From Bacteroidetes/Chlorobi group bacterium MS-B_bin-24 (GTDB taxonomy: Bacteria; Bacteroidota; Ignavibacteria; Kapaibacteriales; UBA2268): a DNA stretch of 64,000 nucleotides. Below, in pieces: positions 1-64,000 of this stretch; within the stretch, counting starts at the first letter, position 1; the number at the start of each line of letters is the position of its first letter. The position numbers were made by a program, and so were the translations under genes. The stretch lies in the NCBI GenBank assembly GCA_003731685.1, contig RCNO01000006.1:11753-75752 (forward strand), read 5' to 3'. Under the pieces are notes generated by a model. The model was not told the origin of the DNA, did no database searches, and saw only the letters and a program-made list of their open reading frames with translations.

Positions 1-1
1 T

Positions 2-1345
2 GTTGAAGTTACATCTGAAACTGTAACTGAACAGGTAGCCACGGCTGAATCGACCCCAACTGCTGAGCAAACCACAACCCCAGCTGCGACTGAACAAGAA
101 ACAACGCAAACCACAAGCGAACAGGAACGCGAGATTCGACGAGGCAAAAGAGCTCGATTAATGCAAGCCTTTGCCGAAGTCAAGCAAGCTTTCCAAGAAA
201 ACAAGCCAATCGAAGTCAATGTTTACAGCCGGGTGCGTGGCGGTTTGCGAGTTTTCTACAAGGAAGCACCTTTGTTTTTGCCCGCTTCCCATTTCCATCT
301 TAAAAAATCTCCAACCGACGAGGAACTGCTCGAAGTTGTTGGGAAAAACATAACAGTGAAAGTCCATGAAATTCAAGAGTACGACGAAGGAAGTATGGCT
401 GTTATCGTCAGCCGAAAGAAATTACTCGAGGACGAACTTTGGGATAGTTTCAAAGTTGGTCAAGTTGTTGAAGGGACAGTGAGTTCCATCGCCACTTTTG
501 GCGTTTTTATAGATTTAGGTGGAGTCGAAGGTTTAATCCACGTCTCCCGCCTTGCACCATATCGAATTGATAATCTAAAAGAACATTTCAAAATTGGAGA
601 TACTTTAAAAGCTGTGATTGTCGAAGTCGACAAGGCAAATAAGCGAATTGCATTAAGTCGAAAAGAGTTAGTCGACACAAAGAAATGGCCTGCGACCGAA
701 GAGAAATATGGAGTTGGAACTCGCCATACTGGCCTAGTTCGTCGAATGACCGACTTCGGAGCATTTGTTGAACTTGAACCTTTGGTCGAAGGGCTTCTAC
801 GAACGCCGGAGATTTCGTGGACTCGCCGGTTGCGCCGCCCAAGCGAAATGCTTAAAGTCGGAGACAAAGTCGAAGTCGTTGTTATCGACTTCAATGCCGA
901 AAAGAAGACTATTTCATTAAGTATGAAGAGAACGCAAGAAAATCCTTGGCCTAAATTACACGAAAAGTATCCGATAAATTCAGTTTACGAGGGCAAAGTT
1001 CTGCAAGTTGTTCCCCAAGGTTGCGTAGTTTCGATTTCGCCTGAATTGGATGGATTCTTGCCTCGAAGCAAGATGAAAAAGATATTGCGGGGGAACAAGA
1101 TACCATTGAAGCAAGGCGATAGATTGAAGGTATACATTGCCGATATTGTGCCCGAAGAGGAGTCGTTAATCCTTGGCTTAGCCGAGGAGGAAGAAGACAC
1201 TGCACCGCGTTCGGCGCCACAGAACCCGAAACGAAATCCAAACCCCAAGAACTACGAGACGAAACCATTGAGCAGTGGAATGTCGATTATGGATATGCTC
1301 TCCGACGAGGAACGCGAAAAACTAATGGGAAGTTTGAAGAAATAG
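2..1345 (+). CDS. S1 RNA-binding domain protein with four tandem S1/OB repeats (ribosomal protein S1-like); 5' end probably upstream of the window
   Basis: ORF track 161..1345. The same frame has no stop back to nt 2 and encodes a T/E/Q-rich linker (VTEQVATAESTPTAEQTTTPAATEQETTQTT). S1 signatures include GQVVEGTVSSIATFGVFIDLGGVEGLIHVS, HTGLVRRMTDFGAFVELEPLVEGLL and YEGKVLQVVPQGCVVSISPELDGFLP. Confidence 0.8.
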   Translation, partial: VEVTSETVTEQVATAESTPTAEQTTTPAATEQETTQTTSEQEREIRRGKRARLMQAFAEVKQAFQENKPIEVNVYSRVRGGLRVFYKEAPLFLPASHFHLKKSPTDEELLEVVGKNITVKVHEIQEYDEGSMAVIVSRKKLLEDELWDSFKVGQVVEGTVSSIATFGVFIDLGGVEGLIHVSRLAPYRIDNLKEHFKIGDTLKAVIVEVDKANKRIALSRKELVDTKKWPATEEKYGVGTRHTGLVRRMTDFGAFVELEPLVEGLLRTPEISWTRRLRRPSEMLKVGDKVEVVVIDFNAEKKTISLSMKRTQENPWPKLHEKYPINSVYEGKVLQVVPQGCVVSISPELDGFLPRSKMKKILRGNKIPLKQGDRLKVYIADIVPEEESLILGLAEEEEDTAPRSAPQNPKRNPNPKNYETKPLSSGMSIMDMLSDEEREKLMGSLKK

Positions 1346-1373
1346 ACTTTAATAAAATTTACAAAAGAGTTAT

Positions 1374-2093
1374 TTATTTAAAAGAACCTATTTTAGACTG
1401 GAACTTAGTGAATATTCTTTGAAAGAAGTTCTTCTCTTTCATATTTTTAATAAATAATTCTGGATGGACCAGATTGAGTGGACTATTTTTCTTCTGTTCG
1501 AATTTTACCTTCAGAAATTCATTATTTTTAATTAAATCTTCTTTGATGTAAAAAATTGCATTTTGTTTATACCAATATGAAACTTTGGGGTTGTCCCAAA
1601 TCGATTCTCTTAGAATATCGAGGGGTAAGTAATCAAAATCTTTAAATATTTTTGCCCAATATTCAGGCCATTGCTCATTAAAATGATTAACCCCACCTTG
1701 GAATGGAATTGCTGCGGAAAAAAGAATAATTTCGCTATGTTTAACAAGCGAATTAACGAAATCCTTTGCAGATTCAGGTCGAAGGTGTTCAGCTACTTCA
1801 AGAGAAATAACAAGATCAAATTTTCGGGATAGATCGAATGGCTTATTTAAATCAATTGCTCTAAAATTGTTTTCAGGGATTCTCAACATTGATTTTGGAA
1901 CCCATTCACCGTCAATACCAATTATGTCGTTAACCCCAAATTGAGAAAAAACGTAAAGAAATTCCCCTGTTCCACAACCAACATCCAGAACACTTTTAGG
2001 TGCAAAATGTTCAATGATAAATGGAACTATTTCTTTTGCAGAAATTAATGAATCTGTCCTCGATTTATAAAACTCAGCAGAATACTTTTTCAT
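1374..2093 (-). CDS. Class I SAM-dependent methyltransferase
   Basis: SAM-binding motif I VLDVGCGTGEF, followed by DLVISLEVAEHL. Start set at the internal MKKYSAEFYK rather than the ORF-track start at 2123. Confidence 0.8.
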   Translation of the reverse strand: MKKYSAEFYKSRTDSLISAKEIVPFIIEHFAPKSVLDVGCGTGEFLYVFSQFGVNDIIGIDGEWVPKSMLRIPENNFRAIDLNKPFDLSRKFDLVISLEVAEHLRPESAKDFVNSLVKHSEIILFSAAIPFQGGVNHFNEQWPEYWAKIFKDFDYLPLDILRESIWDNPKVSYWYKQNAIFYIKEDLIKNNEFLKVKFEQKKNSPLNLVHPELFIKNMKEKNFFQRIFTKFQSKIGSFK

Positions 2094-2142
2094 ATTTATT
2101 TCCAAAATGAAAATAAAATACAAAATTAATTATAAAAGTAAT

Positions 2143-3924
2143 CTAATTTGATATCACAATATTATTTTCAGATTTCAAAAGGTAATATAATTCTTCTCGA
2201 TTATCATATCTAATTAAAATAAAATAAAAACCACAACCTAACTTATCAAAGTCTAAATTCAGGTTTGTCCCATCGAATGTGTAATTTAAGTCATCTAAGC
2301 TAATGGTATTTCCTAATATATCATAAATTTTTACTCCCGAAAAGGATTCCCTAATACCTTCAATTATTACTTTTGAATTGTTGCTTTTTATGTTGTTTTT
2401 CAAAAATTTATAGGATTTTTCTTCAACATCACTTACAAAATTCATACTAAATGTGCAGAATTTCCAAGCCAAGAGTTCGTGTCGTTCGTATGCATTCCCT
2501 GTTGCCGATGTTATTCCAATGTACCCCCATCCCTCCCCGTCCAATCCTAACATATTCACTATGTCTACATCCTTTACATCTATCACTGGCTCACCATATC
2601 TTTCGCTTGTGTCTATCCATACCTTTAATTCATTCTCACTATATTGTATTTTGACAAAATATATTGTCCCATCTACCCGCAATGGCATTATTCCTTTGTT
2701 CTCTGCTATTAAGTATGGTGAACGATGCTCCGATTTTATCTCCCCTAATCCACCGCTCAACACTGCTATGTGATTATCGTTCGGGTCGTTGTAATTTTCT
2801 ATCTGCAAACTGTCGTTTGCGTATGTGTCGATTTCAATTGCTAAACATCGTGGAAATCCGGAATATCCTATTCCTCCTCCTGTTAATCCAACTGTTTTGT
2901 TCGAATAGTTTTGAATAACAAAAGCAATTCCATCGGCTCCTTGATAATGTTCTTCCTTGTGCATAGTGTTTATTCCATCTCGCATCCTGAATTTGAATTC
3001 AGTTTCGAATCCATTGCCCAGAGGTACTTTTGTGCTTGTCCAAACTGCACCAGCTTGATTACTCAACGAAGGTGTGAGCACGATTGTATTTCCATCAAAT
3101 CTTGCAGAACCTATGAGATTCAGATTAGGGGAGGAATGGAAGTCGGCGTATTCGAATGACATTGGACCGCAGTTGGAACATTCGGCACGAATTTCTTCTT
3201 CGGTCAATGCTTTTTTCCAGATTTTAACTTCATCGATTGCACCAGTGAATCGGGCTGAGTTCCGCTCCTCGCCACCAAAATTCCACCAAGAACGAGCTAA
3301 TGCAAAATAAGAAAGCTCATAATTAACTTTCATCATCATAGAATCAATAAGAATTCCATTAACATATGCATAAAGCCAATTTTTTCGGTAAACCATCCCC
3401 AAACATACCCATACATTTTTATATTTTTCATCAAAAGGCATTTCAATTGTATTGCTAAAATTTAAGCCTGCAACAGTAAATTGATAATATAAATTAAAAT
3501 CGTTTCTTATTTCAAAAACGTGATTTTGAATACATAGGTAACCCTTTTGATAGTGTCCAAACCACAAATAAGCATCACCATAGTAGTTTGAAAATCCTTC
3601 GTGCTTGACCCACATCGTGATGGAAAACTCGTCTAACTGATGGAGGTCAATCGGCGGAAGCAAAACGTGTGAACCAATTTTCCGTTCATCGCCTCCGTTG
3701 GTGGGAATATAATATCCTTTGCCTTGGAAATGAATTGCTTTTCCCGAAACTCCCTGAACGAATGTCGGATTGTTGACCATTATGCCATCGTATCCATTGC
3801 CACTGACATCTCTGGTGTTCCCTTCGTCGAAACTCCAATAGGCAAGCAAACTTGGGTCGTAACAAAACGATAAGTAATTCAAGAAAAGAAGGAAGGAAAA
3901 GAAAACGGCGATGTATCTAAACAT
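2143..3924 (-). CDS. Secreted LamG-domain plus legume-lectin-like domain protein with T9SS-type C-terminal sorting domain
   Basis: N-terminal signal peptide MFRYIAVFFSFLLFLNYLSF. LamG-like WSFDEGNTRDVSGNGYDGIMVNNPTFVQGVSGKAIHFQG. Legume-lectin pattern GADGIAFVIQN...GGGIGYSG...LAIEIDTYAN...DPNDNHIAV. C-terminal KIYDILGN...GFYFILIRYDN resembles a T9SS CTD. Confidence 0.7.
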   Translation of the reverse strand: MFRYIAVFFSFLLFLNYLSFCYDPSLLAYWSFDEGNTRDVSGNGYDGIMVNNPTFVQGVSGKAIHFQGKGYYIPTNGGDERKIGSHVLLPPIDLHQLDEFSITMWVKHEGFSNYYGDAYLWFGHYQKGYLCIQNHVFEIRNDFNLYYQFTVAGLNFSNTIEMPFDEKYKNVWVCLGMVYRKNWLYAYVNGILIDSMMMKVNYELSYFALARSWWNFGGEERNSARFTGAIDEVKIWKKALTEEEIRAECSNCGPMSFEYADFHSSPNLNLIGSARFDGNTIVLTPSLSNQAGAVWTSTKVPLGNGFETEFKFRMRDGINTMHKEEHYQGADGIAFVIQNYSNKTVGLTGGGIGYSGFPRCLAIEIDTYANDSLQIENYNDPNDNHIAVLSGGLGEIKSEHRSPYLIAENKGIMPLRVDGTIYFVKIQYSENELKVWIDTSERYGEPVIDVKDVDIVNMLGLDGEGWGYIGITSATGNAYERHELLAWKFCTFSMNFVSDVEEKSYKFLKNNIKSNNSKVIIEGIRESFSGVKIYDILGNTISLDDLNYTFDGTNLNLDFDKLGCGFYFILIRYDNREELYYLLKSENNIVISN

Positions 3925-3988
3925 ATCTCACCACAAAATTCAATAAAATAAACGCTATAAATTTGAAAAAATTTTATTAATTTTGTGT

Positions 3989-4062
3989 GCTCCTTTAGCT
4001 CAGTTGGCCAGAGCAGCTGACTCTTAATCAGCGGGTCGGGGGTTCGAGTCCCCCAAGGAGCA
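3989..4062 (+). tRNA. tRNA-Lys (anticodon CTT)
   Basis: Hand-folded cloverleaf: acceptor gctcctt/aaggagc, D arm gctc-agttggcca-gagc, anticodon stem gctga/tcagc with loop ctCTTaa, T arm ggggg-ttcgagt-ccccc, discriminator a. Confidence 0.9.
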
Positions 4063-4218
4063 CAACCAAATCCCTGTAATTCCCAGATAAATCAAAGAGT
4101 TATCATAAATCTAATTTTTGTATACATACAAATTTGAACGAAAGTTCATTCAAATTGAAAACATTAATGATTTGAAGTAAATAATTTTGATTGGTATGAG
4201 AGGCTCAGAAGAAAAAGA

Positions 4219-4265
4219 AAGCCCATAATTGCCAGTGCGTAAATCGAAAAAACAATTATGGGCTT
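4219..4265. terminator. Putative bidirectional terminator hairpin between tRNA-Lys and clpC
   Basis: Perfect 13-bp inverted repeat aagcccataattg / caattatgggctt with a 21-nt loop. It is flanked by gttttt on the plus strand and a T-rich run (tctttttcttc) on the minus strand, 10 nt after the clpC stop. Confidence 0.5.
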
Positions 4266-4274
4266 GTTTTTGTA

Positions 4275-6854
4275 TTAGTTTAAGTCTTTAACGTCGTTTT
4301 GAATTTTGTTTTCGACTGCTTTGTCTTCGACGAAAAGATTCTCGAAGTCGAAATTATCGATTTTGCTGTCGGAGGCAATTGGCGGAAGTTCAACGAAAGT
4401 GAACTTTAACTTTTTGCCCGATTCGTCGAGGTCGGCAACAATTTTTGTGTTCACCTTAACGTTGCCAGATAAAAGGACCTCGGCAAGTTCATCTTCAACA
4501 TATTGCATCAAAGCTCGCTTCAAGGGGCGTACACCAAACTTTTCGTCGAAACCTTTTTCCACTAAGAAATCCTTTGCAGCTTGAGTGAGTTCGAGCGAAA
4601 GATTTCGGTCTTTAAGCCGGCGACGCAAGTCTTCCAATTGTATATCGATAATCTGGTAAATGTATTCTTTCGTAAGCTTCCGGAAGATGATGAAATCATC
4701 AATCCTGTTGATAAATTCGGGGTTAAATAGCCTTTTAACAGCATCTTCAATCGAGGACTTAATAGCTTGGTATTCGTCTTCATTCGTTGGTTCAACAAAT
4801 CCAAGTTTGCTACCGATTTTGAGCTCTTTCGTTCCAACATTGGAAGTCATAATAATGATTGTGTTCTTGAAATCAACGCGCCTGCCAAGTCCATCGGTTA
4901 AAATACCATCGTCGAAAACTTGAAGCAAAATGTTGAAGACCTCGGGATGTGCCTTTTCAATCTCATCCAGCAAAATAATACTGTATGGGCGACGCCTTAC
5001 TTTTTCCGTGAGTTGTCCGCCTTCTTCGTATCCCACATAACCCGGAGGAGCACCAACGAGGCGCGATACCGAGAATTTTTCCATATACTCGCTCATATCG
5101 ATACGAATCAAAGCATCTTCGCTATTGAAAAGTGCTCGGGCAAGTGCTTTGGCAAGCTCGGTTTTGCCAACTCCTGTTGGTCCAAGAAACATAAACGAGC
5201 CAATTGGTCTGCGCGGGTCTTTAAGTCCAGCTCGGGCTCGCCGAATTGCCTTTGTTAGATGCTCAATTGCCTCGTCCTGTCCAACCACCATTTTCTTTAA
5301 CTCTTCGGGCAGTCTCATTAGTTTCTCGGTCTCGCTTTCGGCAATCTTGTTCACAGGAATTCCGGTCATCATAGCAACAACATCGGCAACATCATCTTCG
5401 GTTACAGGATAATAAGTCTCGCTTGCTTTAATTTCCCATTCGATTTTGGCTTTCTCCAAGTCGGCTTGGAGTTTCTTTTCCAAATCGCGTAACCGGGCTG
5501 CTTCTTCGAAATTCTGGCTTTTTACGACAAGATTCTTTTGCCGGCGAACGTCTTCGATTTTTTCTTCCAGCTCAAGAATATTTTTAGGGACGCTGATGTT
5601 GGCTAAATGAACGCGGGCACCTGCTTCGTCCAGAACATCGATTGCTTTGTCGGGGAAATACCTATCGGTGATGTATCTATCGGAAAGGCGTACACAGGCA
5701 TCGATCGCCTCGGGGGTATACTTAACGTTGTGATGCTCTTCGTAACGGTCTTTAATCTTTTCGAGGATTTCCTTTGTCTCTTCGGGCGTAGGCGGGTCAA
5801 TCAAAACCTTTTGGAAACGGCGCTCGAGAGCTCCGTCTTTTTCAATGTATTGACGATACTCGTCCAATGTTGTAGCTCCAATGCATTGAATTTCGCCACG
5901 CGAGAGGGCAGGCTTAAAAATATTCGAGGCATCGAGCGAACCCGAGGCGCCACCAGCCCCAACTATCGTATGCAATTCATCTATGAACAAAATTACATCT
6001 TTGGCTCGCTCAAGTTCATTTAACACTGCTTTCATTCTCTCTTCGAATTGCCCACGATATTTGGTTCCAGCCACAAGCGAAGCAAGGTCTAAGCTCACTA
6101 TGCGTTTATCCAAAAGAGTGCGAGGCACTTTTCTTTGCACGATTCTTAGAGCCAGACCTTCGACAATTGCAGTTTTGCCAACCCCTGGCTCACCAATCAG
6201 CACAGGGTTGTTCTTTTTCCGTCGGGCGAGGATTTGCGAAACGCGTTCGATTTCCTTTTCTCGACCGATAACGGGGTCGAGTTTATCTTCCATTGCCAGT
6301 TTTGTTAAGTCACGACCAAAGTTGTCCAAAACTGGCGTTTTTACTTTTTCTTTCATTGTTGACCTCGGCATTTGTGTTGAAGGAGTAAAAGGTTTACTTG
6401 CTGAATGCTCCCAAGAACGCCCGCTTATGATGTTATCTAACTCGTTTTTGACCTTGTCGTAATTTATATCGAATTCCTTCAAAATGTCCTTGGCAATGTT
6501 GTTTTCGTCTCGGAGCATAGCAAGGAGTAGATGCTCAGTTCCGACGATGTCGGATTTGTAAATTTTTGCTTCCAAAGGAGTAAGTCGCAGAACTTTTTCG
6601 GCTTGCTTGCTCAATGCAATTTGCCCAGTCATTGCACCAATATAGCTTCGTTCCAATTGGGATTCAATTCGATGGCGCAATTTTTCCAAATCGATTCCGA
6701 GATTCTTCAAAATTTTTACAGCAATACCTTCTCCTTCTCGGATTATACCTAAAAGGATATGCTCAGTGCCGATATAATCGTTTCCAAACCGGATGGCTTC
6801 TTCGCGGCTATACCGAAGCACATCATGAACTCTATTCGAGAATTGTCCTTCCAT
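4275..6854 (-). CDS. clpC: ATP-dependent Clp protease ATP-binding subunit ClpC (class I AAA+ unfoldase)
   Basis: Two N-terminal Clp repeats. Two Walker A motifs (GEPGVGKTA, GPTGVGKTE). UVR-like linker QNFEEAARLRDLEKKL, typical of ClpC rather than the long ClpB coiled coil. Confidence 0.9.
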   Translation of the reverse strand: MEGQFSNRVHDVLRYSREEAIRFGNDYIGTEHILLGIIREGEGIAVKILKNLGIDLEKLRHRIESQLERSYIGAMTGQIALSKQAEKVLRLTPLEAKIYKSDIVGTEHLLLAMLRDENNIAKDILKEFDINYDKVKNELDNIISGRSWEHSASKPFTPSTQMPRSTMKEKVKTPVLDNFGRDLTKLAMEDKLDPVIGREKEIERVSQILARRKKNNPVLIGEPGVGKTAIVEGLALRIVQRKVPRTLLDKRIVSLDLASLVAGTKYRGQFEERMKAVLNELERAKDVILFIDELHTIVGAGGASGSLDASNIFKPALSRGEIQCIGATTLDEYRQYIEKDGALERRFQKVLIDPPTPEETKEILEKIKDRYEEHHNVKYTPEAIDACVRLSDRYITDRYFPDKAIDVLDEAGARVHLANISVPKNILELEEKIEDVRRQKNLVVKSQNFEEAARLRDLEKKLQADLEKAKIEWEIKASETYYPVTEDDVADVVAMMTGIPVNKIAESETEKLMRLPEELKKMVVGQDEAIEHLTKAIRRARAGLKDPRRPIGSFMFLGPTGVGKTELAKALARALFNSEDALIRIDMSEYMEKFSVSRLVGAPPGYVGYEEGGQLTEKVRRRPYSIILLDEIEKAHPEVFNILLQVFDDGILTDGLGRRVDFKNTIIIMTSNVGTKELKIGSKLGFVEPTNEDEYQAIKSSIEDAVKRLFNPEFINRIDDFIIFRKLTKEYIYQIIDIQLEDLRRRLKDRNLSLELTQAAKDFLVEKGFDEKFGVRPLKRALMQYVEDELAEVLLSGNVKVNTKIVADLDESGKKLKFTFVELPPIASDSKIDNFDFENLFVEDKAVENKIQNDVKDLN

Positions 6855-6905
6855 TACTTTCCTAAATCTTATTCAATTGGAACGACGAAATTATCTCCGT
6901 TTTAT

Positions 6906-7709
6906 TTACTTACTCTCGAAACCAATCAGATATTGTTTGATTGAGCGTGCAAGCACAAGGATACCTTCGAGAACAAGATTTTTGCGAAAATACTTCTTTT
7001 CGTATTCCCATTGCTCGAACTTTGGGCGAATATATTCAAATCCGCCACCAGTGAAAATCACAGGGATATTTCGCCCTGCAGAAAACTCTCTTTTTATCGT
7101 ATCGATGATGTAAGCCACTCCGCCCCAGACCGAATTGATTATTCCGCTCGAAATTGCCATTTCGGTGTTGATTTCAATTACTTTTTCCGATGGCTCCTTT
7201 TTCAACTGCACATTTTTAAGGAAAAAAGTATTTTCTTGAAGCGACTTCAATTGAAGTTCGATGCCGGGGAAAATCACTCCCCCCAAAAAATTCCGGTTCT
7301 CATCAATGCAATTAATCGTAACGGCAGTGCCAAAATCAACCGTCAAAACAGGTGCCCCAAATTCCTCTGCTGCAGAAATCAACCCGAGTATGCGGTCGGT
7401 TCCAACCCAAAAATAATTGTTGATGTTTACTTTCCTTTGCTTACTGATTAGGTCTTTGATATTGTAAATATACACATCGGGCTGGGAAACCAAGAAGTTG
7501 ATTACCTCGTTCGAATTCCGTTCGTTTACGCTTGAATAAAGTATTCTAACGGGCTTTTGGACTTTTTGGTAAAAGTATTTTTTGAAATTTTCCAGATAGT
7601 TTTTATTATACCTTATTGCTTTAAAATCTTTACCGCAAAGAATTTTCATTCGGCTGTTGCCGAAATCAATCGCCAGAGTTTGTTCCAAAAAACTTTTACT
7701 CGAGTTCAT
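6906..7709 (-). CDS. coaX: Type III pantothenate kinase
   Basis: LAIDFGNSRMK phosphate-1 motif, VGTDR motif and TVDFGTAVT motif; about 265 aa. Start overlaps the birA stop by 14 nt. Confidence 0.85.
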   Translation of the reverse strand: MNSSKSFLEQTLAIDFGNSRMKILCGKDFKAIRYNKNYLENFKKYFYQKVQKPVRILYSSVNERNSNEVINFLVSQPDVYIYNIKDLISKQRKVNINNYFWVGTDRILGLISAAEEFGAPVLTVDFGTAVTINCIDENRNFLGGVIFPGIELQLKSLQENTFFLKNVQLKKEPSEKVIEINTEMAISSGIINSVWGGVAYIIDTIKREFSAGRNIPVIFTGGGFEYIRPKFEQWEYEKKYFRKNLVLEGILVLARSIKQYLIGFESK

Positions 7710-8433
7710 AGACTACAGAATCTCCATCGGTTACAAAAACTTCTTCGTTATCAAGTGTTTTCCCGAACAAACGCCCCAAAAAATCTATACCTTCGGCTGT
7801 AAATATTTGATTTGTTGTGATAACTCTTATTTGTTTGCCCGACAAATTCAATTCTATTTCCCAAAGATTCATAATCTCGTGGGGATAAAGTTCAAAAAGT
7901 TTTTGCACTTGTGCAATCAAATGTTCGCAAAGAATGTCGGGCTTTTCCTCTTTGCCAAGTAGTTTAAGAGATGTTGCTTTCTCTTTTATCTCATCGGGAA
8001 AAGTAGTTTGATTAATGTTTATTCCAATTCCAATTACACTCGATGTGCAAAACTCTCCTAAAAATTGATGTTCAATGAGAATTCCCGAAATCTTGCGAAA
8101 AAGACCATCGGGACACTTCGCATAAACATCGTTTGGATATTTCAACACGAAATGGAAATTCGGTGCAACCTCCCTTAACGAATAAATCGTTGCCAACGCT
8201 CCTAATCCTTGAAGATACGACACTTCCTCCACTCTTCGCAGATTCTGATATTTTATACCAAAGGAAGCATAGAGATTCAAGCCGTGACTTCCTTCCCACT
8301 TATTCTTGTTCCGCCCACGTCCTTGAGCTTGATAATCGGCAGTAACAAGGACAAAGTTGTGTTGCAAAAGCAATTCCTTTGCAAAATCGTTCGTCGAGGT
8401 AATTGTTCCGTAATGAAATCTAACAAGTTCCAT
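7696..8433 (-). CDS. birA: Biotin--[acetyl-CoA-carboxylase] ligase (no N-terminal HTH, group I)
   Basis: Signature QGRGRNKNKWEGSHG (GRGRxxxxW) and KYPNDVY (KWPNDx-type). Confidence 0.85.
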   Translation of the reverse strand: MELVRFHYGTITSTNDFAKELLLQHNFVLVTADYQAQGRGRNKNKWEGSHGLNLYASFGIKYQNLRRVEEVSYLQGLGALATIYSLREVAPNFHFVLKYPNDVYAKCPDGLFRKISGILIEHQFLGEFCTSSVIGIGININQTTFPDEIKEKATSLKLLGKEEKPDILCEHLIAQVQKLFELYPHEIMNLWEIELNLSGKQIRVITTNQIFTAEGIDFLGRLFGKTLDNEEVFVTDGDSVVYELE

Positions 8434-8435
8434 TT

Positions 8436-9068
8436 TTACTCTGCTTCGGCTGTTGCAGTTTGCAAATCAATCAACATTTTATCCACAATAGTTGACAATG
8501 CAATGGAAAAAGCCTGTGGAATAGTAGCAACCTCTCGGCTACTCCGTTCCACCTTTTGCGTATAAACTTTCGAAAGCACCACTTTGTTCTGATTAGTTAT
8601 AGGAACATATTTGAGTAAATTTACTTGAATAGCAACATTGACCCAGTTTTTGCTTTTGTCCTTGCTGTCGCTATATGCACGGAACTCAAAGACTTTGCCT
8701 TCTAAAATAAAGTTTGGGACAATGGTGGAACTCGAATTAGAAATTCCATACTTAAACGCCTTCGACAAGTTCAGCCTTGTGAAGATAAAATTATTTATCA
8801 ACTCGGGGTAATCGGTTGTAAATCGGTGGTAATTATATTTTTGGACAGAACCATCCTCGAACCAAACCATAATTTTGTTTTCGACCAATTCTTCGGGAAC
8901 GGAAAAATCCTTGAAGAGTATGAATGTTTTTAATTCAGCAATATTTTTAAACGAAAAGGGCTGTTGGTTTAAAGTATAATACTGGGTTGGAATAAACGGC
9001 GTTCGAATAGAAAAGCATCCCGTCAAAAGCAACGCAATAATCAATATTTGAATTTGCTTTCTTTTCAT
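8436..9068 (-). CDS. Lipoprotein, PqiC/YmbA-like ABC-transport auxiliary component family (tentative)
   Basis: Lipobox LLLTGC after MKRKQIQILIIA, then the YYTL motif typical of that family; about 210 aa. Start taken at the internal Met (9068). Confidence 0.55.
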   Translation of the reverse strand: MKRKQIQILIIALLLTGCFSIRTPFIPTQYYTLNQQPFSFKNIAELKTFILFKDFSVPEELVENKIMVWFEDGSVQKYNYHRFTTDYPELINNFIFTRLNLSKAFKYGISNSSSTIVPNFILEGKVFEFRAYSDSKDKSKNWVNVAIQVNLLKYVPITNQNKVVLSKVYTQKVERSSREVATIPQAFSIALSTIVDKMLIDLQTATAEAE

Positions 9069-9161
9069 TTTCTTTAAAATTAAATTTTGACCAACACAAA
9101 TATACTGAAATGTTCGTAAAATCAATTAATTTAGTTTTTTGTTAAATTTTGCATAGGGAAG

Positions 9162-9896
9162 TTGGTTTATTTTATTTCCGATTTACATCTTGGGTATTAC
9201 AACCGAGCGACCGAGAAAGAGCGACAGGAACTTCTTCTCGCTTTTTTGAATACACTTCCCGTTTCTGGAACCACCCTTGTAATCGTCGGCGATTTGTTCG
9301 ACTATTGGTTCGATTACAAATATGTAATTCCTAAAGACTTTTTAAGGGTCGTCGCCAAACTTATGGATTTAAAGGACAATGGGGTGGAAATTATTTACTT
9401 AATGGGCAATCACGATTTCGGGCATTATCGATTTTTCCCCAAAGAACTTGGCATCGAGGTTATTCCCGATGACTTTCGGGCAACTTTTTATGGGAAAAAA
9501 TTCTACATTTCGCATGGTGACGGAAAGATTGCCAACGACAAAGGTTATTTGATTCTTAAGAAATTCTTGAGAAATAGTTTTGTGCAATCACTTTTTCGGC
9601 TTATCCATCCCGATATTGGTATTCGCATTGCTTCGGGGTCATCGAAGAAAAGCCGAACTTACACAACCCGTCGCCAGATGAAAGATTTCGATTCCCTTTT
9701 CGATTTTGCAAAGAAGAAAATCGACGAAGGCTTCGACTTCGTTGTTATGGGACACACCCACAAAGCAGATTTTAAACAATACAATGGTGGAGTGTATGTA
9801 AATTTAGGCAGTTGGCTCGATACCCCACTTTGCGGAATTTTCGATGGCTCGAATTTTGAACTTGTTGAAGTAGAAAAAATTATTAAAAATAAATGA
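9162..9896 (+). CDS. lpxH: UDP-2,3-diacylglucosamine diphosphatase
   Basis: Calcineurin-like metallophosphoesterase motifs ISDLHLG, GDLFDYW, GNHD, HGD and GHTH in LpxH order. TTG start. Confidence 0.85.
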   Translation: MVYFISDLHLGYYNRATEKERQELLLAFLNTLPVSGTTLVIVGDLFDYWFDYKYVIPKDFLRVVAKLMDLKDNGVEIIYLMGNHDFGHYRFFPKELGIEVIPDDFRATFYGKKFYISHGDGKIANDKGYLILKKFLRNSFVQSLFRLIHPDIGIRIASGSSKKSRTYTTRRQMKDFDSLFDFAKKKIDEGFDFVVMGHTHKADFKQYNGGVYVNLGSWLDTPLCGIFDGSNFELVEVEKIIKNK

Positions 9897-9905
9897 AGAA
9901 GGGAA

Positions 9906-10421
9906 ATGGATGCATTAGAAGCGATTTTTAACCGGAAGAGCGTAAGAAACTTCACGGGAGAGGATGTTCCCGACGACAAACTCCAGATATTACTTCGAGC
10001 GGGGATGTCGGCTCCATCGGCGGTTAATATGCAACCTTGGGAATTTATCCTTATCAAAGACAAAGGCACACTGCAAGCAATGGCAGACAATCTTCCCTAT
10101 GCAGCGATGATGCAAAAGGCGGGAGCCTGCATCGTTGTTTGTGCTATCCCCGAACTGGCACACCGCAAACTGAAAGAATACGCAATAATCGATTGCACCT
10201 GTGCCAGCGAAAATATATTAATCGCTGTCGAGGCTCTTGGTCTTGGTGCTGTTTGGTCTGCGGTTTATCCTAATATCGACAGAATTGAGTTCGTTCGAAA
10301 ACTTTTGGGAATTCCAAGAAGCATAATCCCTCTTAATGCAATTGCTATTGGCATACCAACGGGAGAAGACCAACCCAAAGACAAGTTTAAACCCGAAAAA
10401 ATTCATTATGAAAAATGGTAA
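9906..10421 (+). CDS. Nitroreductase family protein
   Basis: NRKSVRNFTGEDVPDDKLQILLRAGMSAPSAVNMQPWEFILIKDK is the classic nitroreductase N-terminal signature; 171 aa. Confidence 0.85.
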   Translation: MDALEAIFNRKSVRNFTGEDVPDDKLQILLRAGMSAPSAVNMQPWEFILIKDKGTLQAMADNLPYAAMMQKAGACIVVCAIPELAHRKLKEYAIIDCTCASENILIAVEALGLGAVWSAVYPNIDRIEFVRKLLGIPRSIIPLNAIAIGIPTGEDQPKDKFKPEKIHYEKW

Positions 10422-10440
10422 TCAAATAAAGAGAGAAAGA

Positions 10441-11850
10441 ATGAAAACGAAAATCTTCATCATCCTTATGTTGATTTCAGCAAATTCATTTGCAAGCGAA
10501 AAAAACTTCGTGGGATGCTGGATTGGTAAGATCGACATCCTTCGTCAAGTCCTTTCAATTAAAATTTGTCTCGATGTTGATTCGAGCAAAAAGCTCACTG
10601 GGAAAATCGACATTCCACAGCAAAACGCTTACGGATTGAAACTTTCAAATATCAGTTGTTCAAAAGATTCAATCTGGTTCGACCTGATTGCGAATGTTAT
10701 GAACGTGGCAAAGTTTTCCGGTCGAATTTCAAATCCCGGAACGGAGAAAGCATTTATTTCTGGCTCTTTCTGGCAGATGGGTATGGTGGGAACATTCGAA
10801 CTCGAGCCATTCATCGAAGAACAAGAGGATACTTTGCAAAGCATTCCAATTCACGAAGAAGAGGTGGCTATTCGCAATGGCGAAGTTCAACTTGCTGGAA
10901 CTTTTACGCGTTTATCTGAACAGAAAAAATATCCCCTTGTCATATTCATAAGCGGGAGCGGGAAACAAGACCGCGACGAAAATATCTTCGGATTTAAAAT
11001 TTTCAAGATGATTTCCGACAGACTTGTTCGGAATGGTTATGCCACATTGCGAATGGACGACAGGGGCACGGGCGGTTCCACCGAAATCCCCGGAACTTCG
11101 GAAACCATTTTCGATTTTGCCTCGGACATCGAGGCGGCTATTGAGTTCCTCAAAACACGGGATGATGTGGACACCACTGCAATTGGGCTTCTGGGGCACA
11201 GCGAAGGGGCAATTGTGGCATTCGTTGTAGCATCGAAACGCCAGGACATTGGCTTTGTCATCAGTATGGCTGGTCCAACTGTTCGCGGCGATAGCCTCAT
11301 CGTCGAACAAATTCGGATTCAAATGTTAGGGCAAAATGCTCCCGACAGCTTAATCCAAGAAACTTTGAATCAACAAAGGGAAATCTACAATATTGTGCGG
11401 AACAATGGCGATTTCGAAAGAGCACAGCAGATTCTGTTGCAACAAGCAAAAAAACAACTCGAATTTTACCCCGAAGAAATTTCTTCGCAAATATCGAAAA
11501 CAATGATTGAAAGAAACATACAATTACAGTTAGAATCAATGCGTTCCGACTGGTTCCGAACTTTTATCGATACCGACCCGCTCATTTACATCGAAAAAGT
11601 TCAATGCCCCATTCTTTTCCTTTTTGGTGAACTCGACACCCAAGTTCCTGCTAAACTTAATGCGGAAAGGATAAATCATTTGCGGAAAAAGCCAGGTATT
11701 AAAATCAAAATCGTTCCGAAGGCTAATCACCTTTTCCAAAAGGCAAGAACAGGCTATACTTATGAATATCCTATTTTGCCGAAGAAGTTTGCTCAGGGCT
11801 TTTTCGAATCGATTGAAATGTGGATGAAAAGCATAATGAAGCAAAAGTAA
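10441..11850 (+). CDS. Secreted alpha/beta-hydrolase (serine hydrolase)
   Basis: Signal peptide MKTKIFIILMLISANSFA. Nucleophile elbow LLGHSEGA. C-terminal GELDTQV...NHLF region consistent with the Asp/His of the triad. Start moved to 10441 because the ORF-track start overlaps the nitroreductase gene. Confidence 0.75.
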   Translation: MKTKIFIILMLISANSFASEKNFVGCWIGKIDILRQVLSIKICLDVDSSKKLTGKIDIPQQNAYGLKLSNISCSKDSIWFDLIANVMNVAKFSGRISNPGTEKAFISGSFWQMGMVGTFELEPFIEEQEDTLQSIPIHEEEVAIRNGEVQLAGTFTRLSEQKKYPLVIFISGSGKQDRDENIFGFKIFKMISDRLVRNGYATLRMDDRGTGGSTEIPGTSETIFDFASDIEAAIEFLKTRDDVDTTAIGLLGHSEGAIVAFVVASKRQDIGFVISMAGPTVRGDSLIVEQIRIQMLGQNAPDSLIQETLNQQREIYNIVRNNGDFERAQQILLQQAKKQLEFYPEEISSQISKTMIERNIQLQLESMRSDWFRTFIDTDPLIYIEKVQCPILFLFGELDTQVPAKLNAERINHLRKKPGIKIKIVPKANHLFQKARTGYTYEYPILPKKFAQGFFESIEMWMKSIMKQK

Positions 11851-11875
11851 ATTTTTTAGACTTAGCAATATTGAT

Positions 11876-12970
11876 ATGAAAAAGTTAATACTCGAGAACA
11901 TTACAAAAAAATTCAATGAACAATTTGTTCTGAAGAACATCTCTTTCGAAGTAGGCGAAGATGATTTTCTTGTTCTTGTTGGACCTTCGGGATGCGGGAA
12001 AACGACATTGCTGCGGATAATTTCGGGGCTGGAACAAGCCACCGAAGGCAAAATCGTTTTCGATGGAAAAGTATGGAACGATGTTCCGCCCGGCGACAGA
12101 AACATTGGTATGGTTTTCCAAAATTATGCTCTTTATCCCCACTTAAATGTTTTCGAGAATCTGGCATTCCCATTAACAATAAAAAAGACGCCCAAAGATA
12201 TTGTTAAACAGCGAGTTGTTGAAATCGCAAAGATGTTGCAACTCGACCAGAAATTGACTTACAAGCCAAAGGAATTGTCGGGCGGGGAAAGGCAACGAGT
12301 TGCTCTCGGCAGAGCAATCATACGCCAGCCTAACATATTTTTGTTCGACGAGCCATTGTCGAATCTCGACGCCAAACTGCGCGTTGTGATGAGAACCGAA
12401 ATTGTCAATCTTGTCCAACAACTTAAAATCCCTTCGATTTATGTTACCCACGACCAGATTGAAGCATTGACAATGGGAACGAAGGTTGCAGTTTTGCGAG
12501 ATGGCGAAATCCAGCAAATTGGGACGCCAAAGGAAGTCTACTACCGTCCAGCAAATACTTTCGTTGCAACTTTTATTGGTTCACCACAGATGAACTTATT
12601 CTATGGAACGCTCGAAGGTGAGGTTTTTCACGAGAAAAGTGGGCTTTTCCAGTTGAATTTGAAGATTTTCTTGCCTTGGTTGAGCGAATCAGTGTTAGCA
12701 GTGCTTCGAAGTCAGAAAGAATTGATACTCGGGCTGCGCCCAGAAGATTTGCTCTTGACCAACGAAGCGGAGGGGATAATCAATACAAGGATAAATACAT
12801 ACGAATACACAGGTTACGACCTAATCGCCTACTTTGGGGACCAAAGCAACCTTTATTCCTTCATTACCAAAGAAACAAACATAACAGCAAAGAACAAAGC
12901 AGATGTTCATTTAATTTTTAACCCACAAAGTATTCACATTTTCACCAAAGAGGGCAAAAGAATAAACTAA
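11876..12970 (+). CDS. Sugar-type ABC transporter ATP-binding protein (MalK/UgpC/MsmK family)
   Basis: Walker A GPSGCGKTT, Q-loop, signature LSGGERQRVALGRA, Walker B IFLFDEPLSNLD, H-loop YVTHD, plus a C-terminal regulatory/OB domain. Confidence 0.9.
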   Translation: MKKLILENITKKFNEQFVLKNISFEVGEDDFLVLVGPSGCGKTTLLRIISGLEQATEGKIVFDGKVWNDVPPGDRNIGMVFQNYALYPHLNVFENLAFPLTIKKTPKDIVKQRVVEIAKMLQLDQKLTYKPKELSGGERQRVALGRAIIRQPNIFLFDEPLSNLDAKLRVVMRTEIVNLVQQLKIPSIYVTHDQIEALTMGTKVAVLRDGEIQQIGTPKEVYYRPANTFVATFIGSPQMNLFYGTLEGEVFHEKSGLFQLNLKIFLPWLSESVLAVLRSQKELILGLRPEDLLLTNEAEGIINTRINTYEYTGYDLIAYFGDQSNLYSFITKETNITAKNKADVHLIFNPQSIHIFTKEGKRIN

Positions 12971-13024
12971 ACCTTAATGATTCAATTTTGAAGAGCGAAT
13001 GTTGAAATATTAATGGTGATTGCA

Positions 13025-13052
13025 TCATAATTGCAAAATCATAATTGCAAAA
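13025..13052. repeat. Tandem direct repeat, 14 nt x 2
   Basis: tcataattgcaaaa occurs twice back to back, immediately before the GC-rich palindrome. Confidence 0.8.
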
Positions 13053-13055
13053 TAT

Positions 13056-13083
13056 GTAGGGGCGACCGGCCGGTCGCCCCTAC
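13056..13083. repeat. GC-rich 28-nt perfect palindrome (family 2, copy 1)
   Basis: gtaggggcgaccgg|ccggtcgcccctac is a perfect inverted repeat. Related copies at 38292..38319 and 42940..42967. Confidence 0.9.
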
Positions 13084-13094
13084 AAGTATTTTTC

Positions 13095-13127
13095 AGGCGT
13101 CGGATGTTGCTAAAACATCCGATGTCT
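13095..13127. repeat. Nested-palindrome hairpin repeat (family 1, copy A)
   Basis: aggcgtcggatgtt-gctaa-aacatccgatgtct followed by tttt. Two A-to-G changes in the left arm keep pairing only as G-U in plus-strand RNA. Confidence 0.85.
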
Positions 13128-13186
13128 TTTGGCAAGGGCGAGAGCTAATTGTTCATAGACGCATATCGCAGAACGAGGGATTTTCC

Positions 13187-13219
13187 AGACATCGGATGTC
13201 TGGCAGACATCCGATGTCT
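13187..13219. repeat. Nested-palindrome hairpin repeat (family 1, copy B)
   Basis: agacatcggatgtct-ggc-agacatccgatgtct: two perfect 7-N-7 palindromes that are also complementary to each other. Confidence 0.9.
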
Positions 13220-13417
13220 AACCGTGATAAATTCCGTTGGAGAAACGAAATCGGTTTTGCAATAATAAAATCTCGTTGGGGCGAATGATTATTTGCCCAT
13301 ACTTTGAAATTCTAGCAACACACAGAAAACACTTTCGTTTGTTTAAAGCATAATCATAAAATTTTTGATTGTTATTTTTTTGTAATTTTGATTTTTTGTA
13401 ATAATTGAAACTTAAAA

Positions 13418-13927
13418 GTGAGCTTTTTATATTTTTCGTTTGGAGTTTTGGCAATATTGGCAATAGCGAGCGCTATTGTGACGATAGCGAGCCGTAATCC
13501 CGTTCGTAGCGCCTTTGCTTTGATTTTCCATTTCTTTATGCTTGCCGGGCTGTATTTAACTTTAAACGCGCAGTTTGTTGCGGTCATTCAAGTTCTGGTT
13601 TACGCTGGGGCAATTATGGTATTGGTTGTCTTCGTTATTATGCTTTTAAATTTATCGAACGAGGAGCGACTTTCGGAGCGTTTCGATTTCAGGAAAACAA
13701 TTGCTATTTTCTTTGGAATTGCCTTTGCAATCGAAGTGGTTCTTGCAATTTTCATTCCCGGCACTTTCAAAAACAATCTACATCCCGATTCGGTCAAGAT
13801 TGGAACGGCACAGGAAATTGGAAAAGCTTTGTATTCCAATTTTCTTGTTCCTGTCGAAGTCGTTGGCATTCTGTTACTTGTTGCAATTATTGGTGCTATT
13901 GTTCTTGCAAAAAGGAAACTTGAATAA
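13418..13927 (+). CDS. nuoJ: NADH-quinone oxidoreductase subunit J
   Basis: NPVRSAFALIFHFFMLAGLYLTLNAQFVAVIQVLVYAGAIMVLVVFVIMLL is the typical NuoJ/ND6 core. GTG start. Confidence 0.85.
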   Translation: MSFLYFSFGVLAILAIASAIVTIASRNPVRSAFALIFHFFMLAGLYLTLNAQFVAVIQVLVYAGAIMVLVVFVIMLLNLSNEERLSERFDFRKTIAIFFGIAFAIEVVLAIFIPGTFKNNLHPDSVKIGTAQEIGKALYSNFLVPVEVVGILLLVAIIGAIVLAKRKLE

Positions 13928-13936
13928 GGAGGCTTT

Positions 13937-14245
13937 ATGCAAACTATACCACTGGAATTCTATTTGCTTTTGTCGGCTGTGCTTTTTGTAATTGGTGCGA
14001 TTGGTGTTCTAACCCGTAGGAATGCAATTGTTGTGTTTATGTCCATAGAATTGATGCTGAACTCTGTGAATTTAACATTTGTAGCTTTTTCGGCTTATAT
14101 GGGCGATATCGCTGGTCAGATTTTTGTTTTCTTCATTATGGCTGTGGCTGCTGGCGAGGCAACTATTGGCTTGGCAATCGTCTTGGCTTTGTTCCGTTTG
14201 AAACAATCTGTTTACGTCGACGAAGCTAATTCTTTGAAACTGTAA
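13937..14245 (+). CDS. nuoK: NADH-quinone oxidoreductase subunit K
   Basis: 102 aa with 3 TM helices. [30 protein letters not shown] matches the NuoK/ND4L signature, including the conserved Glu residues. Confidence 0.9.
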
Positions 14246-14264
14246 TTATTTCAAACAAAATTAA

Positions 14265-14753
14265 TTAGATTAATCCTTCTTCTTGAAGAATTTCGTCTAC
14301 AGGCTTCCCCTGATAAGTTGTATCCCCATTTTGCAAAGAAGCAACAACTTTGCGGAGTTTTTTCTCGCGTTTGCGACTGAAAGATAAATTTGAAAGCAGG
14401 CGAACTTTGGCAACGAGAAGTTTTTCTTCGATTGGCTTGCTCAAAAAATCGTCGGCACCCGAATCGATTGCTTTAATTTGGTTCGGAACATCGTTCAATG
14501 CAGTAACGATTACAACTGGAATTTCTTTGGTGCTTGGCTCCGATTTTAATCTTTTGGCAGTATCGTAGCCATCCAGTCGAGGCATCATAACATCAAGGAC
14601 AATGGCATCGGGCTTTTGTTTATCGACAAGTTCAAGGCATTCGACACCATCGTAGGCTTCGCCAACCTCGAACCCGTTTACTTCGAGGTATCTTCGCATA
14701 AGCTTGACGGTTATTTTGTTGTCATCCACTACATAAATCAGCGGTTTTTTCAT
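14265..14753 (-). CDS. Stand-alone response-regulator receiver protein with a short C-terminal extension
   Basis: CheY-like motifs VVDDN, DAIVLDVMMPRLDG, VVIVTA and DFLSKP. No recognisable output domain. ATGA overlap with the upstream oxidoreductase gene. Confidence 0.85.
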   Translation of the reverse strand: MKKPLIYVVDDNKITVKLMRRYLEVNGFEVGEAYDGVECLELVDKQKPDAIVLDVMMPRLDGYDTAKRLKSEPSTKEIPVVIVTALNDVPNQIKAIDSGADDFLSKPIEEKLLVAKVRLLSNLSFSRKREKKLRKVVASLQNGDTTYQGKPVDEILQEEGLI

Positions 14754-16927
14754 TCTCCTCCTTCTATTTTTTCATTCAACATTTTTTCGAATTCATTGTG
14801 CAAAATTCTCCTTCCCGTTTGTAAGGATTCAATAATTGCAAAAGTGGTAAGAGAAACAAATTTAATGCCAAAGAAATCTATGGGCGATTCCCCGTTTTCA
14901 AAATTACTTATTGTTGCCGACATTTCTTCTTTATGTCCTTTCTTTCCATCAAATTTTTTTTCAGTTACCCTATTTTTATAATATATCGACACAGATTCAA
15001 AATTATTTAAAATTGCTGATTGATTTTCCCAAAAAATTTCGCAATATTCTTTTCCCATCTGAGAACTACCATTGGAAAAGTATTCTATAACACCAAGCGA
15101 ACCATCTTGGAATTTAATTGTAATTGCAAGTGTGTCGTTTGTTGGAGTTTGCTCAAGGGTGTGAGAAATTGTTTCGGCAAAGACCGAAACTGGGAGTGAA
15201 TCTGTCAAAAACATTAATGTATCGACGAAGTGGCAAACCTCGCCAATTATTCTTCCACCGCCAATTTGCGGATTTTGTATCCAATGGTCGGGCGGAATAA
15301 ATCCTGCATTAACTCGATAGTGAATTGCCAAAGGTTGTTTCCTTTGGCTTACCTTCTCTTTAAGAAACACAAATGCGGGCGAAAATCTGCGATTATAACC
15401 AACCATCAAAGGAACTGGATTTTTGGCATATTCCTCTTCGATGCTTTTGAGCTGTGAATAATTCAGAACAAGAGGTTTTTCAACAAAAACGGGCTTTTGG
15501 GCTTTTATCGATTCGAGAACATATTGGTAATGGGTATCGTGGCGCGAGGCTATGAATACAAAGTCGATTTCAGGATTGTGAATAATCGAAAGGGAATCTG
15601 TTGTTGCATATTGGAAACCGAAATGACGGGCGACCGAAATTGCATTGGCCGAAGTTGCAGTCGAAACGGTGTGGAGTTCTACATCAAGATTTTTTAGAAC
15701 GGGCAACAGGTAGAATTGAGCAAAATTCCCTGCACCGATGAATCCAATCCTTTTCCTTCCTTTCCGTGCCGCGCGAATCCCAGAAGGAACTACTCGCTGA
15801 ATTGGTTTGCTCTTTTCGCCATAGGTCAACAAAATACCAATGAAGTTTTCTTTGCCCTCAGTTAAAAGTTTATAAGCTTCTACTGCATTTTCAATAGAAA
15901 ATCTATGGGTAATTAGGGGGGACAGATTTATTTTTTTGTCCGCTATTAAGTCGAGAAATGCTCTCATATTTCTATTTTCAGTCCAACGAACGTAAGGATA
16001 AGGGTAATCGATGCCATATTCTTCGTAGAACTTGTCGTATCGTCCGGGTCCGTAACTGCAAGCAATTGTGTACTCAAGTTCTTTTTCGTAGAAAGGGGAG
16101 CGGGGAAGGTTCATTCCAACACTTCCAACAACCACAATTCTTCCCTTTTTTCTAACAATTTTCAGTGCCAATTCTGTTGGTTCATTGCTTTGAGTGCTTG
16201 CTGTGATTATTACAGCATCGAAGCCTAAGCCATCGGTAAATGCCAAGAGATTTTGAATGGAATTTGGGTTGCCGTCCGAAACCAGACCACATCCAAAAGA
16301 TTTTGCCAATTCAAAATTATCGGGTCGAATGTCCACACCGGCAACAAAGCATCCGTTTGCTTTAAGAAGTTGTACAGTGATTAATCCAATCAACCCCAAG
16401 CCAATAACAGCTACATATTCGCCTAAACGGGGATTTGCTTGGCGGACTCCCTGAAGGGCTATAGAACCGATAGTTGCGAAGCTTGCCGATTCAAAATCAA
16501 CATTCGGTGGAATTTTGCAAGCCAAATTTTTTGGTATTGAAACGAATTCGCTGTGCGTGGCATAGCCAGCCCCGCCACAAGCGACTCGGTCGCCGGGTGA
16601 AAAAATTTCGCAGCGCGATTCAACAACCACTCCAGCAGTGCTATATCCCAGTGTTTTATATGAATCAAGCTTCGATAATACTTTATTGATTGTCGATTGT
16701 ATTCCTTCCTTTTTCAAGTTTTCCAAAACCGTTCGAACTTGTTCGGGTTGTTTCCTAAGGCGTTCAATTAACGAGGATTGGGTTTGTTCGACCGAAGTTT
16801 TCTCGGTTCCAGCGCTAATTACTGAACAAACGTTTTGCACAAGAATTCCGTTTGGTGGACAAGTTGGAACAGGAACATCTTCGATTAAAATTTCGCCACT
16901 TTTTTGATGTTGCAAAACTTGTAACAT
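14750..16927 (-). CDS. Bi-domain oxidoreductase (N-terminal MDR/zinc-type alcohol dehydrogenase fused to a Gfo/Idh/MocA domain)
   Basis: N-terminal part has GAGYATHSEF and the Rossmann motif VAVIGLGLIGL. C-terminal part has RIGFIGAGNFA and the EKP motif (VFVEKPL) of the Gfo/Idh/MocA family. Confidence 0.8.
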   Translation of the reverse strand: MLQVLQHQKSGEILIEDVPVPTCPPNGILVQNVCSVISAGTEKTSVEQTQSSLIERLRKQPEQVRTVLENLKKEGIQSTINKVLSKLDSYKTLGYSTAGVVVESRCEIFSPGDRVACGGAGYATHSEFVSIPKNLACKIPPNVDFESASFATIGSIALQGVRQANPRLGEYVAVIGLGLIGLITVQLLKANGCFVAGVDIRPDNFELAKSFGCGLVSDGNPNSIQNLLAFTDGLGFDAVIITASTQSNEPTELALKIVRKKGRIVVVGSVGMNLPRSPFYEKELEYTIACSYGPGRYDKFYEEYGIDYPYPYVRWTENRNMRAFLDLIADKKINLSPLITHRFSIENAVEAYKLLTEGKENFIGILLTYGEKSKPIQRVVPSGIRAARKGRKRIGFIGAGNFAQFYLLPVLKNLDVELHTVSTATSANAISVARHFGFQYATTDSLSIIHNPEIDFVFIASRHDTHYQYVLESIKAQKPVFVEKPLVLNYSQLKSIEEEYAKNPVPLMVGYNRRFSPAFVFLKEKVSQRKQPLAIHYRVNAGFIPPDHWIQNPQIGGGRIIGEVCHFVDTLMFLTDSLPVSVFAETISHTLEQTPTNDTLAITIKFQDGSLGVIEYFSNGSSQMGKEYCEIFWENQSAILNNFESVSIYYKNRVTEKKFDGKKGHKEEMSATISNFENGESPIDFFGIKFVSLTTFAIIESLQTGRRILHNEFEKMLNEKIEGGE

Positions 16928-17188
16928 ATGTATTCAAATTTTGAAAGTTATCGGAATACAAATTAAAAAAGATTTAAGTTAATTGTTGTAAAGAAGATTA
17001 TTGAAAAATGTCGTATTTTTTACTACAATTTTTTTTTCGGATAAACTACAAAAAAATCATTTTATTTATTATTTTGTAAAATTGTATAAACGCTTAATTT
17101 GAAAATTGAATAAAAAAAATTTTATTTTTTGTTTTTATAGAATTAAATTTGTAAGTATTTTGTAGATAAAAAATAAAAAGGTGAGAAA

Positions 17189-19516
17189 ATGTCGGCAAAA
17201 GGTGGAGGAGCAGGAAAGGTTTATTTCATATTGTACCTTGCGGTAGTTCTTGAGTTGCTAATTATCATAGTAGAAAGGGACGAAGCTGAGGAAGGGCTTT
17301 TGAAGAAGCAACGCGAAACAATGCGAATTGTCGAAAGTATTCTTTCCCAACTTCAGTCGGGGTCTGGAACCGAAGGAATAAATACGCGTCCGCAGGACGA
17401 AATCACAATTCCACCCCCGGGGATTAATTACCGAGAGATTATGGGCGCCGATATCAAAACTTCGCGTAAGTACATTGTCGAAGTTGGTGTTACCGATGTT
17501 TCAGCCGAATTGAAACGCAAGGAAGGCGAAAGCGAGAAGGAATATCTTGAAAGAATGAAAGTTGCTGAAAAACTTGCTAATGTTCAGGAGATTGAGTACC
17601 AAATATTCTATAATCCAAGCCAAGACCCATTGAATCCGCCAAAATTTTTAACCGAAGAAGAAATAAGGAAGCAAGGAATAGACTTTACGAAGTATCAACC
17701 CGGTCAAACAATTACCACCCCAGATGGTTCAACTTGGGAATTCCTTTCGCTACGAAAACTTGTTTTAGATTCTAAGAAAATCGAAGAAGTTATAACCGAT
17801 AACCTTTTGAATCTAAATCTTCAGCATCTTGAGCCATTTTATCCCAAAAATTTGCAGTTGGCAATTGGTCCTTCTTATGCTCCTAACAATAACGAGGATA
17901 GCGTGTTTTTCTACTCTTCGGAATATACAGCCCAAAGGGGTGGAAATCTTTTGGCGGACTTAAAGAAGAGAATTTTCATCGTCAACTTCCAGCCTCCAGC
18001 AAAGGCAGGATGGTATAAGTTAAGAATATATTCGCGAACTAATCGAATCTTGGGTGTTGTCAAAGAAACACCGGGCCCAGAAATTCCCGAAGACACACGT
18101 ATCAACATTGGCACTGTGACTTTGACCGTTAAGGACTTGAACAAAGTTAAGAGAGAGCTCGAAAATCGTTTGCTAAAATATAGTCTCCCCCCACAGGAAT
18201 TATTATTAAATGCTCAATCGGTGGCTGATGTAGAAAAGTTTGACCAGATGCTTGAAAATTCCATAAAGATGGCATCGGGCGAAGAGAACGCTGTCGAAAC
18301 GATTAGCAAAATTAAACTTTACGGATACATTTCTAAACTCCTTACACCCGGGCTTTCGGTGATGTTCCCGCAAAACTCCAACAGTATTTCGTTCGATGTT
18401 CGTGTTATAACTCCAAAGCCAGCTGTATCGGAGCCAACTGTAACGCTCGACCCATATTTTGCTCAATTTGATGCAGTTGAACCTGTCTTTGGCTTTACCA
18501 TAAGTCCATATCAAGGGACAACTGCTAATATCGTCGAAGGTCGTGTTCTCGATGCTGGCGGTTCGCCAGTTGCAAGAATAATTTGTCGTGGCGAGGATGA
18601 ATTTGCGGGAGCCATTGTTGCAAAACCTGTTGTTGGAGGTAATAGATTTTATAGAGGAATTGTCGAGAAAACGTTGCCTCCCGGAAAGTATAAGATTGAA
18701 ATAACCCACCGATTGGCTGGGCGTTCAAAAACCGAAACTGCCGAGCTCGAAATCTTTAAGACTGGTTTGACCGAAGAAAGCGAAAAACTTCTGCGTAGTA
18801 AACTTAGTGGTGCCTATTATGGATATAACATTTATTTCAATGTGATACCGAACTCTGGCGCCAAAATCAAACCCGACCAATTTAGAATTTTGCTCGCCAC
18901 AGATTTAGACCAACAAAAACCACCATACGTTGGGCTTTCTATCCCGCCAGAACAAAAAGTTTATCTTTCTTGTAAGGCAAACAAAATATTTACAAAAATT
19001 TGGTGGGTTCAACCAATCACCGGCAAAGAGGTTGAACTATTCCCATATACCGAGTTCGACATTAGACAGGATGAACCTAAGATTAACCTTGCTTCGAAGA
19101 CCGAAAAACGTAGCCAAACTGGGAATAGGGTAAAAGTCCAAGTATTGAATATTACTGTTGTTGAACCAGACGATGGTTCAAATGGAGCCACGAAGCCCGA
19201 AGTTTCGCTGAGCGTTGGGAAGCCTTCGTTTGAAGGTCAAGTTCAAGGTCTTGTCGATTTGGCTTCTGAGCCAATAATTGAAAAAGAGGAAGGTGGATAC
19301 AGCATTACGTTTGAATTTGTAGTGAATACCGCTGGAATCCCACGAACCCAAGACGAACTTACAGGAACAATTAAATTCCCAATAACTGCAACTGCTCGCA
19401 ATTTGTGTAATGGCAAGACATCGCAGAATAACAAAGCATTGAGCATATCTTTCTTGTACGAGCGTGAAAAAGTCCGTCGTTCAACGCAACCACCCAGTGG
19501 TGGGCGAAGAAGATAA
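17189..19516 (+). CDS. Hypothetical bitopic membrane protein with a large periplasmic region (helical segment plus probable Ig-like beta domains)
   Basis: Short basic N-terminus MSAKGGGAGK, single TM VYFILYLAVVLELLIIIV, then about 740 aa without recognised catalytic motifs and a basic tail PPSGGRRR. First gene after a 261-nt very AT-rich leader. Confidence 0.6.
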   Translation: MSAKGGGAGKVYFILYLAVVLELLIIIVERDEAEEGLLKKQRETMRIVESILSQLQSGSGTEGINTRPQDEITIPPPGINYREIMGADIKTSRKYIVEVGVTDVSAELKRKEGESEKEYLERMKVAEKLANVQEIEYQIFYNPSQDPLNPPKFLTEEEIRKQGIDFTKYQPGQTITTPDGSTWEFLSLRKLVLDSKKIEEVITDNLLNLNLQHLEPFYPKNLQLAIGPSYAPNNNEDSVFFYSSEYTAQRGGNLLADLKKRIFIVNFQPPAKAGWYKLRIYSRTNRILGVVKETPGPEIPEDTRINIGTVTLTVKDLNKVKRELENRLLKYSLPPQELLLNAQSVADVEKFDQMLENSIKMASGEENAVETISKIKLYGYISKLLTPGLSVMFPQNSNSISFDVRVITPKPAVSEPTVTLDPYFAQFDAVEPVFGFTISPYQGTTANIVEGRVLDAGGSPVARIICRGEDEFAGAIVAKPVVGGNRFYRGIVEKTLPPGKYKIEITHRLAGRSKTETAELEIFKTGLTEESEKLLRSKLSGAYYGYNIYFNVIPNSGAKIKPDQFRILLATDLDQQKPPYVGLSIPPEQKVYLSCKANKIFTKIWWVQPITGKEVELFPYTEFDIRQDEPKINLASKTEKRSQTGNRVKVQVLNITVVEPDDGSNGATKPEVSLSVGKPSFEGQVQGLVDLASEPIIEKEEGGYSITFEFVVNTAGIPRTQDELTGTIKFPITATARNLCNGKTSQNNKALSISFLYEREKVRRSTQPPSGGRRR

Positions 19517-19570
19517 AAATTTGTGATAATTATGAAAATTATATGTTTGTTTGACAAATGGTATAGCAAT

Positions 19571-21292
19571 ATGAGAAACCATAGGTTTATATTGGTGGCG
19601 GTTCTGCTCGGGGCACTATTTTTGCAGCCAATTTATTCGCAAGATGAAGCAACACGAACCGAAATGGAACAAATCCTCGGCAGATTTTCTAACTACCGCT
19701 TTGGTAATATTTCTATCTTTCGGCTGAAAAATATTGGAGACATTCGCAAAGCTTTGAAATTGCGACAGGAGAAAGCTGCCGGTGTTCAAATTAACGAGGA
19801 AATTCTTAAAACAGTAGAACAAGCAATATTGAAAATCATCGAAGACGGGGTGCTTGCAGACGAAAGTATGAGAGAAATTTTGCAGGCAATCGACGCTCGT
19901 GGCTTTACTCCACCCGAGCAGTCGATAATGGAGCAATTATATCAATATTACAAGTTGAAACATCAAGGAGCTGCCGAAGCAAGACCAGAAAATGCCTATC
20001 TAATTACAACAAGGGCGAAGCCCGGTGAAATTCCCGAGTTCATTATTGCCCTAATAATTAGTTACAATGCTTCGGGCGATATGGAAAAGCAACTTAAAAG
20101 TATCGGACCCGGCGATATTTACACCTACGACGAGATGAAAAACTTCCAACTCGATACTACTTTCTCTGCCAATAATCTTTATGATTTGATGGTTAATGCT
20201 CTTGTTCAACGCAATGTTGAGAACAAAACAATCGAAGCACAAGGTATTGGCAATGCTCAATGGTTTGCACGAAAAATATTTGGAAACACAGAAACTCCTT
20301 TCCTTAACGAAGCCGATTTGTCTTCGTATGATGTACAAAAAATATTACGGGTCAGCGAAGGTGAGCCTTTTAATTTTGGAATAAAACAAAATGAACTTAT
20401 TTTGAGTCCCGATTGGATACTTTGGCGTCGTTTCCCGCAACCCGGCTATTACGACGAAGCCTCGGGTAAATTCATTGTAGATACTACTTTGAACTCCAAT
20501 TCCGATTTGCCTCTTGTCGGGCTTGAACTGAAGTATGGTATCGATTGCATTAATTATACATCATTCTTTAGCGAGCGCGTTACTTTAAGTGCTTTGTGGC
20601 AAAATGTTAAACTCGGGTTAATCCTGCCCACCGATGGATGGGCTTCGATTGGCAAAAATGTTTTCGACATAAATCGTAAGCTTACCTACGCAGGGTTCGG
20701 GCTTGCTGGTTCCTTCGACTTCCCAATTAAAGTTATCCCGAAGAGTGGTGTGTTCCATTTTGACTTCGGTTATGTTTTGGGTGATGCAAAAGAAAGCAAG
20801 TATAAATCGCGTAATATTGACACTTTAACATATACTCCGTGGCGAACTATTGCAAATAGAGACTTCGATTATCTTATTCGCGGGAACATCCAAGCCTATT
20901 ATACTTTCGGTGTTCAAATCGATAATAACTACCTCTTCCGCTTCGGACTGGGCGGAACTTTCTATCAGGTTGAACAATGGTATTATGATTTAGATACGGC
21001 AAATTTGCGAAGGCGACTTGTGTTTAAGAAATACGACGAAAAGTCTGTTGGTGATGTTTCGATTAGGGTCGACTTTATGTCCACCGACATTGCAACTCCA
21101 TTTGGAGCCAATGTGCAATACTTCAATGGAGGCATAGGTGGCGGAGTTTGGTTGCAAGTTCCAATCATTCGCAATACATTATATCTGCGACTCGATGGTC
21201 GAGGCTACTTTGTGCCTTTCAAGGATAAGCCAGATGAATGGGAAAATAAAGGCTATTTCATTCCTATGGCTCGTTTTATTCTTACATTTTAA
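19571..21292 (+). CDS. Hypothetical secreted protein, N-terminal helical domain plus C-terminal putative outer-membrane beta-barrel
   Basis: Signal peptide MRNHRFILVAVLLGALFLQPIYSQ. The C-terminal half has alternating hydrophobic/aromatic beta-strand periodicity and a terminal Phe (ARFILTF), as in OMPs. Start moved to 19571. Confidence 0.55.
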   Translation: MRNHRFILVAVLLGALFLQPIYSQDEATRTEMEQILGRFSNYRFGNISIFRLKNIGDIRKALKLRQEKAAGVQINEEILKTVEQAILKIIEDGVLADESMREILQAIDARGFTPPEQSIMEQLYQYYKLKHQGAAEARPENAYLITTRAKPGEIPEFIIALIISYNASGDMEKQLKSIGPGDIYTYDEMKNFQLDTTFSANNLYDLMVNALVQRNVENKTIEAQGIGNAQWFARKIFGNTETPFLNEADLSSYDVQKILRVSEGEPFNFGIKQNELILSPDWILWRRFPQPGYYDEASGKFIVDTTLNSNSDLPLVGLELKYGIDCINYTSFFSERVTLSALWQNVKLGLILPTDGWASIGKNVFDINRKLTYAGFGLAGSFDFPIKVIPKSGVFHFDFGYVLGDAKESKYKSRNIDTLTYTPWRTIANRDFDYLIRGNIQAYYTFGVQIDNNYLFRFGLGGTFYQVEQWYYDLDTANLRRRLVFKKYDEKSVGDVSIRVDFMSTDIATPFGANVQYFNGGIGGGVWLQVPIIRNTLYLRLDGRGYFVPFKDKPDEWENKGYFIPMARFILTF

Positions 21293-21318
21293 TTTGTAAA
21301 TAATCTGTGATGAGTGAT

Positions 21319-22728
21319 ATGAAAAAGGTATTAGTTTTAATTTGGGTGTTTGTTTTATTTGCTGCCAGCAACTCATTTGGACAAAAACCACAAATCAACC
21401 CGCGCGATTTGATCGACTCAATGACAACAATTGACCCGGAAATCCGAAAATATTTCCCCCGTTGGAAAATTTGCGAGACCGACTTGCAAATTCAAATCTA
21501 TCAGGCATTTCGCATTTTGGGTTACGACGAATCGAAACTTAGTAAAACACGCATCGAAGTTCTTGCTGCACCGAGAAAAAGCGAGCAAGAACCATACGAT
21601 TTACTTTTGCTAACTTGCGGGGAGGTTAGCCTTACTGCTTCGCAAATGCAAAGTAATCTGGGAGAGCGTCTGCTGAATATTATTGCTGGTGGTGATGCTT
21701 TTGCTAATCCAAACACTTGGTTCGATGGGAAACGCGACTATTGCTATGTCGATATTCCTCCCGAAGTCCCTGTTACTGCTTCCCAAGCCCAAGCAATCAT
21801 AAGCTATCTTGAACCAACAAATGTAACTCATTCTTTCACTCTTTCCCTGTTTGAACAAAGTCTGAAATTTGGCGAATCCGGTTTCTGGCTGAAGAACATA
21901 ACCGGCACAGACGAGATTGGATATATTTTCTGGAATTCGGGATGCTCAAAAATTATTTTGAAACGACCACTTTATGTTAATCGCGATTCCAAAACTAGCG
22001 ATAGAATTCCCTACTTAATCAATGCTTATCTTGGTGGAGCTTATAGAATTTGGAGCGGTATCAATAATAAATCGGATATCTTCAGCTGGGTTCCACAGCA
22101 AAAGATTAATCAAGGTCCCGGCGGAAAACTGGTTGCTGGATTCGACTTCCATATGCCTTTCCATCCCCAATTCGGTCTTCATTTCAATTTGGAATTGCCA
22201 ATGACTGAGCTTAAAGAGGAAACAGTTGAAGCTGATAAGTATTATTCTTATGTTAAAACAAATGATTTGACACTCGATACATTTTCGGTTGCACCTTTGC
22301 TTCGCTCATCGGGTCAGGCAACTTTGTTCTATAATTTCTGGTTCACCGAAAGCAATCCCGAAAATTATATTCGCATCGATTTGGGTTTAAATTATTTTGA
22401 AGTCAGAGAAGTGTATTTCAAACCCACGCCATTTAGGAGCCGAATTCTTGTTCCATCCCCCGATGACGAAACTATACAGTTAAGCACCCATAAACCAAAT
22501 GAATTTGCCGACTGGATTTACGCAAAGATTGAATATCGGAATCAATCAGTTTGGCCCTTTGGTTTCAGTTTGCAATATTCTAATCAGATTTTGCTGGCAA
22601 GAGCTTACTTGCCAATATTCAACTGGCTTTACATCGAAGGAAGAGTTTCCCGAATCCTTCGAACTGCAAAGCCATTCGAAAATAAGACATTCTTCTTGAT
22701 TTCGCCAGTTTTGAGATTAACATTATAA
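21319..22728 (+). CDS. Hypothetical secreted protein, putative outer-membrane beta-barrel
   Basis: Signal peptide MKKVLVLIWVFVLFAASNSFGQ. C-terminal beta-strand periodicity (FGLHFNLELP, ATLFYNFWF, IRIDLGLNYFEV, FGFSLQYSN). 14 to 26 nt after the preceding gene. Confidence 0.55.
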   Translation: MKKVLVLIWVFVLFAASNSFGQKPQINPRDLIDSMTTIDPEIRKYFPRWKICETDLQIQIYQAFRILGYDESKLSKTRIEVLAAPRKSEQEPYDLLLLTCGEVSLTASQMQSNLGERLLNIIAGGDAFANPNTWFDGKRDYCYVDIPPEVPVTASQAQAIISYLEPTNVTHSFTLSLFEQSLKFGESGFWLKNITGTDEIGYIFWNSGCSKIILKRPLYVNRDSKTSDRIPYLINAYLGGAYRIWSGINNKSDIFSWVPQQKINQGPGGKLVAGFDFHMPFHPQFGLHFNLELPMTELKEETVEADKYYSYVKTNDLTLDTFSVAPLLRSSGQATLFYNFWFTESNPENYIRIDLGLNYFEVREVYFKPTPFRSRILVPSPDDETIQLSTHKPNEFADWIYAKIEYRNQSVWPFGFSLQYSNQILLARAYLPIFNWLYIEGRVSRILRTAKPFENKTFFLISPVLRLTL

Positions 22729-22754
22729 AATGCAAACTATGTAAAAAATATTAA

Positions 22755-22787
22755 GCCCTCTGCCTTCGGGTGGGAGGGTTTATTTTT
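22755..22787 (+). terminator. Intrinsic terminator-like hairpin between genes 3 and 4 of the envelope operon
   Basis: gccctctgcc-TTCG-ggtgggaggg stem with a TTCG tetraloop, followed by tttattttt. Confidence 0.6.
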
Positions 22788-22807
22788 AAAAATAATTTCG
22801 GTTGACT

Positions 22808-24151
22808 ATGAAAAGACTTGCTAAGAATCTTGGTTATTTTGCGATAGTTTTATTTGCTGTTGTTTTATTTAATTTTTATTCGAAATCACAACAACCCAAC
22901 CCAGATTCTGTTAAAAAAATTCAAGAGGTTTTGTCCTCTGCCGAAATCAAAACCGAAAAGAAACCTGTTGTCTTGACCATTCGAAATGTCGATATATCGA
23001 AATTCCCCGAAATCAATGTTATCGTCGAAGCATTCAACACAAGCGGATTCCCTTTGGATACATTGACAACCCAGGATGTTATCGTTACCGAAAATAATGT
23101 CGAAAAGAAAGTCATTTCGGTAACGAAGATTTCGGTGAGGGAAAGAATACCTGTCGATTTTGTTTTTATTATCGATGTTACAGGTTCAATGCAGAAGTAT
23201 ATCGACGAAGTAAAAAGCAACATTTCTCGGTTCCTTACCTCGTTACTTAGTCGAGGAATAGATTATCGCATTGGGCTTATTCTTTTTTCGGACATAGTCG
23301 AAAAGGTTTACCAGCCTGTGGACAACGTGAATACATTTCTCGGATGGTTAACGGGTGTTCGGGCTTATGGTGGGGGCGACGAAAAAGAGAACACATTGGA
23401 AGCAATCAAAGCCACTGGGAATATTGCCTTTCGTCCTTCCGCTAATCGAGTAATTGTTTTGGTTACCGATGCTCCCTACCATCAACTTGGCGAAAAAGGC
23501 GATGGAACCACATACGAAACAACAAATTCAATAATAGAATACTTGAACAAGAACGAAATCCGTTGCTTTACGATAACCCCGCCAAAATTGAAGGAGTATA
23601 AAACCATAGCCTCGAAAACTCGTGGCAATCAATTCGACATAGAATATCCGTTTTCGACTATTCTTAATAATTTCTCGAATCAATTAACAAATTTGTATTC
23701 GATTAAGTACCGCACAGATTTGCCAGCAATACCCGATTCGATAAATATTGCCATTTTCAGTCCAGAACGCAAAGAAATAGTTCGCCGCACGATTCCGATT
23801 GTTGAATTGGGACGTAAGTTGATAATCGAGAACCTGCTTTTCGATGTGAATAGTGCCACTTTGCCCGACACGGTCAAAGAATTGGAAATACTTTATCAAT
23901 TTATGAAGAACAAGCAAAATGTTACGATATTAGTCGAGGGGCACACCGACGACAAGGGTTCACATCCATACAACGACCGATTGTCGATAATGCGTGCGGA
24001 ATCGGTGAAGAACTATCTTGTTCGAAGGGGAATAGCCCCCGAGCGAATCAAAACAGTGGGATATGGCAAAAGGAAACCCATAGCCCCGAACGATACGGAA
24101 TTCGGTCGCCGTCTAAACCGCCGAACAGAAATAGTAATCGTCTCGAAATAA
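22808..24151 (+). CDS. vWA-domain protein with a C-terminal OmpA-like peptidoglycan-binding domain
   Basis: N-terminal TM/signal anchor. vWA MIDAS-type motif FIIDVTGSM with downstream LVTDA. C-terminal OmpA domain FDVNSATL...EGHTDDKGSHPYNDRLSIMRAESVKNYL...NRRTEIVI. Confidence 0.8.
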   Translation: MKRLAKNLGYFAIVLFAVVLFNFYSKSQQPNPDSVKKIQEVLSSAEIKTEKKPVVLTIRNVDISKFPEINVIVEAFNTSGFPLDTLTTQDVIVTENNVEKKVISVTKISVRERIPVDFVFIIDVTGSMQKYIDEVKSNISRFLTSLLSRGIDYRIGLILFSDIVEKVYQPVDNVNTFLGWLTGVRAYGGGDEKENTLEAIKATGNIAFRPSANRVIVLVTDAPYHQLGEKGDGTTYETTNSIIEYLNKNEIRCFTITPPKLKEYKTIASKTRGNQFDIEYPFSTILNNFSNQLTNLYSIKYRTDLPAIPDSINIAIFSPERKEIVRRTIPIVELGRKLIIENLLFDVNSATLPDTVKELEILYQFMKNKQNVTILVEGHTDDKGSHPYNDRLSIMRAESVKNYLVRRGIAPERIKTVGYGKRKPIAPNDTEFGRRLNRRTEIVIVSK

Positions 24152-24360
24152 GAAAAATTAGCGGTGCCGAGAAACCAAAGCTTTTTCAGGTTTAAGAAAT
24201 TAAAATTAATTTTTTATCAAAAATTGTAAATAGATGAACAAATTTGAATTTATTTAATTAAATTAGTCTTTTAAAATCAATATTACGTTGATAATTCTTT
24301 TAACCTAAAAAGGGAGTTCTAAAAAGAACATTATAATGTCTAACAAATAAAGTTAAGAAA

Positions 24361-26193
24361 ATGGGTTCATTTGATTCTACCAAAAGAAGTCTTTATGATA
24401 TACTAACCGATGTTGATAAAGGGAAAATACAGTTGCCAGATTTTCAAAGAAGCTGGGTATGGGACGATGACAGAATAAAAGGAATAATTGTATCGGTGGC
24501 AAAATCTTTCCCTATAGGCGCAATTATGTTGTTAGAAACAGGGAACGATGGTATTAAATTTAAAGCGAAACCTGTTGAAGGTGTGAAAAATGCAAATGGT
24601 GTAGAACCCGAAATGTTAATCCTTGACGGACAGCAACGAATAACATCTCTTTATAAAGCTATTGTTACAAATGAGGTTGTGGATACAAGGAATTCCCAAG
24701 GGTTTGAAATAAGACGCTGGTATTATATTGATATGAAAAAAGCTTTAGACCCTAATACAGATTTAGAAGATGCGGTTTTTTCGATTAATGAGAAAAAAAT
24801 CATAACTGAAAATATTGGTCGGACAGTTGTATTAGACTTATCTACCGAAGAAAAAGAATACGAAAATTTAATGTATCCAGTTTCTAAGATTGATGAATAC
24901 AGCGAATGGAGAAAAGGGTTTAATAAATTTTGGAAATATGACCCAGAAAAAATGGAACTTTGGGATAAATTTGAAGAAAAAATTATTCATAACTTCAATA
25001 CTTATCAGATTCCATTGATCATAATGAAAAAGGACAATCCAAAGGAGGCTGTTTGTCAAGTCTTTGAAAAGGTTAATACTGGTGGAATTTCTTTAACTGC
25101 TTTCGAACTTTTAACCGCTACTTATGCTGCTGATGGTTTTGATTTAAAAGCTGATTGGGAAAATATAAAGAAAAAATTTAAAGAACATAAGGTTCTTGAA
25201 CTCACAAGTAATACCGATTTCATACAAGCTCTTACACTTTATTCGACCTTTAAAAAAAGGCTAGAAAAAAGCGATGCTCCACCAGTTAGTGCAAAGAGAA
25301 AGGATATACTTGATTTATCCCTTGATGATTATAAAAAATATCGCGATGATATTGCGGGTGGATTTATTAAAGCTTCGAAAATACTAGTAGAAAATCATAT
25401 TTATACTGCACGCGATTTACCCTATACCACACAACTTATACCTATGGCAGCTATTTTAGCCCATCTGGGGAATAAAATTGAATATATGGGCAATAAAAAT
25501 AAGTTAATGCGATGGTTTTGGTGTGTTGTTTTTGGTGAACTTTATGGCTCTGCGCCTGAAACTCGTTATGCTTTGGATATGATTCAGGTTACAGATTGGA
25601 TTGATAATAATGGGGAAGAACCACAGACAATTTATGATGCTAACTTTTCGCCGAGCCGTTTGCATACTTTACGAACAAGAAAAAGTGCAGCTTATAAAGG
25701 AATATACGCTTTATTGATGGATGATAATATTAAGGATTGGCTTTCTGCAGCAAGAATTGATTTTAGCACATATTTCTCTGAATCAATTGATATTCATCAC
25801 ATTTTTCCAGAAGCTTGGTGTAGAAGAAATAACATTCCTCGTGATGATTATGATTGTATAATTAATAAAACACCATTATCAAGCAGAACTAATCGAATTG
25901 TAAGCGGGGATGCCCCAAGCAAATATTTACAGAGATTAAAAAAACATGCGGGTGTAAGCGACGAAGAATTCATTAACATTTTAGATTCGCATTTAGTTAA
26001 CATAGAATTTTTGTACAGAGACGACTTTTATGGATTTTTTAATGACCGTAAGGAAAGACTTTTACAGAAGATTGAAAAGGCGATGGGCAAAAAAATCCCA
26101 AGAACCAGCCAACCTTTCGAAGAAGTGGAGAGCAATTATTTTGATAATGGTGAAGACGAAGAGGAGATATTTTATAATCCTGAATTATTCTAA
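24361..26193 (+). CDS. DUF262 (ParB-like NTPase) plus DUF1524 (His-Me finger nuclease) protein, GmrSD-family type IV restriction-like
   Basis: N-terminal LPDFQRSWVWD and ILDGQQRITSLY (DGQQR) motifs. C-terminal IDIHHIFPEAW...INKTPLSSRTNR nuclease motif. The gene and its flanks are visibly more AT-rich than neighbouring genes. Confidence 0.75.
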   Translation: MGSFDSTKRSLYDILTDVDKGKIQLPDFQRSWVWDDDRIKGIIVSVAKSFPIGAIMLLETGNDGIKFKAKPVEGVKNANGVEPEMLILDGQQRITSLYKAIVTNEVVDTRNSQGFEIRRWYYIDMKKALDPNTDLEDAVFSINEKKIITENIGRTVVLDLSTEEKEYENLMYPVSKIDEYSEWRKGFNKFWKYDPEKMELWDKFEEKIIHNFNTYQIPLIIMKKDNPKEAVCQVFEKVNTGGISLTAFELLTATYAADGFDLKADWENIKKKFKEHKVLELTSNTDFIQALTLYSTFKKRLEKSDAPPVSAKRKDILDLSLDDYKKYRDDIAGGFIKASKILVENHIYTARDLPYTTQLIPMAAILAHLGNKIEYMGNKNKLMRWFWCVVFGELYGSAPETRYALDMIQVTDWIDNNGEEPQTIYDANFSPSRLHTLRTRKSAAYKGIYALLMDDNIKDWLSAARIDFSTYFSESIDIHHIFPEAWCRRNNIPRDDYDCIINKTPLSSRTNRIVSGDAPSKYLQRLKKHAGVSDEEFINILDSHLVNIEFLYRDDFYGFFNDRKERLLQKIEKAMGKKIPRTSQPFEEVESNYFDNGEDEEEIFYNPELF

Positions 26194-26259
26194 ACTATTG
26201 TAGAAACTGTTATTGCATCCTAATTTCGATGGTTTTCATTCTATAATACATTTCAATAA

Positions 26260-26871
26260 TTACTTCGAGCGAACTGAAAAGAACAGAAGGACAACGAGGG
26301 CGCTCGACACAATTACCACGATTGGCTCGATGTAGCGGTCGAAGAAAGTTTCCTTTTCGGGGGGAAGTTCTCCTTTGAACGGTGAGCCATCGCGTTCGAT
26401 GTAGCCAATCGATTCAACATCAATTGTGTCGGTTGCAAGAGTGTCGAATTTGAATGGATTTATTGGTAGGCTCTTCCTTTTAATCAACGCAGAGACAGAA
26501 AATGCAATCGTTCTTTTAAGTTTGTTCTTTCCATCAGGGATTTTCGCGTATTCAATCCTGAATTGATTTACAAGTAATTCGAGTTTTGAAATGGTGTCCG
26601 ATTCTGAATAATAAAAACGCAAATTTCGGGTTGAAAGTTCCGAAATGAGTATCCCTTCGATATATTGCGAGATTGGATGATTTGTGCACTTAATTGAATA
26701 GGGGCTATCGGGAAATTTTTGAAGTTCAATGTAAATCTTTTCGGCAAATTTCTTAATCAATGACTGCGTTTGCTCAAAATTTGTTCGGGGCAAAGGGTCG
26801 TTTGCTTGTACTGGCAGTGATGAGGGAATGCAGAACACAATCAAAAGCAATTTGAAAATGCGGAGGGTCAT
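26260..26871 (-). CDS. Hypothetical secreted protein with a C-terminal membrane anchor
   Basis: Signal peptide MTLRIFKLLLIVFCIPSSLPVQA and C-terminal TM IVVIVSSALVVLLFF. 4-nt overlap with the upstream ORF. Confidence 0.5.
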   Translation of the reverse strand: MTLRIFKLLLIVFCIPSSLPVQANDPLPRTNFEQTQSLIKKFAEKIYIELQKFPDSPYSIKCTNHPISQYIEGILISELSTRNLRFYYSESDTISKLELLVNQFRIEYAKIPDGKNKLKRTIAFSVSALIKRKSLPINPFKFDTLATDTIDVESIGYIERDGSPFKGELPPEKETFFDRYIEPIVVIVSSALVVLLFFSVRSK

Positions 26872-27335
26872 TTATTGTTTGCTTTTTTAAACTGAACCAG
26901 TGCGTCGGTAAGTTCAACATCGTTCCAAAAGGAACTCGGACGGATGCGATAAGGCTTTGTTCGGAATGTTACATATATTCGGAATACTTTTAAAGAGCGG
27001 CGGAGATTGGTTATGATTTCCCGACCAACTTGGATTCGGACAATTTGGGTTGCGGGGATAACTCGCTCACGAAATCTTGTCTTCAAAATAATCGAATCCT
27101 TTCCAACAATTATTTTCGGTTCTTTCCAAATATTGTAGAGATAGGCAATGATGGAAAACACGATGATGAAGAAAAGCAAAAGGACAATTGGGTCAGTCAA
27201 CGAAAGAGTAAGCGTTCCTTCGGCGATAGTACCACGAATAAAAGAGTAGATGATTAAGACAATTGAATATATGGCAATCGATTTCCAGTAGAAATCGAAT
27301 CTCTTTTCGAAAGTTGCTGGTAATTGTTTACCCAT
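26868..27335 (-). CDS. Hypothetical membrane protein (two TM helices plus a small PH-like soluble domain, tentative)
   Basis: TM segments IAIYSIVLIIYSFI and IVLLLFFIIVFSIIAYLY, followed by a basic beta-rich tail. Lies downstream of murG in the same orientation. Confidence 0.5.
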   Translation of the reverse strand: MGKQLPATFEKRFDFYWKSIAIYSIVLIIYSFIRGTIAEGTLTLSLTDPIVLLLFFIIVFSIIAYLYNIWKEPKIIVGKDSIILKTRFRERVIPATQIVRIQVGREIITNLRRSLKVFRIYVTFRTKPYRIRPSSFWNDVELTDALVQFKKANNK

Positions 27336-27373
27336 ATTTTTTTAAAAATCCAAAAATAAAAATCAAAATTAAA

Positions 27374-28462
27374 TTAAATATTCATAAAATTCAAAATTTC
27401 TTTTGCAATTTCGTAACCAGCATTGGGATTCCCAAATTTTCTGATATTTTGCGAAAGTTCTTGCAATTTTGCTGGATTTTTGAACAAAGAGATAATCGTT
27501 TGCACAAGCGTATCTGCAATTTCGTTATCGAGAATCATTATTGCAGCATTAGATTTAGCGAGTTTAAGGGCATTTTCTTCTTGATGTTTATTTGTTGAGT
27601 AAGGATATGGGATTAGAATTGCAGGCTTCCCAAGGGCAGAAATTTCGGCAATAGTCGATGCACCCGAACGAGCCACAACAAGATTGGCAGACGCGTATGC
27701 CGATGCCATATCCTCAATGAATTCCAGCATCTTTAAGCCTTTGTCGTTCGGTTTTTCGAAATCGAAATTTTTTCTCGTTTGCCAAAGTATTTGAATTCCT
27801 TCGTTCAGCAGTGTTTTGTAGTTCGAATGTATCGTGTGGTTAATCGAACGGGCGCCAAGGCTACCACCGAAAACAAGTAGCGTAGGTTTTTCGGGCTCCA
27901 AACCAAACTTTTCCCTTGCCTCTTGGGGTGTCTTTGGAGCGAGCAAATCTTTTCTGATTGGCGTCCCCAGAACCTTGACCCTTTCCCGGACTTCCAGCGG
28001 GAGCCATTTTTTTGTCTCTTCGAAAGTTGCAAAGAATATGCTTGCCCTTCGAGCGAGCAAACGGTTCGCCCTACCGGGAACAAGGTTGCTTTCGAGCAGA
28101 AAGATTGGCTTCTTTTCGGAATAGAGCGACATCCCTGCGGGATAACTTATGTACGCACCAGTGGCAATTCCGAAGTCGATGGCCTTGTTCCGTATTAAGT
28201 CCCGACAAATATTTATTGATTTCAAAGTATTAAGAAAAAATTTAAAGAATTTTAAGCCAAAACCTGCGAAACCTACCATTGGAATTGGTGTAAAATGCCA
28301 ATGTTTTTCTTTGCAAACCCTTGCTTCAATCTTCTCGGGACTACCAACAGCAAAAACTTCGATTGGAACCCTGTTTGCCGTTATGTTCGCAATTTCCTCT
28401 AATACAGCAACGGCTGGGAAAAGATGCCCTCCCGTACCGCCTGCTGAAAGTAAAATTTTCAT
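27374..28462 (-). CDS. murG: Undecaprenyldiphospho-muramoylpentapeptide beta-N-acetylglucosaminyltransferase
   Basis: GGTGGHLFPAVAV N-terminal signature, central GGSLGA motif and C-terminal HQEENA motif. Confidence 0.9.
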   Translation of the reverse strand: MKILLSAGGTGGHLFPAVAVLEEIANITANRVPIEVFAVGSPEKIEARVCKEKHWHFTPIPMVGFAGFGLKFFKFFLNTLKSINICRDLIRNKAIDFGIATGAYISYPAGMSLYSEKKPIFLLESNLVPGRANRLLARRASIFFATFEETKKWLPLEVRERVKVLGTPIRKDLLAPKTPQEAREKFGLEPEKPTLLVFGGSLGARSINHTIHSNYKTLLNEGIQILWQTRKNFDFEKPNDKGLKMLEFIEDMASAYASANLVVARSGASTIAEISALGKPAILIPYPYSTNKHQEENALKLAKSNAAIMILDNEIADTLVQTIISLFKNPAKLQELSQNIRKFGNPNAGYEIAKEILNFMNI

Positions 28463-29338
28463 TTATTTTGCCTTTAATAATTTAATTTGCAAAAGCGAAA
28501 AACCAAGAAGCAAAAAGAACACCACAAAAGCAATAGCCGACGCATAACCCATTTGGTCAATTTTTACAAAAGCATTCTCGTAAATCAAATACACCAGGGT
28601 AGTAGTTGCGTTCAGCGGTCCGCCCTTGGTCATAACATATATTTCCACAAAGATTTGAGATGATTTAATCGTATTTAAAACCACAACGAACAACAGCATT
28701 GGTCGAAGCAATGGGAAAGTGATTTTTTGGAATTTCTGCCATTCTGTTGCAGAGACCAAATCGGAGACTTCGTAGTAATCTTTCGGTATGGATTGCATTC
28801 CAGCAAGGAAAAGAATCATATAGTAGCCCGTGCTCATCCACACATCCATAGCCATAATTGCTGGCAAAGCAGTATGTTCGTTTTGTAGCCATCCAAGTTG
28901 TGGATATGGAAGCCCAAGCATTTTTAGAAGATTATTTATATAACCATTTGCTGAATAAAGATTAAGAAAAACCAAAGAAATAACAACAAGCGAAGTTATC
29001 GACGGAATAAAAAATACCGAGCGGAAAAAATTCTGGAACTTAAAAACTTTTGAGTTTAACAAGTTTGCAAAGAAGAGAGCCAAAGCCGTTGTAATTGGAA
29101 CTGTTCCGAATGTAAAAATTGCCGTATTTTTTAGTGCAATCCAAAAAACGGGGTCGCTGGCTATTCGGAGATAATTCGCAAGCCCAACAAATCGAGTTCG
29201 TGAGGTTAATGTTTCGTAGTCGCAAAGACTCAAATATCCAGCATAAACGACAGGATAAAGCCAGAAGACAGTAAATATGATTAGCCAAGGCGAAAGCAAA
29301 AGAATGTTGTTAAGTTTTTCTTTCTGCTTCCAATTCAT
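28463..29338 (-). CDS. Carbohydrate-type ABC transporter permease (MalF/UgpA-like)
   Basis: Six predicted TM segments. EAA-like loop YYEVSDLVSATEWQKFQKITFPLLRP. Confidence 0.8.
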   Translation of the reverse strand: MNWKQKEKLNNILLLSPWLIIFTVFWLYPVVYAGYLSLCDYETLTSRTRFVGLANYLRIASDPVFWIALKNTAIFTFGTVPITTALALFFANLLNSKVFKFQNFFRSVFFIPSITSLVVISLVFLNLYSANGYINNLLKMLGLPYPQLGWLQNEHTALPAIMAMDVWMSTGYYMILFLAGMQSIPKDYYEVSDLVSATEWQKFQKITFPLLRPMLLFVVVLNTIKSSQIFVEIYVMTKGGPLNATTTLVYLIYENAFVKIDQMGYASAIAFVVFFLLLGFSLLQIKLLKAK

Positions 29339-29942
29339 CGATAAATAGCTTTAACGAAGAATAAAAGGCTTCCAAAGGCAAGCCGACGACGTTGTAGTAG
29401 CATCCATTGATGCTTTTAACAAATACTGCACCGAAATCATCCTGGATGCCATAGGCTCCAGCCTTGTCCAAAGGTGAGCCCGAACTAACATAGGCATCGA
29501 TTTCTTTCTCGTCGATTTGACGGAAAGATACTTCGGTTCGCCGAAAGCAAGTTCGATATTCCATCGAAGGTGTATGGACAAGTGCAAGCCCAGTGAAAAC
29601 GATATGAGTTCTGCCCCTCAACTTTTTCAGCATAGCACGGGCTTCGTAGTCATCCCTCGGTTTAGTGAGAATTCTTCCATCGAGTACAACGAGGGTGTCG
29701 GCTCCAATAACAATCGATTCATTCTTGATTGTACTGGCAATTTTCATCGCTTTGGTTTTTGCAATTTCGCAGACTTTTCGGGAATAATCGAATATGTCCT
29801 CGAATAGATTATCTTCGTCGATTTCGGGTGGAATCACCTGAAACTCGAAGCCAAGCATTTTAAGCAAGTGCTTTCGCCGAGGCGACGAGGAGGCGAGAAT
29901 CAACGGATACTTTAAGCCGAGTAGTGTGTCGATACTGACCAT
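29310..29942 (-). CDS. maf: Maf-like nucleoside triphosphate pyrophosphatase
   Basis: ILASSSPRR N-terminal motif, GADT, and KAGAYGIQD near the C-terminus. Confidence 0.85.
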   Translation of the reverse strand: MVSIDTLLGLKYPLILASSSPRRKHLLKMLGFEFQVIPPEIDEDNLFEDIFDYSRKVCEIAKTKAMKIASTIKNESIVIGADTLVVLDGRILTKPRDDYEARAMLKKLRGRTHIVFTGLALVHTPSMEYRTCFRRTEVSFRQIDEKEIDAYVSSGSPLDKAGAYGIQDDFGAVFVKSINGCYYNVVGLPLEAFYSSLKLFIDELEAERKT

Positions 29943-29948
29943 AAGTGC

Positions 29949-30497
29949 CTAAAGCTCTTCAATCGTAAATTCTGAATTTGTATAGATACATATTTCCGAG
30001 GCTATTTTCAACGAAATTTCGACAATTTGCCGAGGCTCGAGGTTTGTATTTTGAACAAGAGCCCGAGCCGAGGCAAGAGCAAAAGGTCCACCCGAACCGA
30101 TTGCAGCCAGATTGTCGTCGGGTTCGACAACGTCGCCGTTTCCGGTAAGGACAAAGAGTTTTTCCTTGTTCATAACAATCATCATAGCTTCGAGACGCCG
30201 CAAATATCGGTCGGTTCGCCAATCACGAGCAAATTCCAATACAGAACGATAAAGATTGCCTCGGGTCGATTCAAGTTTTTCTTCGAATCGCTGCAAAAGG
30301 GCAAAAGCGTCGGCAGTTCCACCAGCGAACCCCGCCAATACACTGCCATTGTATAGCTTTCGTATTTTTTTTGCTGTATGTTTCAAAATCGTGTTCCCAA
30401 AAGTAACCTGACCATCGCTTCCTATCACCGCTTTCCCATCTTTTATCAAACCCAAAACTGTTGTTGAATGAAGAGTTTGTTTGCCGTCCTTTTGCAT
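29949..30497 (-). CDS. hslV: ATP-dependent protease subunit HslV
   Basis: HSTTVLGLIKDGKAVIGSDGQVTFGNTILKHTAKKIRKL (catalytic Thr after processing) and GSGGPFALASARAL. Start moved to the internal MQKDGK. Confidence 0.9.
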   Translation of the reverse strand: MQKDGKQTLHSTTVLGLIKDGKAVIGSDGQVTFGNTILKHTAKKIRKLYNGSVLAGFAGGTADAFALLQRFEEKLESTRGNLYRSVLEFARDWRTDRYLRRLEAMMIVMNKEKLFVLTGNGDVVEPDDNLAAIGSGGPFALASARALVQNTNLEPRQIVEISLKIASEICIYTNSEFTIEEL

Positions 30498-30546
30498 ATT
30501 ATTTTTGTAAATTAAAAAAATCAAATTTAGTAAATTTTGAATTAGA

Positions 30547-31191
30547 ATGAGCCTTGACTTTGCTCGAAGTGAATGGAAAGAGTTCTTCAAATCGCCTGCA
30601 AAAGTAATTTTGCTTATCTTTTCGTTCGCTCTGATGGTGCTTATGCTTCATCTTATTGCCAACTTTATTTGCAACATTGAGCACCGACAGGGTTTTGCTT
30701 TCGACGACCCGTTGCTTTCTTTGTTCAAACCAATTGACCTAACTTGGTTGATTTTTTCCGTACTCTATTTTTCGGTCATATTTGTCGTGATTCAATTGCT
30801 ATCGAATCCACGCAAGCTCATTCTTGGTTTCCTTTCCTACTCACTTTTGCTTTCGTTCAGAATTTTAGCTATGTATTTGCTACCACTCGACCCACCAAAG
30901 AACATAATTCTTTTGAAAGACCCGTTGATAGAATACTTCGGCACGGATGTTACTTTAACTCGGGATTTGTTTTTTTCTGGACACACTTCTTTGATGGTTC
31001 TCCTATTTTTGCTTTCGGAAGGGAAAGGGGCAAAGATTCTGCTTTTATGCGGGGTTGTCGTGGTTGGCTTGGGCGTAATGCTACAAAAAGTGCATTATTC
31101 CGTAGATGTTCTTGTTGCAATCTTCGCTGGTTATTGCAGTTTCGCTTGGACGAAGGCGATTCTCTCCCGATTTAAGATTTATCCTAAATAA
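30547..31191 (+). CDS. PAP2_C / sphingomyelin-synthase-like integral membrane protein
   Basis: Multi-TM protein with FFSGHTS (SGHT) and KVHYSVDVLVA (HYxxD) motifs, in the order found in the D3/D4 motifs of the SMS/PAP2_C family. Confidence 0.6.
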   Translation: MSLDFARSEWKEFFKSPAKVILLIFSFALMVLMLHLIANFICNIEHRQGFAFDDPLLSLFKPIDLTWLIFSVLYFSVIFVVIQLLSNPRKLILGFLSYSLLLSFRILAMYLLPLDPPKNIILLKDPLIEYFGTDVTLTRDLFFSGHTSLMVLLFLLSEGKGAKILLLCGVVVVGLGVMLQKVHYSVDVLVAIFAGYCSFAWTKAILSRFKIYPK

Positions 31192-31210
31192 ATTTGGCAA
31201 AAACTGAGCA

Positions 31211-31227
31211 AAGGTCTGCAAGACCTT
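31211..31227 (+). terminator. Small hairpin after the PAP2-like gene
   Basis: aaggtct-gca-agacctt (7-bp stem), 20 nt after the stop, followed by gtgcaatttt and then family-1 repeat copy C. Confidence 0.4.
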
Positions 31228-31239
31228 GTGCAATTTTAA

Positions 31240-31272
31240 AGACATCGGATGTTTTAGAAACATCCGATGTCT
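31240..31272. repeat. Nested-palindrome hairpin repeat (family 1, copy C)
   Basis: agacatcggatgttt-tag-aaacatccgatgtct, 15-bp perfect arms, between convergent genes (stops at 31191 and 31281). Confidence 0.9.
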
Positions 31273-31280
31273 CGCAAATT

Positions 31281-32018
31281 TTAAATCAAAAGGGAGAGGC
31301 TTTTCAGCTGGATTGGTTCGATTGAATAAAATGCTTCGGCATACTTGCAACCAACGAGGGTTCCGAAGTATCGGGCTCGTGCTTCCAATTCCTCGAAAAA
31401 CTCTGGGCGCGACAGCCGAGTTTCTGGCTCGTCCAAATTCGATTTACCTTCGACATAAACTTGCGATGTATAACATCTTATCGCTTCCAACTTCACTTCG
31501 TAAACATCGGTTATGTCCACAAAAAAATACGATGACACGGGGAATTGGTAGGATTGCATATAACAAAACATCTTACGAATTCGCCAAGTCTCTTGCTTTT
31601 TGCTATCAAAAATTGTTTCGAATTTTTTCAACCCGCTTAGGAACATTGCCTTGCGAACGATTGAATGAAGCCCTTCGTGGTCGGGGTGGCGTTCGAAACT
31701 TGGGCTCATCAAAACGATTTTTGGGCGATATTTTCTGATAACTACTGTTGTTTTGTAAATTGCTTCTTTGGTTAACAAAAGATTACCGTCGGGAAGGTTC
31801 AGATTCTCGCGGAATTTCGCTCCGAGCACTTTGCGTGCTTCTTCGGCTTCTTCGAGTCGCCGACTTGGTGTACCACGAGTTCCGAGCTCCCCTGCGGTCA
31901 TATCGACTATGGCGACCGAAAGTCCTTCGCGTGAAAGTTTTGCAATTGAGCCACCACATCCAATTTCGACATCGTCAGGGTGGGCTCCGAATGCCAAAGC
32001 ATCGACTTCGAAGTCCAT
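31281..32018 (-). CDS. PIG-L/LmbE family deacetylase, BshB1-like (bacillithiol biosynthesis deacetylase, probable)
   Basis: AFGAHPDDVEIGCGG and VDMTAGELGTRGT motifs, plus HPDH. Confidence 0.75.
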   Translation of the reverse strand: MDFEVDALAFGAHPDDVEIGCGGSIAKLSREGLSVAIVDMTAGELGTRGTPSRRLEEAEEARKVLGAKFRENLNLPDGNLLLTKEAIYKTTVVIRKYRPKIVLMSPSFERHPDHEGLHSIVRKAMFLSGLKKFETIFDSKKQETWRIRKMFCYMQSYQFPVSSYFFVDITDVYEVKLEAIRCYTSQVYVEGKSNLDEPETRLSRPEFFEELEARARYFGTLVGCKYAEAFYSIEPIQLKSLSLLI

Positions 32019-32021
32019 ACT

Positions 32022-32462
32022 TTACTTCCTTGTTAATGAATGGATTTTGCCGACTCGTCGTTGATGGCGACCACCCTCGAACGATTCTTCGAGGAATGCA
32101 GACACAATTTCCTTCGCCAGTTCAATGGGAATCAATCGGGCACCAAAAGTAAGCACATTAGCATCGTTGTGCTGGCGGGCAAGTCGCGCCATTTCGACCG
32201 AACAACAATTAGCTGCGCGAATTCCTTCGACTTTATTCGCAACAATGCTCATTCCGATTCCGCTACCGCAAATCAGAATCCCGAAATCGAAATTGCCAGC
32301 GGCGACTTCGCACGCAAGCGGATAAGCATAGTCGGGATAGTCGCAGGATTCGGAACTTTCACATCCAAAATCTTTTACCTCGTGTCCTAATTCCGCAAGG
32401 AAAGATTTAATAATATTTTTCACCTCGAACCCGGCGTGGTCCGAACCAATTGCTATTTTCAT
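32022..32462 (-). CDS. rpiB: Ribose-5-phosphate isomerase B
   Basis: MKIAIGSDHAGFEVK and ILICGSGIGMSIVANK signatures; 146 aa. Confidence 0.9.
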   Translation of the reverse strand: MKIAIGSDHAGFEVKNIIKSFLAELGHEVKDFGCESSESCDYPDYAYPLACEVAAGNFDFGILICGSGIGMSIVANKVEGIRAANCCSVEMARLARQHNDANVLTFGARLIPIELAKEIVSAFLEESFEGGRHQRRVGKIHSLTRK

Positions 32463-32471
32463 AATCCGGCG

Positions 32472-33026
32472 CTAAATAACAATCTCAGTCATTGGAGTGT
32501 GGTATTCTTCCTGCCGAGGCGTAGGCGAAACATCTTTGCCAAAGTTAAAGAGTATTGGCTTATGTTTGTTCTGTATCTTTTCCTGAATGACCATCAAAGC
32601 TTTGATTAAAGCTTCGGGGCGGGGAGGGCATCCCGAAACATAAGCATCTACAGGGAGAAATTGGTCGATACCTTGCACTACGGAATAACTCCGAAACATT
32701 CCACCGGTGGAAGCACAGACCCCCATCGAAATTACCCACTTTGGGTCGGGCATCTGGTCGTAGATTTTCCGCACGACCCAAGCCATTTTGTATGTAACTG
32801 TTCCAGCAACTATTAGCAAATCCGATTGCCTTGGAGTCATTCGGAATACTTCTGAACCGAAACGAGCCACATCGAAACGCGGCGAGGCGAATGCCATCAT
32901 CTCGATTGCACAGCAAGAAATTCCCAATGGCATTGGCCAAACGGAATTCTTTTGTGCCCACTTCAAGACTGCCTCGACAGTCGTTGTCAAAAAGCCTTCG
33001 CGGGCTAATAATTTATCTAATCCCAT
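32472..33026 (-). CDS. nuoB: NADH-quinone oxidoreductase subunit B
   Basis: Fe-S N2 ligand motifs [18 protein letters not shown] and GCPPRPE. Confidence 0.9.
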
Positions 33027-33373
33027 TGTAAACCTCCTTTTTTAAGTTCATAATAATAACCAGCTAACAAAATTATAATAAAAATTATCATTGACCAAAA
33101 ACCTGCAAACGAAAGAGACGAAAAACTAACTGCCCAAGGGTAGAGAAAGACAACTTCAATGTCGAACACGATAAAACTCATTGCAATCAAGTAGAATTTA
33201 ACAGAGAAGCGTTCGCGTGCAGTTCGGTAAGGAATCATACCGCTTTCGTATGTAGTGATTTTTTCCCGCGTGACCCTGCGCGCTCCCATCCATTCCGAAA
33301 GTATCATAAAAACAAAAGCAACAGCGAACCCAAAGATTACCATCAATACCAACGGCAAATAAGTTTCCAGCAT
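33017..33373 (-). CDS. nuoA: NADH-quinone oxidoreductase subunit A
   Basis: 118 aa, 3 [43 protein letters not shown] is the NuoA/ND3 signature. 10-nt overlap with nuoB. Confidence 0.9.
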
Positions 33374-33440
33374 ATTTACCTCTGTTTAAAAAAGCAAAAT
33401 TAATATTTTTTTTCTACTTTTTCTGGTTTTTGGAATTTTT

Positions 33441-34292
33441 TTACTTGCAAATAATCAATGGGAACGAAGCAAAAACATTTGGGGCTTTGTAAACAACAAT
33501 ATATAGACCTTCTTCGAAAATACTGACATCAAAATTTGCTTTATAATAAAATGGTGATAGTTTTTCGATTGATACCGAGAAAGGTTTATCCACTTTTGAC
33601 CCCGACAAGTCGTAAATTGAAAAGTTTTCAGGTTTTATCTCGTTAAACCTATAAAAATCGCTATCAATATTCAAATAAAACTTGCCATTATTGCTTTGAA
33701 AATTATAAACTTTCGTACCCATACTCGAAACATCATTCTCATTAATTATCCACTCTTTGTAATTATATTGAAGCTCATAAAATTTGCCTTGGTTCGTTCC
33801 TACAAAAAGTTTTTTTGACGACGAAAAAATTTCTGTCGCTGGGTAGCTTATTTCAAGCGAATCGAGAAGATTGAAATTTGTATCCAAAACAAATATTTTG
33901 TTCATTTGAGATGTTAATAAATAAATCAAATTTGTATCAACTGAAATATCAACAAATCAATAATTTGTTGGTATTGGATATTCAAACCATTTGATTCCAT
34001 CAAACGATTTAATAAGCATTGACGAATCTTTAATTCCCCAAAAAGTTTCATCAAAAGTAATAATTTTTTCAATAGTATTAGTTATTCCTTCGCCTAATGC
34101 AATTTGCTCCCAATTTTCACCTTTATCCTTTGAAACCAAAATATTTGCAAAGTCTCCATATATCACCACAGCATTTGAGTTATTGCAAATTCCTTTTAAA
34201 CCAATATTCAATATTTGGAAATCTACTTTATAGGCAAACGAATTGAAAAAAGGAAGAAAAACAAATATCAAAACCAAAATAACTTTCTTCAT
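33441..34292 (-). pseudogene. Secreted BNR/Asp-box protein with a T9SS-type C-terminal domain, interrupted by an in-frame TGA at 33957..33959
   Basis: ORFs 33957..34292 (signal peptide MKKVILVLIFVFLPFFNSFA, Asp-box SKDKGENW) and 33441..33929 (C-terminal FSIYDLSGSKV...GLYIVVYKA) are in the same frame, separated only by one TGA and 9 sense codons. Confidence 0.55.
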
Positions 34293-34530
34293 TTTGTCCT
34301 CTCATTTAAATTTAAAATCAATTAACAAAATTAACTAAAAAAGAAAAAAATATCAAAGCCCGGGGCAAATGGAGTCCCGGGTTAAGAATTATTCACAATC
34401 GGTTGGGGGGAAGAAATTACACCTTTCACAAAACCCTTTGGCGTAAATAACAAAATCAAGCAAGTTGATTTTTGCCAACAAAATGTTTTGTTTTTTCGTT
34501 AATTTTTCTTAATTTTGCTTTTTGGAAAGT

Positions 34531-34605
34531 GGGCGGATAGCTCAGGTGGTATAGAGCGCCTGCCTTACAAGCAGGAGGTCGGGAGTTCGAGTCTCTCTTC
34601 GCCCA
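34531..34605 (+). tRNA. tRNA-Val (anticodon TAC)
   Basis: Acceptor gggcgga/ttcgccc (one G-U), D arm gctc-aggtggta-gagc, anticodon stem cctgc/gcagg with loop ctTACaa, T arm gggag-ttcgagt-ctctc. Confidence 0.9.
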
Positions 34606-34609
34606 CAAC

Positions 34610-34695
34610 GCAGAAGTGGCGGAACTGGCAGACGCGCTGGACTCAAAATCCAGTGGGCTTAAAAACCCGTGCGGGTTCGACTCCCGCCTTCTGCA
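34610..34695 (+). tRNA. tRNA-Leu (anticodon CAA), class II with long variable arm
   Basis: Acceptor gcagaag/cttctgc, anticodon stem ctgga/tccag with loop ctCAAaa, long variable arm gggcttaaaaaccc, T arm gcggg-ttcgact-cccgc. Starts 4 nt after tRNA-Val. Confidence 0.9.
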
Positions 34696-34940
34696 CAATG
34701 TTCTTTTTCCTTTCCAATTCCAAATTTCTTTACTTTTGCCGATAATTTGTAAAACTAAACTTAGGGTTAATTCTATCCCACTAAATTCTTTTAAAAGTTG
34801 ATTTTCTTTATCCTATTTGAGTCAAATGTATTTCTACCTGACTATTTTGAATCTTAATCCAGAATCCTAATATCAATCTGGATTTTTCTACTCCAATCGA
34901 TTTTTTTGGTTTAATTTTGTCTTTATCGTAATCAAGTTTT

Positions 34941-36602
34941 ATGGAAATCGAAAACAGAAGCAAGTTGCGTTTGAAGTTGGTTTTTCTTTTAATATTGTTT
35001 TTCTTTGTGGTTATTCTCCTTCGGCTGTTCTACATTCAAGTTATCGACAGAGCAAAATACCAGAAACTTGCGGAACTTCAACAGATACGCAAGATTGAAT
35101 TAAAAGCAAAGCGGGGAAATATTTACGACCGCAATGGCGTTCTTCTTGCCACAACTGTCGAAGCCTCGTCTTTTGCAATCGACCCGCAACTTGTTCGCAA
35201 GGATTCGTTGGCAATGGTGCAATTGTTTACATTTGCAAACATATTGGGAATTTCAAATGAGCAAATAAATTCTTTCCTAAATTCCAAAAGGAATTTTCAA
35301 TGGTTAAGGCGAGGCTTGATTGAATACCCCCCGTCACTCGATACTTTTGGCTTTCAAGGTTTGATTGTTTCGAAGGAGCCAAGGCGATTTTACCTTTTTG
35401 GCAAGGCATTATCGAATGTAATCGGGGTTACAAACCTCGACAACTCGGGCATCACGGGACTGGAACTTGCTCTGGATTCTATACTTAAAGGTGTCGATGG
35501 ATTTGCTTTTTTCCTTCGGGATGCACGCGGGCAATTGATTCCTAATTTCGACCTTCCCAGTGTTAATCCAATCAATGGCAAGGATATTCAATTAACTATT
35601 GACATAAATCTCCAAAGAATTTCGAGCTATTTCCTTCAGGATGGCATCGAAAAGACTCGTTCGAAAGGTGGTTGCGTGATTGCGATGAATCCACGCAATG
35701 GCGAGATTCTTGCAATGGTGAGCTTCCCACAGTTCAATCCGAACAACTCGCAATCGTGGAACGAAACAATCGACAAGAACTACGCTGTGAATTTCCTTTT
35801 CGAGCCGGGTTCAACCTTGAAGCCAATTATTGCAGCTATTGCACTCCAACGGAAAATTGCTTCTCCCGACGAAATTTTCAACGCATTCGATGGGAAATTC
35901 CTCATTGGTGATGTTCAAATTACCGATGAGCATCCTGCTTCGAAGCTAACATTGGAGGAAGCCATAATCTATTCCAGCAACATTGTATTTTCGCAAATTT
36001 CTGGTCGAATTCCACCCGAAATTCTCTTATCCGAATTGTCCAAATTTGGTTTTGGCAAAAAAGTTGGAATTGAAATAGCGGGCGAATTATCTGGCTCGAT
36101 ACCACAGGCGAACAACCTCACATCGATACAACAAAAATTTTTAGGCTTCGGATATGGTCTCTCGGTAACCCCAATTCAATTGGCAGCCGCATATACTGCA
36201 ATCGCAAACGAAGGCGTAATGGTAAAGCCTCGAATTACTTTGGCGCAGTCGAAATTTATGCTTAAAGACACGATAATTCAGCGAGAAACGGCAGGACAAC
36301 TCAAAGAAATGCTCGTAAAAGTGGTTGAATTTGGCACGGCAGTCGAAACGAAAATCGAGGGAATTAAAATTGCTGGGAAAACAGGGACGGCACAAAAATT
36401 CACCGACGGAGCTTATTCCAAAACCCAATACATTAATTCTTTTGTTGGGTTTCTGCCAGCCGAAAACCCCAAGATTCTAATCCTTGTGATGCTTGATGAG
36501 CCTCAAAGTTCTATATATGCCAGTTCGACCGTTGTCCCAATTTTCAAGAAAATTGTCCTTGCCATATATAACTCACCGCTTTTACATCCACTTTTGGAAT
36601 AG
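34941..36602 (+). CDS. Class B penicillin-binding protein (FtsI/PBP2-type peptidoglycan D,D-transpeptidase)
   Basis: N-terminal TM anchor. Transpeptidase motifs STLKP (SxxK), SSN and KTGTA (KTG). Confidence 0.85.
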   Translation: MEIENRSKLRLKLVFLLILFFFVVILLRLFYIQVIDRAKYQKLAELQQIRKIELKAKRGNIYDRNGVLLATTVEASSFAIDPQLVRKDSLAMVQLFTFANILGISNEQINSFLNSKRNFQWLRRGLIEYPPSLDTFGFQGLIVSKEPRRFYLFGKALSNVIGVTNLDNSGITGLELALDSILKGVDGFAFFLRDARGQLIPNFDLPSVNPINGKDIQLTIDINLQRISSYFLQDGIEKTRSKGGCVIAMNPRNGEILAMVSFPQFNPNNSQSWNETIDKNYAVNFLFEPGSTLKPIIAAIALQRKIASPDEIFNAFDGKFLIGDVQITDEHPASKLTLEEAIIYSSNIVFSQISGRIPPEILLSELSKFGFGKKVGIEIAGELSGSIPQANNLTSIQQKFLGFGYGLSVTPIQLAAAYTAIANEGVMVKPRITLAQSKFMLKDTIIQRETAGQLKEMLVKVVEFGTAVETKIEGIKIAGKTGTAQKFTDGAYSKTQYINSFVGFLPAENPKILILVMLDEPQSSIYASSTVVPIFKKIVLAIYNSPLLHPLLE

Positions 36603-36654
36603 AGAAGTTTTAGGTTTCGCAAAAAAGGGCTACGACTCAATGCACAATCTGGAG

Positions 36655-36686
36655 AGACATCGGATGTTGCAAAAAGACCGATGTCT
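36655..36686. repeat. Nested-palindrome hairpin repeat (family 1, copy D, partly degenerate)
   Basis: agacatcggatgtt-gc-aaaaagaccgatgtct: the outer 9 bp pair and the inner part has diverged. Confidence 0.75.
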
Positions 36687-36805
36687 TGTTGTTCGCTAGG
36701 ACGATTGCACTACTATTGAGTTAAGTGGCTCCTGACCAACGTTAACCTATTCATACTATTGCACCACTACTTGAAGAGGAGTTGAAACCCCTTGTGGGTT
36801 TTCCG

Positions 36806-36838
36806 AGACATCGGATGTTTCAAAAACATCCGATGTCT
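36806..36838. repeat. Nested-palindrome hairpin repeat (family 1, copy E)
   Basis: agacatcggatgttt-caa-aaacatccgatgtct followed by tgttttt. Lies 151 nt after copy D. Confidence 0.9.
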
Positions 36839-36955
36839 TGTTTTTCCCGAGGGCGGCTGCACTACTTTTGGGAAAAGAGGCAAAAATTCCTTATTAACCT
36901 ATTCCTACTACTGCATCTTCGACGTTTGAACGAGGAGTTTTAAATTTATTATCGT

Positions 36956-36985
36956 TATCCGATGTTTTTAAAACATCGGGTGTCT
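36956..36985. repeat. Nested-palindrome hairpin repeat (family 1, copy F, swapped-centre flavour, left arm truncated)
   Basis: ttatccgatgttttt-aaaacatcgggtgtct, about 150 nt after copy E. Ends 4 nt from the stop of the convergent gene at 36989. Confidence 0.7.
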
Positions 36986-36988
36986 CCC

Positions 36989-38188
36989 CTATTTCAATAT
37001 GTATTCAATTCCTTCGAGTTTGCCGTCGGTATTCCCTCGTGGGACAATGTTAAGGATTTTGCAGATTAATGGGTAGATGTCAACATTTTGGATTGTACCG
37101 ACGCGATATCCTTTTTTGAACGAGGGACCGCCTGCAAGGAAAATCCCGTGCATATCCATCCAATAATTGTCGTAGCCGTGGTTCCCTTTTACTTTGTGGA
37201 CATAATCTTCATTACTTGTTGAAAGAGTCCATTCAAACTCGGGTATCACAACTAAATCCCCTATGAATGGATTATTGGAAAAATGGAAATATGCCGGAAC
37301 TTCGCTCCTTTTGTACACTTTGAAGTTTTTTTCTGAGCGTTTCAAAATCTTGTATGCTTTTTCAACAGAATCAGGATTTCCATTTACAAATGCCAAATAG
37401 CCAGCGGAATTTATGGTAACATCCTTAACATTTAAAAGTGAGGAAATGTTTATAATTCTGTCGCTTTTCACATCGGTCATTCCGTGGTCCGAAACGACGA
37501 TGATGTCGATGCTGTCTTTGATAGGAAGCTCGCTTAACTTTTGAAGAAGATAACCAAAGACTTGGTCGCAAACCATAATTGCAGTATCCACTTGTGGTGA
37601 ATTTGGACCAAAAGCGTGCCCACGATTATCTGTTTCTTCAAAATAGATTGTTACAAAGCGAGGGCGCTTTTCGAAAGGCAAAGATAACCAAGAAACAACG
37701 GAATCGACACGAGTGCGATAAGGAATTTTCGAGTCGTATTTCATAAAAATATCGGGATGCCGCCATTCCAATTTGAGTTCGGAGCCGGGCCAAAAGAACG
37801 AAGCAGTTTTAAGTCCCTGCCTGCGTGCAGTTTCCCAAATAGCTTCGCCGAGATACCACCACGGGTCGGTAACAGCATTTGTATCGCGCAATGTAAAAAC
37901 ATCTCCCGAGTATCGATTAATTATGTGATTCCCAATAATGTTGTGATTTTCGGGGTACATCCCGGTTATAATCGAATAATGATTTGGGAAAGTGACGCTT
38001 GGGAACGAAGGTTTAAGCGAAATAGCCCGAACACCGTTAGAAGCAAAATTGGTAAGATTTGGCGATAAGCCTCGGTCAAGATAGTCCCAACGGAAGCCAT
38101 CGAACGAAACCAAAACAACATAGGGCAAAGCAAACAACAATTTTGCATTTATCAAAAATGCAAACATTAACCCAAAGAACAATCTCAT
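36989..38188 (-). CDS. Ectonucleotide pyrophosphatase/phosphodiesterase family protein (alkaline-phosphatase superfamily)
   Basis: Signal peptide. VLVSFDGFRWDYL and PSFPSVTFPNHYSIITG (nucleophile Thr region). DHGM and GNHGYD metal-ligand motifs. Confidence 0.85.
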   Translation of the reverse strand: MRLFFGLMFAFLINAKLLFALPYVVLVSFDGFRWDYLDRGLSPNLTNFASNGVRAISLKPSFPSVTFPNHYSIITGMYPENHNIIGNHIINRYSGDVFTLRDTNAVTDPWWYLGEAIWETARRQGLKTASFFWPGSELKLEWRHPDIFMKYDSKIPYRTRVDSVVSWLSLPFEKRPRFVTIYFEETDNRGHAFGPNSPQVDTAIMVCDQVFGYLLQKLSELPIKDSIDIIVVSDHGMTDVKSDRIINISSLLNVKDVTINSAGYLAFVNGNPDSVEKAYKILKRSEKNFKVYKRSEVPAYFHFSNNPFIGDLVVIPEFEWTLSTSNEDYVHKVKGNHGYDNYWMDMHGIFLAGGPSFKKGYRVGTIQNVDIYPLICKILNIVPRGNTDGKLEGIEYILK

Positions 38189-38291
38189 TTCTATCTCTCC
38201 ATTACTTTTTAGGAATACAAAATTAGTTTAACTTTGCAAATATTTGATGAAGTGGGATTAATTTAATGGTTACACAATTTGTTTCACCCAA

Positions 38292-38319
38292 GTAGGGGCT
38301 ACCGGCCGGTCGCCCCTAC
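38292..38319. repeat. GC-rich 28-nt palindrome (family 2, copy 2)
   Basis: gtaggggctaccgg|ccggtcgcccctac, one mismatch relative to a perfect palindrome. Confidence 0.85.
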
Positions 38320-38328
38320 AATTTTCTT

Positions 38329-38361
38329 AGACATCGGATGTTTTTGAAACATCCGATGTCT
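38329..38361. repeat. Nested-palindrome hairpin repeat (family 1, copy G)
   Basis: agacatcggatgttt-ttg-aaacatccgatgtct followed by ttt. Lies 9 nt after the GC palindrome. Confidence 0.9.
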
Positions 38362-38453
38362 TTGAATTAGTGTTGTAACCCCTTTACACGGATTTTAATC
38401 TAAATATTACAATTTTCAAATCGTTTATAGCATTTTAAAAATCGGGAAAGCGT

Positions 38454-39440
38454 ATGACAGACATTAGGGAGTTGAACGAAAAGATTCAGCGGGAGAGTGC
38501 ATTTATCGACGCCCTACTGTTGGAGATGGGCAAGGTCATCGTTGGACAAAAAAATATGGTCGAGCGGTTGTTAATTGGTCTTCTCTGCAATGGGCATATT
38601 CTTTTGGAAGGCGTTCCCGGGCTTGCCAAGACGCTGGCAATTAAGACGCTGGCTTCGGCTATAAACGCTTCGTTCAGCAGGATTCAGTTCACGCCCGACC
38701 TTTTGCCAGCCGACTTAATTGGAACTTTGATTTATAGCCAAAAAAGTGAATCTTTCACCGTACGGAAAGGACCAATTTTTGCCAATCTGGTGCTTGCCGA
38801 CGAAATAAACCGAGCCCCAGCAAAAGTTCAGAGTGCTTTGCTCGAAGCAATGCAAGAACGACAGGTAACAATCGGCGACCAAACATTCCCATTGCCCGAC
38901 CCTTTCCTTGTTATGGCAACGCAAAACCCAATCGAACAGGAAGGCACTTATCCTTTGCCCGAAGCACAAGTCGACCGCTTTATGCTTAAAGTTGTTATTA
39001 CTTATCCCGAACGGAACGAAGAACTTGCCATTATGCGCGAAAACCTTGCCCAAGAATTTCCACGACCAAACCCAGTTGTTAATCCTTCGGATATTATTGT
39101 TGCTCGTTCCCTTGTAAAAGAAATTTATATCGATGAGAAAATCGAGCAATATATTCTGGATATAGTTTTTGCCACTCGCTTCCCCGAAAAATTTGGTTTG
39201 GAAAAGATAAAACCATACATAACCTATCCAGCATCGCCAAGGGCTTCGATTTTCTTGGCTCATAGCGCAAAAGCGTATGCGTTTATCCGCCGTCGCGGGT
39301 ATGTTGTTCCCGAAGATGTGCGAGCTCTTTCGCTCGATGTCCTCCGCCACCGTATTGGGTTATCCTACGAGGCAGAAGCCGAAAATGTTACTACAGAAGA
39401 TATCATCAACGAAATTCTTGGGAAAATAGAAGTTCCATAG
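38454..39440 (+). CDS. MoxR-family AAA+ ATPase
   Basis: Walker A region LLEGVPGLAKT, Walker B LLADEINRA, and FLVMATQNPIEQEGTYPLPEAQVDRF, typical of MoxR. Confidence 0.9.
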   Translation: MTDIRELNEKIQRESAFIDALLLEMGKVIVGQKNMVERLLIGLLCNGHILLEGVPGLAKTLAIKTLASAINASFSRIQFTPDLLPADLIGTLIYSQKSESFTVRKGPIFANLVLADEINRAPAKVQSALLEAMQERQVTIGDQTFPLPDPFLVMATQNPIEQEGTYPLPEAQVDRFMLKVVITYPERNEELAIMRENLAQEFPRPNPVVNPSDIIVARSLVKEIYIDEKIEQYILDIVFATRFPEKFGLEKIKPYITYPASPRASIFLAHSAKAYAFIRRRGYVVPEDVRALSLDVLRHRIGLSYEAEAENVTTEDIINEILGKIEVP

Positions 39441-39447
39441 TCGGAGC

Positions 39448-40323
39448 ATGGAAACAAGCGAACTCCTTCGGAAAGTTCGAAAAATTGAAATTAAAACCCG
39501 ACGGCTTTCTCAAAACATCTTTTCGGGTCAATACCACAGCATTTTCAAAGGTAGAGGGATTGCATTCAGTGAAGTCCGCGAATATCAAATTGGCGACGAT
39601 GTTCGGCTTATCGACTGGAATGTTACCGCTCGATTTAATCATCCCTATGTCAAAGTATTCGAAGAAGAAAGAGAACTCACACTCATTCTGCTTATAGACA
39701 TCAGCGGTTCGGAATCTTTTGGTTCACAAGTTAGTTTTAAAAGAGATTTAATTACGGAAATCTCGGCAATTTTTGCTTTCTCTGCTCTTCAAAATAATGA
39801 TAAAATTGGTGCGATACTTTTTTCCGACCGAGTCGAAAAATTTATACCACCTAAAAAAGGTCGAACACATATACTTCATATTATACGAGAGCTTTTGAAT
39901 TTCCAACCGCAATCGAATCGCACAAATCTTCGAACTGCACTGGAATTTGTTTTCAATTCAATCAAAAAGCGCTCGATTGTTGTGATTCTTTCGGATTTTC
40001 TCGATAGCGGATTCGACGATGCTTTGAAAATTGTCGCCCGCAAACACGATACAATTGCTATTCAAGTAGCAGACCAAAGGGAATCGGATATTCCAAATGT
40101 TGGATTAATTTATCTTGAAGATGCAGAGACTGGCGAAACTTTCTGGTTCGATTCATCCGATAATTTGGCTTTGAAAAATTATCGGATTTGGTGGCATTCC
40201 CGTCAACTTTATCTTCGGGAAACATTTCAAAAAGCCAAAGTGGATTTTATCCAAGTTCAAACGGGACAATCTTACATCGAACCATTAATTGAGTTTTTCA
40301 GAAAACGAGAAAGAAGAGTTTGA
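39448..40323 (+). CDS. DUF58 domain protein (vWA-like, MoxR partner)
   Basis: GEYHS-type motif GQYHSIFKGRGIAFSEVREYQIGDDVRLIDW, then LLIDISGSE. Sits directly after moxR, as in Bat-type operons. Confidence 0.85.
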   Translation: METSELLRKVRKIEIKTRRLSQNIFSGQYHSIFKGRGIAFSEVREYQIGDDVRLIDWNVTARFNHPYVKVFEEERELTLILLIDISGSESFGSQVSFKRDLITEISAIFAFSALQNNDKIGAILFSDRVEKFIPPKKGRTHILHIIRELLNFQPQSNRTNLRTALEFVFNSIKKRSIVVILSDFLDSGFDDALKIVARKHDTIAIQVADQRESDIPNVGLIYLEDAETGETFWFDSSDNLALKNYRIWWHSRQLYLRETFQKAKVDFIQVQTGQSYIEPLIEFFRKRERRV

Positions 40324-40325
40324 TT

Positions 40326-41282
40326 ATGAATGCTCGTATCTTCTTTGGTTTTGCTTTGTTTGTTCTTCTTTTACCTGTTTTCGTGTTTGCACAAGAAGTT
40401 AAATCCAGAGTTTGGACAGATACAAACCGCATCTTAATTGGCGACCATCTGTTGCTTCATATTCAAGTTGAAGCCACTCCGCCGACGGAAGTCATCTTCC
40501 CCGAATTCAAAGATTCACTTGGCAAATTCGAAATCGTTCGTGTTAATCCACTCGACACGCAAAAGTTTGACAACAAAATTCAATTCAACAAGAAAGTTGT
40601 TCTAATTGCATTTGATACAGGCAATTTGGTAATTCCATCGTTGAATATACTTTATTTAAAGAAGAATACAAATCAATTTGCTTCGATTCTGACCGATTCA
40701 ATCAACATTTTTGTTAAAGGCATCGAAATTGACACAACGAAGGATATCAAAGACATTAAGGGAATTATTGAAATTCCATATACATTTTGGGATTATCTAC
40801 CATATATTTTGATTGTAATTGGCATCGTTGCTGTTGCCTATCTTGTTTATTTCTTTTTAAAGCGGAGGAAAAAGATTTCTGGGGTCGAAGAACCGAAGGT
40901 TCCCCCTCATATCGAGGCTCTCGAAGCTTTAAAGAAATTGGACATGGAAAAGCTTTGGCAGAAAGGCTATGTCAAAGATTTCCACGTTCAACTTACGGAA
41001 ATTATTCGGCGATATATCGAGCGACAATTCGAAATTCCCGCATTGGAGATGATTTCCGAGGAGATTCTGCAAAGTTTGGAACAAAAGAACATAGCCGATT
41101 CCTCTTTGCTGACGAAGTTGCATCGCTCGTTCGAAATTTCAGATTTGGTGAAATTCGCAAAGTTTGTTCCCTTGCCCGACGAAAACGCTTTTTGTTTGAA
41201 AACAGCATTTGAATTTGTCGAATCCACAATGCCAAAAGAGACCGAAACTTCCCAAGTCGAGAAAGATAAGGGGGCAGAATGA
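40326..41282 (+). CDS. Membrane protein, BatD-like N-terminal periplasmic domain fused to a DUF4381-like TM/cytoplasmic segment (tentative)
   Basis: Signal peptide, central TM YILIVIGIVAVAYLVYFF followed by KRRKK, then EALEALKKL...LTEIIRRYIERQFEIPALEMISEEIL, the pattern seen after the TM in DUF4381 proteins of Bat operons. Confidence 0.5.
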   Translation: MNARIFFGFALFVLLLPVFVFAQEVKSRVWTDTNRILIGDHLLLHIQVEATPPTEVIFPEFKDSLGKFEIVRVNPLDTQKFDNKIQFNKKVVLIAFDTGNLVIPSLNILYLKKNTNQFASILTDSINIFVKGIEIDTTKDIKDIKGIIEIPYTFWDYLPYILIVIGIVAVAYLVYFFLKRRKKISGVEEPKVPPHIEALEALKKLDMEKLWQKGYVKDFHVQLTEIIRRYIERQFEIPALEMISEEILQSLEQKNIADSSLLTKLHRSFEISDLVKFAKFVPLPDENAFCLKTAFEFVESTMPKETETSQVEKDKGAE

Positions 41283-42277
41283 AACTTTTCGGTTTCCACT
41301 TTGCAAATCCAGAATTTCTTTGGCTTTTGCTTTTGATTCCCTTGCTTGTGGCGTGGTATTATTTCAAACGAAAGAAAATCAATGTCCCAATAAGATTTTC
41401 AACAATCGAGGGATTTCAAAGAACAAAACCAAGCTGGCGGGTTCGATTGATTCATCTGCCTTTTGCTTTAAGAATTGTTGCAATTACTTTCTTAATTATT
41501 GCCTTTGCCAGACCGCAAAGTTCAAGTTCCGAAAAGCAAATCGAAACCGAAGGCATCGATATCGTGATAACGCTCGACATTTCGGGTTCTATGCTTGCCG
41601 AAGATTTCAAGCCGAACAGGCTCGAAGCGGCGAAAAAAATCACCAGCGAATTTATCGACGCTCGACCAAACGACAGGATTGGGCTGGTCATCTTTAGTGC
41701 CAAAAGTTTCACTCAATGCCCAATTACAATTGACCATTCCGTGTTGAAGAACCTTTTGAAGCAGATTAAATCGGGCTTAATCGAAGATGGCACCGCAATC
41801 GGTATGGGGCTGGCGGCCGCAGTCGACCGACTGAAAGACAGCAAAGCCAAAAGCCGTGTGATTATTCTTCTGACCGATGGAATTAACAACACGGGAATTA
41901 TCTCGCCGCTTACTGCTGCCGAACTGGCAAAATCTTTCGGCATTCGTGTTTACGCAATTGGGGTTGGGACTTTGGGGAAGGCTCCGTATCCTGTGCAAAC
42001 TCCCTTCGGCATTCAATATATGAATGTGGATGTCGAAATCGACGAGGCTTTGCTGAAAGATATTGCCCAAAACACGGGAGGCAAGTATTTCCGTGCCACA
42101 AATAATAAGGCTCTCGAAACAATTTACAAAGAAATTGACGAAATGGAGAAAACCAAAATCAAACAGACCATTTTCACAACTTTTACCGATGAGTTTTTCC
42201 CCTTCCTTTTGATTGGCACTATTGCCCTTGTTGTCGAAATTCTTTTGCGAATGTTTGTTTTAAAGAAAATCCCATAA
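41279..42277 (+). CDS. vWA-domain membrane protein, BatA-like
   Basis: N-terminal TM, MIDAS motif LDISGSM, LLTDGINNTG, C-terminal TM. ATGA overlap with the preceding gene. Confidence 0.85.
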   Translation: MKLFGFHFANPEFLWLLLLIPLLVAWYYFKRKKINVPIRFSTIEGFQRTKPSWRVRLIHLPFALRIVAITFLIIAFARPQSSSSEKQIETEGIDIVITLDISGSMLAEDFKPNRLEAAKKITSEFIDARPNDRIGLVIFSAKSFTQCPITIDHSVLKNLLKQIKSGLIEDGTAIGMGLAAAVDRLKDSKAKSRVIILLTDGINNTGIISPLTAAELAKSFGIRVYAIGVGTLGKAPYPVQTPFGIQYMNVDVEIDEALLKDIAQNTGGKYFRATNNKALETIYKEIDEMEKTKIKQTIFTTFTDEFFPFLLIGTIALVVEILLRMFVLKKIP

Positions 42278-42283
42278 TTGCGA

Positions 42284-42892
42284 ATGGAACGAATAGATTT
42301 GCTCATTGTCGGGCTTGGGAATCACACCGAACAGTATCTCGAAACGAGGCACAACATCGGATGGATGGTTGCAACAGCATTTTGCCAAAAGCATCATAGC
42401 CATTTCGTTCCTATTTCTTCGCAATACTATTTGGCAAAGGTTAACTTTGCAGGCAACAATGTTCTTGTGATGCTTCCCCGAACCTATATGAACAATTCAG
42501 GCATTGCGGTGCGTGCAGTTGTTGAAAAATACCAAATCTCTGTGGAGAAGATTCTCGTAATTTGCGATGAATACAATTTTCCGCTGGGGAAAATTCATCT
42601 AAAAGATAGCGGAGGCGATGGCGGGCACAATGGAGTTCGTTCGGTTATCGAAAAGCTTGGCGAGACGAAATTTATGCGACTTCGTTGTGGTATTGGCAGA
42701 AATTTTGGGGAAAACGAACTTGTCCAGTATGTGCTGTCGCCTTTCGAGCCCGAGGAGATTCCAATTCGCGACCAGATGATTTCCCGTGCCGTCGAAGCAA
42801 TCGAATACCTTTTGCTGAAAGGCAAAAGCCGCGCAATGAGCGACATCAACTCCGAAAAGCTCTGGAAAATCGAAATCCCACCCAAGCAATAG
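42284..42892 (+). CDS. pth: Peptidyl-tRNA hydrolase
   Basis: LIVGLGNHTEQYLETRHNIGWMV and GGHNGVRS motifs. Confidence 0.9.
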   Translation: MERIDLLIVGLGNHTEQYLETRHNIGWMVATAFCQKHHSHFVPISSQYYLAKVNFAGNNVLVMLPRTYMNNSGIAVRAVVEKYQISVEKILVICDEYNFPLGKIHLKDSGGDGGHNGVRSVIEKLGETKFMRLRCGIGRNFGENELVQYVLSPFEPEEIPIRDQMISRAVEAIEYLLLKGKSRAMSDINSEKLWKIEIPPKQ

Positions 42893-42895
42893 TAA

Positions 42896-42928
42896 AGACA
42901 TCGGATGTTTTCGAAACATCCGATGTCG
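42896..42928. repeat. Nested-palindrome hairpin repeat (family 1, copy H)
   Basis: agacatcggatgttt-tcg-aaacatccgatgtcg. Begins 3 nt after the pth stop. Confidence 0.9.
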
Positions 42929-42939
42929 GAAAAATAATC

Positions 42940-42967
42940 GTAAGGGCGACCGGCTGGTCGCCCATAC
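42940..42967. repeat. GC-rich 28-nt palindrome (family 2, copy 3, two mismatches)
   Basis: gtaagggcgaccgg|ctggtcgcccatac, 11 nt after hairpin copy H. The order is inverted relative to the loci at 13056 and 38292. Confidence 0.8.
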
Positions 42968-43115
42968 AAGAAATAAAATAAGAAAAATTATACAATCAAA
43001 ATAGGAAAGTTTTGGGTAAAATAATGCCAACAAACAGGAAATTTTACATTTGCTTTTGCTAACTATAATTGCAATTTTGGGTTTATTTTTTATTTTTGAA
43101 TTTGATTTTTTTGCT

Positions 43116-43760
43116 ATGGATTATTTTCCAATACTTATTGATTTAAGGAAGTTCAATGCTGTGGTTATCGGCGGTGGGGAAGTTGCAACAAGGAAGGTCA
43201 AAAACCTGCTCGAATTCGGCGCCTGCCCTGTGATAATTGCCCCCGATGTTACCGATGAACTGAAAGAATTGATACTGCGGAACAATCTTGAACATAAGCC
43301 AAGAAAATACAATAAAGGCGATTTGAATGGCTTCAATCTTGTCTTTGTTGCAACAGATTCGCCCGAAATTGATAACGAGATTCTCGAAGAAGCGAAGCAA
43401 ACAGGATGTATTGTGAATTTTGCCGACCAGCCCGAGTTGTGCAATTTCATCGTTCCGTCGTTTATCAAGCGAGGCGAGTTGGTTATTTCAATTTCCACCC
43501 AAGGCAAAGTTCCTTTCCTATCTCGTTTCGTTCGTGAATGCCTTGAAGAGAAGTTCCCGCCTTCGTTTACTCAATTTGTTGAACTATCGAAAATTTTGCG
43601 GAATAAATTGAAACAAGAAAATGTCCGTGGAGAAATGAAAGAAAAAATCATAGATGAATTTCTTGCAATCAAATGGGTCGAAATTATCGAAGATGAAGGA
43701 TTCGATTATGCTTTGATATTGCTTAACGACTTCTTGGAAACTTATGTCGGGAAAAAATAA
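43116..43760 (+). CDS. Precorrin-2 dehydrogenase / sirohydrochlorin ferrochelatase (CysG N-terminal domain / SirC-type)
   Basis: YFPILIDLRKFNAVVIGGGEVATRKVKNLLEFGA Rossmann signature. Start moved to MDYFPI at 43116. Confidence 0.8.
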   Translation: MDYFPILIDLRKFNAVVIGGGEVATRKVKNLLEFGACPVIIAPDVTDELKELILRNNLEHKPRKYNKGDLNGFNLVFVATDSPEIDNEILEEAKQTGCIVNFADQPELCNFIVPSFIKRGELVISISTQGKVPFLSRFVRECLEEKFPPSFTQFVELSKILRNKLKQENVRGEMKEKIIDEFLAIKWVEIIEDEGFDYALILLNDFLETYVGKK

Positions 43761-45294
43761 AGCAAAAAAAAGTAAAGTCTATATTGTTGGAGCGGGACCG
43801 GGGGACCCTTTCCTAATTACTTTGCGTGGCTTCGAGACGCTTTGCAAAGCCGAGGTGATTCTTTACGACCGATTGGTCAATCCTTTGTTGTTACAATACG
43901 CAAAGCCAAACGCCGAAAAAATCTTCGTTGGAAAAGAACCGGGCAAACAAAAGTTCTCGCAAGATGTTATAAATGAATTGCTTTTGAAATATGCAAGCGA
44001 AGGTAAAAATGTAGTTCGATTGAAAGGAGGCGACCCATATATTTTCGGTCGTGGTTCCGAAGAGGCTCTCTTCCTTAAAGAAAACGGCATTGATTTCGAG
44101 GTGATACCTGGAGTGACATCGGCTCTTGGGGCATCTGCATACGCGGGGATACCGCTTACTCATCGTGCGTTGATTACGGGCGTCCTTTTTATTACTGCAC
44201 ACGAGGACCCAACAAAATCCGAGAGCCAGATTGATTTTAAGTCGATTGCACAATTAAAAAACATAACAATTGCAATTTATATGGGTGCTGGGCGGCTCCG
44301 AAGTGTTGTTGAATCCTTGATTGCAAATGGTTTCGATAAGGATGCTGAATCTGCAATTGTTGTCGAAGGGACGACACCGCGCCAGCGTTCGTTTGCTGCT
44401 ACCCTATGTGAATTGCCCGATTTAGCCGAGAAAACAAACTTGCATCCACCTTTGTTGACGATAATTTCCCCCAGCTCACGATTTCAAAATCAACTGAACT
44501 GGTTCGAACGAAACCCTTTGTTTGGCAAGAAAATTATCACGACCCGAGCACTCGACCAATCCGATTCCCTTTTCGAAAAATTAATTTTCGAAGGTGCGGA
44601 GGTTGTCCCTTTCCAAACCTTTTCGACCGAACAAGTTTCTTTGAGCAAATCCGATTTTTTGGAACTTGCAAATAAACATTTCGATTGGTTCGTTTTTACA
44701 AGCCAAAATGGTGTTCGTTACTTCTTTTCGCAACTTTTCGAAAACGATTTCGATTCGAGATTTTTCGGCAACTCCAAAATTGCAGTCATTGGAGAAAAAA
44801 CGGCACAGGAAGTTCGCAAATATGGTCTAATCCCCGACTTTGTCCCATCGAAATTTAATTCCAATGCGTTTATCGAGGAATTTACGCAAAAATACAATAT
44901 ATCCCAACTTAACATTATTCGTATTAAAGGAAATTTTGTAAAAGACCCAGTAGGCGAATTCCTTGCGAGCAAGGCTCACCGCTACGAAAATTTGATTGTT
45001 TACAGAATTAATAAAATAAATCCATCGGAAGACGAGAAAAGCAAAATCATAAATGCAGATGCAGATGCAATAATTTTCACTGCTTCTTCGATTGTAGATA
45101 ATTTCTTTGAAATATTTGGGGAAACGATAGCACGGAAAATGCTCGAAAAGATTAAAGTGTTCGCAATTGGTCCAATGACAGCGGAATCGCTCGAAAGCAA
45201 AGGTATTATGAATATTTACGTTGCCGAAAAGCACACAATCGAAGGGATAATCGATTTGATGAAGCAAGTTTTTTCGAAAAAGGAGGACCTATGA
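43744..45294 (+). CDS. Fused uroporphyrinogen-III C-methyltransferase / uroporphyrinogen-III synthase (CobA-HemD)
   Basis: VYIVGAGPGDPFLITLRG, LKGGDPYIFGRG and IPGVTSALGA (SUMT motifs) in the N-terminal half. About 250-aa HemD-like C-terminal half. Confidence 0.85.
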   Translation: MSGKNKAKKSKVYIVGAGPGDPFLITLRGFETLCKAEVILYDRLVNPLLLQYAKPNAEKIFVGKEPGKQKFSQDVINELLLKYASEGKNVVRLKGGDPYIFGRGSEEALFLKENGIDFEVIPGVTSALGASAYAGIPLTHRALITGVLFITAHEDPTKSESQIDFKSIAQLKNITIAIYMGAGRLRSVVESLIANGFDKDAESAIVVEGTTPRQRSFAATLCELPDLAEKTNLHPPLLTIISPSSRFQNQLNWFERNPLFGKKIITTRALDQSDSLFEKLIFEGAEVVPFQTFSTEQVSLSKSDFLELANKHFDWFVFTSQNGVRYFFSQLFENDFDSRFFGNSKIAVIGEKTAQEVRKYGLIPDFVPSKFNSNAFIEEFTQKYNISQLNIIRIKGNFVKDPVGEFLASKAHRYENLIVYRINKINPSEDEKSKIINADADAIIFTASSIVDNFFEIFGETIARKMLEKIKVFAIGPMTAESLESKGIMNIYVAEKHTIEGIIDLMKQVFSKKEDL

Positions 45295-46799
45295 AATTCA
45301 TCTTGATACCAGAAGAGATGCGAAAAGCCGATTCCACCGCAATTGAGGATTACAAAATTCCGTCGCCAATTTTGATGGAAAATGCTGCTCGTTCGAGTGC
45401 AATTTATATCGAGCAGATATTGGAAAAGAAGGGGATGGATGCTCCTAAAATTGCAATTTTTTGCGGGAGCGGAAATAACGGTGGCGATGGCTTTGCTTTG
45501 GCTCGTCATCTTTTCAACAAATTTGACATCAAAGTTTTCTGGATTGGGGATGAATCGAAAATGAGTTCCGAAACTCGTGCGAACTTTGAAATTGCCAAAG
45601 CAATTGGAATTCCAATGGAAAAAATCGAATCCACCGAACAGCTGGAAAAAATCAACATAAACCACGATGTCCTGATTGATGCAATGATTGGCGTTGGCGG
45701 TAGCGAAAATATTCGTGGAATTGCATTCGACATACTTAAAAAAATCAAAGAACTCAAAGCTCTGAAAATTGCTATCGATAGCCCGACTGGCTTGAACACC
45801 TTAACTGGCTTTGCCAATCCATATTGTTTCGAGGCTGACTACACAATTAATATGTACACATACAAATTAGGATTGCTGATAAACGAAGGAATAAACCGCA
45901 GCGGCGAGATTTTGGTGGCTGGTTTGGGAGCACCAAACTTTATCGTTGAACAAATTGCCAAAACTTTTGCCTACTCCGAAGAGGACATCAAACGAATCAT
46001 CCCTGCACGCAAGCGTATAAGCAGTAAATTTGACTACGGCAGAGTGTTGATTATTGCCGGTTCCGAACGTTATCCCGGTGCGGCTGCTTTGGCTTCGAAT
46101 GCTTCGATAAAAAGTGGAGCAGGGCTTACTATTCTTGCCAGCACTGCTTTCCACCCTGCTGTCCTACCCGAAGTGATTCGCTTTCCTTTGCCTTCGAACT
46201 CCGATGGAAGTATCTCATTTAAGTCCTTCGAAGTTTTGCAGAGTGAATTGGAGCGAGCGGATTCCATTGCTATTGGACCGGGGCTTTCGGATAATCCTGA
46301 AACACAAAGTTTGGTTAAGAAAATCATTGAACAATACAAGAATACAAAAAGAATAGTAGTCGATGCAGATGCATTAAGAGCAATCGAACCCGGACAGTTG
46401 CTGACCAAAAATATCGTTATCACTCCACATTGTGGAGAGCTTTCTCGAATCATCGGAATTCCTCGGCAAGAAATCGAAAAGAATGCTTTCTTTGTTGCAA
46501 AAGAATGGGCAGAGAAATTGAACTGCATCATCCATTTGAAGCACGTCCCAAGCATTACTACTGATGGCGTGTATTCCTATTTAACATTGAACGGCAACCC
46601 GGGAATGGCAACTGGTGGGAGCGGAGATGTTTTGACAGGGATAATTGCAACGATGCTCGCCCGGGGAATTGAACCTTTGCAATCTGCTTCCATCTCGGCT
46701 TTTATCCATTCCCTTGCAGGCGATAGATATGCATGTAAATATGGAATGGAAACTTTAACCGCTTCTTCACTGATTGATACCTTATCGGAGATTCTTTAA
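45291..46799 (+). CDS. nnr: Bifunctional NAD(P)H-hydrate repair enzyme (epimerase / ADP-dependent dehydratase)
   Basis: YjeF-N motif CGSGNNGGDG. C-terminal carbohydrate-kinase-like GGSGDVLTG. 502 aa. Confidence 0.9.
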   Translation: MKFILIPEEMRKADSTAIEDYKIPSPILMENAARSSAIYIEQILEKKGMDAPKIAIFCGSGNNGGDGFALARHLFNKFDIKVFWIGDESKMSSETRANFEIAKAIGIPMEKIESTEQLEKININHDVLIDAMIGVGGSENIRGIAFDILKKIKELKALKIAIDSPTGLNTLTGFANPYCFEADYTINMYTYKLGLLINEGINRSGEILVAGLGAPNFIVEQIAKTFAYSEEDIKRIIPARKRISSKFDYGRVLIIAGSERYPGAAALASNASIKSGAGLTILASTAFHPAVLPEVIRFPLPSNSDGSISFKSFEVLQSELERADSIAIGPGLSDNPETQSLVKKIIEQYKNTKRIVVDADALRAIEPGQLLTKNIVITPHCGELSRIIGIPRQEIEKNAFFVAKEWAEKLNCIIHLKHVPSITTDGVYSYLTLNGNPGMATGGSGDVLTGIIATMLARGIEPLQSASISAFIHSLAGDRYACKYGMETLTASSLIDTLSEIL

Positions 46800-46802
46800 G
46801 TT

Positions 46803-47189
46803 ATGCGTAGCCGAAAAATTATTCTTTGCTTGCCTTCGGTAATTTTCGCTATTTTGATTTTTGCGCTTTCCCATCTTCCGTCGGATTTGATACCACCAAA
46901 CGTTTTTAACCTTCAGGATAAACTTCTCCACGCCTTCGTTTTCTTCCTTTTTGGTATTTCATTGCTTATTGCTTTTTCTAATGTAAATAGCAAAAGAAAA
47001 GTTTTAATTCTTGTTTTCCTTATAGGCTCAATCTACGGTATGCTCGACGAACTTCACCAATTATTTGTTCCAGGGCGAGTGTGCGACATAACTGATTGGA
47101 TAGCAGATTCCTTTGGTGTTGCTATCTCTTTGTTTTTCCGAGCAAAAGTCCAAACAAAAGTTCATTCGATATTTTTTAAAAAGCAATGA
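46803..47189 (+). CDS. VanZ family membrane protein
   Basis: 128 aa, 4 TM. DKLLHAFVF and DELHQLFVPGRVCDITDWIAD motifs. Confidence 0.8.
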   Translation: MRSRKIILCLPSVIFAILIFALSHLPSDLIPPNVFNLQDKLLHAFVFFLFGISLLIAFSNVNSKRKVLILVFLIGSIYGMLDELHQLFVPGRVCDITDWIADSFGVAISLFFRAKVQTKVHSIFFKKQ

Positions 47190-48319
47190 CGGAAGCTTTT
47201 TTTAAAGTGGTTGGAACATCAAGCGAATGCAAAGCCCGGGCTGGCGTTTTGAACCTAAACGGGATAGAAATTCCCACCCCGGTTTTTATGCCGGTTGGTA
47301 CATACGGAACTGTTAAGGCACTTATGCACATAACCGTATCGGAACTTGGATACAACTTGATTTTGGGGAATACTTATCATCTTTATCTCCGGCCCGGAAC
47401 CGAAGTGATTGAACATTTTGGTGGATTGCATTCGTTTATCCATTGGAACAAAGGTATTTTAACCGATAGCGGTGGCTATCAAATCTTTTCGTTGCAAAGC
47501 TTTAGGAAATTCACAGACGAAGGTGTTGAGTTTCGTTCCCATTTGGATGGTTCCAAGCATTTTTTCACTCCTGAAAAAGTCATAGAAATCCAAAGAATTT
47601 TTGGTTCCGATATAGTTATGGTTTTGGATGATTGTACCGAGTACCCCGTCGAATATTCTCAAGCGGAAGAGTCGCTTAATAGAACTATTCAATGGGCAAA
47701 GAGGAGCAAAGAATCATTCGAAAGCACTTCGCCTCGCTGGAACCGGATGCAATATCTTTTCGGAATCATTCAAGGGGCTACTTTCCCCGAACTTCGACGG
47801 AAATCTATCGAGGAGCTCATTTCGCTCCAATTCGATGGCTATGCGATTGGGGGACTTTCGGTTGGCGAACCCGAAAATTTGATGTATGAAATCACCGACT
47901 TTTGCACAAATCTGTTGCCTACTGAAAAGCCAAGATATTTGATGGGGGTCGGCACCCCTTCCAACATTTTAAACTGCATTGAGTTGGGGATTGATATGTT
48001 CGATTGCGTTTTGCCGACTCGCAATGCACGAAACGGGCAGATTTTCACAACCCGCGGGAAAATAAACATTCGCAATGCAAAATATAGGTTTTCGAAAGAG
48101 TCGATTGACCCCGGTTTGGACAATGAAATTAGCAAGGAGTTTTCTTTGGGCTATCTGCGCCATCTTTTTATTGCAGAAGAAATTTTAGGACTAACTTTGG
48201 CAACATACCAAAATCTTGCATTTTATAAGTGGCTTGTAAGCACTGCCAGAGAAAAAATACTTTCGGATGATTTCCGTCAAGGGAAAAATAAATTAATTTT
48301 GAATTTTGAGAAAGAATAG
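47186..48319 (+). CDS. tgt: Queuine tRNA-ribosyltransferase (tRNA-guanine transglycosylase)
   Basis: ARAGVLNLNGIEIPTPVFMPVGT, LTDSGGYQ, GLSVGEP, and zinc site CDCVLPTR-like FDCVLPTRNARNG. Confidence 0.9.
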   Translation: MTEAFFKVVGTSSECKARAGVLNLNGIEIPTPVFMPVGTYGTVKALMHITVSELGYNLILGNTYHLYLRPGTEVIEHFGGLHSFIHWNKGILTDSGGYQIFSLQSFRKFTDEGVEFRSHLDGSKHFFTPEKVIEIQRIFGSDIVMVLDDCTEYPVEYSQAEESLNRTIQWAKRSKESFESTSPRWNRMQYLFGIIQGATFPELRRKSIEELISLQFDGYAIGGLSVGEPENLMYEITDFCTNLLPTEKPRYLMGVGTPSNILNCIELGIDMFDCVLPTRNARNGQIFTTRGKINIRNAKYRFSKESIDPGLDNEISKEFSLGYLRHLFIAEEILGLTLATYQNLAFYKWLVSTAREKILSDDFRQGKNKLILNFEKE

Positions 48320-48340
48320 TTTTTTGGAAAGGAGACAATA

Positions 48341-48661
48341 ATGTTGGCATTTGCAAATCTATTGGCATTTATGCCGCCACAGGGCGGAGCACAGAATTCT
48401 GGCGGGGGTATGCTTGTCACCCTAATTATGTTTGCTTCGATTTTTTTGATTATGTATTTCTTGATGATTCGACCTGCTCAGAAACGTCAAAAGGAACACC
48501 AGAAGATGCTCGAAAGCCTTAAGAAAGGCGATCGCGTCATCACTTCCGCTGGAATTCACGGCACAATAGTCGATATGGATGGCTCCACGGTAACGCTTCA
48601 AGTTTCCGACGGATGCAAAATCCAATTCGAAAAGACTGCGATAGCTGGGAAGAAGCAATAG
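48341..48661 (+). CDS. yajC: Preprotein translocase subunit YajC
   Basis: Single TM followed by [36 protein letters not shown], the canonical YajC pattern. Confidence 0.9.
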
Positions 48662-48672
48662 TTTCTTTTGGT

Positions 48673-49884
48673 ATGGACAGCATTGAAGAGGCTCTAAAAG
48701 ATTTAGCTTCGGGCAAGATGGTCATCGTTGTCGACGACGAGGACCGCGAAAACGAAGGCGATTTAATCGCTGCTTCGGAACTTTGCACGCCCGAGACAAT
48801 AAATTTTATGGCTACTTACGCCCGTGGCTTGATTTGTGTCGCTATTACCGAAGACCGAGCCAAAGAACTCGATTTGGACATTATGGTTCGAGAAAGCACC
48901 GGCTTGCACGGCACCCGCTTCACTATCTCGGTCGATTATATACACGGAACTACGACGGGAATATCTGCCTTCGACAGGGCGAAAACCGTCAGAGCCCTTG
49001 TTAATCCCAATACAAAGCCGTCGGACTTGGCTCGCCCGGGTCATATTTTCCCGCTGATTGCCGTCCGCGAAGGTGTTCTCCGCCGCGCCGGGCATACCGA
49101 AGCAGCGGTCGATTTGATGCGGCTAGCTGGACTTTATCCATCGGGAGTTCTGTGCGAAATTATTAACGACGACGGGACAATGGCTCGGCGTCCCGATTTG
49201 GAAAAGTTTGCACAAAAGCATAATCTAAAAATCATAACAGTTCAAGATTTAATTGCTTATCGGTTTAAACGGGACAAACTTGTTAAATGCGTTGCTTCGG
49301 CATCACTTCCCACACGCTTTGGCGATTTTGTTGTTAAAGTATACAAAAACATAGTCGACAACAAGGAGCACGTTGCTTTGATAAAAGGAAGCTGGCAGCC
49401 CGATGAGCCAATTCTTGTACGTGTTCATTCAGAATGTTTGACGGGCGATGTATTCGGTTCGCTTCGTTGCGATTGCGGCGACCAGCTCCACACGGCTTTG
49501 CAAAAAATTTCTGCCGAAGGCAAAGGAGTCCTGCTTTATATGAGGCAAGAGGGGCGCGATATTGGTCTGGTTAACAAAATCAAGGCATATGCTTTGCAGG
49601 AACAAGGCTACGACACCGTCGAAGCAAATCTTATGCTTGGATTTCAGCCCGACCCACGAGATTATGGCATCGGTGCTCAAATCCTTGCCGATATTGGCGT
49701 ACGAAAGATGAAACTTATGACCAATAACCCCAAGAAGCGTGTTGGATTAACAGGCTACGGTCTCGAAGTTGTCGAACTTGTTCCTTTGCAGATTCCACCA
49801 AATGATAAAAATTTTAATTATCTCCTTACCAAAAAGATAAAACTTGGACATCTATTGGATAATTTGGATAATGTCAATGAATAA
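48673..49884 (+). CDS. ribBA: Bifunctional 3,4-dihydroxy-2-butanone-4-phosphate synthase / GTP cyclohydrolase II
   Basis: [14 protein letters not shown] (RibB) and [24 protein letters not shown] (RibA zinc site). Start set at MDSIEEAL (48673). Confidence 0.9.
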
Positions 49885-49897
49885 ATTAGGAGATTCT

Positions 49898-50629
49898 ATG
49901 TTCTATCGGATTCTTTTAGCAGCATTTTTGGCTGTTTGTTTGTTCGATGCAAGTAGCGCATCTGCTCAACCCAAATTAAAAACACACAACGACACAACTG
50001 CCTACTCTGTTGGTTTCAACGTAGGCCGAAGCATTTTCAATCAAGTTAACTTCGACTCTCTCAACTTAAACTTCAACATAATTCTGGCGGGCATTCAGGA
50101 TGGGATTTTACAAAAGCAACCACAACTGCCCGATTCAGTTATTCAAAAATATCTTGCAGAATTGCAATCGAAGCTCGAAAAGCGAAGAAAAGAGCAAATG
50201 GAAGCCCGAGAAAAAGAATTGAAAAAACAGGCAGAGGAAAATCTTAAGAAGGCAAATGAGTTTTTGAAAGAAAATAAAAACAAAGAAGGTGTTACCGAAA
50301 CCGCTTCGGGCTTGCAATTCAAAGTTCTTAAACTTGGAAGCGGGAAAAAGCCCGTTGCTACAAGCAAAGTCAAAGTCCACTACAAAGGAACTCTGCTCGA
50401 TGGCACAGTTTTCGATGAATCTTATTCGCGTGGGGAACCAATGGAATTTGAATTGGATAAAGTCATTCGAGGATTCCAAGAGGGGTTGATGCTTATGCCT
50501 GCTGGAAGCAAATTCGTTTTCTACATTCCACCATCACTTGGGTATGGCGACCGTGTTGTGGGCAAAATTCCACCAAACTCGCTCCTTATCTTCGAAGTCG
50601 AACTCTTCGACGTAAAAGATATGCAATAG
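49898..50629 (+). CDS. FKBP-type peptidyl-prolyl cis-trans isomerase (FkpA/Mip-like, secreted)
   Basis: Signal peptide MFYRILLAAFLAVCLFDASSASA, coiled-coil dimerisation region, FKBP core VKVHYKGTLLDGTVFDES...IRGFQEGL...PPSLGYG. aggag RBS 6 nt upstream of 49898. Confidence 0.85.
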   Translation: MFYRILLAAFLAVCLFDASSASAQPKLKTHNDTTAYSVGFNVGRSIFNQVNFDSLNLNFNIILAGIQDGILQKQPQLPDSVIQKYLAELQSKLEKRRKEQMEAREKELKKQAEENLKKANEFLKENKNKEGVTETASGLQFKVLKLGSGKKPVATSKVKVHYKGTLLDGTVFDESYSRGEPMEFELDKVIRGFQEGLMLMPAGSKFVFYIPPSLGYGDRVVGKIPPNSLLIFEVELFDVKDMQ

Positions 50630-50655
50630 CATAAGCATTTGGAAATTTTGAGAAT

Positions 50656-50688
50656 AGGCTATCTCGCAACCCGAGATAGCCTTTTTTA
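50656..50688 (+). terminator. Rho-independent terminator downstream of the FKBP gene
   Basis: aggctatctcg-caacc-cgagatagcct (11-bp perfect stem) followed by tttttt. Confidence 0.85.
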
Positions 50689-50838
50689 GTTCTATTTAAG
50701 AACTTAGAAATTTTAAAGATGGAAATTTGTATTTTCCAATTCAGTTTCTTTGGGTTGAAGATTGGGTAGTAACTTTGGTAGATGTTTTACTCTGCTCTTT
50801 GAACAACATTATGCAAACTTGAACAGGAAACTCGCGTC

Positions 50839-50870
50839 AGACATCCGATGTTTTAAAACATCGGATGTCT
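50839..50870. repeat. Nested-palindrome hairpin repeat (family 1, copy I, swapped-centre flavour)
   Basis: agacatccgatgtttt|aaaacatcggatgtct is a perfect 32-nt palindrome. The central bases are C in the left arm and G in the right arm, the reverse of copies B, C, E, G and H. Followed by ttt. Confidence 0.9.
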
Positions 50871-50906
50871 TTTCAAAAAGTGGTTATGGCTTTTGGATTT
50901 TTTATC

Positions 50907-50939
50907 ACCCACCGGATATTTGCGAAACACCCGATGTCT
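50907..50939. repeat. Degenerate family-1 hairpin copy (J)
   Basis: ccaccggatattt-gcg-aaacacccgatgtct. The right arm matches the consensus except for one base; the left arm carries several substitutions. Confidence 0.5.
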
Positions 50940-50950
50940 GTTGAACACTT

Positions 50951-50983
50951 AGATATGCCAAATTTACGAGTTTTGGCATATCT
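50951..50983. terminator. 12-bp perfect hairpin downstream of cutA (possible terminator)
   Basis: agatatgccaaa-tttacgagt-tttggcatatct, 24 nt beyond the cutA stop on the minus strand. There is no clear U-tract, so confidence is low. Confidence 0.4.
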
Positions 50984-51006
50984 GGGAAAATTCCCCTAAC
51001 TTATTT

Positions 51007-51327
51007 TTATTTTGTTACTTCTCGGAGCCAGTTGAGGTATTCGGGCAACCCGTCTTGAATTTCCAGGGCGATAATTTCGGGAACTTGGTCTGTGTGGAGC
51101 TCCTTGATTCGTTTTTTTAGCGATTCGAACTTGTCTTTCGTTGTCTTTATCACCAGAAGATTTTCCTTTCGTTCTTCCACTTTGCCTTCCCATTCGAATA
51201 CAGAAGTAATATTTTGAATAATCGAGCAACAACCAGCAAGTTTTTCCGTGATAAGCACTTTGGCTATTTGATGGGCATTGAAATAATTTTCTATTGTCGT
51301 ATAAACAATAATAAATTCTGTTTCCAT
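51007..51327 (-). CDS. cutA: Divalent-cation tolerance protein CutA
   Basis: 106 aa. VYTTIENYFNAHQIAKVLITEKLAGCCSIIQNITSVFEWEGKVE matches the CutA1 fold signature (AAC..I....S.Y.W.G). Confidence 0.85.
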   Translation of the reverse strand: METEFIIVYTTIENYFNAHQIAKVLITEKLAGCCSIIQNITSVFEWEGKVEERKENLLVIKTTKDKFESLKKRIKELHTDQVPEIIALEIQDGLPEYLNWLREVTK

Positions 51328-51371
51328 ATTTCTAATTTTGCATTTTATTCAGATGCAATTTAATATTTTTT

Positions 51372-51656
51372 ATGATTGAAATATTATTATTCTATTTTCA
51401 TATTCTTGCTTGGATATATGCTTTTACGAAAGTATGGCAGGAACGGGGAACGAAAAGCGCATTCCTGTCGCTGGCAATACTTGGCTTTGTATTCATAACA
51501 TTATGGACATTGACGAGCCCGTTAGCTCGATTGATTTTCCCCGAGACACACAAGTCCCCGTATTTTACCGCCGACACATTGTCGCTAATACTCGCAGTTA
51601 TCCCCGAAAGCATCTTCTACTACTTTTACTTTATCAAAGCAAAATTTGGGAAGTAG
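51372..51656 (+). CDS. Small hypothetical membrane protein (3 TM)
   Basis: 94-aa ORF with three hydrophobic segments. No recognisable motifs. Confidence 0.45.
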   Translation: MIEILLFYFHILAWIYAFTKVWQERGTKSAFLSLAILGFVFITLWTLTSPLARLIFPETHKSPYFTADTLSLILAVIPESIFYYFYFIKAKFGK

Positions 51657-51817
51657 GATAGCAAAATTTCAATTGAAAATGACTTCCAAACCAAATCTAA
51701 AAATTTAAAGATTGAGAAATTTCAAAATATCGCAAAAACAAGTAGCCCCTTGCAGGTGTGTTTGTTTATGAAGATAATCTTTTTGCTCACAAAAGATTTT
51801 TTGATTTTTGTTAGTGT

Positions 51818-52897
51818 TTATTCAAGTTTTATCTCGCATATATATAAATCATTCACTTGAACTTTGAAATTATTAGTTTCAGCTTCATCTTTAAGTTTTT
51901 TTAAAACCTCAATCTGTTTTTGGCTTAGGGCATCTCTTGAAACTTTTTTTCTGCTAGTGAGCTTTAATATAGGGACAGGGAAATATTGTCTACCCCCTAC
52001 TTTAACTTCATTAAGATTGGTAAATAACATCATTTTTAGCAAGCCATCTTTGATATCTTCCGATGAAGGAATCAAACCTTGCTTACTATGTTTGCCTTCA
52101 ACTAAATAAATTGAATTATCAACAATTTTAACCTCATCGCAAGTGAAGAAGTAACAACCACCAAGAAAATTTTTAATCGTCAAAGTTGCTTTGGTTCCCG
52201 AAAGATTTTCTTTGGGTTGAACTGTTAATGCTTCTCTTTTCTGTGCTTCCTCTGCCAAATTCCTGGATAACTTCATAAATTCATCCTTACTTTTATAAAG
52301 CTGATTTAGTCTCTTATTAGCAACATTTAAAGAGTGCATTTCAACCTTAGAGTCCATTGAAATTTGTTCGTAAGAAGCTATAGCCATTCGGGCAATTTCA
52401 TTAACTTTTTCGACTTGCGAGAGATTCCAATGTAATGCATCAGAATGGTAATTTTGAAGATTTTTCAACTCTTTTTGAAGATATGCAAAATCGAATTTCT
52501 GATGGGTAATTTTGTTGGCATACTTCGAACTTTTTTCAGCCTTTGCATAATAGCCAATAATAACATAAATACCTAACAAGCTCATAAGAGAAATCGTGTC
52601 CCATTGTAAAAAATCCCTTTCCCCATCTTTCCCTTCGTCTTTCATAATAGGTATAATTGTTACTTTTTTACCTGCGAAACATAAAGTGTCATAAACTCTG
52701 GAATAAGGATAGGACCTTGTCCTTTTTGGAGATACCCACCAACTAACAGCAATTTGGTTCTCTTCATCTAAAAATAAAAGGAAGGACCCATCTTGGGATA
52801 CAGCTATTTCTATTTCTGATAATTGATAATGATTCAAAGTACGGCAAAGTTTGGGCACGTAATTTATACCGTCTGTAATTTCAGCCCACACATCCAT
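51818..52897 (-). CDS. Putative type II restriction endonuclease (PD-(D/E)xK)
   Basis: Overlaps the upstream methyltransferase gene by 17 nt. Candidate catalytic core CDEVKIVDNSIYLVEGKHSK (D...E-x-K). AT-rich relative to flanking genes. Confidence 0.6.
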   Translation of the reverse strand: MDVWAEITDGINYVPKLCRTLNHYQLSEIEIAVSQDGSFLLFLDEENQIAVSWWVSPKRTRSYPYSRVYDTLCFAGKKVTIIPIMKDEGKDGERDFLQWDTISLMSLLGIYVIIGYYAKAEKSSKYANKITHQKFDFAYLQKELKNLQNYHSDALHWNLSQVEKVNEIARMAIASYEQISMDSKVEMHSLNVANKRLNQLYKSKDEFMKLSRNLAEEAQKREALTVQPKENLSGTKATLTIKNFLGGCYFFTCDEVKIVDNSIYLVEGKHSKQGLIPSSEDIKDGLLKMMLFTNLNEVKVGGRQYFPVPILKLTSRKKVSRDALSQKQIEVLKKLKDEAETNNFKVQVNDLYICEIKLE

Positions 52898-53729
52898 ATT
52901 TCACATTTTCTCTAACTATAATTTCTAAGGTATCACCTTGTTCATCAAGGGACAATTGACCATCGAAACCAATTTTTTTCTTTATAATTGGTATTAAAGA
53001 TTTTTTAATTTCTATCCCAATACTATTTCGTCCAAGTTGCCGTGCTACTTTCATTGTTGTTCCACTTCCAACAAATGGATCTAAAACAGTTTCGCCGACG
53101 TAAGAAAATAGTTTAATTATTCTGTATGGTAATTCTTCGGGGAATGCAGCTATTTCTTTCTCTAATGGTGAACCCGGTAAAACATTTGTCATCTCCCATA
53201 AAGTCATATACCATTTGTTTTCAGAAAATTCTTTCGTATCAATTTTTGATGCTTCTTTTATATCTTTGGGTATTAAACGATAATCGAATGTACCTTTTTG
53301 AAAAATCAAAATACTTTCCAAAAGATTATCGGGGTAAAAATACATTGGATAAGGATTTTGTAGTAATACACCGCTTCTTTTACTTATTCTTAAATATCCA
53401 TCGGGTTTTTTCCATATGATTCTATCTCGATATCTAAATCCAGCAGATTGGAAAATTTTAGTGGCATCTGCAACAATTGGAAATTTTTCGCCATTGACAA
53501 GCATATCATCAATGTTAAGCACTGCAATTCGCCCCTTTTTCAATACTCTATAAGTTTCTTTGGCAACTCTATTTAATACCCCTAAATATTGGTCGTAGTT
53601 TTTGAAAAGTCCTTTATAATCATAGGGCGCATTGAAATAAGGTGGCGAGGTTACCATAAGGTGAACAGATTCGTCTTGTATTTCCTCCATACTCATCGAA
53701 TTGCCAATGATTAATTTGTGCTGGGTCAT
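52881..53729 (-). CDS. DNA methyltransferase, beta-class amino-MTase (N4-cytosine or N6-adenine)
   Basis: Motif IV SPPY (MVTSPPYFNAPYDY) lies N-terminal to motif I DPFVGSGTT, which is the beta-class permutation. SPPY is more common in N4-cytosine enzymes. Confidence 0.85.
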   Translation of the reverse strand: MTQHKLIIGNSMSMEEIQDESVHLMVTSPPYFNAPYDYKGLFKNYDQYLGVLNRVAKETYRVLKKGRIAVLNIDDMLVNGEKFPIVADATKIFQSAGFRYRDRIIWKKPDGYLRISKRSGVLLQNPYPMYFYPDNLLESILIFQKGTFDYRLIPKDIKEASKIDTKEFSENKWYMTLWEMTNVLPGSPLEKEIAAFPEELPYRIIKLFSYVGETVLDPFVGSGTTMKVARQLGRNSIGIEIKKSLIPIIKKKIGFDGQLSLDEQGDTLEIIVRENVKYGCVG

Positions 53730-53927
53730 AATTTTATTTTCCTATTTTAATCTTATTAATATCCGAAATTGTTTCTCTTCTATTGTGATTATCCACAACA
53801 GTTTTATTTTTTCATCAATTTTTGATGCACATATCAAAATTAATTATCAACAAAACCAATTACCTTTGGGTTAATCCCAATTAACAATGAATTCCCTTTT
53901 TAAAATTGTATTGTACTCTATTTATTC

Positions 53928-54320
53928 CTACTCAACTACTTTGGCTTTGTAGCCGTAGTTGATTATTCCGCTGGCTCCTTCTTCCATAATCTTTCGGAAG
54001 ACGAATTCGACCCGAGCCCCGATTTTTAAATCCTCGAATTTCGTGTCGGTTATCATTGCTGTAACTCGGGCGCCCTCGTCGGTTTCGATTATTGCTACTG
54101 CATAAGGAGTTAGTAGTTTAAATTGGTCGCTCGTGACGTGAATGATTGTGTATGTTAGGATTTTTCCCGTGCCTTTGAGATTTATTTTTTCGAATTCTTT
54201 CTTTCCCGAAATTGGGTCGCAATAACGGCGTGAAAGCGAAACAAACCCGCTTGGAAACTTTTGTGCTTCCAATCGGTAACGATGTGGTATCTCCCTTGTA
54301 TATCTCTGACTGTTTGCCAT
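53928..54320 (-). CDS. DUF35-type OB-fold protein (scaffold of the thiolase/HMG-CoA synthase complex), apparently lacking the Zn-ribbon cysteines
   Basis: About 130 aa directly after the thiolase gene (the thiolase stop at 54322 is 2 nt from this start). OB-fold-like GKILTYTIIH...PYAVAIIETDEGARVTAMI. Only one Cys in the whole protein. Confidence 0.7.
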   Translation of the reverse strand: MANSQRYTREIPHRYRLEAQKFPSGFVSLSRRYCDPISGKKEFEKINLKGTGKILTYTIIHVTSDQFKLLTPYAVAIIETDEGARVTAMITDTKFEDLKIGARVEFVFRKIMEEGASGIINYGYKAKVVE

Positions 54321-54321
54321 T

Positions 54322-55470
54322 TTACATTCCCTCCAAAATATGAATAACACAACTACCACCAGAACCGCCCATATTTTGGGTTAACCCCAACCGGGCATTA
54401 GGAACTTGCCGTTTGCCAGCTTGGTTTGTCAATTGAAGATATGCTTCGATGAGTTGTGCAACACCAGTAGCACCAACAGGATGCCCTTTGGCTTTTAAGC
54501 CACCGCTGGAATTAATAACAACTTTACCACCATAGGTTGCTTGACCTTCGGCAATGGCTTTGCCGGCGGTGCCATATTCGAAAAAGCCAAGTTCTTCGGC
54601 AACAACAATTTCGGCAATCGAGAAGCAATCGTGAACCTCAGCAAAATCAATATCGTTTGGGGAAACCCCGGCCATTTGGTAAGCGCGTTGGGCTGCCAAG
54701 TGGACTGCTTCCAGCCGTGTCAAATCTTTATGGTCGTGCAAAGCAATTGGTCCGCTTGCCACTCCAACACCGCGTATTTTTACATATTTGTCTGTAAATT
54801 CTTTCGCCCTGTCCAATGGACAAAGAATCAAGCAAGCGGCTCCGTCGGTGATTGGGGAACAATCGAGCAGGCGCAGTGGGTCCGCAACCATCGAAGAATT
54901 CAGCACCTGCTTCAAGTCAATCTCGAAGGGATACTGTGCATTGGGATTATTCACAGCGTGCTTGTGATTCTTTATAGGCACTTGGGCAAGCTCTTCGCGA
55001 GTTAATCCATATCTATCCATATATGCACGGGCAATCATAGCATAAAGCCCCGGGAAGGTAACTCCGTTGTAAACTTCGTATTCTTGGTCGGCTGCGGTGG
55101 CAAGGACAAATGTGCCATCCTCGACATCCCACATTTTCTCGACTCCGCCTACCAGAACGATGTCGTGCATACCCGAAGCAACGTCCATAAAGCCTAAACG
55201 CACTGCTTGCCCACCAGAAGCACAAGCCGATTCAACACGAACAGCTGGAACCCCTACTTGGCCAAGATAATCAGCCATCAAAGAGCCCAGATGCTCCTGA
55301 TAGGCATAGAGACCACTGGACATTGCCCCAACATACAAAGCGTCGATTTTATCGACCTTTGCATTTTCTATTGCTTTTAATCCGGCTTCGGCGAACATAT
55401 CGCGAATGCTCTGGTCCCAAAGTTCGCCGAATTTTGTCATTCCAACTCCAATAATAGCAACTTCTCGCAT
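54322..55470 (-). CDS. Thiolase (archaeal-type acetyl-CoA acetyltransferase, SCP-x-like)
   Basis: Active-site region [10 protein letters not shown]-terminal GHPVGATG and NMGGSGGS motifs; 382 aa. Confidence 0.85.
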
Positions 55471-55491
55471 TTATTACCTCATTCCTTATTT

Positions 55492-56544
55492 TTAATACTC
55501 ATTAAAGTGAATTTTTTTGCGATAAGCGACATATTTGCCATAGTCGAGATAGACTTTGTGCGGAGTGTTCAGCATTTCCCTCGTTTTGGGTGCAAGATTT
55601 TGAACTTCAAGAATTTTATCGGTAACTTGGAAAATAAAGCCATCGCTACCAGCGCCCGAGCCAAACGAGACCATAAAAATTTTGTCGCCCGGTTTGGCTA
55701 CATCTAAAATTGCGGTTAGCCCTGTAATTGAGGAGCCCGAATAGGTATTTCCCATAATGTTTACAATCCATCCTTCGTTCATTTGCTCTTGCTTAAACCC
55801 CAACTCTTTTCCTGCTTTTAATGGAAAGCGACCGTTGGGCATATGGAAAACAGCATATTGAAAATCTTCGGGCTTCATACCGGACTTTTCGAGCAAAGCA
55901 CGCCCGCAACCAAGAATATGCTTAAAATATGCTGGTTCGCCGGTGAATCGCCCGCCGTGGCGTGGATACATTTGATATTCCCTACGCCAGAAATCCGCTG
56001 TGTCGGTGGTGAAGGAATGAGTGTAGAGAACTTCGGCTACAACATTTTCTCGTCCAAAAATGAAAGCCGAGCCGCCAGCGGAAGCACTATATTCAAGAGC
56101 ATCGCCGGGAGCACCTTGCGAAGTATCGGCACCAATGCCCATCGCATAATCCATATTCCCACTTTTAACGTGGCTATAAGCTACAAACATTGCTTCGGAA
56201 CCAGCTTTGCAAGCGAACTCGAAATCGGCAACGTGGACGTGTGGTCCAATACCGAGAGCATCGATAAGAACAGTTCCCGAAGGCTTAACAGCATAGGGAT
56301 GCGATTCAGAACCAATGTAAACAGCACCAATCTTCTGAGGGTCGATTCTCGCTCGTTTCAAAGCATTCTTTGCTGCGGCAATAGCAATTGTAATTGTGTC
56401 TTCGTCGGGACCCGGCACGGTTTTCTCCAAAAGCATAAGCCCTTTTTCAATCGAAGCCGGGTCGTCGCCCCATTGATTTGCTATCGTAGAACTTTTAATT
56501 CGATAGATGGGAACATAAGCCCCAAAGCCAACTATTCCAATCAT
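55492..56544 (-). CDS. Hydroxymethylglutaryl-CoA synthase (archaeal-type, about 350 aa)
   Basis: IGIVGFGAYVPIYRI start, active-site Cys context FEFACKAGSEA, VFHMPNG and SFGSGAGSD motifs. Operon order is HMGCS-thiolase-DUF35. Confidence 0.85.
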   Translation of the reverse strand: MIGIVGFGAYVPIYRIKSSTIANQWGDDPASIEKGLMLLEKTVPGPDEDTITIAIAAAKNALKRARIDPQKIGAVYIGSESHPYAVKPSGTVLIDALGIGPHVHVADFEFACKAGSEAMFVAYSHVKSGNMDYAMGIGADTSQGAPGDALEYSASAGGSAFIFGRENVVAEVLYTHSFTTDTADFWRREYQMYPRHGGRFTGEPAYFKHILGCGRALLEKSGMKPEDFQYAVFHMPNGRFPLKAGKELGFKQEQMNEGWIVNIMGNTYSGSSITGLTAILDVAKPGDKIFMVSFGSGAGSDGFIFQVTDKILEVQNLAPKTREMLNTPHKVYLDYGKYVAYRKKIHFNEY

Positions 56545-56566
56545 AATTCACCTTTTTTGTTAAACA

Positions 56567-57277
56567 TTATTTTGGTTTTATTTCCTTGAAAATAATTGTG
56601 ATTACTGGATTTGTCGAAGGCAATCCTTCGGCAGTTGCTTGGATCTTCCAGATAAAATTCAAAACATCTTTAATTTTATCTATGATTTTCATAACTTTCT
56701 CTTCGTAAAGTCCGTAGAGTAAGCCTGTGTAGCCAACTAAAGCCCAGAATTTATCGAAGTTCGGCATTTTGGGTTTCAAATCCCTTTTTAGAATACCAAG
56801 CAAATTTATCAATCGAGATTTCAAATTTCGCCTGATGTCGAAATTTTCGTTAATTGAGTCGATTACAGAATCCAATTTCCGATAAAGTGTGTTTAATTCG
56901 GAATCGGAAAGTGAATAAATAACCTCTTGGCTCAGCATCGATTCGAAGGCAACTTTCTTCTCTTCCAATTTCTTGAACGCCATAAAATCTTCGAGTTCTT
57001 CATTTATTTCTTTCTGGCGGTTCTCGAAAAAGTTGATGATTATGCCTGTGTTGATCTTCTTGTCGTTCGTAAGAGGGGGGAAAAGGATGTTCAATGAATG
57101 TTTCGCAGCGTAAACTTGGTAGAAGCTAAACAAGTCGAGAAAATCTTCGTAATATTTGTCGCGATTTGCGCTCTTGTTCGATTCTTCGAGGATTTTCGTA
57201 AACTCGTCGATAATCTTGGTTTCGGCAAGCAGTGGGTTAATTGGTAAATTTTCGATGAAACTTCTGTTGATTGGCAT
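56567..57277 (-). CDS. Hypothetical protein (predicted helical, no recognised motif)
   Basis: ORF between the acyl-CoA dehydrogenase and HMGCS genes on the same strand. Start moved to MPINRSF so it does not overlap the ACAD gene. Confidence 0.5.
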   Translation of the reverse strand: MPINRSFIENLPINPLLAETKIIDEFTKILEESNKSANRDKYYEDFLDLFSFYQVYAAKHSLNILFPPLTNDKKINTGIIINFFENRQKEINEELEDFMAFKKLEEKKVAFESMLSQEVIYSLSDSELNTLYRKLDSVIDSINENFDIRRNLKSRLINLLGILKRDLKPKMPNFDKFWALVGYTGLLYGLYEEKVMKIIDKIKDVLNFIWKIQATAEGLPSTNPVITIIFKEIKPK

Positions 57278-57284
57278 AAGCAAC

Positions 57285-58445
57285 CTACGATTCGAAACAA
57301 CCAAGTAAGCGAGCGATAACAAGTCGCTGAATTTCGCTGGTGCCTTCGCCAATTTCCAGCAGTTTTTGGTCGCGATAATACCTTTCGGCATCGTATTCTT
57401 TCATCAATCCGTAACCGCCAAGAATTTGAACACAATGATTTGCGCAAAGATGAGCCACTTCGGAGCAAAACAGCTTGGCAATAGCCGATTCCATTGTTAT
57501 TCTTTGTTTGTTATCGAGCATTCGACAAGCATTGTAAAGATAAGTGCGAGCAAGGTCGATATACATTTGCATATCGGCAAGTTTGAAAGCAATAGCTTGG
57601 TGCGAAGCAATTGGCTGGCCAAAAGTTTTGCGTGTTTTTGCATAGTTTAAAGCATATTCAAATGCACCTTGGGCAAGCCCAAGTCCCATCGCAGCAATTG
57701 CGAGCCGTCCGTTGTCCAGCGTTTTAAGCATTTGCTTGAATCCATCGCCACGTTTGCCGAGAATGTTATCATCGGGAACAACGACATCTTCGAGAATCAA
57801 TTCGCTGGTGTTCGAAGCGCGCCACATCATCTTGTTTTTCATTGGCTTAGCAGTGAACCCGGGAGTGCCGTTTTCGACAAGGAAACAGGTGTACTCTTTT
57901 TTCCCATTCGGTAAAGTCCCCGTAACAGCGAGTATCGTTGAACCAAGAGTAATATCGGTCGAAGCATTTGTGATAAAAATTTTTGTGCCGTTCAAAATCC
58001 ATTTGTTTCCATCTTTGACTGCTGTGGTTTTGGTATTTCCGGCATCGCTTCCTGCCTCGGGTTCTGTCAGACCAAAGCCCCAAAGATATCCCGAGGCGAG
58101 TTTCGGCAAATACTTTTTCTTTTGCTCTTCATTCCCAAAATAATAAATTGGACCGATTCCCAAAGAATTGTGGGCAGCAACAGTTGCAGCCTGTGAACTA
58201 TCGACACGGGTAAGTTCTTCGACTATTATTATGTACGAAAGATAATCGAGATTTGAACCACCATATTCCTCGGGAATGAAGCATCCGAGGAAGCCCATTT
58301 CAGCCATCTTGCGGGTAAGTTCATAGGAGAATTCTTCTTTCGCGTCCAATTCCCTTGCCAGTGGTTTTATCTCTTCTTCGGCAAATTTACGAACTGTTTC
58401 TCTTAAAAGTATTTGCTCATCGCTAAGGTTGAATTTGTTATCCAT
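57285..58445 (-). CDS. Acyl-CoA dehydrogenase (short/branched-chain type)
   Basis: ACAD architecture with GFGLTEPEAGSDAG, FITNA, and C-terminal YRDQKLLEIGEGTSEIQRLVIAR (catalytic Glu region). Confidence 0.9.
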   Translation of the reverse strand: MDNKFNLSDEQILLRETVRKFAEEEIKPLARELDAKEEFSYELTRKMAEMGFLGCFIPEEYGGSNLDYLSYIIIVEELTRVDSSQAATVAAHNSLGIGPIYYFGNEEQKKKYLPKLASGYLWGFGLTEPEAGSDAGNTKTTAVKDGNKWILNGTKIFITNASTDITLGSTILAVTGTLPNGKKEYTCFLVENGTPGFTAKPMKNKMMWRASNTSELILEDVVVPDDNILGKRGDGFKQMLKTLDNGRLAIAAMGLGLAQGAFEYALNYAKTRKTFGQPIASHQAIAFKLADMQMYIDLARTYLYNACRMLDNKQRITMESAIAKLFCSEVAHLCANHCVQILGGYGLMKEYDAERYYRDQKLLEIGEGTSEIQRLVIARLLGCFES

Positions 58446-58594
58446 TATCTTTGAATAATATGTTTTACATCATTAAAATCGTTTTTAAAAAATCAAAAAA
58501 TTTTTTATATATTGAAAATGTAATATTAACAAATTTTTTTTAAAAAATATGATAATTTGTGTTTTTATTTGTTGCAATTTTTAAAGGAGAACTT

Positions 58595-59734
58595 ATGGAT
58601 TATTTACTGACAGAAGAACAGAAAATGCTTCGCGAGATGGTAGCGAAATTTGCGAAGGAAAAAATTGCTCCTGTTGCATCCGAAAATGAACGGAACCATC
58701 GCTTCCCTTGGGATATAATTCGCGAAGCAGGGGAACTTGGACTGATGGGTATCGCCTATCCGCAGGAATATGGCGGTGCTGGTATGGATTTCGTTTCCTA
58801 TTTCCTTGCCATCGAAGAAATTTCGCGTTGGTGTGCTTCGACTGGCGTCATAATTTCTGCCCACTCATCGCTGGTTTGCGACCCGATTTACCGATTTGGC
58901 ACCGAAGAGCAAAAGCGAAAGTATTTACCCGACCTACTCAGCGGGCGAAAGATTGGGAGCTTCTCGTTGACCGAAGCCCAAGCAGGTTCAGACGCTGGCA
59001 ATACAAAAACAACGGCAATAAAATCTGGCAATAAGTGGATTTTGAACGGTTCAAAGCTTTTTGCAACCAACGGAGCCGAAGCCGACATATTTGTTCTAAT
59101 AGCATCGACCGACCCCGGAAAAAAGACCAAAGGCGTAAGCGCCTTTATCGTCGAAAAAGATATGCCCGGGTATCGAATTGGCAAAGTCGAGCGGAAGCTT
59201 GGTATTAGAGCATCTTCGACTGCCGAGATTATTTTAGAAAACGTAGAAGTGCCCGAAGAAAATCTGCTTGGCGAACTTAACCAGGGCTTTAAAGTTGCAA
59301 TGGTAACACTCGATGGCGGGCGATTGGGAATTGCAGCACAGGCGCTTGGTATCGCTCGTGCTTGCTTAGAAGATTCCGTTAAATATGCAAAAGAGCGTGT
59401 GCAATTCGACCAGCCCATAGCAAATTTCCAAGCGATTCAATGGATGCTTGCAGATATGTGGATGGAATACGAAGCTGCGCGGCTGCTTACTTGGCGGGCG
59501 TCGGTTTTGAAAGACCGCGGGCTTCCTTATACTGCCGAGGCTGCAATGGCTAAACTTAAAGCTTCCGAAGTTGCTATGGATGCTGCTCGCAAAGCAGTTC
59601 AAATCCACGGTGGCTACGGATATACAGAAGATTTCAACGTGGAACGATACTACCGCGATGCAAAAATCACTGAAATTTACGAAGGAACAAGCGAAATCCA
59701 AAGATTGGTAATTTCGAGACACCTTTTAAAATAA
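58595..59734 (+). CDS. Acyl-CoA dehydrogenase (butyryl/short-chain type)
   Basis: SFSLTEAQAGSDAG, FATNG, and YRDAKITEIYEGTSEIQRLVISR. aaggaga RBS upstream of the ATG at 58595. Divergent from the other ACAD gene. Confidence 0.9.
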   Translation: MDYLLTEEQKMLREMVAKFAKEKIAPVASENERNHRFPWDIIREAGELGLMGIAYPQEYGGAGMDFVSYFLAIEEISRWCASTGVIISAHSSLVCDPIYRFGTEEQKRKYLPDLLSGRKIGSFSLTEAQAGSDAGNTKTTAIKSGNKWILNGSKLFATNGAEADIFVLIASTDPGKKTKGVSAFIVEKDMPGYRIGKVERKLGIRASSTAEIILENVEVPEENLLGELNQGFKVAMVTLDGGRLGIAAQALGIARACLEDSVKYAKERVQFDQPIANFQAIQWMLADMWMEYEAARLLTWRASVLKDRGLPYTAEAAMAKLKASEVAMDAARKAVQIHGGYGYTEDFNVERYYRDAKITEIYEGTSEIQRLVISRHLLK

Positions 59735-59763
59735 GTTTGTTGAACATTTTTTGCTAAATAGAA

Positions 59764-62700
59764 ATGAACATAAAATTGCTTACAGCAACGGCGTTGTTCG
59801 ATGGACACGATGTTTCCGTTAATCTTTTTCGACGCCTCCTTCAGCGCCGTGGTGCAGAAGTTATCCACTTAGGACACAACCGCTCGGTTCGCGAAGTGGT
59901 TACCGTCGCTATTCAAGAAGATGTTGACGCACTCCTCATTAGTTCCTACCAAGGAGGGCATAACGAGTATTTCCGCTTTTTGGTCGACCAACTTCGCGAA
60001 TTGGGAGCCGAAGAGAAACAAATTTTTGGTGGCGGCGGGGGTGTGATTCTTCCGTCGGAAATCAAAGATTTGGAAGAATACGGAGTGACCAAACTTTACC
60101 ACGCCATCGATGGACAACGTTTGGGCATTAATGGAATAGCCGACGATATTATGCGAAGAATAAAAGAGAACAAACCGAGAATAGAAAGTAAGGCGCTGAA
60201 AGAATTTACCGAAGAGCTTATAGCCTCGAACACCACGACGAATCATTTTTCCATCGCAAAGCAAATTACTTTTATCGAAGAGAAACTGCCGAACCATCCC
60301 GAACCCGATACAATTCGTGAAATGTTGCGGAAATTCGACAAGGGCAAGTCTTTGGTAATTGGTTTCACTGGTCCGGGTGGATGTGGTAAAAGCTCATTGA
60401 TAGATGAATTGATTGGGAGGTTCCTTGCCTATGTGCCAAACATTTCGATTGCTGTTCTTGCCAGCGACCCAACGAAAAGCACAACTGGCGGGGCTTTGCT
60501 CGGCGATAGAATCCGTTACAATCATATTTACGACCCCAGAGTTTTCTTCCGTAGTTTTGCCACAAGGAACAGCGGAAGCGATGTGGGACAATTCGTTCGC
60601 GATTCCATCGATTTGCTTAAAACTTGTGGCTTCGACCTAATCCTTGTCGAAACTCCCGGAATTGGTCAAGGCGATAGTCAAATCAAATCGCTTTCGGATT
60701 TCTCGGTGTATGTTATGACCGCAGAATTCGGCGCTCCCAGCCAATTGGAAAAAATCGATATGCTCGATTTAGCCGATTATATTGCCATAAACAAGTTTGA
60801 GAAAATTGGTTCCGAAGATGCTCTTCGCGAAGTAATTATTCATTACATCCGGACACACCAACTGAATGTGCCTCGCGGGACTACGCTTGAATCGCTCGAC
60901 CTGCCTATATTCGCTTGCAGTAGTAATCAATTCAATAACCACGGAGTGAACAAATTCTTCAAGGCTTTGCTTAAATTGCTTCGTGACACCAAAAAGGGGG
61001 ATTACGGAGTCAAAGAAGATGTTATCGAACTTTTGCCGACGGAACTTGTTCGCGACTATGGTCTAATAAACAACCGAAGGATAAACTATCTTGCCGAAAT
61101 TGCCGAAACAGTTCGTAAATACAAAAAAATGGTCAAAGAGCAAAGCCAAATTGCAACCGAGGCTTATTCGCTGAAAAAAACTCTCGATGTACTTCGGAAA
61201 GAAAATATTGACGGCAAGATGGCTGATGAACTCAATCAACTATTCCAAAAGAAATGGTCCGAGCTTTCGAAAGATTCACAAGAACTTTTGCTAACTTGGG
61301 AAGATAAAAAAAGGCTTTATCAGCAGGATAAAATCAAATACAAAATTCAAAACCAAGAAGTGGAAATTGACCTTTACAGCAAATCAATCTGCGGTTCAAA
61401 CATTCCAAAAGTTGCTTTGCCCAAATTTGAAGATTGGGGTAATTTACTCAAGTTCTTATATTTAGAGAATTTGCCGGGATTTTTCCCATACACGGCTGGT
61501 GTATTCCCATTCAAAAGAACCACAGAAGACCCCAAACGGCAATTCGCAGGCGAAGGTGGACCAGCCCGAACCAACAAGCGTTTCCACTTCCTAACTAAAA
61601 ACGATAGAGCAAAGCGGCTTTCCGTTGCTTTCGATGGCGTTACTCTTTACGGCGAAGACCCTGCACGCGACCCCGACATTTACGGGAAAATCGGCGAAAG
61701 CGGTGTTTCGGTGTGCACAATCGAAGATATGGATGTGCTACTGCAAGGCTTCGACCAAACCGACCCCTTGACATCTGTTTCTATGACAATCAACGCACCC
61801 GCCCCGATAATGGTTGCTTTCTACTTTATGGTTGCCTACAAGCGTGAACTCGAAAAGTTGAAAGCCCAGGGCATTGAACTTTCCGAAGAAGAAAAGGAGA
61901 AATTAAAAATCGAAACCTTCCGCAAATTGCGTGGTACCGTCCAAGCCGATATGCTAAAAGAAGACCAAGGGCAAAACACCTGTATTTTTTCGATTGACTT
62001 TGCTATGAGGCTTATCGGCGATGTTCAGGAATACCTTTCAAAGCATAAAATTCGAAATTATTATTCGTTAAGTATTAGTGGTTATCATATAGCCGAGGCT
62101 GGGGCTAATCCCATAACACAACTTGCCTTCACTTTGGCAAATGGATTTACTTATGTGGAATATTTCCTGAACCGAGGCATCCCTGTCGATGAATTTGCGC
62201 CAAATCTTTCATTCTTTTTCTCGAATGGTATGGACCCTGAATATTCCGTTATTGGTCGAGTAGCTCGGCGCATCTGGGCAATTGCTATGAAATATGTTTA
62301 TGGTGCAAACGAACGAAGCCAAAAGCTCAAATACCATATCCAAACTTCTGGTAGAAGCCTTCACGCACAGGAAATTGACTTTAACGATATTCGAACTACT
62401 TTGCAGGGCTTGCTGGCAATGTATGATAATTGCAATTCCTTGCATACTAATTCATACGATGAAGCAATTACAACGCCAACCGAAGAATCGGTTCGACGCG
62501 CAATGGCAATTCAATTGATATTATCCAAAGAATTTGGGATTTTAAAAAACGAAAATCCGAACCAAGGCTCTTTCATTATCGAAGAGCTTACCGACCTTGT
62601 CGAAGAAGCTGTTTTGGACCAATTTTTGGCGCTTTCCCGTCGTGGAGGTGTTTTGGGCGCAATGGAAACACAATACCAACGGTCGAAAATCCAAGAGCAA

Positions 62701-63030
62701 TCGCTTTACTACGAGTCGTTGAAAGAAAGCGGAGAGTATCCAATCATTGGTGTAAACACCTTCATCAACGAAAATCCTGTTAATTATTACGACAATATGA
62801 AAGTTACAAGAGCAACAATCGAGGAGAAGGAAGAAAGATTGCAACAAGTAGCCGATTTCAAGGAACGACACAAAGACAAAAAGCAAGAGGCTTTGGATAG
62901 ATTGAGAAACGTTGCTCTCTCGGGCGGGAATATATTCGAAGAGATGCTCAATGCTGTTGAGCATTGCACTATGGGCGAAATCACCCAGTTGCTTTACCAA
63001 ATTGGTGGAAAATATCGCAGAGGAATGTAA
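59764..63030 (+). CDS. icmF: Fused isobutyryl-CoA mutase (B12-binding domain, MeaB-like G-protein, mutase TIM-barrel)
   Basis: 1088 aa. N-terminal B12 domain (ALFDGHDVS...HLGHN). Middle P-loop GTPase (GPGGCGKSS, ETPGIGQ, INKFE). C-terminal methylmalonyl-CoA-mutase-like substrate domain (FPYTAGVFPFKR, TQLAFTLANG). Confidence 0.9.
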   Translation: MNIKLLTATALFDGHDVSVNLFRRLLQRRGAEVIHLGHNRSVREVVTVAIQEDVDALLISSYQGGHNEYFRFLVDQLRELGAEEKQIFGGGGGVILPSEIKDLEEYGVTKLYHAIDGQRLGINGIADDIMRRIKENKPRIESKALKEFTEELIASNTTTNHFSIAKQITFIEEKLPNHPEPDTIREMLRKFDKGKSLVIGFTGPGGCGKSSLIDELIGRFLAYVPNISIAVLASDPTKSTTGGALLGDRIRYNHIYDPRVFFRSFATRNSGSDVGQFVRDSIDLLKTCGFDLILVETPGIGQGDSQIKSLSDFSVYVMTAEFGAPSQLEKIDMLDLADYIAINKFEKIGSEDALREVIIHYIRTHQLNVPRGTTLESLDLPIFACSSNQFNNHGVNKFFKALLKLLRDTKKGDYGVKEDVIELLPTELVRDYGLINNRRINYLAEIAETVRKYKKMVKEQSQIATEAYSLKKTLDVLRKENIDGKMADELNQLFQKKWSELSKDSQELLLTWEDKKRLYQQDKIKYKIQNQEVEIDLYSKSICGSNIPKVALPKFEDWGNLLKFLYLENLPGFFPYTAGVFPFKRTTEDPKRQFAGEGGPARTNKRFHFLTKNDRAKRLSVAFDGVTLYGEDPARDPDIYGKIGESGVSVCTIEDMDVLLQGFDQTDPLTSVSMTINAPAPIMVAFYFMVAYKRELEKLKAQGIELSEEEKEKLKIETFRKLRGTVQADMLKEDQGQNTCIFSIDFAMRLIGDVQEYLSKHKIRNYYSLSISGYHIAEAGANPITQLAFTLANGFTYVEYFLNRGIPVDEFAPNLSFFFSNGMDPEYSVIGRVARRIWAIAMKYVYGANERSQKLKYHIQTSGRSLHAQEIDFNDIRTTLQGLLAMYDNCNSLHTNSYDEAITTPTEESVRRAMAIQLILSKEFGILKNENPNQGSFIIEELTDLVEEAVLDQFLALSRRGGVLGAMETQYQRSKIQEQSLYYESLKESGEYPIIGVNTFINENPVNYYDNMKVTRATIEEKEERLQQVADFKERHKDKKQEALDRLRNVALSGGNIFEEMLNAVEHCTMGEITQLLYQIGGKYRRGM

Positions 63031-63548
63031 TGGCTGAAAATCCTATTGAATTGTTAACCCGAGAAAAACTTCTCGAGTTGTTAAAAATTTATGCAAAAAA
63101 TTGGCTTGCACACGATGGATGTTGGTTCCTTGCAGTCGAAAAAAAATTGGGGATGAATGCGGCTATCGAATTCGACCGCGATGCCTGGGAGCAGTTCACT
63201 CAAATCGAAGCACGAAGAATTAAGGAATTTCTTGGACTTCCCGAAAATTCTGGTTTGAAAGGCTTGGAGCAAGCATTACAGTTTCGACTTTATTCCACGC
63301 TCGATGAACAATTTTCGGAATTCGAGGACGCAAAGACTTTGGTGCATTATGTTCGCACGTGCCGAGTTCAAGAAGCGCGAAGGCGAAAAGGCTTGCCCGA
63401 TTTCCCTTGTCAATCTGTTGGTATCGTGGAATATTCACTTTTTGCCACAACCATTGACAAAAGAATAGAAACGACATTCGTCTCTTGTCCCCCATCTATA
63501 ACCAATCCTAACTTTTATTGTATTTGGAAATTTCAACTAAAAGATTAA
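63030..63548 (+). CDS. Conserved hypothetical cytosolic protein, translationally coupled to icmF
   Basis: ATG overlaps the icmF TAA (taATG). 172 aa with [17 protein letters not shown] and C-terminal Cys residues (CRVQEA...FPCQSVG...SCPP). I could not assign a family with confidence. Confidence 0.5.
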
Positions 63549-63553
63549 AGAAA

Positions 63554-64000
63554 ATGGAAAGATTCAAAAGTCGCATCAACACAAAATCTCCGGATTATAA
63601 AGCAAATTATGAAAATTCGTTGAACTTGGTTAATCAATTGCGAGAACGCCTCGAAATTGTTAAGCAAGGCGGACCCCCGAAAGCCCGCGAAAAGCACCTG
63701 AGTCGCGGAAAATTGCTGCCACGAGACCGAATTCGTAAGCTATGCGACCCCGACACACCTTTCCTCGAGCTTTCTCCGCTCGCAGCTTGGGATATGTATG
63801 ACAACGAAGCTCCATCGGCAGGGATAATCACAGGAATTGGGGTCGTCAAAGGCAGGGAATGTATGATTGTTGCAAACGATGCAACCGTGAAAGGCGGAAC
63901 ATACTTCCCGATGACGATAAAGAAACACGTGCGTGCCCAAGAAGTGGCAATGCAAAACCGTCTGCCCTGCATTTATCTTGTCGATTCTGGTGGAATATTT
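63554..64000 (+). CDS. Acyl-CoA carboxylase carboxyltransferase (beta) subunit, methylcrotonoyl-CoA carboxylase-like; 3' end outside window
   Basis: Not in the ORF track because no stop is reached. Hand translation from the ATG at 63554 gives [20 protein letters not shown]...[101 protein letters not shown], a typical MCC-beta/PCC-beta N-terminus. Confidence 0.85.

Follow-up and report, generated by a model that had tools for sequence, protein, structure and literature searches.

A conserved four-gene module of predicted envelope proteins in Kapabacteria and related lineages

The locus and its regulatory sequences

Positions 17189-24151 of the window, the whole 64,000 nt stretch of DNA that was analysed, are occupied by four forward-strand open reading frames, g1 to g4, each ending in TAA. 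As a first-pass annotation made from the sequence had stated, they are co-directional and closely spaced, with gaps of 54, 26 and 79 nt at g1/g2, g2/g3 and g3/g4, respectively. Translation of g2 may start at 19523 (GTG), but 19571 (ATG) is more likely; that of g3 probably starts at 21319, because M5 is conserved, and that of g4 at either 22802 (TTG) or 22808 (ATG). The features of the locus are as follows.

16928..17188, no strand: AT-rich divergent intergenic region upstream of g1, with conserved alignment blocks
17009..17027, + strand: 19 bp palindrome TGT[A/C]GT-N7-ACTACA, candidate operator of the g1 operon (motif scan)
17046..17059, + strand: further conserved site CTACAAAAAAATCA, 37 nt on from the palindrome start (upstream-region alignment)
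17121..17151, + strand: Bacteroidetes-type promoter-like site TTTA-N19-TAAATTTG (upstream-region alignment)
17189..19516, + strand: g1, predicted 775 aa bitopic inner-membrane protein of a new family (ORF, AlphaFold2, Foldseek, homologue searches)
17219..17272, + strand: predicted TM helix of g1 (aa 11-28), in which Glu22 is invariant; conservation within g1 is highest here
18098..18364, + strand: beta-hairpin and helical module of g1, aa ~304-392 (AlphaFold2, homologue searches)
18377..19462, + strand: predicted Ig-like beta-sandwich domains of g1, aa ~397-758, its least conserved part (AlphaFold2, Foldseek)
19571..21292, + strand: g2, predicted 573 aa exported protein with a helix-rich N-terminal half, a C-terminal barrel region and a conserved terminal Phe
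20669..21289, + strand: region of g2 homologous to the g3 barrel, aa 367-573 (hhalign, BLASTP)
21307..22728, + strand: g3, predicted 469-473 aa exported protein combining an outer-membrane beta-barrel with an alpha/beta domain at the N-terminus that has three conserved Cys
21943..22725, + strand: predicted beta-barrel of g3, aa ~213-473 (AlphaFold2, Foldseek)
22752..22791, + strand: terminator-like hairpin and U-run between g3 and g4 (folding, comparison, terminator scan)
22802..24151, + strand: g4, predicted exported vWA and OmpA-like protein (ORF, Pfam, NCBIfam, alignment, PDB matches)
23156..23635, + strand: vWA domain of g4, aa 119-278, MIDAS D125xT127xS129 (Pfam, orthologue alignment)
23837..24121, + strand: OmpA-like peptidoglycan-binding domain of g4, aa 346-440 (Pfam, NCBIfam, alignment, PDB matches)

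The 261 nt preceding g1 have a GC content of 16.5%, compared with 40.3% window-wide, and contain seven A or T runs, each 6-9 nt in length. This composition had been recognised earlier, when the region was described as a leader; the gene upstream of g1 is a divergent oxidoreductase, and the region is here recast as divergent and probably regulatory; it contains a promoter-like site and a palindrome that is conserved. The palindrome, present in one exact copy across the window, has exact matches in 20 of 89 loci, each of them upstream of g1 and none elsewhere, regardless of the upstream neighbour; with up to two mismatches allowed, it occurs in 38 of 79 g1 upstream regions and in 2.2% of background windows. 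The promoter-like site takes the form TTTG-N19/20-TAATTTTG in the alignment of relatives' upstream regions; the exact TTTG pattern has no match in this locus, where TTTA takes its place. Between g3 and g4, the hairpin has a dG of -16.8 kcal/mol (z -3.0), was also picked up by a separate scan, and is kept, with a compensatory change, in six of seven close relatives; co-transcription of all four genes is therefore not assured.

Predicted architecture of the four proteins

Every member of the g1, g2 and g3 alignments, which comprise 57-61 sequences each, was included in the family searches, and neither sequence nor profile comparisons found a match in Pfam, NCBIfam, PADLOC, PHROGs or the PDB. By these profiles, the three would appear to constitute families that match none of those described in the databases searched, in agreement with the earlier failure to recognise a named family. 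For g1, no Pfam or NCBIfam family was found at E <= 1, the GldM_N, GldM_C and T9SS models were matched by none of the 61 members, and there was likewise nothing in the PDB, a library that should include any solved GldM or PorM chains.

The original description of g1 as bitopic, with one TM helix, a helical segment and Ig-like, beta-rich regions, is borne out by structure prediction. A 10-residue tail with two Lys precedes the TM helix, and helix continues to residue 57; in the AlphaFold2 model (pLDDT 82.9), this N-terminal TM/stalk helix leads into a region of mixed alpha/beta structure and then into three or four Ig-like sandwiches, which in Foldseek give generic tandem-Ig matches, GldM and PorM structures being absent among the 50 matches listed. 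The protein is accordingly modelled as a type II bitopic inner-membrane protein with a periplasmic alpha/beta region followed by Ig-like domains. Mean conservation is 0.98 in the TM helix, in which 17 of 18 positions reach 90% conservation or more, and 0.48 in the C-terminal third of the protein. Distant short variants have an identical helix. Glu22 does not vary among 61 sequences and six distant variants, and an acidic collar, E29-R-D-E-x-E-E, accompanies the helix. Since the helix is conserved on all faces, this pattern suggests that protein surrounds it, whether a bundle of its own or an inner-membrane partner encoded elsewhere. The beta-hairpin and helical module of g1 also occurs in anti-sigma-like T9SS-CTD proteins.

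Signal peptides of the Sec type, ending in ..AQ or ..SQ across orthologues, are predicted on g2 and g3, as had been anticipated, and also on g4. The AlphaFold2 model of g3 (pLDDT 81.6) comprises an N-terminal domain and an outer-membrane beta-barrel with strands at ~213-472, and all 50 of the Foldseek matches listed (of 855 in the PDB at E <= 10) are membrane beta-barrels, of the outer membrane or otherwise. These matches are generic (TM 0.2-0.47, E 3e-4 to 4e-2), with porins, FadL, autotransporters, FapF, AlgE and BcsC among those listed. The model thus depicts g3 as an outer-membrane-type beta-barrel with an N-terminal soluble domain. For g2, a barrel is predicted by homology over ~200 residues, together with crude strand periodicity: residues 367-570 align to 263-472 of g3 (hhalign 92%, E 5.5e-7; BLASTP E 1e-6). 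The barrel halves suggested at the outset are consequently upheld, by modelling for g3 and by homology to g3 for g2. The outer-membrane-like C-terminus holds for g2, which ends in ..FILTF with a terminal Phe at least 90% conserved, but not in aromatic form for g3, which ends in ..LRLTL or ..LRLTI, where hydrophobic residues alternate and the final one is aliphatic (Leu or Ile); the g3 of one variant locus ends in ..LHLNF. No Pfam or NCBIfam match above cut-off to PorP/SprF, FadL, Omp85/POTRA or autotransporter families was found for either family. The only hit, to DUF6850 in one of 58 members (E 0.07; 12.7 bits, the cut-off being 27), was taken as chance.

Both domains attributed to g4 exceed their Pfam cut-offs: the vWA domain scores 42.1 bits for VWA (cut-off 23.8), 46 for VWA_2 (27) and 47.1 for VWA_4 (27), and the OmpA-like domain 81.7 bits for PF00691 (27.2). 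The MIDAS, D125-V-T-G-S129, is conserved, with Thr replacing the first Ser, as are the GGGD..EN and TDA motifs, so that the vWA domain is predicted to carry a conserved metal site. The wall-contact motif EGHTD...N..L...R is conserved in 61 orthologues; PDB matches to the OmpA-like domain include Pal, OmpA, MotB and similar chains, along with PomB and MotY, and the only PADLOC matches of g4 are to the peptidoglycan-binding region of ZorB (MotB-type). The membrane anchor proposed alongside these domains does not stand: g4 orthologues have no lipobox Cys and instead have SPase-I-type signal peptides, and the N-terminus looks like a cleaved signal peptide, which would make g4 a soluble exported protein that is neither membrane-anchored nor a lipoprotein.

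Distribution and gene order

The g1 gene is present in 290 species genomes, from which 80 loci were fetched, all of them from Kapabacteria, Ignavibacteria or Chlorobiota-labelled MAGs; the phyletic range of g2 and g3 is as narrow and coincides with it. Among the carriers are some labelled Chloroherpeton, a gliding genus, and the carrier lineage appears to have T9SS-type cargo. In every locus with enough DNA the quartet is adjacent, confirming the expected neighbourhood conservation, and the order g1-g2-g3-g4 and the strand are strictly kept down to ~40% identity, with all flanks reshuffled. Only these four families are conserved at g1 loci (in 85, 79, 67 and 64 loci, respectively), the next commonest neighbour being a housekeeping family found in 21; across the 85 g1 loci there are no conserved neighbours other than g2-g4. 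The quartet has stayed together through evolution, with no further gene linked to it. In variant loci, g1 is accompanied by two or by three paralogous barrels, and g4 may be present or absent; one such locus, L085, lacks g4 in cis. Together with the hairpin ahead of g4, this means that g4 may be a looser partner.

Known envelope systems and competing explanations

The same parts list has a precedent in the PorM, PorP and PorE proteins of the T9SS (PMC7463736). The T9SS/gliding core resembles the module in belonging to the Bacteroidota phylum-level group and in combining a bitopic one-TM protein with a partly Ig-like, multi-domain shaft, outer-membrane barrels and an OmpA_C-like peptidoglycan anchor, PorE, which binds a barrel; GldM and PorM have one TM helix and a four-domain periplasmic shaft, with the GldM helices fully buried in the GldL ring, and PorE is a lipoprotein (PMC7463736), whereas the putative g4 anchor has a vWA domain and no lipoprotein signal. 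By AlphaFold2 and Foldseek, g1 shares this layout of an N-terminal TM helix and a multi-domain, Ig-like periplasmic shaft as an architectural resemblance only, for g1-g3 match no T9SS Pfam or NCBIfam model and the g1-g4 cluster contains no GldL/PorL, GldK/N or translocon gene. The D1 domain of GldM is all-helical, whereas the stalk helix of g1 leads into a mixed alpha/beta region.

An acidic residue in a single TM helix is the hallmark of the axles of 5:2 motors, namely MotB, ExbD, TolR and AglQ/S, whose periplasmic parts, like those of the effectors TonB and TolA and as predicted for g1, reach the wall or outer membrane, and the known motor pairs are operon partners (PMC9389320). The invariant intramembrane acid of g1 is of this kind, yet is Glu rather than the Asp of the known families (PMC9389320). 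An OmpA-like wall-binding part is common to these motors and the module, but is placed on the separate, soluble g4 rather than on the TM protein; there is no sequence similarity, the ExbD, TolR, MotB, TonB and GldM models giving no match to g1, and no MotA/ExbB/TolQ/GldL-type gene adjoins g1 in any locus. In concept, Tol-Pal is also similar, with a bitopic periplasm-spanning inner-membrane protein, an OmpA-like peptidoglycan binder, a linked outer membrane and a constitutive envelope function among housekeeping genes; however, the module has no TolQ, TolR or TolB, g1 lacks TolA and TonB domains, g4 is without the lipobox and so not anchored as Pal is, and the module has dedicated barrels. The Myxococcus Agl-Glt machinery with the vWA adhesin CglB is likewise envelope-spanning, with inner-membrane and periplasmic parts, several paralogous barrels integral to the outer membrane and a vWA protein (PMC12288465). 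It differs in its ~20 components and AglRQS motor, and CglB is a surface lipoprotein adhesin, whereas g4 is predicted to be exported with a peptidoglycan-binding domain (PMC12288465, citing Islam et al. 2023). No named gliding-protein family was found for g1-g3 in the Pfam and NCBIfam scans, a separation made at the level of profile models.

The first-pass parts list of an inner-membrane stalk, two barrels and a peptidoglycan anchor stands; the outcomes named beforehand as counting against it, namely placement of g1-g3 in characterised families, loss of co-conservation, or soluble g2 and g3, did not arise. Since g1-g3 match no described family, the four genes probably build a lineage-specific structure that bridges the envelope. 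With moderate confidence, we propose that the four genes encode parts of an assembly specific to Kapabacteria and their kin, probably spanning the cell envelope and likely to serve constitutive tethering or force transmission; that the products come together physically as one complex is inferred from their co-conservation and the compartments predicted for them. Oligomers of g1 would reach across the periplasm via the Ig-like domains, g2 and g3 would form a hetero-oligomeric outer-membrane unit, and g4 would use its OmpA-like domain to hold the assembly on the wall while its vWA metal-ion site clamped a partner, as integrin-type vWA domains do, such that the module would tether, or transmit force among, inner membrane, peptidoglycan and outer membrane. 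A structural or tethering role of the housekeeping kind is more likely than secretion of a specific cargo, because all 80 fetched loci place the module amid housekeeping genes, and genes for a cargo, adhesin, ATPase or glycosyltransferase are absent from its neighbourhood. The palindrome dedicated to g1 speaks for an envelope-spanning structure; the weak conservation of the distal Ig-like part of g1, where outer-membrane contact would be expected, and the lack of an inner-membrane partner, motor or cargo gene nearby speak against it, no partner or motor gene being conserved across ~85 loci.

The module could instead be energised for secretion, surface-adhesin movement or gliding, with g1 as a shaft whose Glu22 helix docks in a proton-driven ring of GldL, ExbB, TolQ or MotA type encoded elsewhere, force passing to the g2/g3 unit and g4 acting as the wall-bound stator anchor. 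The buried-looking, acid-bearing helix and shaft recall the 5:2 axles (PMC9389320) and GldM/PorM (PMC7463736), an OmpA-like anchor is typical of stators, that of g4 matches ZorB, MotB, PomB and MotY, and the T9SS-type cargo and Chloroherpeton labels of carriers would fit. Nevertheless, the unmatched motor models, the Glu at residue 22, the absence of GldM/PorM among the listed Foldseek matches and of a linked cargo or adhesin gene, and the want of a ring-subunit gene beside g1 in ~85 loci, when known pairs share an operon (PMC9389320), make this somewhat unlikely. Its more specific form, in which g1 would serve a novel type of ion-driven trans-envelope machine as its periplasm-spanning shaft and convert proton flow to movement, is improbable; here the Glu22 helix and acidic collar would sit inside an inner-membrane ring encoded elsewhere, or form their own ion-conducting bundle, and movement would pass to the g2/g3 barrels while g4 held the device on the wall. 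If true, g1 would join the short list of bacterial envelope motors, comprising the flagellar stator, Ton/Tol, GldLM and Agl. Very unlikely is an outer-membrane export or biogenesis pathway, in which a polymer, amyloid or lipid would pass through porin-like g2 and g3 channels equipped with periplasmic scaffolds, much as in BcsC, PgaA, AlgE or FapF, while g1 and g4 served as periplasmic guides: the weak FapF, AlgE and BcsC matches of g3 and the long helix-rich half preceding the g2 barrel are consistent with it, but those matches are among many generic ones, the conserved neighbourhood offers no synthase, glycosyltransferase, ABC transporter or substrate gene, and the g1 model has separate Ig-like sandwiches rather than the beta-taco, MCE or TPR folds of known lipid and polymer transfer scaffolds. 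It is also unlikely that there is no single complex, and that two porin-like barrels, a wall-binding vWA protein and an inner-membrane protein act independently, kept together only by shared regulation. The hairpin ahead of g4, the locus lacking g4 and the variation between two and three barrels agree with such independence; against it, strict order and strand amid reshuffled flanks would be unusual for functionally independent genes, the three novel families share one narrow phyletic range, and the conservation of the g1 TM helix on every face argues for tight protein contacts.

Conservation and gene content of the module

Four genes in the window, termed g1 to g4, encode a predicted membrane-anchored stalk (g1), two putative barrels (g2 and g3) and a protein with vWA and OmpA-like domains (g4). 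As the first-pass annotation had described, they are co-directional and closely set, the likeliest starts giving intergenic gaps of 54, 26 and 79 nt for g1-g2, g2-g3 and g3-g4 respectively. Translation of g2 from the ATG at 19571 places a normal signal peptide at the start of the protein, matching the orthologues.

Open reading frames of the module
17189-19516, + strand: g1, 775-aa ORF, stop TAA
19523/19571-21292, + strand: g2, ORF of 573 aa from the ATG at 19571, stop TAA
21307-22728, + strand: g3, ORF, stop TAA
22802-24151, + strand: g4, ORF, stop TAA

This module is well conserved and truly uncharacterised. Relatives of g1 are encoded in 290 species-representative genomes, and a profile search run exhaustively over 1.84 billion representative proteins recovered only 214 clusters. 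The 80 loci fetched around such relatives all come from MAGs labelled Kapabacteria/Kapaibacterium, Ignavibacteria, Chlorobiota, Chloroherpeton or Bacteroidota, barring obviously mislabelled bins; Kapaibacterium is placed in the Bacteroidota by NCBI. The neighbourhood survey that the annotation had proposed found the quartet to be co-conserved, order and strand being unchanged in all loci that extend far enough, down to approximately 40% g1 identity (tblastn). When all ORFs within ±10 kb were clustered across 85 loci, the only conserved families were g1, g2, g3 and g4, present in 85, 79, 67 and 64 loci, the next commonest neighbour family being found in 21. That family and the remaining neighbours are housekeeping in nature (HD-domain, TrkA/TrkH, peptidase M28, PyrE-like, MurG and MreB), and housekeeping genes surround the module in 80 of the 80 fetched loci. 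No motor, ATPase, cargo, adhesin or polymer synthase was found travelling with the module among the ORF clusters of the 85 loci.

Two loci carry distant variant forms of the module.

Variant loci
L086, 10001-19290: 641-aa form of g1, three barrel paralogues, a vWA-OmpA protein and a 178-aa lipoprotein
L085, 10001-14812: 541-aa form of g1 and two downstream exported proteins

One of the exported proteins of L085 is a g3-like barrel; the other (564 aa, C-terminus ..PRFYF) gave no match to g2 or g3 by BLAST. This locus has no vWA-OmpA gene in cis, and an MlaE/ABC pair comes after it on the opposite strand. A third form of g1, of approximately 390 aa and without the conserved transmembrane (TM) helix, stands alone. 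Separately, three proteins (P0470, P0472 and P0498; L088 7439-10385) combine a cytoplasmic N-terminal part and a single TM segment with a T9SS C-terminal sorting domain, and share with g1 only the module at residues ~300-392 (IGxVxLTV...KIxLYGYIxKL). P0470 looks like an anti-sigma factor, because its gene overlaps an upstream ECF sigma-factor gene in L088.

Downstream in the window, two small membrane proteins of 203 and 155 aa without Pfam domains (26260-27335, - strand) adjoin murG (27374-28462). Close relatives have this trio on the downstream side of the module as well; in a few distant loci (L001, L003, L029 and L032), tblastn picks up just two of the three, murG and the 155-aa gene. The idea of a tie to cell division or shape was rejected, as murG with the two small membrane proteins lies downstream in just 9-12 of 85 loci and mreB upstream in 7 of 85, which is too patchy, and murG is here outside any dcw cluster. 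Between g4 and the murG block sits a GmrSD_N/DUF262 gene (24361-26193) of low GC content (~0.30-0.36), matched in PADLOC by HEC-05, PDC-M55C and SspE-like models. It is missing from this position in the close relatives L006-L011, and is probably an inserted defence gene.

Protein families and predicted folds

The first three genes represent three undescribed protein families, in agreement with the earlier failure to recognise any named family. Searches of g1-g3 against Pfam and NCBIfam at E<=1 returned isolated sub-threshold hits only, there was no match in PADLOC or PHROGs, and comparison of every member of the three family alignments (57-61 sequences) with Pfam revealed no common family. PDB sequences were matched neither by the single proteins g1-g3 (phmmer) nor by the g1 and g2 profiles (hmmsearch). 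Hits to EFG_IV, DUF6850, FliS, NADH peroxidase and REase_II were rejected because they were isolated, far under cut-offs and not shared across a family. Database homologues of g1-g3 are all annotated 'hypothetical protein', without Pfam domains, and the searchable literature contains no mention of the g1-g4 proteins or of such a cluster in Kapabacteria or Ignavibacteria.

g1 begins with a tail of 10 residues, two of them Lys; a hydrophobic helix follows at 11-28, and after it comes the acidic segment ERDEAEE. From this charge pattern the protein is predicted to be oriented N-in, C-out. In an AlphaFold2 model from a 61-sequence alignment (mean pLDDT 82.9), residues 7-57 form a single long helix, residues 60-395 a mixed alpha/beta region and residues ~397-758 three or four beta-sandwich domains. 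The matches listed by Foldseek against the PDB were generic tandem Ig-like structures only (titin, contactins and PrgB Ig domains), as were those from viral models, and these mask whatever signal might come from residues 60-395 in the N-terminal part. The earlier view of g1 as a bitopic protein with a basic tail, one TM helix, a helical segment and Ig-like regions is therefore borne out by the model and its fold matches.

Conservation of g1 declines outward from the membrane: the mean majority-residue frequency is 0.98 in the TM helix (17 of 18 positions at least 90%), 0.88 in the stalk helix, 0.83 at residues 58-100 and 0.48 in the last 250 residues. The motif KVYF[VI]LYLAVxLELLIIxxERDxAE is identical even in variants elsewhere only ~30% identical, and Glu22, inside the hydrophobic stretch, is invariant. 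In an anchor exposed to lipid, conservation would not extend to all faces; the helix is therefore most likely packed wholly against protein, either within an oligomer of g1 itself or against an inner-membrane partner.

The AlphaFold2 model of g3 (58 sequences, pLDDT 81.6) comprises a signal peptide, an alpha/beta domain at ~32-150 containing three conserved Cys, and long antiparallel strands at ~213-472. Membrane beta-barrels accounted for 50 of the 50 matches listed by Foldseek against the PDB, including Bdellovibrio OmpA, PorB, FapF, AlgE, FadL/TodX, autotransporter barrels and a T9SS chain. Because all of these listed matches are weak (E 3e-4 to 4e-2, TM 0.2-0.47), the modelled g3 is classed as a generic barrel outside each matched family. 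Residues 367-570 of g2 are homologous to 263-472 of g3 (hhalign 92%, E 5.5e-7; BLASTP E 1e-6); this homology, together with strand-type hydrophobic alternation that by a crude measure is higher in the C-terminal half and a C-terminus (..FILTF) with a conserved Phe, points to g2 also being a barrel. No domain shared between g1 and g2 or g3 was detected, hhalign probabilities being below 1%. Both proteins had been proposed as exported barrels; the g3 model and the homology of g2 to it favour this, and the orthologues across both families carry Sec signal peptides.

In g4, both the VWA (42-47 bits) and OmpA (81.7 bits) matches to Pfam exceed cut-offs, and the MIDAS D125-x-T-x-S129 and OmpA wall-contact motif are kept in 61 orthologues. 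PDB sequence matches are limited to the OmpA-like part, and comprise Pal, OmpA, MotB, PomB and MotY. All orthologues of g2, g3 and g4 start with Sec signal peptides ending ..AQ/..SQ and without a lipobox, on which basis g4 is most likely a soluble exported protein; the two domains assigned to it in the first-pass annotation stand, and its membrane anchoring probably does not.

Upstream region and transcript organisation

The 261 nt preceding g1 (16928-17188) have a GC content of 16.5%, against 40.3% for the window, and contain seven A/T runs of 6-9 nt each, consistent with the putative AT-rich leader and homopolymer tracts noted earlier. They divide g1 from a divergent gene for a 725-aa oxidoreductase fusion (ADH_zinc_N and GFO_IDH_MocA, Pfam). 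A gene for a stand-alone receiver-domain protein comes after this unusual zinc-ADH-like and GFO/IDH/MocA fusion (14265-16927, - strand), and linkage of the fusion gene to the module is confined to relatives with more than ~65% identity. Alignment of the upstream sequence from the window and seven relatives revealed conserved blocks within otherwise free AT-rich DNA.

Conserved sites upstream of g1
17009-17027: 19 bp palindrome TGT[A/C]GT-N7-ACTACA
17046-17059: second site CTACAAAAAAATCA, 37 nt from the palindrome start
Bacteroidetes-type promoter-like site: TTTG-N19/20-TAATTTTG in relatives; TTTA at -33 in the window

A search for the exact Bacteroidetes promoter pattern found none in the g1 upstream region, because the window has TTTA for TTTG at -33. 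The exact palindrome occurs in 20 of 89 loci, every copy being upstream of g1, also where the upstream neighbour differs; allowing up to two mismatches, it is present in 38 of 79 upstream regions, compared with 2.2% of background windows. It lies ~66 to 334 nt from the start codon among loci. This distribution points to the palindrome as the probable operator of a dedicated regulator. The window contains one exact copy, and the sole other near-match, with one mismatch at 44358-44376 within a coding region, is probably due to chance. Rfam identified three tRNAs in the whole window and nothing else.

Between g3 and g4 lies a stable hairpin followed by a U-run (22752-22791; dG -16.8 kcal/mol, z -3.0). 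Six of seven close relatives retain it, and its stem shows a compensatory change. This terminator-like structure may end the g1-g3 transcript or lower the level of g4, whose expression may come either from a start of its own or from transcripts that read through in smaller amounts. The 'four-gene operon' of the first-pass annotation is therefore provisionally better read as 'three plus one': the adjacent same-strand row is real, and its being a single unit is less certain. An exact Bacteroidetes-type promoter motif (TTTG-N-TAnnTTTG) is also present at 19520-19549, immediately 5' of the g2 ATG; with 15 occurrences against 5.9 expected, this motif is over-represented in the window.

A possible envelope-spanning assembly

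The widespread Bacteroidota class Kapabacteria is uncultured, and what is known of it comes mostly from hot springs, sediments and bioreactors. In diderms, the Tol-Pal, Ton, T9SS and Glt systems govern outer-membrane attachment, division, secretion and movement, and to our knowledge only a handful of such envelope-device types have been described. The envelope-spanning machine suggested by the first-pass annotation withstood the results on families, co-conservation and barrels, its function being inferred. We regard it as an even call whether g1-g4 constitute one such assembly. The analysis shows the compartments and folds of the parts, their strict co-inheritance and the lack of linked enzymes or motors; any specific role is held with less confidence. 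In such an assembly, g1 oligomers based in the inner membrane would reach through the periplasm with their Ig-like domains, the paralogous barrels g2 and g3, numbering two to three, would make an outer-membrane unit with their own N-terminal domains serving for docking, and g4 would hold peptidoglycan and latch onto a partner via its metal-ion site.

In parts list, the T9SS core is closest, with its PorM shaft, PorP barrel and PorE OmpA-like anchor (PMC7463736). After it come the Tol-Pal and Ton logic and the Glt apparatus of Myxococcus, which includes the vWA protein CglB (PMC12288465). Membership of T9SS, Tol-Pal or Ton fails, neither sequence-model matches nor the defining partner genes being found; for Glt, an indirect test by Pfam and NCBIfam scans returned no named family for g1-g3. 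The classes that hold are generic only: OmpA_C-like, vWA, outer-membrane barrel and Ig-like. PMC7463736 describes GldM helices as fully buried in the GldL ring; the likeness of the g1 helix to such motor-shaft families is one of analogy, not membership, because no family model matches, the acidic residue is Glu not Asp, and no ring-subunit gene is linked. Homology to GldM/ExbD/TolR was considered from a Gly-rich tail and a 'VxLxLLII' alike by eye, and was kept as an analogy since models and PDB searches gave no support and TM helices are of low complexity. Likeness of the N-terminus to type IV prepilins or to TatB was rejected, there being no Gly at -1 and no hinge, and the hydrophobic stretch preceding the Glu.

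Within the one-assembly reading, a constitutive architectural role in tethering or force transmission, analogous to Tol-Pal or the T9SS PorM-PorP-PorE axis, is favoured, because of the housekeeping surroundings in the 80 fetched loci and the presence of nothing cargo-like. An energised secretion or gliding device would fit the invariant, apparently protein-packed helix of g1 and would need a motor encoded elsewhere, none travelling with the module; we consider it unlikely. Doubt is greater over a new ion-driven shaft system, to which the same helix and lack of a linked ring subunit apply. Equally doubtful is that the four are co-regulated yet independent proteins: the distal part of g1 is the least conserved and g4 is separable, both counting against one assembly, and the strict co-inheritance of the four speaks for it. 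Least probable is an export or biogenesis channel set.

Should the genes form one assembly, Kapabacteria would own a device joining inner membrane, wall and outer membrane, made from three families described in no database; were it a plain structural tether, the module would still record envelope diversification within the Bacteroidota. It represents a clear lead in an uncultured lineage, offering as handles an invariant intramembrane Glu, a MIDAS site and a peptidoglycan-binding domain, and the dedicated palindromic candidate operator should point to a regulator. Elsewhere in the window, a LamG/legume-lectin protein (2143-3924, - strand) has a weak T9SS C-terminal sorting domain, and T9SS-type cargo is seen in relatives too (L003), which makes a canonical T9SS probable in this lineage alongside the module.
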